Both the position numbers and the translations under genes were made by a program. The notes below the pieces were generated by a model. It was not told the DNA's origin and ran no database searches. It saw only the letters and a program-made list of their open reading frames with translations. DNA of 32,000 nt from an uncultured Dehalococcoidia bacterium (GTDB lineage: Bacteria; Chloroflexota; Dehalococcoidia; Lucifugimonadales; UBA1123). The stretch lies in assembly GCA_964588665.1 (NCBI GenBank), contig CAZPQQ010000007.1:1-32000 (forward strand), read 5' to 3'. Shown here in pieces: positions 1 to 32,000 of the stretch. The stretch's first letter is position 1. The number at the start of each line of letters is the position of its first letter.

Positions 1-255
1 CCATTTATTCTTCTAGGCCATCTCTTCTCTTACACCACTTCCTGGGACTCTACTCTGTTAATTTCAGGCCCAAATGTGTCCCACTTTCGCTGACGGTCTA
101 CAGACGGCAGGGGTCTGATTGCTGGAGGATACAGACGACAGCAGGATGAGACATTTTCCGAAACCCATCGAATAGCAGAAATATTCGACCCTACAACGGA
201 AAGCTTCAGCCTGACAGGAACTCTAGTATTCGACCGTCAGGACCACGCGGCCACA

Positions 256-783
256 TTGTTGCCCGATGGGGACGTGCTGATTTTGGCCGGGAGATCACAG
301 ATATACAACGAGGTTGAAGATACAAATGTGAGTGGAACATGTCTATCTTCTGCAGAAATCTACGATTCTTCTGTCGGAACGTTCACGGAAATAGCGGGCT
401 CAAGATTCAATGGGTGTAGCGTCTTGACCACTCTTCTCCAGGACGAAAATGTCCTTGTTACGCGGTTCAGACAGGCCGAGTTATTCGATTACCGCGAGAT
501 GACATTCAGCCCCACTGGGCTCATGGCAAGAGTTCGTGGCGCCCCAACCGCGACAATGATGGAAGATGGGCAGGTACTGATTGCCGGGGGCTACCCTGAC
601 CCGATCACGGACACCGCCGAGATATACGACCCAGCCACCGGCATGTTTTCCGAAGCAGGAACGATGAGCATGGCTAGGGCTTATCACAAGGCTACTTTAC
701 TTCAAGACGGCAGAGTGTTGGTCACGGGCGGATCGAATGACAAAGCGGAGCTTTTCATTCCCAGCAAGAGTGCTCGACCGTGA
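256..783 (+). CDS. Kelch-repeat beta-propeller protein; 5' boundary unresolved because repeat homology continues upstream to nt 94
   Basis: About four repeats of roughly 45-50 aa show the Kelch signature, e.g. RQDHAATLLPDGDVLILAG, TTLLQDENVLV, TATMMEDGQVLIAGG and RAYHKATLLQDGRVLVTGG, each followed by AEIYD/AELFD-type strands. The track start at 256 is a TTG. The same frame stays open back to a TGA at 91-93 and already encodes DGRGLIAGGY...AEIFDPTTESF. Confidence 0.6.
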   Translation: MLPDGDVLILAGRSQIYNEVEDTNVSGTCLSSAEIYDSSVGTFTEIAGSRFNGCSVLTTLLQDENVLVTRFRQAELFDYREMTFSPTGLMARVRGAPTATMMEDGQVLIAGGYPDPITDTAEIYDPATGMFSEAGTMSMARAYHKATLLQDGRVLVTGGSNDKAELFIPSKSARP

Positions 784-1105
784 AGCATAGCGCCGTAGTT
801 TGGACGGATTTCCGTGTTGCTAGCGACAGTGCGGTCGGAGATCAATGTAGACCACCAGGCAACTGTTGGCTCGCGGACCAACAGGATGTTGGCACAACGC
901 CGTCGGTCCATGTGCCATCAAGGCCAGTTCAGGGAAACTATGGAAGGCGGCGGGTTTCGCGCGCGGTTACCGCTTGCTGGCGTGGAGGGTGATGATGCCG
1001 ATTACTTCGTCGCCCTCGTACCGGATGATGAAGTCGGCAGCGTAGATGTGCGCCATCTCGGGGTTCGCAATGGTAGGAAGGAATGACACGCATTCCCGGA
1101 GCTTG

Positions 1106-1948
1106 CTACAGCGCCTGCCAGTAACGCCAGCCTTCCATGCGAATGATCCGGCCGACGTGCTCGTCGGGATGAAAGTGGCCTGCGGCGATGATGTAGTCTT
1201 CCGACTCCGCCCGTCGCAGCATGTCCTCGCGACTGCGTCTGCTGTCGGCCTTGTTCGTGTCGACGCCGGCACACCAAGCGGGCTCGGCCACCTGCACCTT
1301 GCTGTGCAGGGCGTCGCCGACGATCATCGCCTTCTGGCCTTGAGAGCTGACCAGAACCACGTGATGCCCTGGCGTGTGCCCTGGCGTCGGCAGAGTGGTC
1401 ACCTCGTCGGTGATGACGTGCTCGCCGTCGAAAAAGTCGAGCATGCCCAGCGCTTCCAGAGGCACAACCGAATCTCGGACCCAGGGCGCGTTGGGCAGGT
1501 TCTCGGGCTTGATGAAGTGATCCCAGTCGGTCTTAGGCGCCAGGTATCTTGCGTTGGGGAAGTACGGCCGTGGAGTCGGTCCTGACAGGTCGAGGTTCCA
1601 GCCGACGTGGTCCGCGTGGAGGTGCGTGTGGACGACCACGTCCACGTCTTCGGGCTTCACTCTGTGCTTGGCGAGCTCGTTGAGGAGGTCTCCTTTGCGG
1701 TTGCCTCTTGTTGGGTGAGGACCCGGTCCCATCCCGGTGTCGACCATGATGGTCTTGCCCTGAGACTGGACGAAGAAGTGGCCGTAGTAGAGCTGAATCT
1801 TTCCGTCGACCAGCGCGTCGTCGCGATATGGCGCCCAGTCTTCCTCTGTTACGTCCGGGAAGAAATCGCTGGCAACTCTGGGCGGCGGGACCATATCGAG
1901 TACCGCCCCGATCTTCACGTTGCCGACCGAGAAATCGTCAGTCATCAT
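1106..1948 (-). CDS. MBL-fold metallo-hydrolase (lactonase/hydrolase-like)
   Basis: HxHxDH zinc motif (VVHTHLHADHVGW), plus later PTPGHTPGH and AAGHF motifs typical of the metallo-beta-lactamase fold. I place the start at the ATG at 1948 (MMTDDF...), which forms an ATGA overlap with the stop of the upstream dehydrogenase (TGA 1947-1945). The longer track ORF (to 2062) would overlap that gene by more than 100 nt. Confidence 0.85.
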   Translation of the reverse strand: MMTDDFSVGNVKIGAVLDMVPPPRVASDFFPDVTEEDWAPYRDDALVDGKIQLYYGHFFVQSQGKTIMVDTGMGPGPHPTRGNRKGDLLNELAKHRVKPEDVDVVVHTHLHADHVGWNLDLSGPTPRPYFPNARYLAPKTDWDHFIKPENLPNAPWVRDSVVPLEALGMLDFFDGEHVITDEVTTLPTPGHTPGHHVVLVSSQGQKAMIVGDALHSKVQVAEPAWCAGVDTNKADSRRSREDMLRRAESEDYIIAAGHFHPDEHVGRIIRMEGWRYWQAL

Positions 1949-2880
1949 GCGTCTCCATCCGTCGCCAGGATCTCGCGAATAACATCCTCCGAGACTCGAA
2001 CCTCGGCGCCCGCTCTCTCCTCTTGGAGGCTCATGAAGATGCGCGAGTCTCGGGCGCCCCAACCGCGGTTGATGGCTTCGGTGATCTCTTGCAGCGCCAG
2101 GTTCGCAAAACGCATCGGTACGTCGTTCTCACGCCCGACGGCCACGGCGAGGTCAACGTCTTTGCGGGCGAGACGAAGGACGAAGTCGGGCGGGTCGTAG
2201 TTTCCGGGCAAGAAGTGCTGGGCCATGCTCTCGAACGGCCCTCGGCGTCCATTGGCTCCCGTCCGGACGGCCTGCCACAGCGCGGCGGGATCGACCCCCG
2301 CTTTGACGCCCATGGTGAACACCTCCGCGATGGCGCACTGGAAGATGTACCCTGCGCAGTTGTGCACCAGTTTCGCGGTGGCCCCCGTGCCGATGGGGCC
2401 GACGTAGTACGCCTTGTCGCCGATGGAATCGAGCACGTGCTTGTGCTTGTCGAACAGAGCCTCGTCTCCGCCGACCCAGATCGAGAGATTTCCGGTTCGT
2501 GCCCCTTCGGGGCCGCCGCTCACGGGCGCGTCCAGTACGTCGACGCCCTTCTCGGCCATGACCCCGTGGATCCTACGAATCAACGCCGGCGAGCTGGTGC
2601 TCAAGTCGAAGTAGGTGCTCCCCTCGGCGATGCCCTCGACGATGCCGTCGCCTCCGAGAACCACCGCCTCGACCTCGATCGGCCCCGGCAGCGACGTGAA
2701 GACGACCTCGCACTGTTCGGCAACCTTTCGCGGCGTGTCCGCCCAGACGGCGCCCGCTTCAAGATGAGGGATCGCGGCCTCGCGTCGGATGTCGTGAACG
2801 ACGAGGTCGAATCCGCCCTTGATGGCGTTGGAAGCCATGCTCGTGCCCATGATTCCGAGACCGATAAAACCGACTTTCAT
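1945..2880 (-). CDS. NAD(P)-dependent beta-hydroxyacid dehydrogenase (3-hydroxyisobutyrate / 2-hydroxy-3-oxopropionate reductase family)
   Basis: N-terminal Rossmann motif MKVGFIGLGIMG. The length of 311 aa, and motifs such as DAPVSGG and KLVHN, are characteristic of the HIBADH/6PGDH-NAD-binding family. Confidence 0.9.
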   Translation of the reverse strand: MKVGFIGLGIMGTSMASNAIKGGFDLVVHDIRREAAIPHLEAGAVWADTPRKVAEQCEVVFTSLPGPIEVEAVVLGGDGIVEGIAEGSTYFDLSTSSPALIRRIHGVMAEKGVDVLDAPVSGGPEGARTGNLSIWVGGDEALFDKHKHVLDSIGDKAYYVGPIGTGATAKLVHNCAGYIFQCAIAEVFTMGVKAGVDPAALWQAVRTGANGRRGPFESMAQHFLPGNYDPPDFVLRLARKDVDLAVAVGRENDVPMRFANLALQEITEAINRGWGARDSRIFMSLQEERAGAEVRVSEDVIREILATDGDA

Positions 2881-3112
2881 ATCACACCTCGATGCGTCAT
2901 GTTCATCATCTGTTTAATGCCCGCTCGGATGGTAGTCAATTCAGTACATTGTGCTCACGACGCCTCGCCATGCTGAGCTTAGCGAAGTATCTGGCGCCCC
3001 GCGGGCGCCGCGTTTGTCGATCGACGAGATTCTTTCCACCTCAGGCGGACGGGCTCAGAATGGCGAGACAAAGTCGCAACGACGTAAAGCGTTGATTACC
3101 GCCAGACCGGAC

Positions 3113-4255
3113 CTACTCGACCAAATGCTGTTTCAGCACGTCCTCGTCGAATTCCACGCCGAGACCCGGTCCGGTTGGTGGTGTGATGTAGCCGTTCTCG
3201 AACGTGAGAGGCTCTTTGAAGATCGTGCCGTGAAGCGGGCCCAGATTCGCCTCCTGTATCAGGAAGTTCGGAGAGCACGTGTCGATCTGGATTGCGGCGG
3301 CGGCGGCGATCGGTCCGCAAGCCATGTGGGGGGCGATCATCGCGTAGTGGGCCTCGGCGATGGCCGCGATCTTCTTCGCTTCCAGGATTCCGCCGCACTG
3401 GCCGACGTCCATCTGGATGATCTGGGCCGCCTGTTTTTCGAGCACCTGCGAGAATTCGTACTTGGTGACCAGCCGTTCGCCGGTGGCTATGGGAATGCTG
3501 GTGTGGGCCGCGACCCGGGCCATCTCGTCAACGTTCTCAGGTGCAACTGGCTCTTCGAACCAGAACGGATGATATGGCTCGAGATAATCTGCGACACGAA
3601 GCGCGCTGTACGTCGTAAGTTGACCGTGCGTTCCGATGCCCACCTCTATCTGGTTGCCGACGGCGTCCCGAATGCTTTCGAATATCTTGGCCGCGTTTTC
3701 GATCTCCCACAGCGGAATGTCCCGCGGGATCGGGTACTCCGGCATGAACGGGTCGAGCTTGCAGGCTGAATTCCCTGCCTCGATCAACTCCAGGGCTACC
3801 TCTCCGGCAAGCTCGGGACGCTCGCGGAAACCTCGGTTGGGCATGTACGCGTAGGCGCGGAGCTTCTCGTGGTACTTCCCGCCCAGTAGGTTGTAGATCG
3901 GCTGGCCTGCCGCCTTGCCCACAATGTCCCACAACGCCATGTCGAACGCGCTCAAAACCGGCGTCGCATGAAGGCTGGGGTGGCGAAAGTCGTGCCTGGA
4001 AGCGTACATCCGGTCCCAGATCCGCTCGATGTTGAACGGGTCCTCGCCGATGACGTACTGGCGACCCATCTCTTCGATCAGGTGGATCTGCGATTTCAGG
4101 TCTCCCAGATTGCGCGAGTAGGTGTTCCCGGTAATGCGTTCGCCATAACCGACAATGCCCTCGTCTGTTTTGAGTTCCAAGAACAAAAGGTATTTGCCGC
4201 CTCGGTACGGGGGCTCGTTTTCGACGACCATGGTTTTGAGATCGATGACTTTCAA
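3113..4255 (-). CDS. Enolase-superfamily enzyme (mandelate racemase / muconate lactonizing family, acid-sugar dehydratase-like)
   Basis: Capping-domain start LKVIDLKT...GIVGYGE, barrel motifs KLDPF, FWFEEP and IQMDVGQCGGI. Preferred start is the TTG at 4255, preceded by AGGAG with a 6-nt spacer. The track ORF extends to 4399 (alternative ATG at 4330), but that N-terminus is not family-like. Confidence 0.85.
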   Translation of the reverse strand: MKVIDLKTMVVENEPPYRGGKYLLFLELKTDEGIVGYGERITGNTYSRNLGDLKSQIHLIEEMGRQYVIGEDPFNIERIWDRMYASRHDFRHPSLHATPVLSAFDMALWDIVGKAAGQPIYNLLGGKYHEKLRAYAYMPNRGFRERPELAGEVALELIEAGNSACKLDPFMPEYPIPRDIPLWEIENAAKIFESIRDAVGNQIEVGIGTHGQLTTYSALRVADYLEPYHPFWFEEPVAPENVDEMARVAAHTSIPIATGERLVTKYEFSQVLEKQAAQIIQMDVGQCGGILEAKKIAAIAEAHYAMIAPHMACGPIAAAAAIQIDTCSPNFLIQEANLGPLHGTIFKEPLTFENGYITPPTGPGLGVEFDEDVLKQHLVE

Positions 4256-4424
4256 TGCTTGCTCCTGTTTTTCATTCCAGATGCTCGACTGCTCGATGCC
4301 GGTCTCGCTGCGGAAGCCGCTTGAGCACATGAAGACTTCGCCTCGTTCAGGTGAGACGTCGGCGCCTCCAACCAGCGTTCCGGGCCGGCAGTCTGGCACG
4401 TTATTCGCGCGTCACATACTTCCG

Positions 4425-4560
4425 TCGAAGTGGTTCGACAGGCTCACCACGAACGGGGAAACACCCACAACCGTTCGCCCCTTCGGTAATCTCAGGGCAG
4501 GCTCTGAGTCCCGACGAATCGGGATCCCGGTCTTGTCGGGACCTGTCGAAGGGTGGTCGC
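4425..4560. repeat. REP-like structured intergenic repeat, copy A
   Basis: Bases 4431-4456 (tggttcgacaggctcaccacgaacgg) are the reverse complement, 25/26 identical, of 5964-5989. There is a local hairpin cgaacgg (4450-4456) / ccgttcg (4471-4477). Further shared words are ctcagggcaggct and cctgtcgaaggg. It lies between two convergently unrelated CDS ends in 217 nt of non-coding DNA. Confidence 0.7.
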
Positions 4561-4616
4561 CGACCTTCCGCGTTGCCGCTTGAATTCGTGACTCTGTACA
4601 CCGGTGACGCTCAACA

Positions 4617-5738
4617 TCATTTTCGCCGCTGGATCACCTGCTCACTGAAGTCGGCGATCAGCTCTCGGGCCGCCTGGCGATCGACTGCTGAAAGCGCCAC
4701 GTTGTTGATTCCGATGGCTTCCATCTCGTCCAGGCGCCGGTTGATGTCCGATCCTGAGCCCGTCAACGAGCGAGCCATCATCTCCGGGGACACGAACTGC
4801 TCTTCGCCCTTCTTCAGGTACACGTAATGACCCTCATGGGCATCCAAATAGCGCCGATCACCCGGAGTGGGCGGCGACTTTTCGTCTCCATATTGACGGA
4901 TGTACTGGTCGTATTCCCCGGCCAGATCGGCGTCCACCATGCCCAGGTTTGCGCCCGGACCGTAAGCGCCCTCCCACATCGCGTGCACGCCGGGAAGCAG
5001 AGTCGGCCCCACGTTTCGGATCACGCGCTCACTGGTCAGCGTTTCTCCGTCGCGGAGCACGCACGCCGAGGTGAGCACGGTCACGTACGGTTTCGCGCCG
5101 TCTCCGCCCGCGTGGTCGAAGGTGGCGCCGGCGGCCTGGGCAGCTTCCATCACCCTGGGCAGCCCGCGGGGCACGCCGGCGCTCCTGCCGGTCGTGATCC
5201 AACCGTCCGAGATTTCACCGACCAGCTTTTGACCTCGGGGACCGTTGGCGGCGAGCATCACGGGTATCGGATCTTCGATGTTGAAGAACTCGTCCCGGCC
5301 TGAATTGGCCTTCGAGTGAATGAGGCGTATCCATCGCTCGCGATTGCCATCGCGAAGCAGCACATCCTCGCCCGCAAGCAAGCCTCTCACCTGCCGAGTG
5401 TATTCTTCGAAGTACGTTATGGACAGCGCGGGCAGCCCCATCGTGTTGCGTCCGGTGTATCCGGTGCCCAGGCCGAGGATCACCCGTCCCGGCGCGATCT
5501 TGTTGATCGTCGCCGCGGCCGCCGCGGTCACCGGCGCCAGTCGGTTGCTGGGGATGGCGACGAGCGTTCCGAGCTTGATGCTGTTCGTGTTGTGAGCCGC
5601 CAGGGCCATGGTTGCCCAGACATCGGAGTAGATCAACTGCGAATCGTAGAACCATGCGTGCGTGAATCCGGCTTCCTCGGCCGCTTTCACTTCGCGCCAG
5701 GCGTCGATATACGACGGGATGCCGATGCCGTAGTCCAT
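4617..5738 (-). CDS. LLM-class (luciferase-like) flavin/F420-dependent oxidoreductase
   Basis: TIM-barrel luciferase-like signature: GFTHAWFYDSQ, LGTLVAIPSNRLAP, ILGLGTGYTG. Length 373 aa. Confidence 0.85.
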   Translation of the reverse strand: MDYGIGIPSYIDAWREVKAAEEAGFTHAWFYDSQLIYSDVWATMALAAHNTNSIKLGTLVAIPSNRLAPVTAAAAATINKIAPGRVILGLGTGYTGRNTMGLPALSITYFEEYTRQVRGLLAGEDVLLRDGNRERWIRLIHSKANSGRDEFFNIEDPIPVMLAANGPRGQKLVGEISDGWITTGRSAGVPRGLPRVMEAAQAAGATFDHAGGDGAKPYVTVLTSACVLRDGETLTSERVIRNVGPTLLPGVHAMWEGAYGPGANLGMVDADLAGEYDQYIRQYGDEKSPPTPGDRRYLDAHEGHYVYLKKGEEQFVSPEMMARSLTGSGSDINRRLDEMEAIGINNVALSAVDRQAARELIADFSEQVIQRRK

Positions 5739-5822
5739 GACTATGTTCCCTCCGTTGGCGGCGACTTTGACTGTCTTCTGCTGATGTTCGAGGCGCGTCT
5801 GTCACATGGCGGGTTGGTTCGC

Positions 5823-5989
5823 CGAGGTCCTTCGACGGGTCTCCACGGACGGACGAAACTTGGTCTGTCGAGGTCCTTTGACAAGCTCAGGACGAACGGG
5901 CGAGAGTGACTTCAGCACGAACGGACCAGGGTAGGCTCAGGACGGGCGGACGGACTGTTTTTTCCGTTCGTGGTGAGCCCGTCGAACCA
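5823..5989. repeat. REP-like structured intergenic repeat, copy B (composite)
   Basis: Internal direct repeat cgaggtcctt[c/t]gac at 5823-5836 and 5869-5882. The left arm 5874-5899 (tcctttgacaagctcaggacgaacgg) can pair imperfectly with the right arm 5964-5989 (ccgttcgtggtgagcccgtcgaacca). The right arm is the inverted match of 4431-4456. Confidence 0.7.
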
Positions 5990-6040
5990 CAGGCCTCCGC
6001 CTCCCTGCTATTCGCCGAAGAACTTCCGACTCAGCGCACC

Positions 6041-7039
6041 TTAGTCGTATGCCGCGACGATCTCCTCTTCCACTCGCTGGAAGGCTTCGACGTCGCCTGT
6101 AGGGATGCCTCCGAACATGATCTCGTCGACTCCGGCGTCTGCGAACTCGCCGATTCGTTCGATGATGTAGTCGCGCGGGCCAGCCAGCGAGCCTGACTCT
6201 TTCGGCTCCATCAGCGGCCCCGCATAGTTGCCGTGAAGGCGGTCCATCGCTCTGTATCCGCGCGCTTCGTTGTAGCGTTCAGCCTCGGCCTTGTCGTCGG
6301 TGATCAGCAGCGGCGCCAGCAGCGTGCGCTTGATCTCCGCCGGGTCGCGGCCCACGGCTTCGCAGTGCCGTTCGAGCACGCCCATCTTGTGCTGGTACAG
6401 CTCCATCGACATGCCTCGGCCCGACCAGCCGTCCAGGTTGAAGATGTCGCCGTGCATCGCCAGCGTCCGCATGGTGCGTTGCTCGCCCGTACCGCCGATG
6501 AGGATCGGAATGTGAGGCTCTTGATAGCTGCCGGGCGACAGCGGCGCTTCGTCGAGCTGGTAGTAGCGACCGTTGTAACTGACCGCGCCCTCGGCGGTGA
6601 AGAGCTTGCGGATGAGCTCGCACGCTTCCTCGAACCTGTCCGACCGCTCCTTCATCGGAGGGAAGTCCCATCCGAATGCCTCGTGCTCTCGCTGGAACCA
6701 GGCCGCGCCAAGCGCCAGGACGAAACGTCCCTTGGACGCCTGGTCGAGCGTGGCGGCCATCTTCGCGACCAACGCCGGATTGCGGTACGTGTTGCCGAGC
6801 ACCAGGTGGCCGAGGACGAGCTTGTCCGTCATGCCGGCGGCCACCGCCGTGAGCGTGTAGCCCTCGAACGCAGTGCCGAGTTCCTGCTCGCGGTCCCCAC
6901 CTGGAGAACCCGGTGAAGGCGGCAAAAAGTGGTCGGCGAACCACAGGCTGTCCCATCGCCCGGCCTCCAACGCCTCGATCGAGGCGCGGATGTCGTCCCA
7001 TGTCGTTCTGTAGCAACTAACCTGAACTCCGAATTTCAT
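6041..7039 (-). CDS. LLM-class F420/flavin-dependent oxidoreductase
   Basis: MKFGVQVS...WDSLWFADHF start and LGAAWFQREHEAFGW motif, typical of the F420-dependent LLM subfamilies. Length 332 aa. Confidence 0.85.
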   Translation of the reverse strand: MKFGVQVSCYRTTWDDIRASIEALEAGRWDSLWFADHFLPPSPGSPGGDREQELGTAFEGYTLTAVAAGMTDKLVLGHLVLGNTYRNPALVAKMAATLDQASKGRFVLALGAAWFQREHEAFGWDFPPMKERSDRFEEACELIRKLFTAEGAVSYNGRYYQLDEAPLSPGSYQEPHIPILIGGTGEQRTMRTLAMHGDIFNLDGWSGRGMSMELYQHKMGVLERHCEAVGRDPAEIKRTLLAPLLITDDKAEAERYNEARGYRAMDRLHGNYAGPLMEPKESGSLAGPRDYIIERIGEFADAGVDEIMFGGIPTGDVEAFQRVEEEIVAAYD

Positions 7040-7353
7040 TGTTTCGCATCCCCTAGTTGTTCTTGCTGTTGTGATCCTCAGTTTTCACCGCGCTCATGAT
7101 TTCGGGTGACGCCCGCATACTGCTCAGTGGCGGTCCAACATCCCAATCGAGAGCAGGTTGAGCCTATCACAGGTGTGGACAAACCGAAACTGCTTCGCCC
7201 CCCGGTCACGCGGGTCACCTGGCCGCGGGCCGGTCGGACTCGAACAGAGGCACCGTGATACATTATGCCCGGCGACGACGACAGCGACGGCATGCATTGT
7301 CGAGCTCGTGGAGGATCGCCAATTAACGATCCGGTATCACCGCAAGGGGAACA

Positions 7354-8697
7354 ATGGCACTATCTGACGGCGCCGAAACCGAAGAGGTGACCGGCGACGC
7401 TAGTCAGCCGCGAGTCCCGCGAATCCCCTGGATCGGCGACAAGCTGTTCTACGGTTGGGTCGTCGTTTTCGTTGGCGCGGCGACCCAGTTTTTGCAGGGC
7501 ACAATCAACCAGGGCTTCACGACGTACCTCGGGCCGCTGCAGCGTGATTTCGGCTGGAGCAGGGCGGTCCTCGCCGGGCCTCGTTCGATCACTTCGGTCC
7601 AGAACTCGATCTTTGGACCGGTCGAAGGTTATTTGATGGACAGGTTCGGGCCCCGCATCATGTCCGTCACCGGTGTCTTCATCATGGGTTTCGGACTCAT
7701 TTTGTTCGGCCTGACGAACTCGCTGTGGATGTACTATCTGGCCAACGTCGTCATCGCGTTGGGCACCGGGTTCTACGGCATGTTGATCATGTCCGTGGCA
7801 GTCAACAACTGGTTCCGGCGCAAGCGAACGATCGCTCAATCCGTGATGCTTCTCGGCTGGTCGCTGGCCGGGGTGGTAGGGGTTCCGGCGGTGGTCCTAG
7901 TGCAGGCAGCGTTCGGGTGGGAGGTGTCCGCGATCGGCTCCGGCTTGATCATCTGGGCCGTGGGCATCCCGACCTCGATGCTGCTGCGCACCAAGCCGGA
8001 GCCATACAGATTGCTGCCGGACGGCGATACCAACACCGCCGAAGCCACGGTCGCCGCCGGCCGAAACCCCGTCGACGCGGAGCACGACTTCACCCTTCGG
8101 GAAGCCGTTCGGACCCGCACGTTCTGGTTCATTTCGGTTGGCTCGGCCATCGGCAACCTTGGCATGGGAACGGCGCAGATCCACCTCTTCCTTCACCTCG
8201 AACAAGGCGTTGGGTTGGAGCGAACGACCGCGGCGCTCGTGTGGACGGTCGCCAGCCTCTCGAACATCCCAGCACGGCTGGCCGCGGGCTTCTTGGGAGA
8301 CCGATTGCCCAAGAACCATCTGATGGGATTCGCCATAACGATGATGGCGATTTCGGTCCTCGTCCTCGGCGTCGCGACCACAGCGCAGATGGCATTCGTA
8401 TACGCCGTACTCTACGGAATCGGCTGGGGTGTCCGGACGCCGGTCATGAACGCGATGCAGGGAGAGTACTTTGGCCGGACTTCCTTGGGCGTCATCAGCG
8501 GATGGCTCCAATCGCTCAGCCTTCCGTTGACCATCGCTGCGCCGGTTCTCGCGGGTTACGTGGCGGACGTTCAAGACAGTTACCGCACCACGTTCATCGT
8601 CGTGTCGATCCTGATGATGGCGGGGGCCGCGCTCATGTTCATGGCGGCTCGTCCCGCGCCTCCGAAGCGACTGGAGCAGGGCTCATCGGCCGCCTGA
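7354..8697 (+). CDS. MFS transporter (oxalate/formate-antiporter-like / monocarboxylate-type)
   Basis: About 12 hydrophobic segments split by a central hydrophilic loop (RTKPEPYRLLPDGDTNTAEA...). The FYGWVVVF..ATQF start and the loop-2/3-like MDRFGPR motif are typical of MFS_1. Confidence 0.85.
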   Translation: MALSDGAETEEVTGDASQPRVPRIPWIGDKLFYGWVVVFVGAATQFLQGTINQGFTTYLGPLQRDFGWSRAVLAGPRSITSVQNSIFGPVEGYLMDRFGPRIMSVTGVFIMGFGLILFGLTNSLWMYYLANVVIALGTGFYGMLIMSVAVNNWFRRKRTIAQSVMLLGWSLAGVVGVPAVVLVQAAFGWEVSAIGSGLIIWAVGIPTSMLLRTKPEPYRLLPDGDTNTAEATVAAGRNPVDAEHDFTLREAVRTRTFWFISVGSAIGNLGMGTAQIHLFLHLEQGVGLERTTAALVWTVASLSNIPARLAAGFLGDRLPKNHLMGFAITMMAISVLVLGVATTAQMAFVYAVLYGIGWGVRTPVMNAMQGEYFGRTSLGVISGWLQSLSLPLTIAAPVLAGYVADVQDSYRTTFIVVSILMMAGAALMFMAARPAPPKRLEQGSSAA

Positions 8698-8803
8698 CTG
8701 GAACGGACGGAGTTTGGGTGGGCTGGAAAAGCCGTATCAACTGTGCAAGCGCGTACTCACCGAAAAGCATCCGGATTGGCTGCCTGAGTAGGCCGAGGTT
8801 GCC

Positions 8804-11800
8804 TCAGGGCAGGCTGCGACCGATCCATCGGGTGTTGTACTCCCGCAGATACTCCTGGCGCTGCTGATCGTCGGGATAGGACTCCTGATCCGTGTACGGA
8901 TAGCTCGACATGTCATGGAAGGGAAGCGGGGCCACGGTGGAGCCGTAGGCCGTGTCGGCCCACATGTCCTTAACGTACCCGTCGACGTACACGAGGAAGT
9001 CGCGCGTCCATCCCTGGGGCAGCGGACCTGCTTCGTCGGCTGAGAAGCTTATGGCGATCTCCTCGCCGTGGTGCATGATCACGTACTGGTCGTCGGGCGC
9101 GTCCAGCAGCGGCGTGACCTCCCCGTACCTCGTATAGTACCCCGCCTGGTCGCCAAACGGCGCCGAGTCGTTGGGTTGGTCGTAGAGGAACACGGGCGGG
9201 TTGTTGCCGTCCGGCAGATGAAGCTTCGGGTAGCCTCTCCAGCGCAGATCGGCTTGTTCGGGCTTCAACGTAGTGATGTTCACCGCCGCGGCATCGGTCG
9301 CCGTGCTCACCCTGATTCTATCCCAGTAGACCTCCATGTTGGTCGCAATCCTGACGCGGTAGTCATCGGACAGGAACACGCCGGTCAGATCCACGGTCAT
9401 CGTCTTGGGCAGGCCGGCTGGGAAGCCCAGGTCCTCGACAACCGTGACCCATCGGCCTTCGTCATCGCCCCATACCTGGAGGATCGGCGCCTGCAGGTTG
9501 ATCCCGTCATCCAAGGCTTGCCGCACGCTTTCCGAGTTCCAGTACTCTATCCAGCTGTCCATGAGCAGCAGGACTCTTTCGGCGCCGGAGAGGTCTCCGA
9601 GGTCGAGAACGACAGAGTGTGATTTGGCAATTCCTTGGTACGGGAGGAGTTGAAACGTCGGATAAGTCCGGTCGAATTCGCTTATCGCCGGAAGGATGTC
9701 TCGCCCGCCGCCGTCCACTGCCGTCACGGGCAGCCTGGCGTCGCCCGTGACGTGGACCTCGAACTCGGGGAACGGCGGGCCCATCTTCAGCACCTCGTTG
9801 GGGTGGACCTCCGTGCCCGAAGGATGGTCCACCACGAGCAATCGGACCTGATCGATGTAGCTGACTTCCTCGAGTTGCTCGGTGATCCTGATCGTGTATT
9901 TCCCGTCTCGCTCCTGCAACAGGCGCCCGTCGACTTTGACGTACTCGTCGGAGTCGGGCTGATAGTAGGTGTCCGGTCCGACAAGGATGCCGATGAAACC
10001 GGCGCCCAGGAAATCGGTGATGAACGCGTATCCTTCCCCGTCCCAGGTGTAGAGCAGCGGACAGGACGACTTTCGGCCCTGCTCCGTGATGGTCAGCGCG
10101 CGGTTCACGGCGACATCGTTGGGCCGCTGCCGAAGCCCGCTGGGCCAAAGAACGTGAACCATCCCGATCTGCTGTTGATCGCCGAGGCCGAATAGCAGAT
10201 TGGGGCTGTTTTGAGACAGGTACCCCGATCCGCCGGACACCTCTCTCTTCTGCCGGCGTCCTCCCGTCTTGACCTCCACTTTGCTGCCGAGACCCATGCG
10301 GTTGCTGCCGTCGCCTACCGTCGTCACCTTGAGCCACGTGTTTCGGGCGCCGCCTTCGTTTTCCAACAGCATGGGGCTGGCGCCATTGCGGACGATAAAA
10401 GCGTCCACATCCCCGTCGTCGTCGTAGTCGCCCAAAGTCAGTCCACGTCCGCCGGCGCCGCCCACGCCCTGTAGTCCGACATCGGCCGTTGCGTCGATGA
10501 AACCTCCGTCGCCGAGGTTCCGGTAGAGCACAACCGCGCCCTCGGATTGGTCGACCACCAACATGACATCTAGATAACCGTCGTTGTCGTAATCGACAAA
10601 GGAGGCACCCCAGGCTCGACGGTCCTCGCCCGCCGCTGCCGCCTGCTGGAAGGATGCGTCGACGGCGAATGAGCCGTTGCCGAGGTTGCTGAGCAGCGAC
10701 ACACCGTTCGTCGTCCCGGAGTTGACTAGCAAGTCGACGAAGCTGTCGCCGTTATAGTCGCCGGCCGCCACGCCTCGGGATGCGGTCACACCCGATAATC
10801 CCGCTTCGGCAGTGACATCGGCAAAACTGCCGTCCCGGTTGTTGCTGTACAAGACGCCGGGCTGTCCGTCGGCGCCAACATAGAGGTCAGAGTCGTTGTC
10901 GCCGTCGAAGTCTAGGAACACTGCCGTGACGCTTCTGCCGATGCCGTCTAGTCCGGCTTCGGCCGTCATGTCGACGAAGGCGCCATCGCCTGTGTTGCGG
11001 TAGAGAATGTTGCGTTGGCCAGGCAGCTCTTGCGGGAATCGAACCGTGGCTCCGCCGGCCATTCCCTGTGCATCGACGTAGTTGGCGACAAACAGGTCGA
11101 GGAAGCCGTCGTGATCGTAATCCACGAATGTGGCGCCCATGCCGAAGCCCGCGGCGTCGATGCCCGCCTCGACCGTGATGTCGGTGAAGGTCCCGTCGCC
11201 GTCGTTGCGGAAGAGGACGTCGGGCCCGAAGTTCGTGACGTACAGGTCGGGGTCGAGATCGTTGTCGAAATCTCCGAAGGCGACGCCCATCCCCTGCCCT
11301 GGATGGCCGACGCCTGCCTGGCTCGTGACGTCGGCGAAGGTCCCGTTTCCTTCGTTGCGATAGAGGGCGTTGCCGGATGACGCCTCGGTCGGGCCGGCGT
11401 TCACGACGTAGAGGTCGAGGAGTCCGTCTCCGTCGAAGTCCAGAAAGGCGGCGCCTGAGCCGTAGTACGGGGCAACGTGTTCGCGTAGGTACCGTGGGTC
11501 CGACGCAATGCGCTGACCGGGCTCGAACTCAGGGTGTAGCGCGGCGCCGTGAACGACCTCAATCCCCGATTCAGCGGTGACGTCGGCGAACCGCACTCCT
11601 ATGCCAGTCGATGCTGTAGCCGCGTCGCTCGGCCCATCGGGGTCCTCGACTGCCAAGGCGTATCTGCCTTCCTCGAGGTATACGCGTTGGCCGATCTCGT
11701 CGGCGCTTCTTCGGATGACGAACTTGTTGTAGGTGAGCATCTCGTTCAAGCCGCGCTTCTCGTCGCCGGCCTGTAGGAGGATCAGTCCCAAATTGTAGTG

Positions 11801-12340
11801 CGCCGCAGCTAGGGAACCGTCCACCTGAATGGCCTTCTCCAGCCGCTCTCTCGCCTCGGGGATTCTTCCGGTGTCGAAGTAGATCTTCCCGAGATAATAG
11901 TTGGTGTATGCATCGTTGGGGTCCACCCGCAGGACCTCGTTGAAGCGCTCGATAGCGGCCGCCTCTTGCCCCTGCAGAAGATCGAGTCGAGCCAGAACAT
12001 AGTTCAGATGAACGTTGTCGGGATCGAGCCCCTCGACCGAGCTCAGCGCCTGACGCGCCCTCTCGTCGGCCCCCGTGTGAAAGTAGGCTATTCCCAGGTT
12101 GACTCGGCCGTAGACGTATTCAGGGTCAAGCTCCACGGCCTTTTGAAACTCCTCGACGGCGTCGTTGAGCTGGCCCATTTGCATCAGGTTGATTCCGCGC
12201 ACGTTGTGGATGCGAAGCTGGTCGGCCTTATCCGGCACCGCATCTCGAAAGACGACGACGTAGACGCCGACCACGATTCCGGCCAACGCAACGATCGCGG
12301 CCAGCGCGATGTCTCTTTTCGATACGTCGATCATCTGCAC
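8804..12340 (-). CDS. Membrane-anchored TPR + FG-GAP/VCBS propeller + ASPIC/UnbV (CRTAC1-family) protein with a 420-aa unassigned C-terminal region
   Basis: N-terminal TM segment (IALAAIVALAGIVVGVYVVVF), TPR-like helices at about aa 40-200, and seven Ca-binding-type motifs (FLDFDGDGLLDLYV ... LGDYDDDGDVDAFI). The ASPIC/UnbV signature is NTWLKV...GLGSKVEV...SGGSGYLSQNSPNLLFGLG. Start is GTG 12340 or ATG 12334, 31 nt downstream of the preceding gene. Confidence 0.85.
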   Translation of the reverse strand: MQMIDVSKRDIALAAIVALAGIVVGVYVVVFRDAVPDKADQLRIHNVRGINLMQMGQLNDAVEEFQKAVELDPEYVYGRVNLGIAYFHTGADERARQALSSVEGLDPDNVHLNYVLARLDLLQGQEAAAIERFNEVLRVDPNDAYTNYYLGKIYFDTGRIPEARERLEKAIQVDGSLAAAHYNLGLILLQAGDEKRGLNEMLTYNKFVIRRSADEIGQRVYLEEGRYALAVEDPDGPSDAATASTGIGVRFADVTAESGIEVVHGAALHPEFEPGQRIASDPRYLREHVAPYYGSGAAFLDFDGDGLLDLYVVNAGPTEASSGNALYRNEGNGTFADVTSQAGVGHPGQGMGVAFGDFDNDLDPDLYVTNFGPDVLFRNDGDGTFTDITVEAGIDAAGFGMGATFVDYDHDGFLDLFVANYVDAQGMAGGATVRFPQELPGQRNILYRNTGDGAFVDMTAEAGLDGIGRSVTAVFLDFDGDNDSDLYVGADGQPGVLYSNNRDGSFADVTAEAGLSGVTASRGVAAGDYNGDSFVDLLVNSGTTNGVSLLSNLGNGSFAVDASFQQAAAAGEDRRAWGASFVDYDNDGYLDVMLVVDQSEGAVVLYRNLGDGGFIDATADVGLQGVGGAGGRGLTLGDYDDDGDVDAFIVRNGASPMLLENEGGARNTWLKVTTVGDGSNRMGLGSKVEVKTGGRRQKREVSGGSGYLSQNSPNLLFGLGDQQQIGMVHVLWPSGLRQRPNDVAVNRALTITEQGRKSSCPLLYTWDGEGYAFITDFLGAGFIGILVGPDTYYQPDSDEYVKVDGRLLQERDGKYTIRITEQLEEVSYIDQVRLLVVDHPSGTEVHPNEVLKMGPPFPEFEVHVTGDARLPVTAVDGGGRDILPAISEFDRTYPTFQLLPYQGIAKSHSVVLDLGDLSGAERVLLLMDSWIEYWNSESVRQALDDGINLQAPILQVWGDDEGRWVTVVEDLGFPAGLPKTMTVDLTGVFLSDDYRVRIATNMEVYWDRIRVSTATDAAAVNITTLKPEQADLRWRGYPKLHLPDGNNPPVFLYDQPNDSAPFGDQAGYYTRYGEVTPLLDAPDDQYVIMHHGEEIAISFSADEAGPLPQGWTRDFLVYVDGYVKDMWADTAYGSTVAPLPFHDMSSYPYTDQESYPDDQQRQEYLREYNTRWIGRSLP

Positions 12341-12371
12341 GGGCCTCTCGCTCCGGCGGCGACTGTCGCTA

Positions 12372-14126
12372 TCATTGCCGCTCCTTGGACACGGTCAGGA
12401 TCTGGTTGGCGTCGACGCGACTCAGGGTCTGCAGCTCTCCGTCAGGCCAACGGATCTCGACCGAATCGACGAACTCGTTTTCGCCCAGTCCGAAGTGCAC
12501 CCGGGTGTCGTTCATGGACAGGTAGCTGGAGCCAGCGACCACCGTCGTCTGCTGTCTTGCGCCGCCCGCATTGATCGTCACCGTTGCGCCGATCGCCTGC
12601 CTGTTGCCCGCGTCGCCTTTGAGATTGAGGACGAGCCACTTCCCCGCGGCGGCGCCGTTGTTCTGCAACAGCTTGACGCCTTCGCCCCGAGCCACAATGA
12701 GAATGTCCAAGTCTCCGTCATTGTCGTAGTCGGCGAAAGACGCGCCTCTGCCTACATCTTTCGTTGCCCACACCTCGCCGGCCACGTCGTTGACGAGGAC
12801 GAAGCCCTCCTCTCCCTTGTTCCGAAAGAGGAGGTTTCGCATTGTGTCGAGCTTTGTCTTGTCTTCGGGCGGCTCAAACGTGCTTCCGTTGACCACGAAC
12901 ACATCCAGGCGGCCGTCGTTGTCATAGTCGATGAAACCGACCCCCCAGCCAACGTAGCTCAACGAGCTCTCGCCCACGTCGGAGGCGATCCGGTCGACGA
13001 ACCTGATCTGATCGTCTATGGATTGGTCGGACATGTTGCGAAACAGTGCGTCGTCCTGAGCGATCCAATGGGTTATCCAGAGGTCCGGGTCCAGGTCGCC
13101 GTCGTAGTCGCCCACCGCGATGCCCATCGATCCCCTGGCGTCGGCGGTTCGGGCGTATTCGGCGACGTTCTCGAACGTGCCGTCCCCGCTGTTGATGAAG
13201 AGGGCGTCAGGGGATATGTCGTTCGCAACGTACAGGTCAGGGAGTCCGTCGGAGTTTAGATCGGCGAAGACAGCTTGCAGGCTGCGGCCCTCCGGATCGG
13301 CCACTCCCGCCGACGACGCCACTTCGGTAAACGTGCCGTCTCCGTCGTTGCGGTAGAGGCGGTTGGCCAGCGGGTCGTAGGAGAACGGATTCAGCGTGAA
13401 GGGGGTGTCGAGGCCGTACTGGCTGTTGAGCAGTGTGGCGGATTCGCCGCTGTCGCGCTGGAACGCTACATACTGGGGCACGTAGAGGTCGAGGTCGCCG
13501 TCGAGGTCGTAGTCGGCCACGGTCGATCCGGCAGGCCAGCCGCCCTCGATCGACAGGCCGCTCTCCACCGTAACGTCTTCGAAGACACCGGCGCCTTCGT
13601 TGCTGTAGAGCTTTTGCCAGCCGAACCCGGTCGTAAACAGGTCGATGTCGCCGTCGCCGTCGTGATCGAACCACACCGCGCCCATCCCCAGTCCCGTCTG
13701 CCTGATGTCAGAAGCCTCGGTCACGTCCTCGAAGGCGCCGTCGCCGAGGTTTCTGAAGAGCTTGCCCCGATCCATCGGGCGTTGACCCTGCTCGTCGCGC
13801 GAGCTGTTGACGATGAACAGATCGACGAAGCCGTCGGCGTCGTAATCTCCCCACGCTGCCCCGGACCCCATGTCTTCTGTCAGGACCGACGTCCTCACGT
13901 CGTTGAAGTGACTGAAGACAATGCCTGCCTCAGAGGTCACGTCGACAAACTGAACGCCGGCATCCTCGCTCCGAACGCTCCGTTGTTCGTCGGGCACGAA
14001 TCCCGGCGCCTCTTCCACACCCGACCTACATGCCCCGGCGCCGAACAGCGCAGAGATCGTCAAGGCAACAAGCAAGCCCGGCCCTGCGCATCTATTCACT
14101 CTCGCCAATTGCGAAGAATCTCCCAT
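12372..14126 (-). CDS. CRTAC1-family protein (FG-GAP/VCBS propeller + ASPIC/UnbV), secreted or lipoprotein
   Basis: Signal-like N-terminus ending ...ALFGAGAC, and seven DxDxDG-type motifs (WGDYDADGFVDLFI ... FADYDNDGDLDILI). The C-terminal ASPIC/UnbV signature is GKWLVLNL...AIGATVTI...AGSSYLSMNDTRVHFGLG. The ATG at 14126 overlaps the upstream gene by 35 nt. An in-frame GTG at 14099 would reduce the overlap to 8 nt. Confidence 0.85.
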   Translation of the reverse strand: MGDSSQLARVNRCAGPGLLVALTISALFGAGACRSGVEEAPGFVPDEQRSVRSEDAGVQFVDVTSEAGIVFSHFNDVRTSVLTEDMGSGAAWGDYDADGFVDLFIVNSSRDEQGQRPMDRGKLFRNLGDGAFEDVTEASDIRQTGLGMGAVWFDHDGDGDIDLFTTGFGWQKLYSNEGAGVFEDVTVESGLSIEGGWPAGSTVADYDLDGDLDLYVPQYVAFQRDSGESATLLNSQYGLDTPFTLNPFSYDPLANRLYRNDGDGTFTEVASSAGVADPEGRSLQAVFADLNSDGLPDLYVANDISPDALFINSGDGTFENVAEYARTADARGSMGIAVGDYDGDLDPDLWITHWIAQDDALFRNMSDQSIDDQIRFVDRIASDVGESSLSYVGWGVGFIDYDNDGRLDVFVVNGSTFEPPEDKTKLDTMRNLLFRNKGEEGFVLVNDVAGEVWATKDVGRGASFADYDNDGDLDILIVARGEGVKLLQNNGAAAGKWLVLNLKGDAGNRQAIGATVTINAGGARQQTTVVAGSSYLSMNDTRVHFGLGENEFVDSVEIRWPDGELQTLSRVDANQILTVSKERQ

Positions 14127-15432
14127 CCCATGTCCCTACATATATCGTTCCGTCCGAGGCTACCGCCGGCGACGCTTCGATCGCCTGCTCCACGGGCACG
14201 TCTCCCAATCTCGTCTCCCATCTCAATTCACCTTCAAGCGACAGAGCATACAACACCCCGTCCCATCCGCCGAAATAGACAGTGCCGTCGGACACGACCG
14301 CTGGTGAGGATCGAATCCACTGGGAGAGCGGGAACTCCCATTTCCTATCTCCATTCGGCCCGAAGGCGATGAACGGATAGGACGCGACCTGCTGGGGTTG
14401 GCTCGATCCCAACGGGGCCGTTCCTGTCGTGCCAACGTATATGGCGCCGTCACGCCCCAGAGCAGGGGAGGCGAAGACCATGAGTCCTTTGCCGACGGCG
14501 ACAGACCACTTCTCGATCCCGTCCGAGGTCAAAGCGTACAGCTTGCCATCGCCTGAGCCGAAGTAGACGGCGCCGTCCGGGGCAATCGCTGCTGGCGAGT
14601 CTATACGCCCTCCGGTTTCGAAAGACCACTTCAGGGAACCGTCGTGGTTCAGCGCGTAGAATGTCCCGTCGTTGGAGCCCACGTACACGGTCCCGTCCTT
14701 GCCGATGGAGGGCGCCGCCCTGACATAGTCGTCGGTGGGAAAGCTCCATGCTCGGGCGCCATCGGTGGAGAGGGCTTGGAGCGCCCCTCCGTGGTCGCCA
14801 AAGTAGATCGTCCCGTCGCGGGCCATCGCCGGAGATGAGAGCGATACTCGATGCGACAGGTCCTCGGGGTCGTATCGCCAGAGCGGCTGGCCGTCCAGCG
14901 ACACGGCGTGGAAGGCGCCGTCGTATGAGCCGAACAGAACGGAGTCCCCGGAAATCAGCGGCGTCGTCCTGATCGGCGCCGGCGCCTCCACGCTCCATAT
15001 CACCTCTCCGTTGGGGGTCAGGGCAAACAGGCCATGCCCGGACGTCTCGAACCTGTCCCCTTCCGCCGCCACGTATATCGTGCCGTCTTCTCCGATCGAG
15101 GCGCCGGCGAGTATCCGTTCGCCAAGTTTCTTGCTCCACTTGATCGCAGGCGAATCTATGGCAGGGGCTTCGACGCGGTTCGTGTGGAGGCTGTCGTGTC
15201 CGGAAGTACGCCACGCGCCGTCTTCGGGTTGAATCAGGCCTGCTTTGTCGAGGTCTGGATCGGGGGTCGCCAGACTCGCCGGGCTGGAAGTAGGCTGCGA
15301 CTCGCCACAGCCCGTCGTCAATGAAACCAGGACGAACAGCGCTGCGAGAATACCCAGGATCCGGGCATTCTGGGCGCCACGGCTCTCGGAGAAAATCGCC
15401 GTTACCCTACGTCGGCACGGGGCTGTCATCAC
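14092..15432 (-). CDS. PQQ-like beta-propeller repeat lipoprotein (BamB-fold)
   Basis: Lipobox LVSLTTGC after a hydrophobic signal, then repeated DGTIYV/DGAVYFGS.DG.LYAL...G...W units typical of PQQ-like (PF13360-type) propellers. Confidence 0.8.
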   Translation of the reverse strand: MMTAPCRRRVTAIFSESRGAQNARILGILAALFVLVSLTTGCGESQPTSSPASLATPDPDLDKAGLIQPEDGAWRTSGHDSLHTNRVEAPAIDSPAIKWSKKLGERILAGASIGEDGTIYVAAEGDRFETSGHGLFALTPNGEVIWSVEAPAPIRTTPLISGDSVLFGSYDGAFHAVSLDGQPLWRYDPEDLSHRVSLSSPAMARDGTIYFGDHGGALQALSTDGARAWSFPTDDYVRAAPSIGKDGTVYVGSNDGTFYALNHDGSLKWSFETGGRIDSPAAIAPDGAVYFGSGDGKLYALTSDGIEKWSVAVGKGLMVFASPALGRDGAIYVGTTGTAPLGSSQPQQVASYPFIAFGPNGDRKWEFPLSQWIRSSPAVVSDGTVYFGGWDGVLYALSLEGELRWETRLGDVPVEQAIEASPAVASDGTIYVGTWDGRFFAIGESE

Positions 15433-15459
15433 ATTCGCATCGTTCAGGTCAGCCCGCCC

Positions 15460-17625
15460 CTACCTGATTTTTCCGGTCTTTTGATTCAGCAACTCGACTT
15501 TGACGGTTGATGACGAGAGGTCGGTAATTGGGAAGGTGAGTCCGCTGTTGTCGGTGGTCACGTCCACGAACTTCTGGTGGAACTTGCGCATCCTCAGGTT
15601 CGCGCTGACGGTGAGAGGCCCCTCAACGTCTTCGGGCACTTCCAGCGTGTAGTCCACCTTTTCCGAGAAGCCCGGGAATATGACCCGCACGTATGTCGTG
15701 CCCACCATGTCCCATAGATTGTGGAGGTAGATGACGTCGCCCTCTTCGTCGATGGGGAACGATCGGAAGTAGTGGGCGTCCGGATCGACATAGTTGTCTT
15801 CGCCCACCCATCCGGAGTGGAACAGCGTCCTGCCGGACGCGTCCACTACCTTGGTTTCGATCCAGGTCTGAATCAGGTCCAGCGGGCCCGTCGGGAACTC
15901 GTGGCCGACTTTTCTGTTGGCGATGACCACGGAGTACTCCAAGGCTTCGGCGGGCTGAACGGACTCGGGGGCGGCGACGTCCGTGGCGACGGCGGGGCCC
16001 TCAAGCCATTTGTCCTGAATCTCCGGCACCAGGTACTCGCCTTTCAGCCATTTCTCGGTCAGCTCCACCTGCTCTTCTTCTCCAAGAAGCCATGGGATCG
16101 CCTGGTTGGCCGCCAGCCATCGATGGTTCCGGTGCTGGCCGGGGTGCGGACCAAAGGGATCGCCTTCGCTCACGCCCGAGCTCGCTTCCTCCACGTTCGG
16201 CGTCAGGGGCATGTGGCACTCGATGCACACGATTGTCTCCGGGCTATCCGGTCCCTGGTTCCACTTGCTCTCTTTCCAGTTGTCCAGTTGGTTCTGGAGC
16301 CTCACCCAGCCGAAGTTGTTGACAGATTCGTCGAGATACTGCTTGTGACAGGTTCCGCAATACTCGGGCAGTTTATAGTGAGCTTTGGAGAGCGATTCTT
16401 TGTGGGTCTGAGGATAGGCTCGAATCAAGAAGCTGCTCAGACGCCCCTTGAGACTGTCCTCGTCTTCCAATTCAAACAGGTACCTCGGCGGAGGGGTGAA
16501 CTCGTAGTTGGCGTTTCCTTTGGAGCCTTGGATCGCCGTTATGCCGTGGCAGACGGTGCAGGAGATTCCTTCTTCGGAGTGCGGGGTCTCTTGTCCCGTC
16601 TTCCCTTGCAGCTCCAGGGCGTCGGCAACTTCGGCTGTCAGACTGCCGGAGAGAATGGATACAGGATTGTGACACCCTCCGCAGTACCTGGTCGATTCGA
16701 TGCCGGTGTCGCCTTCCATCGCGCCGGCCACCGCTTTGAAGAACATGTCGCTGGCAGACCAGGAGTGGGCGCTTGCCTTCCACTCGTCGTAGATGTCCTT
16801 GTGGCACGAGCCGCAGTTCTCGGAGCCCGCCAACACGTCGGCGTTGATCGGGCTTCCTGTGCTGGAGTTGACGTTGCTGGGCAGGAACGGTCCCTGACCG
16901 TACTTGAGTCCGTAATCTTGGACCGGCACACCTGTCGATGCTTCAGGACCCGTGGAAGCGAGAGCGAAGCCGGCTCCGACGACAAGCAATAGGACCGCCA
17001 CGGCCGAGCTTCCTGCCAGCAACCGTCGTTGGGAGCTTCGCAACAAGGGCGCCAACTCCAGCGCCGCACGCCTCCTGACTCTTAGCCATGCCCGCACCAG
17101 GTGCCAGCAAAGGAGCGGCGCCAGGATGAAGCCGCTCCAGGTGTGGACGGTGTCTATCCAGTAGGTGATGCTGGTTCCGAACCACGCCTGCCACGTCAGT
17201 GCCAGTCCACTCGCGGCGCAGACCACGAACATCCAAAAGCTGAGATGCCCGAGAAGCCGGCCCCAGTCAAGGCGCTGCCGCCTTAGAGAGAGGTAGTGTT
17301 TCCAGAGATACCGACTGATGATGGCGCCCGCGACCAGGCCGAGAACGGTGTGGAGCAATACCAGCCATTGGACGGCTTTCCAGGCCCAACCCTGTGACTC
17401 CATGAAATCCGACGGCAACGGGGCGAGATATATTACGAGTCCGCTGAGAATCAGGTAGAGCAGAAGCCCGATTGCCAATGCAAGCAGCTTCGACGCCCAG
17501 CGGCGAGCACCCCCGTCAGGATTCTTCAACGAAGGGTTCACCTGAAGCCTCGTCGCCTCGTCGTCGGTCGCCGATGCCAGGTCGCCACTGTTCCGCTTGA
17601 CGCTTTCGAGCCCGTCAGATCGCAC
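15460..17625 (-). CDS. Fusion protein: 5-TM His-rich membrane module (cytochrome b-like / DUF4405-like) + pentaheme c-type cytochrome domain + C-terminal beta-rich domain
   Basis: Five CXXCH motifs verified on the DNA: CGSCH 16801-16815, CGGCH 16669-16683, CTVCH 16546-16560, CGTCH 16345-16359, CIECH 16213-16227. Five hydrophobic helices lie at aa ~46-225, with His92, His127, His161 and His175 inside helices 2-4. A positive N-terminus (RRWASK) puts the heme domain outside the cell. Confidence 0.85.
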   Translation of the reverse strand: MRSDGLESVKRNSGDLASATDDEATRLQVNPSLKNPDGGARRWASKLLALAIGLLLYLILSGLVIYLAPLPSDFMESQGWAWKAVQWLVLLHTVLGLVAGAIISRYLWKHYLSLRRQRLDWGRLLGHLSFWMFVVCAASGLALTWQAWFGTSITYWIDTVHTWSGFILAPLLCWHLVRAWLRVRRRAALELAPLLRSSQRRLLAGSSAVAVLLLVVGAGFALASTGPEASTGVPVQDYGLKYGQGPFLPSNVNSSTGSPINADVLAGSENCGSCHKDIYDEWKASAHSWSASDMFFKAVAGAMEGDTGIESTRYCGGCHNPVSILSGSLTAEVADALELQGKTGQETPHSEEGISCTVCHGITAIQGSKGNANYEFTPPPRYLFELEDEDSLKGRLSSFLIRAYPQTHKESLSKAHYKLPEYCGTCHKQYLDESVNNFGWVRLQNQLDNWKESKWNQGPDSPETIVCIECHMPLTPNVEEASSGVSEGDPFGPHPGQHRNHRWLAANQAIPWLLGEEEQVELTEKWLKGEYLVPEIQDKWLEGPAVATDVAAPESVQPAEALEYSVVIANRKVGHEFPTGPLDLIQTWIETKVVDASGRTLFHSGWVGEDNYVDPDAHYFRSFPIDEEGDVIYLHNLWDMVGTTYVRVIFPGFSEKVDYTLEVPEDVEGPLTVSANLRMRKFHQKFVDVTTDNSGLTFPITDLSSSTVKVELLNQKTGKIR

Positions 17626-17934
17626 TCGTAACTCCGGATCGATGAGCCGCAGCCGTCAGGCATGGTCGGCCTCGCATCGATCACCTTCCGATTCGGTTGC
17701 ATGCATGATACCTTGCTCGGCGGTCAACTCTCCACTGCCGGAGCGTCAGGTCTGCCGCATGGGCGCCCACGCGCCTGGCAGCCGAGGGTCAGTCAGCGAT
17801 TGGCGCAAACTGGGCTCCAGCACTTATGATGAGTATGAGCGTGTCTGTCGGCTTCCTCAGCGGTGTGCGGCGCCGCGATGACCGCGCATGCAAGCTTTAC
17901 GATCTATCGTCGCCGATGGCGAACATAAAGAAGT

Positions 17935-19332
17935 ATGTGGATGAATACATCCTGCCGGATATGCGGACAAGAGAACTCCGCTGAAGCTCAATATTGCTCT
18001 AACTGTAGATCTCGACTGGCCACGGGTGACAGCTCGGGCGGAGAGACGGCGGCGACGAGACGAATCGGGTTTCTCGCGGGCGCGAGGCGCAGACATCTGA
18101 CCCTCTGGAGCATGGCCGTTGCGATCGTACTTGTCACGGGCGGTTGGATCGGCTACGCGAACCTAGCCTCGGCTCGTTCTTTTCCTCCTCCATCCTCAGA
18201 CGTCAGCTCCGCCCCGGTGGCGGGAGACTGGCCCATGGTCCAGCGAGAACCGGCTCATTCGGCGTTCGTCACCGAGAGCGGCGCCGAGTTGACGGGCAAC
18301 GTGAAGTGGCGCTTCGAAATCGACGCGCCCATCTTTTCGTCGCCTGCCGCCGTTGGGGATCGTTTGTACTTGAGCACCGGAGACAAAAGAATCTTGGCTC
18401 TCGACGCCGCCTCCGGCGACCTGCTCTGGGAGCACACCGTACTCGGCCCGGTGAACTCGTCGCCTGCCGTTGCCGGCGATCTCGTCTACGTCGGGCTCCG
18501 AGATGGCAGGGTGATTGCGTTGAGCCGGGAAACGGGTGAGAAACGGTGGGAATTCCAGACCGCCGACCTCGTTTATTCCTCGCCAGCCGTGTTCGAGGGG
18601 GTTGTTTACATCGGTTCGTGGGATGGCCGATTGTACGCACTGGACGCTGTCACCGGAGAGGAGCGCTGGAATTATCTGACTGGCGGTCACATCACATCAG
18701 ATCCTGCCGTGAACCAGGAAGTGACCGCGGTGATATCACAGGACTGGTACCTCAATCTGATAGACCTCGCCACCGGAAAGCATCGCCTGGATTTCAGGCT
18801 TGCCTCTGTCAGCGGATCGCCCACAATCCATGAAGACCTCGTTTTCGTGTCGGACGAACGCGGGGTTGTCAGAGCGATAGACTGGCAGGAACGTGAAGCT
18901 CGATTCGAGAAGCTTTCCCGTCGTCTGAAGACTCAGCTTTTCGCTTTCGGCCTTACGGATTCCCTTCCATCGTCAAAGGGATTCGTCTGGGGATTCAGAA
19001 AGCCAGGTGAGCGTTTCGTAGGCACACCCGCAGTGGCAAACGAAAAGGTCTATGCAGGCTCAGCCTCCGGAAACGTCTACGCGCTGGAGGAGTTCACCGG
19101 AGAACTGGTCTGGAGTTTTGCCGGGGAATCCAGCATAACGAGTTCGCCGTCAGTGGTTGGCCAGACGGTCTTCGTCGGAGATGAGAGCGGCCGCCTGTAT
19201 TCCATCGACGCACTCACCGGAGACTTGCGGTGGGAATTCGTGGCTGACGATTCCATTTCCTCCACGCCGGTTGTCGCCAACAAGACGCTGTATGTCTCTT
19301 CCCTGAGCGGGACCCTCTACGCCATCGAGTAG
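17935..19332 (+). CDS. Zinc-ribbon / single-TM / PQQ-like beta-propeller protein
   Basis: N-terminal CRIC-x10-CSNC (Cys7, 10, 21, 24) zinc ribbon, a TM segment LTLWSMAVAIVLVTGGWIGYANL, then repeated SSPAV.GD.VYVG..DGR.YALD..TGE..W propeller blades. Confidence 0.8.
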   Translation: MWMNTSCRICGQENSAEAQYCSNCRSRLATGDSSGGETAATRRIGFLAGARRRHLTLWSMAVAIVLVTGGWIGYANLASARSFPPPSSDVSSAPVAGDWPMVQREPAHSAFVTESGAELTGNVKWRFEIDAPIFSSPAAVGDRLYLSTGDKRILALDAASGDLLWEHTVLGPVNSSPAVAGDLVYVGLRDGRVIALSRETGEKRWEFQTADLVYSSPAVFEGVVYIGSWDGRLYALDAVTGEERWNYLTGGHITSDPAVNQEVTAVISQDWYLNLIDLATGKHRLDFRLASVSGSPTIHEDLVFVSDERGVVRAIDWQEREARFEKLSRRLKTQLFAFGLTDSLPSSKGFVWGFRKPGERFVGTPAVANEKVYAGSASGNVYALEEFTGELVWSFAGESSITSSPSVVGQTVFVGDESGRLYSIDALTGDLRWEFVADDSISSTPVVANKTLYVSSLSGTLYAIE

Positions 19333-19445
19333 CGTCAGAGCTCGATAACATGGGCACCGGCATATTTTGACTGAAGAGATTAGAAATGTGGCTGGCTCTC
19401 GCGTACTCGGGCCCGACTAAGCTTCGGCGTCAGCGTGTTTTCGAG

Positions 19446-22319
<2,874 letters not shown>

Positions 22320-22658
22320 GGGGCGCTGCTTCGGTCGGTCCGCATCGGTTTTATGGAAGGTCGCCTTGGGCGATGTGCTTTGCGTTTCAACGCCAGAGAA
22401 AGGGTTGTCCGGGAGCCATCAAACAGACGCAGGGGGCGTTTGCGGGCCAGATTAGGGTATAGGGCCGCCTGGCGTTCTGCGAGCCTCACCCCTGCCCTGT
22501 CGTCTAACGGACAGTGGATGAACATGAAACACGAGGAATGGCGTCCAACATCGAAGAGGAGTGGTGCGTCGACAGATCCGCACGTCTCAGGCGAATCGAG
22601 AAAGGCATGCCCGACGCACACGACCGCACGAAGCGCGCCGAGCGCCGCCTAACGACAA

Positions 22659-22702
22659 GGGAGGGGGTGCAGCGATCATTGTTGATCGCCATACCCCCTC
22701 CC
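22659..22702 (-). terminator. Strong GC-rich hairpin downstream of the ABC binding-protein gene (candidate intrinsic terminator)
   Basis: gggagggggt (22659-22668) pairs perfectly with accccctccc (22693-22702), and an inner gcgatca/tgatcgc stem extends it. It lies 32 nt after the stop at 22734. On the minus strand it is followed by TTGTCGTT, which is only weakly T-rich. Confidence 0.55.
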
Positions 22703-22733
22703 GCTAATTACGTCTTATCCGTTGCCGGGGGAA

Positions 22734-24686
22734 CTAGTCCCTGAATCCGGTCTCATCTTCCCTGAGGTCCTGGTCAACCCAGACGTACGCCCACCTGGAA
22801 GAGTAGTCCACGAATGCGAGGACGCGCTCTCCGTTGTGGTTCTTCAGCCAAGGCTGCCAGTAGTCGCCACCCAGGCCCGCGGGGGTCTGGACGGAGGCCG
22901 CCAACTCGAGGAATTTGCTGGAGGCTGCTTTAATCAGGCGCGCCTGCTCTTCTGAGTCGGTGGCCGTGAGAACGTCCTCCCACATCTGGTTGTACTCGGG
23001 GTCGTTCAGGTTCGACCGGTTCCACTGGTGGCCTACCCTGAAGTCGTTAAGAGCGTTCGGGCGACCGGTAACGTTGTTCGCGAAGAAGTCGAACTGCTTC
23101 TCGAACAGTCTGCTCTGCAGGACCGGGCCGTCGACGGGCTCCATGGTTACCTTGACGCCGATGTCGTCCCAGAATCCGATCGAAATCTCGGCTGCTTCGA
23201 TCTGCATCTGGTTGGAGTTTGAGATCAGCAGGTCAATCTCGAATCGCGTGCCGTCCGAACCTCTGGTCAGGCCGGCTTCATCCAGAAGCGCTTCCGCTCC
23301 GTCTGGATTGTATACGTGGTAGTCCTGCACCGATTGCGGCTGCATGGACAGATCTTCGTAGTGCAACGGCCATTCGGGCTGGAGCGGGAATGCCAGCATG
23401 ACGGAATCGCCCTCGAACAGCGCCCTCGTGTAGACGTCTCGGTCGATGGCCATGTTCATGGCGACGCGAACCTTGAGGTCGTCGAAGGGAGGCTTGTTCA
23501 TCGGCATGAAGTAGCCGAAGGAGTCTTCCATAGCCAGGGCTCGACCCAACTCAGGGTTGGATTCTTCCAAAGTTGGCCTGTCTGACGCACGAACGCGCAT
23601 CAGCTCGTCAATCTGTCCCGTTCGGAGGGCAGCCAGTCGTGTGGCTTCCTGAGGGATGATGACCTGAGTGACGCCGTCCAGGAATGGAATCTGATATTCC
23701 GTCCCGTCGAACGTATATTTGCCCCAGTAGTCGGGGTTCTTTTCGTGTTCGATAGTGCTGCCAGCGGTGTAGCCCTTGACCATCCAAGGTCCGGTGCCTG
23801 AGTGGTTCATCGGTTCGTCGGTGCCCAGTTCAATTGTCTCAGGAGCGTCGGCGATCAGATAAGGTCCCCAAGCGAACTCGTAGCCCCAGAAGGAGATGGG
23901 CTTATTGGTGTGGTACGTGACTGTGTCGTTGACTCCGTCGCCGTCTGAGTCGTCACTGGAGACGCTGTCCACGAAGTCGTGTCGGGGCCAGCGGCATTCG
24001 ATGACGCGCTGTGCATCGGCCGTGAGTTCGTCAGCAGTAACAGCCCTACCGAAGGTGGGATGTCTGTTCTGCCATTTGATGCCTTCGCGCAGGTGGAAGC
24101 TGTATGTCAGAGGATCGGGAACTTCCCAACGGTCTGCCAGCGCGCCAGTCGCAAGCTTGTCGGTTCCGATTCCGAGCCTCGGCTGGAACGTCGTCAGGCC
24201 TTGGCCTGATGGTCCCAGATCGTAGTCCCCGATCAGGAAGTTTTCCACCGAGAAGCTAAGTTGTGTCTGCGCTTTGAATTCGCACATGTCCCATTTTGCG
24301 CCCGGATCGGACCCAAGAGCCACCCTCAACGTTCCGCCATATTCCGGGCCGCCTGTCGTCTCAACGACTTTCGCCGTTGTCTGCAGTTGTACCGGAGATG
24401 TCGAGACTCCTGCTACAGCAGGGACCGCAGTGGGCGCCGCTGGCGCTGCGGGCGCCGCTGGCGCTGCTGGCGCTGGAGCGGCCGGGGCTGCTGCAGGGGC
24501 CGGCGCGGGAGCTGGCGCTGCGGGAGCTGGCGCTGCGGGAGCTGGTGCTGCAGCAGGCGCGGGCGCCGCGGGCGCGGGAGCGGCTTCTTCGTCGTCCGAC
24601 GAACATGCAGCCAGAACCAGAGCGGCGATCATCGCAACGACCACCAGTCCGATCCAGGACCTAAATCTACGATTGTTATTCAACAC
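22734..24686 (-). CDS. ABC transporter substrate-binding lipoprotein, family 5 (peptide/nickel, DppA/OppA-like) with a long Pro/Ala linker
   Basis: Lipobox ALVLAAC, about 58 aa of (P/A) low complexity, then an SBP_bac_5-like body (GGTLRVAL..., NPDYWG, PFDDLKVR.A...AIDR). Preferred start is the GTG at 24686, preceded by GGAGG with a 5-nt spacer. The track start is the GTG at 24698. Confidence 0.9.
   Translation of the reverse strand: MLNNNRRFRSWIGLVVVAMIAALVLAACSSDDEEAAPAPAAPAPAAAPAPAAPAPAAPAPAPAPAAAPAAPAPAAPAAPAAPAAPTAVPAVAGVSTSPVQLQTTAKVVETTGGPEYGGTLRVALGSDPGAKWDMCEFKAQTQLSFSVENFLIGDYDLGPSGQGLTTFQPRLGIGTDKLATGALADRWEVPDPLTYSFHLREGIKWQNRHPTFGRAVTADELTADAQRVIECRWPRHDFVDSVSSDDSDGDGVNDTVTYHTNKPISFWGYEFAWGPYLIADAPETIELGTDEPMNHSGTGPWMVKGYTAGSTIEHEKNPDYWGKYTFDGTEYQIPFLDGVTQVIIPQEATRLAALRTGQIDELMRVRASDRPTLEESNPELGRALAMEDSFGYFMPMNKPPFDDLKVRVAMNMAIDRDVYTRALFEGDSVMLAFPLQPEWPLHYEDLSMQPQSVQDYHVYNPDGAEALLDEAGLTRGSDGTRFEIDLLISNSNQMQIEAAEISIGFWDDIGVKVTMEPVDGPVLQSRLFEKQFDFFANNVTGRPNALNDFRVGHQWNRSNLNDPEYNQMWEDVLTATDSEEQARLIKAASSKFLELAASVQTPAGLGGDYWQPWLKNHNGERVLAFVDYSSRWAYVWVDQDLREDETGFRD
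24411..24584. repeat. GC-rich low-complexity coding repeat (Pro/Ala linker) including three tandem 15-nt units
   Basis: The unit gggagctggcgctgc occurs at 24507-24521 and 24522-36, and with one mismatch at 24537-51. It encodes (PAPAA)-type repeats on the minus strand. Confidence 0.9.
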
Positions 24687-25125
24687 TTTTACCTCCACGG
24701 ATTATGTTAAGTACCTAAACGCCCTTGCGGGCGACCACCTTCGTTCAACCAACGATCGGATTCGGGAAATGTCGAAGATTCTCCCAGTCTTGAATTCGGA
24801 GGCACAGCGCCCTAATCAAGCATTCGGATAGTATAGACCGCTCCTCCTACGGTCGTCAATCTTATTTCGCTCTAAATTCCCTAGTTTTGCCATCTAGCAG
24901 AGAATTACGCCTCAAAGGCCTAATTGGATTTGATCTCTACGAGAATTCGGTGAGAACCTCGCCATCAGAAACCTGGCAACAGCGCCAAGCCCTCACACGC
25001 CTGCCCGGATAGTCGCCCCGAGAACGGGAAGATCCGGCGTCTCGGTGAGCGCATCGCCCCGCAGCCACGCAAGCGCGTCAATGCAACCCTATCGCGACGA
25101 TCGCTGGCGCCTGCGTACGGTGATC

Positions 25126-26064
25126 CTAGAAACGTCCTCCCGACGTGCCTCTCAACTTCGGATCCAGAAGGTCCCTCAACGCATCGCCGAACATGTTGCT
25201 GCTGTATACGACGATGCTCAGGACAAGGCCAGGCCAAACGGACAACATGGGCGACGAGAACAGGTGATTCATCCCTGATCCGCTGAGCATGCCGCCCCAA
25301 CTTGGCTGTGGAGGCGGAACGCCGAGCCCGAGGAAGCTCAAACCGGCTTCCGCCAGCATCATGCCTGGCATGCGCGTGGTGACCAATACCAACAGAAACG
25401 GCGCCACGTTGGGAAGCATATGCCGCAGCAATATTCTCAACGTCGACGCGCCATTGGCCTGGGCTGCCTCAATGTACGCATTTTGCCTGATGCCGATAAC
25501 GGCGCCTCTCACCGATCTTGAGCCGCCGAGGCCATAGGACAACCCCAAAATGAATACGATGTTCCACAGTCCAGGCCCCACGACCGCAACCAATAGGATA
25601 AGCAGGATGAGGTCAGGGAATACCAGCCAAGCGTCGATAAAACGTTGGACAATGAGATCGACTTTGCCGCCAAAATATCCGGACGGCAAACCGATGGACA
25701 CGGATATTACCAAGGAGACCGCGCTGCCTACCACGCCGACGATCATAGAGATGCGAGCGCCGTATATGATGCGACTGAAGATGTCGCGCCCCAGGTTGTC
25801 AGTGCCCAGAAAGTGCTCGAACGACGGCCCCGCCAGAAAGTCTTGGCGAGACATTTCGTTGAATCCAAATGGAGCAAGTACGTTGGCGAAGACACCGGTG
25901 ACGAAGAATACCAGCACGATGGCCGCTGAGGCGGTGCCCAACGGCTTCGTCTTGACCAGTCTGACGAAAAAGTCCATGGCCCGGCTTCGTTGCCGAAGCG
26001 GCCTCGTGACTTGCCTCGGCGCCTCGACTGGCGTCCCCGGGACTCTAGCTTCCTTTTCTTCCAT
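25126..26064 (-). CDS. ABC transporter permease (DppC/OppC-like)
   Basis: BPD_transp_1-type membrane protein with the N-terminal DppC-like FLGTDNLGRDIFSR motif and an EAA-like loop (AYIEAAQANGAS). GAGGAG lies 8 nt upstream of the ATG. Confidence 0.9.
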   Translation of the reverse strand: MEEKEARVPGTPVEAPRQVTRPLRQRSRAMDFFVRLVKTKPLGTASAAIVLVFFVTGVFANVLAPFGFNEMSRQDFLAGPSFEHFLGTDNLGRDIFSRIIYGARISMIVGVVGSAVSLVISVSIGLPSGYFGGKVDLIVQRFIDAWLVFPDLILLILLVAVVGPGLWNIVFILGLSYGLGGSRSVRGAVIGIRQNAYIEAAQANGASTLRILLRHMLPNVAPFLLVLVTTRMPGMMLAEAGLSFLGLGVPPPQPSWGGMLSGSGMNHLFSSPMLSVWPGLVLSIVVYSSNMFGDALRDLLDPKLRGTSGGRF

Positions 26065-26079
26065 TCTTCCGGTTCTCCT

Positions 26080-27045
26080 CTACCTGTAACGGATCCTTGG
26101 GTCTAGCAAGGCGTAGCTCAGGTCGGTAAGCAGAATGATTATGAGTACGAAGACGCTGAACACCAGCGTCACACCGACAATCACCGGGTAATCTCTGATG
26201 AACGCGGCCTCCACTGCCAACCTTCCCATGCCCGGCAGACCGAATATCTGCTCGATAATTACCGAGCCTCCCACCACGACCGGAACGTTCAATCCTATGA
26301 CTGTGATCACCGGGATCAGCGCGTTCTTGAGCGCGTGCCTGAGAACGACTATCCTTTCGTTCAGTCCTTTCGAATAGGCGGTCCTGATGTAATCTTCCCT
26401 CACAACTTCCAGCATCATCGTTCGTGTCAACCTCATGTTGACCCCGTTGATGGCCATACCCAGGATGGCCGCCGGAAGGATGTACATTTTCAGGTTGCCG
26501 ACCGGATCATCCCAAAGAGAGATGTTGATTATCGGGGGTGACCACCCCCACCACACGGAAGGGAACACGACCACCATAATTCCCACCCAAAAAGACGGAA
26601 CGCTGATCAATAATATGGCGAAGCTGCGGGCGACATAGTCGCCCACCGTATCTTGTCTTATAGCAGAATATATGGCGATCGGAAACGAGATCAACAATGC
26701 GATAATTATAGCCAATATGCCCACTTCGGCCGTCACTGGCAATCTCTGGAATATGTGATCCTTGACTTCGCCTCCCAAGAATATTGCCTCACCCAGGTCG
26801 CCGTGAAGCAGAAGGTCTCGCCACCACCGCAAATACTGGATATGTATCGGCGCGTCCAATCCCAGGGACGCCTCAAGTTGCGCTCGCAATTCTTCCCGGT
26901 TTTCTTTCCCGGAAAGATCCATTTGGCCAACCAAAACGTCGATCGCATCGCCAGGAATGAGACGGATAGCGACTGTCGTCAGCGCAACGACGAGCAAAAG
27001 TGTTGGAATGGCTAGCAGCAGCCTTCGAGCTATGTAGGTCCTCAT
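26080..27045 (-). CDS. ABC transporter permease (DppB/OppB-like)
   Basis: MRTYIARRLL..IPTLL start and YIRTAYSKGL EAA-type loop, both characteristic of DppB/OppB. Length 321 aa. Confidence 0.9.
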   Translation of the reverse strand: MRTYIARRLLLAIPTLLLVVALTTVAIRLIPGDAIDVLVGQMDLSGKENREELRAQLEASLGLDAPIHIQYLRWWRDLLLHGDLGEAIFLGGEVKDHIFQRLPVTAEVGILAIIIALLISFPIAIYSAIRQDTVGDYVARSFAILLISVPSFWVGIMVVVFPSVWWGWSPPIINISLWDDPVGNLKMYILPAAILGMAINGVNMRLTRTMMLEVVREDYIRTAYSKGLNERIVVLRHALKNALIPVITVIGLNVPVVVGGSVIIEQIFGLPGMGRLAVEAAFIRDYPVIVGVTLVFSVFVLIIILLTDLSYALLDPRIRYR

Positions 27046-27060
27046 AGTCCGGTGTTACCC

Positions 27061-27846
27061 TCAGTGATCAACTCGGATCCCCCTAGCTTCAAGCTCAGGG
27101 ATCACTACGTCTACGGTGTTTGCGTCCAAAGGAGCGCCCCACAGTGTAATCTTGGTTCCTTCACCGAGCGTGGACTCCAAGAATGGCGACAGATCAGTTA
27201 TCTCGTTTTGCGAAAGTTCTACGAATGTGAGGTTTGGCAGCGACGCCAAAGGGGAAATGTCAACTATGTTGTTGCTGGTGAGATTCAGAATGGACAATTC
27301 CGTCATATTTGCCAGCGCCGAGATGTCGACTATATGGTTTTTTTGTAGGTTTAGTTCGGTCAATTGGGTGAGCGAGCCTAGGGCTGATATGTCGGCAACT
27401 TCGTTGTCTTGAATCCACAGAAACGTAAGATTGACGAGTGGAGCCAGTGCAGAGATATCGACTATGTCGTTCTGCGTGAGGTTGAGTTTGGTCAATGTAG
27501 TAAGCGAAGACAGTGTTGAGATGTCGCTGGTTTTGTTCTGGGTCATGTCGAATTCATTTAGATTGACGAGGTATTCTAAACCGGAGAGATCGGTAACATA
27601 AAGATCCAACGCCACGCCGAACTCGGTTAGTTGCGCCAGATCAGCGATAGCTATGGGACCGTAGGGTTGTTTCAACTTCTCCCGTATCCTCTCCTCGATG
27701 ACCTCGTCCGGGAAGATGGCCACGTCTGCGCCTGCCGCGTCAGGCGCTCCGGATGGCTCTTCGCTCGACTCAGAAGACGAGCCACAGGCGAAAAGCGCGA
27801 GCACCATTACCGGGACAATGAATACGAGCAACCCTAAGCGACTCAC
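27061..27846 (-). CDS. Leucine-rich-repeat (internalin-like, 22-aa unit) lipoprotein
   Basis: Six to seven tandem 22-aa units of the form LxxLxxLxxLxLxxNxIxDIsx (e.g. ISALAPLVNLTFLWIQDNEVAD, ISALGSLTQLTELNLQKNHIVD), encoded at about 27181-27645. Lipobox ALFAC. Preferred start is the GTG at 27846, preceded by GGAGG with a 6-nt spacer, giving MSRLGLLVFIV... The track start is the TTG at 27921. Confidence 0.8.
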   Translation of the reverse strand: MSRLGLLVFIVPVMVLALFACGSSSESSEEPSGAPDAAGADVAIFPDEVIEERIREKLKQPYGPIAIADLAQLTEFGVALDLYVTDLSGLEYLVNLNEFDMTQNKTSDISTLSSLTTLTKLNLTQNDIVDISALAPLVNLTFLWIQDNEVADISALGSLTQLTELNLQKNHIVDISALANMTELSILNLTSNNIVDISPLASLPNLTFVELSQNEITDLSPFLESTLGEGTKITLWGAPLDANTVDVVIPELEARGIRVDH

Positions 27847-28246
27847 TACGTTCCTCCGAAGTGTTAATGGCCATCGTCCGTTTGTTGAAGCATCTTTCCC
27901 GATGGAATTCGGGCGTCTCAAGACCCACCGAACGTAGGCGGCCCAGACTAGGGTCAGACTATACGACGGCCTACCGATGCTGTCAACCGACGTGCGATGC
28001 GTGAACTCATGATTTTTCGGCGTCCGTACAATGCCAACTTATGAAAGGTTTTTTCACTAGTTGATTGGGCGGGGGGCTCAAGCAATGATCAGGACAGAGC
28101 CGGTCGTTAATCGTGCATCGGAAGCCTATGGCGGGAGAACCCTGCAAATACCACGGTACTCTAGCAGTGTCTGGGCGTCCATTTCAAGTAATATCGTCCT
28201 TTACTGTCCTGCGGGGAAAGCGTAGCGACATTGAGCATCGGAAGAT

Positions 28247-28272
28247 AATTCAGGAATGTTATATCCTGAATT
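28247..28272 (+). other. Perfect 9-bp stem / 8-nt loop hairpin followed by a T-run
   Basis: aattcagga (28247-28255), atgttata, tcctgaatt (28264-28272), then ttattgg. It looks like a terminator on the plus strand, but there is no annotated upstream plus-strand gene. Confidence 0.3.
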
Positions 28273-28382
28273 TTATTGGATGAAAACAAAGCTCCATCTT
28301 CGGGTGTCGGACTCGCGGAATCTTACCGACTTCCGATTCTCAACGCACAAATACACTGCCAATGCACCTGATTTCCCGTAAT

Positions 28383-28400
28383 ATCTTTCACGTGAAAGAT
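28383..28400. promoter_or_regulatory. 18-nt perfect palindrome (candidate operator for a dimeric DNA-binding protein)
   Basis: atctttcac|gtgaaagat, centred on CACGTG, inside a ~1-kb non-coding region between divergent operons. Confidence 0.3.
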
Positions 28401-28546
28401 TGCCGCCTGCCAGTAGTTATGAGTGTGCACGAACGAGAGGCAATAGGCATGGATCAGCCCAGAATGGCGCGAAAGGCTTGGAAATTCCGATCCTCTCCCA
28501 TCGTGCGCAGTGGCGCTAGGGGCCACCCGGCATCTCCTTTACCCCC

Positions 28547-28584
28547 TGTTGCCGCAGCACTCCGTTGTTGCCGCAGCACTCCGT
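28547..28584. repeat. Perfect 19-nt tandem duplication
   Basis: tgttgccgcagcactccgt occurs at 28547-28565 and again at 28566-28584. Confidence 0.9.
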
Positions 28585-28819
28585 CGCCCGTTAACGCATC
28601 GAGATCGGTCTCGTGGCTACTGACAACTGGCACGGTTCATGATACCGAAAGGCAACACCACACAGCGCACGACATTTCTCCAGGCGGCCAGTCGGGCTGT
28701 CGGTCGGCCCTCCGGCGGATAACCGTCGAGAGCGATTTGGTCTGAGGCTCGCGCTGTTCAGCGCAACTCGGGCACGTATCGCGGCATCTACTTTGGCAAC
28801 GCGCCTATGGTGACGCGCC

Positions 28820-28848
28820 TTGACGGGCACGACCGTTGCTCGTAGACT
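28820..28848 (+). promoter_or_regulatory. Candidate sigma-70-type promoter for the CoA-transferase operon
   Basis: TTGACG (28820-25), a 17-nt spacer, then TAGACT (28843-48), about 70 nt upstream of the ATG at 28920. Confidence 0.3.
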
Positions 28849-28919
28849 GCGAGAGTCGAACTAGCCTGAGCGGCTTCGTCGGTCAGCCCCGCGAGTCGCC
28901 TGTGCTACAACTCTTTTCG

Positions 28920-29882
28920 ATGGGTGTCACGATTATGGTTTCCGATCCGAACAACAAGTTGCTTAGCCTATCCGAGGCCGCCAGGCTGGTCGAGGACGGG
29001 TCGACAATCTGCCTGGCCGGGAGGACCGGCAGGGCCAATCACCCCATGGCGTTCGCCTATGAGCTCGCCCGACAGAGGGTTAAGAATCTCACGATCATCG
29101 CGGTGAACAACGGGCTCAGCATCGACCTGCTCTGCGGCGCCGGCTGCGTGAGCAGGGTTGAGTCGTCTTGCGTGGGCCTGGAAGAGTTCGGATTGGCCTC
29201 AAACTTCCGGCTAGGCGTGGAGACCGGCGAAATTGAGGTTCGGGAGTACCCGGAGGATCTGATAACTCCGAGGTTCTATGCCGCGTCACACGGCATGCCG
29301 TTCTACCCCGTCCAAGGTCTTTTCGGAACGGACATACTGAAATACAACGAAGACATCATCGAGGGAAGCAGCCCGATCGACGGGAAGCCGTTCAGCGCCC
29401 TCCCACCGGCGAAGCCGGACTGGGTGGTAATGCATGCCCCGATCGGAGACACGAGCGGCAACGTGGTGTTCTTCCTCGGATCGGGCTATTCGTCCCTTGG
29501 GGAACTGGAAGCAACCAGAACCACGCGGAACAACATCATTACCGTCGAGAAGATCGTACCCCACGATCAGATTTCGAAATACATCCCGACCCAGTTCCAG
29601 CGGGGCTACCTGCCTACAATCCCGGAGTTCAGGACGAGGGCCATCGTCGAAGCCCCGTACGGGACTCACCCCAGTTCCTCGACCGGCGTAACGGAGGCCG
29701 ACAACGATTTCATTACGATGTATGCCGCGGCCGGCAGAGCCAGGTTGAAGGGCGACCCCGGACCGTGGAATGCCTTCATGGACAAATACGTTTACGGCTG
29801 TGAGACTCATCAAGACTACCTAAATCTGCTCGGCGCTGACGTGCTGGCCAGGGTAAGGGATGTTGGAGGCGCCCTGATATGA
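28920..29882 (+). CDS. Class I CoA-transferase-like protein, subunit A (glutaconate-CoA-transferase / IpdA-like)
   Basis: LSLSEAARLVEDGSTICLAG start, NLTIIAVNNG, and PFYPV...GTD segments typical of CoA_trans alpha subunits. ATG at 28920 (or 28935). The track's 28836 start adds non-family residues. Confidence 0.8.
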   Translation: MGVTIMVSDPNNKLLSLSEAARLVEDGSTICLAGRTGRANHPMAFAYELARQRVKNLTIIAVNNGLSIDLLCGAGCVSRVESSCVGLEEFGLASNFRLGVETGEIEVREYPEDLITPRFYAASHGMPFYPVQGLFGTDILKYNEDIIEGSSPIDGKPFSALPPAKPDWVVMHAPIGDTSGNVVFFLGSGYSSLGELEATRTTRNNIITVEKIVPHDQISKYIPTQFQRGYLPTIPEFRTRAIVEAPYGTHPSSSTGVTEADNDFITMYAAAGRARLKGDPGPWNAFMDKYVYGCETHQDYLNLLGADVLARVRDVGGALI

Positions 29883-30640
29883 GCGATTACGAACCAACGA
29901 AATGGGAGATAATGGCCTCCATCATCTCCCACGAACTCAAAGACGGCGACGTCATGTTTCTTGGGATGTCGACCGGGGAGATCACGACGATCCTGCACAC
30001 GTATGTCCCGGGAGTCGGCCTGGCCCTGGCTCGAAGGTCCCACGCCCCCAACTGCTACATCACGTCCACGGATTCACTTCTGATGGAGAGGATTCTGGGC
30101 GACAACATGAAGGTGATCTCGGCCGCGAACATCTACCTAGGCGAGATTGACATCGGTTTGTCATCCTGTGCCCAGGTCGACAAGCACGGGAACCAAAACA
30201 TCGTGACCATTGGGGACTACGACAAACCCAGTGTCCGCCTGGTTGGCCCGATACTCCAGCCGACCCACCTTTCTTACATGAAAAGGGAGATCATAGCCGT
30301 CGACCATGAAGCCCGGAACTTTGTAGACAAGGTGGATTTCATCTCCGGCGTCGGACACCAAGATCTGGGGGACCTGTCTCGCGAGGCCATCGGATTGCCG
30401 GGAACCGGTCCGTGCATGATCATGACAGACCTTTGCATCTTCGACTTCCCCGCCGAAACCAAACTGGCGACGTTGAAGTGGACCTACCCCGGCGTCAGCG
30501 TGGACGATGTCAGGGAGAACACGAACTTCGTACACGACTACATCCCGGATAGGGTCAACACGGCGCCGCTGCCAACGCAAGAGGAAATCAGACTCATCAG
30601 GGAAGAGTTCGACCCAGACGCTCAACTGCTGCCACGCTGA
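29879..30640 (+). CDS. Class I CoA-transferase-like protein, subunit B (no ENG/ESG catalytic motif)
   Basis: ATGA start/stop overlap with subunit A (29879-29882). It has a beta-subunit-like length (253 aa) and layout (DGDVMFLGMSTGE..., QVDKHGNQN, PGTGPCMIMTDLCIFDF). Confidence 0.75.
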   Translation: MSDYEPTKWEIMASIISHELKDGDVMFLGMSTGEITTILHTYVPGVGLALARRSHAPNCYITSTDSLLMERILGDNMKVISAANIYLGEIDIGLSSCAQVDKHGNQNIVTIGDYDKPSVRLVGPILQPTHLSYMKREIIAVDHEARNFVDKVDFISGVGHQDLGDLSREAIGLPGTGPCMIMTDLCIFDFPAETKLATLKWTYPGVSVDDVRENTNFVHDYIPDRVNTAPLPTQEEIRLIREEFDPDAQLLPR

Positions 30641-30874
30641 CATGCTCCGGTAGTCGAGTCCCCGGCGCGGGCTTTTCGGAATCGCTTGAGGAGCCTGGCG
30701 CCTTAGCCGAACTCTAGCTTCGCTGTCACATCCTGTGCCAGGGCGATCTGTTGTTTCCAGTGCTGGCGCGCCCCTTTCTAGGTTGGCCGCTGGCGCGCCC
30801 CCGCGCTTCAAGCTCGAAGCGGACCTTTTACACGCGACCATCCGGCAATTGCCCTTCGGAGGAACTTGTACCAT

Positions 30875-32000
30875 ATGTCTACGTCCAACGATCGATGCCC
30901 CGCCCTCTCCCGCATCAGGATCTGCGATTTCACCGGCCAGCTCGCGGGCGCGGGCGCAACGAAGCTTCTCGCTACGTTCGGCGCGCAGGTGATCCGCGTC
31001 GAGGATCGACTCAGAGAAGGCGGATGGGACATCTTTCGTGGCACGGGACCCTGGCTGGACGAACGCCGAGGCGTCAGCCTGGGAGGAGCGTTCAACAACC
31101 ACAACGTCGAGAAGCTGGGCGTCACGCTCGACATGCGAAAGCCGGAGGCTGCGTCGATCCTCGCGGACCTGATTTCGGTCAGCGACGTGGTGACCGAGAA
31201 CTTTAGCATGGGTGTCTTGGATCGCTGGGGCTTCGGGTACGAGGCGATGAAGGCTCTGAAGCCCGACATCATCTACGTGTCGAACTCGGGTTTCGGACAC
31301 CAGGGGCCGTACGCGAGGTTCAAAACCTGGGGGCCGATCGTCCAAGCAGTGTCGGGGCTGACGTTTCAGTCGGGCGCTCCCGACATGCCGCCCGCGGGTT
31401 GGGGCTACTCCTACATGGACCATACCGGCGGATATCTGATGGCTATCGCGATTCTCATGGCCGTATATCACCGAAACAAGACCGGCGCCGGCCAGTGGGT
31501 CGACATGTCGTGCTCCGACGGCGCCGCAACGCTCAACGGGCCGGCGCTGCTGGACTTCACGGTCAACGGCAAACGCGTCCGACGACCGGGCAGTCCGAAC
31601 AGCAACCGCGGCCAATACCCGAAGATGGCGCCGCACGGCATCTACCGCTGCAAGGGCGACGACAGATGGGTGGCGATAGCGGTCCGCGACGACGCAGAGT
31701 GGCCGGTGTTCTGTGAAGCGCTCGGACGATCGGACCTGGCGGCGGACTCGCGCTACAAAACAGTTGACGGCCGCATCGAGGGTCACGACGAGCTCGACGC
31801 CGTCATCGAAGCATGGACCTCGACCCAGTCGAACTTCGACGTCATGGAGGCGCTTCAGGCCAAGGGCGTACCCGCCGGCGCGGTTCAGCTTCCCGAAGAG
31901 CGCATCGAAAATGACCCGAACACGGCAGCGTGGGGGCTGTTCCCGGAGGTCGAGCACGAGCAGATCGGTCGCGTCAGAGTCGACGGGACGCCGGTGAAGC
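30875..32000 (+). CDS. Family III CoA-transferase (CaiB/BaiF family), 3'-truncated by the window end
   Basis: My own translation from the ATG at 30875 (GGAGG at 30858-62) stays open to the window end. It reads MSTSNDRCPALSRIRICDFTGQLAGAGATKLLATFGAQVIRVED...DVVTENFSMGVLDRWGFGYEAMKALKPDIIYVSNSGFG...YMDHTGG..., the canonical family III N-terminal Rossmann-like signature. It is absent from the ORF track only because it has no stop inside the window. Confidence 0.85.
   Translation, partial: MSTSNDRCPALSRIRICDFTGQLAGAGATKLLATFGAQVIRVEDRLREGGWDIFRGTGPWLDERRGVSLGGAFNNHNVEKLGVTLDMRKPEAASILADLISVSDVVTENFSMGVLDRWGFGYEAMKALKPDIIYVSNSGFGHQGPYARFKTWGPIVQAVSGLTFQSGAPDMPPAGWGYSYMDHTGGYLMAIAILMAVYHRNKTGAGQWVDMSCSDGAATLNGPALLDFTVNGKRVRRPGSPNSNRGQYPKMAPHGIYRCKGDDRWVAIAVRDDAEWPVFCEALGRSDLAADSRYKTVDGRIEGHDELDAVIEAWTSTQSNFDVMEALQAKGVPAGAVQLPEERIENDPNTAAWGLFPEVEHEQIGRVRVDGTPVK

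Follow-up and report, generated by a model that had tools for sequence, protein, structure and literature searches.

A conserved pair of a predicted b/c-type membrane cytochrome and a CRTAC1-like propeller in a six-gene neighbourhood of an uncultured Dehalococcoidia bacterium

Introduction

Propellers of the CRTAC1/ASPIC-UnbV type are abundant in Planctomycetota, Acidobacteriota, Gemmatimonadota, Bacteroidota and SAR202, and to our knowledge no function has been assigned to them in bacteria. Three genes for such proteins lie together with a gene for a multihaem membrane cytochrome and two genes for PQQ-repeat propellers at positions 8804-22319 of a 32,000-nt stretch of DNA, here called the window, from an uncultured Dehalococcoidia bacterium (GCA_964588665.1 CAZPQQ010000007.1:1-32000). 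Do these six genes form one system, and if only some of them do, what might the unit accomplish? The linkage described below is a first functional lead for the bacterial CRTAC1-like family and points to an unstudied redox complex.

Results

ORF calling recovered all six open reading frames at the coordinates and on the strands given in the initial annotation. They are labelled g1 to g6 by rising window coordinate and are listed here with the domains of g1 and g4 and the supporting evidence.

8804..12340, minus strand: g1, N-terminal transmembrane (TM) segment, TPR, CRTAC1-like propeller with UnbV_ASPIC and 428-aa C-terminal domain (Pfam)
8804..10090, minus strand: C-terminal domain of g1, residues 751-1178, 428 aa, conserved and predicted to be all-beta (homologue search, AF2)
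12372..14126, minus strand: g2, CRTAC1-like propeller with seven Ca loops and UnbV_ASPIC, lipobox-like signal (Pfam, 9etn match, partner HMM)
14092..15432, minus strand: g3, BamB-like (PQQ_2 repeat) beta-propeller with a lipoprotein-type signal (Pfam, NCBIfam)
15460..17625, minus strand: g4, membrane cytochrome of 721 aa, opening gene of the conserved cassette and its anchor (ORF, full-length homologues)
16945..17502, minus strand: g4 residues 42-227, five TM helices, candidate di-haem b bundle (invariant His, AF2)
16126..16848, minus strand: g4 residues 260-500, penta-haem c domain (CXXCH motifs, Pfam, 5ze8 match)
15481..16008, minus strand: g4 residues 540-715, Ig-like beta-sandwich stem (AF2, Foldseek)
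17935..19332, plus strand: g5, possible Zn-ribbon, TM segment and PQQ_2 propeller, divergent from g4 and a neighbour only (Pfam)
19446..22319, minus strand: g6, ArsP_1 permease fused to a CRTAC1-like propeller (Pfam)

Pfam searches supported the FG-GAP_3, UnbV_ASPIC, TPR, PQQ_2, Cytochrome_C554 and ArsP_1 calls. The ORFs and their domain calls are thus real, but g1-g6 do not form a single six-gene system. The tight spacing claimed for the minus-strand genes follows from the coordinates (a 27 nt gap, a 35-nt overlap and a 31 nt gap), and the 35-nt overlap of the BamB-like and CRTAC1-like genes was seen again in a relative (locus L001). The predicted operon g4-g3-g2-g1 (17625-8804) is the real conserved unit. 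A promoter and terminator scan of positions 8500-22800 remained at the level of shuffled sequence, with three promoter-like sites compared to 2.6 expected. The window flanks contain SAR202-type catabolic paralogues (luciferase-like monooxygenases, MR/MLE and MFS proteins), and neither a porin nor a second cytochrome is annotated among them.

In bacteria, the cytochrome and a CRTAC1-like propeller are almost never separated. A CRTAC1-like ORF lies directly downstream of the cytochrome on the same strand in 69 of 74 GTDB loci from many phyla; in the other five, a PQQ-type gene is inserted, ORFs are frameshifted, the copy lies upstream or a gap of 1.4 kb intervenes. The upstream flanks contain 31 CRTAC1-like ORFs in 551 kb, or 0.056 per kb. 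At this background density, about 2% of the loci would be expected to have such an ORF on the same strand starting a few hundred bases or less after the cytochrome stop, compared to the observed 93%. Bacterial species with this neighbour pair number in the hundreds and belong to over ten phyla. All-against-all clustering of the ORFs from 80 loci revealed that only the cytochrome and the CRTAC1/TPR families reach all 80, with no further universal neighbour of the cytochrome and no recurrent outer-membrane porin or cytochrome gene in this set. Other large clusters overlap the cytochrome or CRTAC1-like genes in their coordinates, look like shadow ORFs and were set aside. The genes flanking the cassette vary between loci and give no hint of a substrate. 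Components also occur as fusions, namely of CRTAC1 and TPR (L038, L077), of TPR and FG-GAP (L006) and of cytochrome and TPR (860-1030 aa; also L069). TPR is the third recurrent component, standing alone or fused to either partner. Closer to the window, the order cytochrome, BamB-like, CRTAC1-like is kept in five Dehalococcoidia contexts with 63-91% identity. Gene order in relatives, on which the initial annotation had staked its six-gene locus, therefore strongly favours the core, both in these five contexts and in the 69 of 74 loci, and leaves g5 and g6 outside the conserved unit.

Among the relatives, g5 is shared only by L011, at 91% identity, and is absent upstream of the cytochrome in the other four (L001, L004, L094 and L095; 63-75% identity). 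The start codon of g5 is ambiguous, as public gene calls for the same sequence give a protein of 406 aa without the zinc ribbon, and the ribbon itself matches DUF7577 only weakly (Pfam, E 1.8e-4). In g6, ArsP_1 (PF03773) scores 51.6 bits (cut-off 32.3) over residues 94-353, and the permease-CRTAC1 fusion is a full-length family in SAR202/Dehalococcoidia. Fusions of this type stand beside genes for SBP_bac_5 and two BPD_transp_1 proteins, without a cytochrome, in L091-L093; in L092 the order LRR-permease-permease-SBP-fusion is that of the window, and the LRR proteins are 56% identical. Hence, g6 goes with the ABC-transporter genes upstream of it (22734-27921) and not with the cytochrome cassette. 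Several genomes have more than one g6-type fusion per contig.

Both g3 and g5 match only the repeat models PQQ_2 and Beta-prop_ACSF4 in Pfam. Against the NCBIfam quinoprotein dehydrogenase models they reach 38 and 92 bits for TIGR03075 (cut-off 480) and 48 bits for TIGR03074 (cut-off 833). PQQ enzymology was rejected on these scores, and the label 'PQQ-like' used earlier is only a repeat name, g3 being no quinoprotein. With 102 and 172 bits for BamB (TIGR03300, cut-off 285), g3 and g5 are BamB-like in fold only, not BamB at the equivalog level. The putative signal of g3 ends in SLTTGC and that of its L004 orthologue in LVGAC. The gene is present in the relatives L001, L004, L011, L094 and L095, and in one of the 74 GTDB loci, which is the near-identical L011. 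As judged from these contexts, g3 is a Dehalococcoidia-specific insert between the cytochrome and its CRTAC1 partner.

The cytochrome g4 belongs to a family of about 700 aa with full-length homologues across many phyla (852 clusters at 50% identity and E<=1e-30; at least 527 matches in species-representative genomes). Sequence scanning detected four or five hydrophobic segments, and the AF2 model shows the TM helices with pLDDT values of 80-92. According to the positive-inside rule, the loop charges predict an N-in, C-out orientation with the c-haem domain outside, after the fifth TM helix. An alignment of 24 family members revealed four invariant His residues in the membrane part, H92 and H110 in TM2 and H161 and H175 in TM4. 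Pfam searches returned no cytochrome b family for g4, PF01292 (HydC/FdnI) had no match at E<=0.01 in the 24 members, and DUF4405 matched the N-terminus with E 1.4e-4 and 22.7 bits, below the cut-off of 26.7 bits; six of the 24 members match this model. The His pattern and the sub-threshold DUF4405 matches make the TM helices a candidate for a di-haem b bundle. In the same alignment all five CXXCH motifs, which in g4 lie at residues 271, 315, 356, 423 and 467, are invariant, and Cytochrome_C554, C7 and MtrC_II-IV exceed their Pfam cut-offs. The claim of a b/c-type cytochrome fusion is supported by four invariant TM2/TM4 His residues and five invariant haem motifs. Outside the TM helices and haem motifs, H287, H408, H498, H501, H575 and H635 are invariant as well. 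These six would suffice for bis-His ligation of all five c haems, in which case g4 would be a pure electron carrier rather than an enzyme. Ten of its 12 Cys residues lie in the CXXCH motifs and two in TM helices.

AF2 modelled the haem domain poorly (pLDDT 30-50), and the strands of the Ig-like stem with pLDDT up to 94. The stem carries invariant G-H575-[DE]-F-P-T-G-P and R-H635-N-L-W motifs and is similar to Ig-like/CARDB folds in Foldseek; no Pfam family covers it. The soluble part of g4 matched penta-haem cytochrome c552 (PDB 5ze8) in hmmsearch (E 6.4e-6) and in Foldseek (E 4.4e-6). Here the H-x-x-P-T-G loop of the Ig-like domain (GHEFPTGP) aligns with PHAMPTGA of c552, a piece that is not significant alone and is collinear with the haem-domain match. 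By itself, the Ig-like loop matched neither MccSep nor c552, and the full soluble part matched MccSep only at E 1.2, across the first haem motif.

Each of the three CRTAC1-like proteins has one ASPIC/UnbV signature, as had been described (PF07593 at 71, 81 and 54 bits in g1, g2 and g6; cut-off 23.4), and FG-GAP_3 matches each in 5-6 stretches (E 1e-43 to 4e-48). The statement that each contains exactly seven DxDxDG motifs has to be modified: the strict motif occurs 4, 6 and 7 times, and seven loops are found in each with a relaxed pattern of the integrin type, D-x-[DN]-x-[DN]-x3-[DE]. A surplus match to the relaxed pattern, DVDSNPSSD, is located at residue 577 of g6. Human CRTAC1 (PDB 9etn_A) aligns with g2 over residues 232-569 (E 5.1e-20). 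An HMM built from cytochrome-adjacent propellers of other phyla gave 676 bits for g2, 384 for g1 and 263 for g6, which places the three in different subfamilies and argues against an array of paralogous modules. We regard g2 as the orthologue of the obligate cytochrome partner. It retains most of the residues that are invariant in the partner subfamily, which in g2 numbering are H73, R78, E84-D85-M86, Y219, R331, M334, T352-H353-W354-x-A-Q-(E)-(N)-A and N413-G-S-T416 (brackets give the consensus where g2 differs). Its signal ends in a lipobox-like GAGAC, the Cys of which is kept in orthologues; this is one of only two Cys residues in g2, and no redox cofactor site was evident in the protein. 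Partner proteins from other phyla have a TM anchor with a conserved juxtamembrane linker, and a basic stretch at the N-terminus. Tat export, suggested by a conserved RRKR, was rejected by inspection, as 20-23 hydrophobic residues follow and neither S/T-R-R-x-F-L-K nor A-x-A is present; a signal anchor seems more likely than a Tat signal.

With its TPR detected by Pfam, g1 represents an architecture that recurs in different phyla, in 20 of the 74 GTDB loci. Of the relatives from Dehalococcoidia, L094 has the gene downstream of the core and L001 upstream of it, and g1 is a recurrent accessory component. Its 428-aa C-terminal domain had been missed in the initial annotation. It has 332 homologues, and the Pfam domains on these proteins, where there are any, are FG-GAP/UnbV_ASPIC. 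AF2 gave a model with pLDDT 88.4 and pTM 0.89; Pfam contains no family and the PDB no solved relative for it, the best query-normalised TM-scores being <=0.21. A jelly-roll/discoidin assignment was dropped, as the PDB fold search gave only partial matches with low TM-scores.

Discussion

The reading that we favour, and to which we would give about an even chance, is that g4 and g2 represent a quinol-linked b2c5 cytochrome, related to c552 and MccSep, and the propeller with which it obligately works at the outer side of the cytoplasmic membrane. It builds on domain architecture, invariant haem ligands and motifs, topology signals, synteny and fusions. With H92/H161 and H110/H175 as ligand pairs, two b haems would sit in the five TM helices, each near one face of the membrane. 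Beyond the helices, the polypeptide is predicted to continue outside the cytoplasm as a penta-haem c cap and an Ig-like stem, as in cytochrome c552 and MccSep. The CRTAC1-like propeller, Ca-binding and tethered to the membrane, would be the second component and TPR the third. The b-haem bundle may exchange electrons with the menaquinone pool; in the direction of flow that we infer, these would cross the membrane and reach the five haems of the c domain. There the c-haem/Ig-like module could reduce or oxidise a substrate that the propeller binds, presents or processes, with TPR holding the parts in place. For the SAR202-type lineage, we suppose that the propeller lost its TM anchor and became a lipoprotein, with the BamB-like lipoprotein g3 added as a putative adaptor. 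As a bolder version, it may be speculated that the propeller is the substrate-binding or catalytic subunit of a widespread quinone-pool-wired complex of b2c5 cytochrome, propeller and TPR, possibly with a protein-derived or metal cofactor. We consider this possible, if rather doubtful; if true, it would represent a new class of periplasmic/extracytoplasmic oxidoreductase and the first biochemical role for the ASPIC/UnbV-CRTAC1 family. Either way, the near-invariant link to a predicted seven-haem membrane cytochrome and the shared TPR fusions turn the family into the subject of a testable hypothesis, that of a quinone-pool-linked redox complex. The cytochrome branch is found in major soil, sediment and deep-ocean heterotrophs, and within SAR202 a real conserved operon can now be told apart from neighbouring paralogues that merely look similar.

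Other explanations have to be weighed against this proposal. A chance juxtaposition of abundant FG-GAP, PQQ-repeat and TPR paralogues with an unrelated cytochrome would be in line with the high density of CRTAC1-like ORFs in the upstream flanks and with the genomes that carry multiple g6-type fusions on one contig. We find it hardly credible, given the excess of observed over expected pairs, the existence of component fusions and the fact that the adjacent propellers form a distinct, highly conserved subfamily. Chance is refuted for the core pair and holds for g5, and for g6 relative to the cytochrome. The initial annotation had proposed a six-protein cell-surface assembly combining electron transfer with an array of ligand-binding propellers, acting on refractory organics or metals or in adhesion. 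Chloroflexota are generally regarded as lacking an outer membrane, and if the host lacks one, the lipoprotein and TM-anchored parts would face outside; the catabolic paralogues in the flanks and the extra beta-rich g1 domain, with its weak jelly-roll/discoidin similarity, could also fit. The carrier phyla other than Chloroflexota, in which the cassette mostly occurs, are regarded as diderm. Since, in those phyla, cytochrome and propeller both carry N-terminal membrane anchors, the complex would be exposed to the periplasm rather than to the surroundings of the cell, and because the outer face of the cytoplasmic membrane is the periplasm in most carriers, this argues against surface adhesion. 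Moreover, g5 and g6 are not conserved with the cassette, the three propellers stem from different subfamilies, and the 80 loci contain no recurrent outer-membrane porin or cytochrome gene, so that we rate a surface assembly as unlikely.

Similarly unlikely, in our estimation, is that the cytochrome serves as a maturase, as MauG does for methylamine dehydrogenase, and oxidises propeller residues to a protein-derived cofactor or cross-link, after which enzyme activity would reside in the propeller. If the cytochrome were the maturase of the propeller, the two genes would be expected to occur strictly in pairs, one to one, and the adjacency is indeed strict. The partner subfamily also offers invariant aromatic and His residues (T-H-W, Y219, Y299 and Y535), related-fold c-haem enzymes are catalytic, as in MccSep (bioRxiv 10.1101/2025.11.18.688581), and CRTAC1 genes lie between hydrazine synthase-related haem/propeller genes whose gamma-like part resembles MauG/cytochrome c peroxidase (PMC12758564). 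However, a maturase has no obvious need for a transmembrane di-haem b bundle in addition to five haems, and Pfam, NCBIfam and PDB sequence searches detected no similarity of g4 to MauG or cytochrome c peroxidase. A redox sensor, in which the cytochrome reports the state of the quinone pool or periplasm to a propeller/TPR scaffold that controls, for example, envelope assembly, appears very unlikely. TPR and BamB-like propellers are typical scaffolds, and some loci have regulators upstream (an ECF sigma factor and a Ser/Thr kinase in L008, a sigma-54 activator in L009). Yet these regulators differ between loci and are not conserved, no kinase, cyclase or DNA-binding output domain is fused to the components or conserved in the 80 loci, and seven haems would be heavy equipment for a sensor.

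Comparison with known systems

The bacterial partners share with vertebrate CRTAC1 (cartilage acidic protein 1, 9etn) the FG-GAP-type Ca-binding propeller and UnbV_ASPIC, and differ from it in being membrane-tethered and genetically locked to a cytochrome; we know of no cytochrome link for the vertebrate protein. In the paper library searched, we found no description of the cytochrome-CRTAC1 cassette, in agreement with the earlier view that no system of such composition has been characterised. The one relevant study there concerns anammox evolution. It shows hydrazine synthase-related clusters in non-anammox Planctomycetota, Acidobacteriota and others, where alpha-like and beta-gamma-like haem/propeller genes flank a gene for a 'CRTAC1 family protein' (PMC12758564). 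These clusters resemble the cassette in having a CRTAC1-like gene within an operon of c-haem/beta-propeller proteins of unknown function. They differ in their HZS-alpha-like, cytochrome c peroxidase-like and c554-type domains, and the study describes no membrane b/c fusion (PMC12758564); they are a separate cassette. The outer-membrane porin and extra multihaem cytochromes of an Mtr-type porin-cytochrome conduit do not recur in the 80 loci and are not annotated in the window flanks.

For the soluble part of g4, the significant but weak sequence and fold matches lead to penta-haem c552 of Thermochromatium tepidum, and c552 and MccSep agree with g4 in their layout: a helical cap with five CXXCH haems comes first and an Ig-like beta-sandwich after it. 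MccSep/ExtKL of Geobacter (PDB 9wt8) is a multihaem selenoenzyme, a periplasmic homotetramer without a membrane domain, which has the five-haem cap and Ig-like stem and is catalytic, with a His/Cys-ligated haem 2, Cys239 and Sec325, and an active-site residue contributed by the Ig-like domain (bioRxiv 10.1101/2025.11.18.688581). In contrast, g4 is anchored in the membrane by its five-helix bundle, and it has no counterpart of Cys239/Sec325, since it lacks Cys residues outside the haem motifs and TM helices. The ExtKL model NF040886 gave 31 bits for g4 against a cut-off of 250.

A functional parallel is CbcL, in which a b domain of the HydC/FdnI type (PF01292) is joined to nine c haems. Like g4, it combines in a single polypeptide a TM domain with conserved His pairs and an extracytoplasmic multihaem c domain, and its likely role, to link the quinone pool to extracytoplasmic redox partners, may by analogy be that of g4. 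Pfam, NCBIfam and PDB sequence searches detected no relationship between the two sequences, and PF01292 is missing from the 24 family members, so the likeness is functional only. CbcL, an inner-membrane quinol:cytochrome c oxidoreductase of Geobacter, has been listed together with CbcA, ImcH, CymA and ActA (PMC11492766). What sets g4 apart from CbcL are its five c haems, only weak matches to DUF4405, the Ig-like stem and the CRTAC1-like propeller as obligate partner. It would extend the small set of inner-membrane quinol:multihaem modules by a branch that is as yet uncharacterised.

Gene content of the locus

All six open reading frames (ORFs) were found at the positions proposed by the initial annotation, and GC3 values of 0.68-0.80 in the called frames support coding. 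Pfam searches gave the following assignments:

g1, 8804-12340, minus strand: TPR, FG-GAP_3 and UnbV_ASPIC
g2, 12372-14126, minus strand: FG-GAP_3 and UnbV_ASPIC
g3, 14092-15432, minus strand: PQQ_2/Beta-prop_ACSF4 propeller
g4, 15460-17625, minus strand: multihaem models
g5, 17935-19332, plus strand: PQQ_2/Beta-prop_ACSF4 propeller
g6, 19446-22319, minus strand: ArsP_1, followed by FG-GAP_3 and UnbV_ASPIC

Sequence inspection showed a single, N-terminal transmembrane (TM) segment in g1. In g2 and g3 a Cys, which is kept in the orthologues, closes a signal-like hydrophobic stretch. The seven DxDxDG motifs reported for each CRTAC1-like protein were recovered with a relaxed integrin-type pattern only, while the strict motif occurs in 4, 6 and 7 copies. 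PQQ chemistry, as implied by the label 'PQQ-like', is not supported, since g3 and g5 score far under the NCBIfam cut-offs for quinoprotein dehydrogenases; their scores against the NCBIfam BamB model are likewise far under cut-off.

The first-pass initial annotation missed a C-terminal domain of 428 aa in g1 (residues 751-1178, window 8804-10090), which matches no Pfam family. This region is conserved and all-beta, and its Pfam-bearing homologues show FG-GAP/UnbV_ASPIC; it gave a confident model (pLDDT 88) with no meaningful fold match found in the PDB. The start site of g5 (17935-18111) is ambiguous: public gene calls on identical sequence (loci L097 and L098) begin at Met60 inside the TM segment, yielding 406 aa, and annotate a further ORF of 52 aa in a different frame. 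A CxxC-x12-CxxC zinc ribbon, weakly matching DUF7577, is present only in the longer ORF.

A conserved cytochrome-propeller cassette

The six genes had been proposed to form one system, but gene order in relatives places g5 and g6 outside the conserved cassette g4-g3-g2-g1. The order cytochrome (g4), BamB-like propeller (g3), CRTAC1-like propeller (g2) is kept in close relatives at 63-75% identity, which represent four distinct genomic contexts, and also in the 91%-identical locus L011. The position of the long TPR-CRTAC1 gene (g1) varies: it is downstream of these three genes in the window, L011 and L094 but upstream of them in L001, and the L004 and L095 loci lack it. In distant relatives the cytochrome is followed by a CRTAC1-like protein of ~600 aa and then a TPR protein.

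Among 80 GTDB loci, 74 had enough downstream sequence to assess adjacency, and in 69 of these a same-strand CRTAC1-like ORF immediately follows the cytochrome. The remaining five comprise one locus with the PQQ-type insert, two with frameshifted ORFs, one with the copy upstream and one with a gap of 1.4 kb. Chance juxtaposition of these abundant gene types is thereby refuted for the core pair, as the density of CRTAC1-like ORFs in the upstream flanks (0.056 per kb) predicts an adjacency of only ~2%. All-against-all ORF clustering of the 80 loci revealed no family common to all besides the cytochrome and CRTAC1/TPR. We have very little doubt that the cassette is a real conserved unit.

Fusions between its components also occur, namely CRTAC1+TPR (L038, L077), TPR+FG-GAP (L006) and cytochrome+TPR proteins of 860-1030 aa, which represent a sister subfamily of the cytochrome. 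The latter carry the TPR region C-terminally (L069 1511-4468, L079 1508-4594; proteins P0323, P0325, P0377, P0290, P0314, P0368 and P0283), and in two Gemmatimonadota loci such a gene stands in tandem upstream of a g1-type gene and a canonical cytochrome-CRTAC1 pair. In L095 (63% identity), the same-strand proteins that flank the cassette, 810 aa (402-2834) and 609 aa (9364-11193) long, have no Pfam matches.

Genes outside the cassette

The divergent propeller gene g5 adjoins the cytochrome only in L011 and is absent upstream in L001, L004, L094 and L095. The permease-CRTAC1 protein g6 is one of a large family of such fusions in SAR202/Dehalococcoidia, with one homologue recorded as 'SAR202 cluster bacterium'. 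Three homologues on long contigs (L091, L092, L093) lie beside SBP_bac_5 and two BPD_transp_1 permease genes with no cytochrome, and L092 repeats the window order LRR protein, permease, permease, SBP, fusion (LRR proteins 56% identical). This indicates that g6 goes with window genes 22734-27921, and g6 and the transporter genes (19446-27921, minus strand) appear to make up another conserved unit of SAR202, distinct from the cassette. No ATPase gene was seen within this unit.

The window flanks encode an Opp/Dpp-type ABC system, an MFS transporter, CoA-transferases and several catabolic enzymes. SAR202-type catabolic paralogues are abundant at 1106-7039 and 28836-32000: a metallo-beta-lactamase-fold protein, a 3-hydroxyisobutyrate-dehydrogenase-like protein, an enolase of the MR/MLE type, a pair of luciferase-like monooxygenases and two CoA_trans subunits. 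A plus-strand ORF from ~30860 (GC3 0.79) extends past the window end. A short plus-strand ORF (256-783), weakly matching Kelch and glyoxal-oxidase-like repeats and low in GC3 (0.57), may be a fragment or pseudogene.

The cytochrome family

The g4 protein contains five CXXCH motifs, and its sequence shows four or five hydrophobic segments. Among its homologues (~700 aa, 38-43% identity, >90% of g4 length covered), those with a named source are from Acidobacteriota, Gemmatimonadota, Bacteroidota, Planctomycetota and Calditrichota, and the GTDB loci extend the family to Elusimicrobiota, KSB1, Latescibacterota, Krumholzibacteriia and Deferrimicrobium. Searching 1.84 billion representatives with a profile returned 852 clusters at E<=1e-30, and scanning a single genome for each species gave at least 527 matches; the closest genome among the matches listed is Dehalococcoidia bacterium UBA2160. 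Together with the SAR202 record of the g6 homologue and the genes in the flanks, this assigns the window to a SAR202-type Chloroflexota genome.

In an alignment of 24 members, all five haem motifs are invariant, as are H92 and H110 on TM2, H161 and H175 on TM4, and six further His (H287, H408, H498, H501, H575, H635), which could make all five c haems bis-His. Loop charges give a predicted topology of five TM helices, N-in and C-out, so that H92 and H161 would sit towards the outside of the membrane and H110 and H175 towards the cytoplasmic side, as would be expected if a pair of b haems were stacked through the bilayer. Family support for this candidate haem b pair comes only from sub-threshold DUF4405 matches. 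The AF2 model is good for the TM bundle and the C-terminal beta-sandwich and poor in the haem region.

The first c-haem motif (residues 271-275) reads CX4CH (CGTSGCH) in distant members; the cytochrome of the Dehalococcoidia clade has CXXCH there and has acquired 11 extra residues in the TM1-TM2 loop (residues 70-83).

The propeller partner and a possible mechanism

Against an HMM built from cytochrome-adjacent propellers of other phyla, g2 scored 676 bits, g1 384 and g6 263, which identifies g2 as the orthologous partner. Many residues are invariant in this subfamily. In other phyla the partner begins with basic residues, followed by a TM anchor and a conserved linker; in the Dehalococcoidia clade a lipoprotein-type signal takes the place of this N-terminal region. 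Both this anchor loss and the gain of the BamB-like gene coincide with the change of the first haem motif and the 11-residue insertion.

We give roughly even odds to a mechanism in which electron flow through the membrane, in one direction or the other, would couple a quinol-linked b2c5 cytochrome to a reaction centred on the propeller, its obligate partner, and TPR would serve as scaffold. A MauG-like maturase and a redox sensor are the rival roles for the cytochrome. Most carriers come from phyla generally considered diderm, and cytochrome and propeller both bear inner-membrane anchors, so that the complex would face the periplasm. Both points argue against the proposed cell-surface or adhesion role and favour a substrate able to reach the periplasm.

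Comparison with known systems

Sequence and fold searches both link the soluble part of g4 to the penta-haem cytochrome c552 of T. tepidum (5ze8), and 'GHEFPTGP' of g4 aligns collinearly with 'PHAMPTGA' of the c552 Ig-like domain, a piece not significant on its own. In the polysulfide and selenite reductase MccSep/ExtKL, the Ig-like domain supplies the catalytic Sec (bioRxiv 10.1101/2025.11.18.688581). MccSep and g4 have the five-haem cap and Ig-like stem in common (bioRxiv 10.1101/2025.11.18.688581), but g4 lacks the Cys/Sec pair and is a relative of the MccSep fold class outside the MccSep enzyme family. The g4 protein may be catalytic in its own right, in the manner of MccSep, or may serve purely as an electron wire. 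CbcL-type b/c fusions (PMC11492766) resemble g4 in function, but the PF01292 test that defines them excludes it.

The nearest published CRTAC1-cytochrome association is a hydrazine synthase-related cluster of non-anammox bacteria (PMC12758564), which is a different cassette; the literature searched, with incomplete coverage, yielded no description of the present one. We rate it as a candidate membrane quinol:multihaem module with an unprecedented obligate partner, and see a fair chance that it represents a genuinely new enzyme system.

Follow-up and report, generated by a model that had tools for sequence, protein, structure and literature searches.

A gene from an uncultured Dehalococcoidia bacterium joins a five-helix membrane module to an extracytoplasmic domain with five c-type heme sites and an Ig-like stem. 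Members of this protein family are found in at least 527 species genomes from more than ten phyla. We think it somewhat probable that the protein is a b2c5 transmembrane electron-transfer cytochrome, in which electrons would flow outward and serve an extracytoplasmic reduction carried out together with partner proteins. The fusion of a b-type module with a multiheme c domain was once called unique to Geobacter CbcL. Here the same design appears to have been rebuilt from unrelated parts, in a family far more widespread than CbcL.

The gene lies on the minus strand of the window, meaning the whole stretch of DNA that was analysed (32,000 nucleotides). Its 721-aa open reading frame (ORF) encodes five transmembrane (TM) helices, five CXXCH sites and then a non-heme tail, with no in-frame UGA. 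The gene and its domains are as follows.

15460..17625, minus strand: gene for the proposed fused b/c-type cytochrome (from the ORF list; GTG start; 721 aa)
16957..17490, minus strand: membrane module, aa 46-223 (AlphaFold2 helices, pLDDT about 90; weak DUF4405 match at aa 128-180)
16006..16842, minus strand: five-heme cap, aa about 262-540 (verified CXXCH motifs; Pfam Cytochrome_C554, MtrC II/IV and C7)
15478..16005, minus strand: Ig-like beta-sandwich stem, aa 541-716 (seven strands in the model; Foldseek match to 5ze8)

The closest genome match is in Dehalococcoidia bacterium UBA2160 (91% identity, full length), and comparison with this orthologue gives a dN/dS of 0.107 for the whole gene. 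The values are 0.14 for the TM module and 0.06 and 0.09 for the other two domains, indicating purifying selection on all three. Only one further CXXCH site is found in the window, in a 113-codon ORF (23884-24225, plus strand) that lies opposite an SBP_bac_5 gene. Near the cytochrome gene are luciferase-like monooxygenases and an MR/MLE enolase, which we take to be SAR202-type gene content. As an earlier reading made from the sequence alone had stated, there are no cytochrome-maturation genes among the annotated ORFs of the window.

More than 235 full-length homologues of the cytochrome were found. The five-helix module precedes the heme domain in every full-length homologue inspected (49 aligned and 80 best genome loci). 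Among the phyla in which it is common are Gemmatimonadota, Acidobacteriota, Bacteroidota and Planctomycetota, all known chiefly for their aerobic heterotrophs. Its members are named in their sources only as "multiheme c-type cytochrome" or "hypothetical", and no published description of the family was found in the literature searched. The sequence-only reading regarded such a protein as unusual for a SAR202-like aerobic heterotroph. That view does not fit the distribution: being common in aerobic-heterotroph phyla, the family is not confined to SAR202, and a part in mineral respiration is unlikely.

The membrane module and its histidines

The AlphaFold2 model contains five TM helices (aa 46-67, 80-114, 121-149, 155-186 and 192-223), the same number of hydrophobic helices as had been counted before. 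TM1, TM2, TM3 and TM5 are clear hydropathy peaks, and TM4 stays below the 1.4 threshold. Mean conservation is 0.59-0.63 in TM1-TM4 and 0.41 in TM5. The proposal is that TM1-TM4 form a heme b-binding bundle and that TM5 is a poorly conserved linker helix leading the chain outward. Orientation is given by the charged residues. Lys and Arg number seven in the N-terminal tail, five in loop 2-3 and six in loop 4-5, with only one in loop 1-2 and none in loop 3-4. This distribution fits the positive-inside rule and therefore puts the heme c domain outside the cell, where the sequence-only reading had also placed it.

Residue conservation was judged in a 49-sequence alignment of homologues. Four membrane histidines are invariant (49 of 49), two on TM2 and two on TM4, and analysis of helix faces together with conservation puts all four on conserved faces. 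They account for four of only ten invariant columns in the 197-aa module, whose identity has otherwise dropped to about 30% in a family spanning more than ten phyla.

17350..17352, minus strand: H92 codon (TM2, outer half; invariant in 49/49, conserved face; codon checked)
17296..17298, minus strand: H110 codon (cytoplasmic end of TM2; invariant in 49/49, 18 residues after H92 on the same helix face)
17143..17145, minus strand: H161 codon (TM4, outer end; invariant)
17101..17103, minus strand: H175 codon (TM4, inner end; invariant, conserved face, 14 residues after H161)

Four TM histidines had been put forward earlier as heme ligands. Three of them (H92, H161 and H175) are indeed invariant, but the fourth, H127, gives way to H110. 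H127 is Tyr in 44 of the 49 homologues, and on TM3 it lies 179 degrees from the helix's conserved face. In the proposed arrangement an outer b heme would be held by H92 and H161 and an inner one, at the cytoplasmic surface, by H110 and H175. The two hemes would thus be stacked through the membrane within TM1-TM4.

What kind of module might this be? DUF4405 (PF14358) matches the protein with 15.7 bits (E 0.023, aa 128-180), below the Pfam cut-off of 26.7, and it matches 15 of the 49 homologues at E<0.01 (best E 1.6e-5). One of the 49 family members matches PepSY_TM and one matches Ni_hydr_CYTB (E 0.0046). HMMER and hhalign set H161 and H175 on the helix-B heme histidines of cytochrome b, at E values that are not significant (about 0.1-0.2); that they fall there repeatedly is only suggestive. 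The hhalign comparisons of the module with a PepSY_TM-like protein (L005) and cytochrome b (L003) were also not significant (probability < 1%). Dcytb, cytochrome b561 and SpNOX are the best fold matches (probability 0.89-0.98), weak ones with E 0.04-0.1 and TM about 0.35, and STEAP1 (probability 0.18) and QFR subunit C (0.14) stand further down the list. All of these matches are weak, and without exception they are two-heme-b transmembrane electron carriers. No quinone site was identified in the module.

Run against 1.84 billion proteins, the profile of the N-terminal module collects only 536 cluster representatives, and so the module constitutes a subfamily of its own. An exhaustive search with this profile showed no free-standing version, because the short hits read as fragments: they end inside the module, stop within the c domain or carry frameshifted-looking low-complexity tails. 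The module consists of a four-helix bundle of DUF4405-like kind and one linker helix, and most likely binds two b hemes. The sequence-only reading had likened it to four-helix cytochromes b of the FdnI/HydC/cytochrome b561 type. Membership of the FdnI/HydC type, and of the CbcL type, was rejected on the single Ni_hydr_CYTB match and the number of c hemes, which is five.

The five-heme cap and the Ig-like stem

All five CXXCH sites reported earlier were verified.

16801-16815, minus strand: CXXCH at aa 271
16669-16683, minus strand: CXXCH at aa 315
16546-16560, minus strand: CXXCH at aa 356
16345-16359, minus strand: CXXCH at aa 423
16213-16227, minus strand: CXXCH at aa 467

Heme site 1 is CX4CH in 44 of the 49 family members and canonical CXXCH in the Dehalococcoidia clade. 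The ten Cys of the heme motifs are the only invariant or nearly invariant Cys in the 49-sequence alignment. Candidate distal ligands are H287, H408, H501, M303 and M472, all invariant, and H498 (47 of 49). Across phyla, at 38-42% identity, all five heme sites are conserved together with five to six additional His that are invariant. NrfA, the cytochrome c552 nitrite reductase (PF02335), was tried and rejected (11.7 bits against a cut-off of 24.1); all five sites here end in His and there is no CXXCK.

The only solved relative found for the outer domain is the pentaheme cytochrome c552 of Thermochromatium tepidum (5ZE8), described in the literature as a heme domain plus an Ig-like domain. The cap matches 5ze8_A in HMM comparison over heme sites 1-3 (E 3.4e-6), and the Foldseek match has E 6.1e-9, TMt 0.60 and 16% identity (498 alignment columns, 385-residue target). 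Both proteins have five heme sites in the same order, and in both a helical cap is followed by an Ig-like beta-sandwich. For the Ig-like part, a profile of aa 455-721 had no PDB sequence match at E<=10.

The stem carries two long invariant loops, both modelled with low confidence.

15877..15912, minus strand: loop KVGHEFPTGPLD, aa 572-583 (carries invariant H575)
15700..15729, minus strand: loop YLHNLWDMVG, aa 633-642 (carries invariant H635)

The first of these is the motif that had been pointed out in a non-heme tail, and the tail indeed holds it at aa 572-583 and has no heme sites. K572, G574, H575, P578, T579, G580, P581 and D583 are invariant in this loop, with pLDDT < 50 at 577-583. In the second loop H635, N636, L637, W638, V641 and G642 are invariant and M640 is present in 48 of 49, with pLDDT < 50 at 632-649. 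MccSep is described with the same cap-plus-stem layout, and there a cap heme and a loop of the Ig domain flank the catalytic site (PMC13510729). The D-G-U-P loop of MccSep (PMC13510729) is the model for the proposal that KVGHEFPTGPLD reaches a cap heme.

Conserved neighbours and the direction of electron flow

The cytochrome gene lies in a same-strand run that continues downstream with three further genes.

14092..15432, minus strand: PQQ_2/BamB-like beta-propeller gene (Pfam; starts 27 nt past the cytochrome stop codon)
12372..14126, minus strand: CRTAC1-like partner, 584 aa (Pfam FG-GAP_3 x5 and UnbV_ASPIC; lipoprotein-like or anchor N-terminus)
8804..12340, minus strand: TPR domain fused to a second CRTAC1-like propeller, 1178 aa (Pfam; last gene of the run)

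Neighbours were counted in 79 loci with enough flanking DNA. A CRTAC1-like FG-GAP/UnbV_ASPIC gene lies directly downstream on the same strand in 74 of them and within 1.5 kb in the other five, so that the propeller is co-encoded with the cytochrome in 79/79 loci. In the clade of the window it lies about 1.3 kb downstream because the PQQ_2-like gene has been inserted between. This gene has the same position in L001, L002 and L006 and is absent from other phyla; the insertion is confined to the Dehalococcoidia clade. A TPR protein is also encoded in most loci. In other phyla it is a homologous protein of about 290 aa that follows the CRTAC1-like gene or is fused with the propeller, and such TPR-propeller fusions occur in about 15 loci in addition to the window. 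The TPR gene was found separately from ORF clustering of 83 loci, in which no ORF cluster besides the CRTAC1-like one recurred in more than 8. There is therefore no conserved porin or further cytochrome gene alongside. The earlier description of the protein as self-contained has to be given up, since a CRTAC1-like gene, usually followed by the TPR gene, is co-encoded with it.

The CRTAC1-like partner matches human CRTAC1 (9etn_A, E 5e-20). No CXXCH was found in the 10 members inspected, no Cys stands among the conserved columns of a 46-sequence alignment, and no redox cofactor signature was found in this partner. The PQQ_2-like protein likewise has no cofactor-binding signature, and all NCBIfam PQQ-dehydrogenase models score it far under their cut-offs. 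CRTAC1-family genes have been reported within gene clusters for hydrazine-synthase-like heme c proteins in non-anammox bacteria (PMC12758564). In the present family, the invariable CRTAC1-like neighbour points to a redox system, so far undescribed, that works at the outside of the cell membrane.

How might such a system work? A quinol oxidised near the inner heme, or alternatively a cytoplasmic reductant, would supply electrons to the DUF4405-like bundle. The fifth helix would lead the chain outside to the cap and stem of T. tepidum c552 fold. Electrons would pass from the two b hemes to the five c hemes, and from there to a site between the cap and the two invariant His-bearing loops of the stem. 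The outcome would be an extracytoplasmic reduction, performed with the membrane-anchored CRTAC1-like calcium propeller and the TPR partner. Outward flow is the direction to which we commit, by analogy: the closest known functional analogues of both modules (MsrQ, FoxB, NOX, b561, CbcL and MccSep) export electrons. A bolder version is offered only tentatively. Perhaps the cytochrome, the membrane-anchored propeller and the TPR protein form an unrecognised extracytoplasmic oxidoreductase complex in hundreds of species from more than ten phyla, wired to the membrane by its own b-heme module and with the propeller as substrate-binding or catalytic subunit.

What if electrons ran the other way? Oxidation outside the cell, at the heme cap or the propellers, would then feed the c hemes, the b hemes and finally quinone at the cytoplasmic side, building proton-motive force as FdnGHI does. 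An inward redox loop needs a two-heme TM module whose inner heme lies on the cytoplasmic side, as proposed here, and FdnI is the precedent for this. Beta-propeller dehydrogenases often pass electrons to c-type cytochromes, and the Dehalococcoidia operon has gained a PQQ_2-like propeller. The hosts, mostly from phyla known mainly for aerobic organotrophs, could also use extra electron input. Nevertheless, we judge this reading rather doubtful. Neither the CRTAC1-like nor the PQQ_2-like proteins yielded a cofactor-binding signature, and for both modules the nearest relatives and analogues either export electrons or act as reductases. Moreover, the c552 of T. tepidum is termed low-potential in the title of its paper.

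The sequence-only reading proposed a quinol-to-outside conduit, sufficient in itself. Taken as extracellular electron transfer to insoluble acceptors, it would work in the manner of CbcL. The overall design, b plus multiheme c with no other cofactor subunit, is the same, and a Dehalococcoidia cell, lacking an outer membrane, would have the heme domain exposed on its surface. However, the c domain is not wire-like: it has the compact, enzyme-like cap-plus-Ig fold of 5ZE8 and MccSep (PMC13510729), and the protein is always paired with a CRTAC1-like gene, mostly also with a TPR gene. Both modules are unrelated to those of CbcL, and the family is common in phyla known chiefly for aerobic heterotrophs. 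Most hosts come from two-membraned phyla, and the 83 loci show no conserved porin or cytochrome neighbour. Taken together, this makes a CbcL-like conduit improbable.

We hold it to be equally improbable that the neighbours are assembly factors, with the TPR protein a CcmI/NrfG-like chaperone that would aid heme attachment at the unusual CX4CH site and the cytochrome acting alone or with unlinked partners. The prevalence of CX4CH at heme site 1 (44/49) would suit such a role, as would the match of the TPR partner to Pfam TPR_CcmH_CycH, which exceeds the cut-off of 42 in L005 (46.8 bits; 32.4 in L015 and 34.4 for the window TPR). However, these proteins score higher with generic TPR models, and the Dehalococcoidia clade retains the TPR protein with a canonical CXXCH at site 1. 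The TPR is also tied to the propeller, because the two are fused in the loci mentioned above, and the propeller itself is left without explanation. Last, that the N-terminal module is a mere membrane anchor or a binder of some non-heme ligand, holding a pentaheme cytochrome fed by another complex, is very unlikely: heme b binding is deduced, the DUF4405 score is under threshold and the fold matches are weak, but TM5 alone would suffice as an anchor, four His would not stay invariant over more than ten phyla in a plain anchor that has diverged to about 30% identity, and the module is under purifying selection (dN/dS 0.14).

An outward-directed b2c5 cytochrome acting with its neighbours is thus the reading we prefer. 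It would open an unexplored route by which cells such as SAR202 trade electrons beyond their membrane. Many of the species genomes that carry the family come from phyla known chiefly for abundant aerobic heterotrophs of soil and sea. The near-obligate linkage provides a handle on the function of bacterial ASPIC/UnbV proteins. If the oxidoreductase complex is real, it would be the first function for bacterial CRTAC1/ASPIC-UnbV proteins, and single-polypeptide bc cytochromes would gain, next to CbcL, a second class that is far more widespread.

Comparison with known systems

The membrane module resembles the DUF4405, MsrQ, PepSY_TM (FoxB) and FezC proteins, which pass electrons over the cytoplasmic membrane to extracytoplasmic partners (PMC11334425). 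Heme b binding has been demonstrated with one purified DUF4405 protein (PMC11334425). The likeness lies in four central, most-conserved His within a helical bundle, the counterparts here being H92, H110, H161 and H175. However, DUF4405 is described with six helices, whereas this protein has five and scores under the Pfam cut-off. The partners differ as well: flavinylated proteins or MsrP in those systems, a fused multiheme c domain here.

The outer domain has its relatives among soluble proteins. The c552 of T. tepidum is periplasmic and has no membrane module, whereas a five-helix module precedes the domain here. MccSep/ExtKL (GSU2937-2936), a multiheme selenoprotein polysulfide reductase, likewise combines a five-heme alpha-helical cap with a C-terminal Ig-like stem (PMC13510729). 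Its NCBIfam model NF040886 matches the present protein weakly at aa 268-367 (E 1e-7). MccSep has Sec or Cys in the Ig-domain loop, and its heme 2 is distally ligated by a Cys, whereas no such conserved Cys or Sec is found here. In addition, MccSep is a soluble tetramer without a b-heme module. Membership of MccSep/ExtKL was rejected, given 31 bits against a cut-off of 250 and no conserved Sec or Cys outside the heme motifs.

A split-gene analogue of the same pairing is PtdA-PtdF of the ptdABCDEFG cluster (bioRxiv 10.1101/2023.11.21.568154). There the modules are encoded by separate genes that are accompanied by a porin, a tetraheme protein and a decaheme protein, and a CRTAC1-like gene is not described.

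The closest match in overall design is CbcL of Geobacter sulfurreducens, which also has b-type TM and multiheme c parts in one polypeptide and no FeS, flavin or molybdopterin subunit. The b module of CbcL is HydC/FdnI-like, and the domain order is reversed, with the c domain first. In 2022 its authors called the design unique, and the b module has been described as a "three helix" b-type motif. The precedent drawn from CbcL by the sequence-only reading therefore stands for the fused design but not for the modules: both are unrelated, and CbcL carries nine c hemes against five here. Since the b module falls outside the FdnI/HydC type, CbcL is an analogue rather than a relative, and its host belongs to a dedicated metal-respiring lineage.

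The membrane module and its histidines

The cytochrome gene (15460-17625, minus strand) starts with GTG and encodes 721 aa with five CXXCH sites, at aa 271, 315, 356, 423 and 467. The sole further CXXCH in the window lies in a 113-codon ORF (23884-24225) on the strand opposite an SBP_bac_5 gene. It is clear that the fusion is real and that this is a working gene. The orthologue in Dehalococcoidia bacterium UBA2160 is 91% identical, with a dN/dS of 0.107 for the whole gene and of 0.14, 0.06 and 0.09 for the membrane module, the five-heme cap and the Ig-like part, respectively. The AlphaFold2 model (49 homologues as input; mean pLDDT 79.9, pTM 0.80) has five long helices (aa 46-67, 80-114, 121-149, 155-186 and 192-223). 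Then come a helical region with the hemes and, from about aa 541, a beta-sandwich of seven strands. Lys and Arg number 7 in the N-terminal tail, 5 in loop 2-3 and 6 in loop 4-5, versus 1 in loop 1-2 and 0 in loop 3-4. Therefore, the N-terminus is cytoplasmic and the heme-c domain lies outside, where the sequence-only reading had put it.

That reading had also picked out H92, H127, H161 and H175 as the four intramembrane histidines. Among 49 aligned full-length homologues (38-75% identity) three of these are invariant. However, position 127 is Tyr in 44 of the 49, and H127 is turned 179 degrees from the conserved face of TM3. The fourth invariant histidine is H110 instead, and with this replacement the proposed fusion of a b-type module in the membrane with an outward-facing pentaheme domain holds. 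On TM2, H110 comes 18 residues after H92 and at the same angle around the helix; on TM4, 14 residues separate H161 from H175. All four lie on conserved helix faces. The model and the charge-based topology place H92 and H161 in the membrane's outer half and H110 and H175 at the cytoplasmic surface. These histidines make up four of only 10 invariant columns in the 197-aa module. TM5 is less conserved (mean 0.41, versus about 0.6 for TM1-4) and looks like a linker taking the chain to the outside.

Which family does the module belong to? An FdnI/HydC type had been suggested, but the module is not of that kind: at E<0.01 Ni_hydr_CYTB matches one of the 49 homologues and DUF4405 matches 15 (best 1.6e-5). 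PepSY_TM also has one match. The cytochrome itself scores 15.7 bits against DUF4405, below the cut-off of 26.7. DUF4405 is described as carrying electrons across the membrane and as akin to MsrQ and PepSY-type proteins, and a purified DUF4405 protein binds heme b (PMC11334425). A stand-alone model of aa 36-232 (pLDDT 89.6) gives only weak Foldseek matches in the PDB (E 0.04-0.1, TM about 0.35). The best supported are Dcytb, plant cytochrome b561 and SpNOX, with STEAP1 and fumarate reductase subunit C further down the list; all of these are two-heme-b transmembrane carriers. A PDB-sequence profile search placed H161 and H175 on both heme histidines of helix B of an actinobacterial cytochrome b, at a non-significant E of about 0.1. 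Searching 1.84 billion proteins with the module profile recovered 536 cluster representatives at E<=1e-3 and no occurrence outside the cytochrome fusion; the short hits probably represent fragments or frameshifted gene calls. The low family scores, weak fold matches and 536 representatives therefore mark the module as a distinct subfamily, one that is likely to bind heme b.

The outer domain and the proposed path of electrons

By sequence, the only solved relative of the outer domain is the pentaheme cytochrome c552 of Thermochromatium tepidum (5ZE8), matched with E 3.4e-6 across heme sites 1-3. This structure is also the only significant fold match (E 6.1e-9, TMt 0.60 for the 385-residue target). 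Heme site 1 is CX4CH (CGTxGCH) in 44 of the 49 homologues and CXXCH (aa 271-275 here) only in five sequences of the Dehalococcoidia clade. Another feature of this clade is an insertion of 11 residues in the outer loop between TM1 and TM2 (aa 72-82). Beyond the heme motifs H287, H408, H501, H575 and H635 are invariant and H498 nearly so. These are enough to offer a candidate second ligand for all five hemes, two of them coming from the Ig-like stem. The Ig-like domain has two long loops, KVGHEFPTGPLD (aa 572-583) and YLHNLWDMVG (aa 633-642), which are invariant across phyla yet have pLDDT <50 in the AlphaFold2 model. This would be expected if they pack against cofactors missing from the model.

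A cap-plus-stem layout is shared with the polysulfide reductase MccSep/ExtKL, whose active site combines a His/Cys-ligated heme 2 with a selenocysteine on the D-G-U-P loop of an Ig domain (PMC13510729, 2026). However, no Cys outside the heme motifs is conserved in the 49 homologues, and therefore the cytochrome is not an MccSep-type enzyme. Nor is it NrfA, because a CXXCK motif is lacking and the score is 11.7 bits, under the cut-off of 24.1.

The simplest reading is an electron wire with two b and five c hemes in one polypeptide. Electrons would pass through the membrane via the b hemes, then along the c hemes outside to the cap/stem interface. By established bioenergetics, a two-heme transmembrane module is meaningful only when the other reaction site is on the cytoplasmic side, as in FdnI, NarI, b561 and NOX. 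Here a quinone site close to the inner heme, or a donor in the cytoplasm, could play this part. Outward flow is favoured, by analogy, because the nearest analogues of both modules are electron exporters or reductases. An inward loop resembling FdnGHI is a live alternative.

Partner genes and the rest of the window

The cytochrome had been proposed to be a self-contained conduit. The neighbourhood argues otherwise. Downstream sequence of at least 1.5 kb was available at 79 loci. In 74 of these a CRTAC1-like gene (FG-GAP_3 repeats plus UnbV_ASPIC) begins <600 nt downstream on the same strand, and in the remaining five one lies within about 1.5 kb. Next comes a homologous TPR protein, about 290 aa long, and at about 15 loci the two are fused (about 850 aa). 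Clustering the ORFs of 83 loci revealed no other conserved neighbour. The window contains the following run.

Same-strand run containing the cytochrome gene
17625-15460, minus: cytochrome, first of the run
15432-14092, minus: PQQ_2-like propeller, inside the run; insertion specific to the Dehalococcoidia clade (loci L001, L002, L006)
14126-12372, minus: CRTAC1-like, third
12340-8804, minus: TPR-CRTAC1-like fusion, last

The CRTAC1-like start as listed (14126) overlaps the PQQ_2-like stop (14092) by 35 nt. Either translation of the pair is coupled or the CRTAC1-like gene in fact starts further downstream. A second PQQ_2/BamB-like propeller gene (17935-19332, plus) is divergent from the cytochrome, which the two thus flank; its product begins with a CxxC...CxxC zinc-ribbon-like segment (DUF7577).

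The CRTAC1-like partner (about 600 aa) carries an anchor at its N-terminus and numerous Ca-type Asp motifs, and it is related to human CRTAC1 (E 5e-20). It has no CXXCH in the 10 members inspected and no conserved Cys in its 46-sequence alignment. CRTAC1-family genes have also been reported within hydrazine-synthase-like heme-c clusters of non-anammox bacteria (PMC12758564), and therefore links between this propeller and the heme-c machinery of the periplasm recur. A 957-aa product (19446-22319, minus) joins an ArsP_1-type permease, with weak NCBIfam matches to SaoE and SO_0444 Cu/Zn efflux transporters, to a CRTAC1-like FG-GAP/UnbV_ASPIC domain, thus tying a propeller of the partner family to a transporter.

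Linkage and gene fusion suggest that the propeller and TPR proteins work with the cytochrome. A role for the TPR protein as a maturation chaperone is a minor rival, raised by its match to the CcmI/CycH apocytochrome-chaperone TPR domain (46.8 bits at L005, above the cut-off of 42).

CcmI/CycH TPR matches of the operon's TPR protein
L005, 10410-11273
L015, 13883-14752
L003, 12100-12984
Window, 8804-12340, N-terminus

The surrounding genes (3113-7039, minus; 7354-8697, plus; 22734-27045, minus; 28836-30640, plus) encode two luciferase-like monooxygenases, an MR/MLE enolase, an MFS transporter, a peptide-type ABC importer and two CoA-transferase subunits, a content that we take to resemble the SAR202 type. 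A leucine-rich-repeat gene (27061-27921, minus) coincides with a dip in G+C (0.525, versus about 0.61 in the rest of the window) and may stem from horizontal transfer.

Distribution and comparison with CbcL

The architecture of the cytochrome and its operon are firmly established. Relatives occur in at least 527 species-representative genomes and are named 'multiheme c-type cytochrome' or 'hypothetical' in the databases. The matches listed include Acidobacteriota, Gemmatimonadota, Bacteroidota (including Rhodothermales and Saprospiraceae), Planctomycetota, Elusimicrobia, KSB1, Krumholzibacteriia, Latescibacterota, Calditrichota and Dehalococcoidia. No description of the family, or of its pairing with CRTAC1-like proteins, was found in the literature searched. 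CbcL, earlier cited as a precedent, is an analogue and not a relative since the modules are unrelated. Its design was described as unique in 2022. The present family repeats that design from unrelated parts and is far more widespread.
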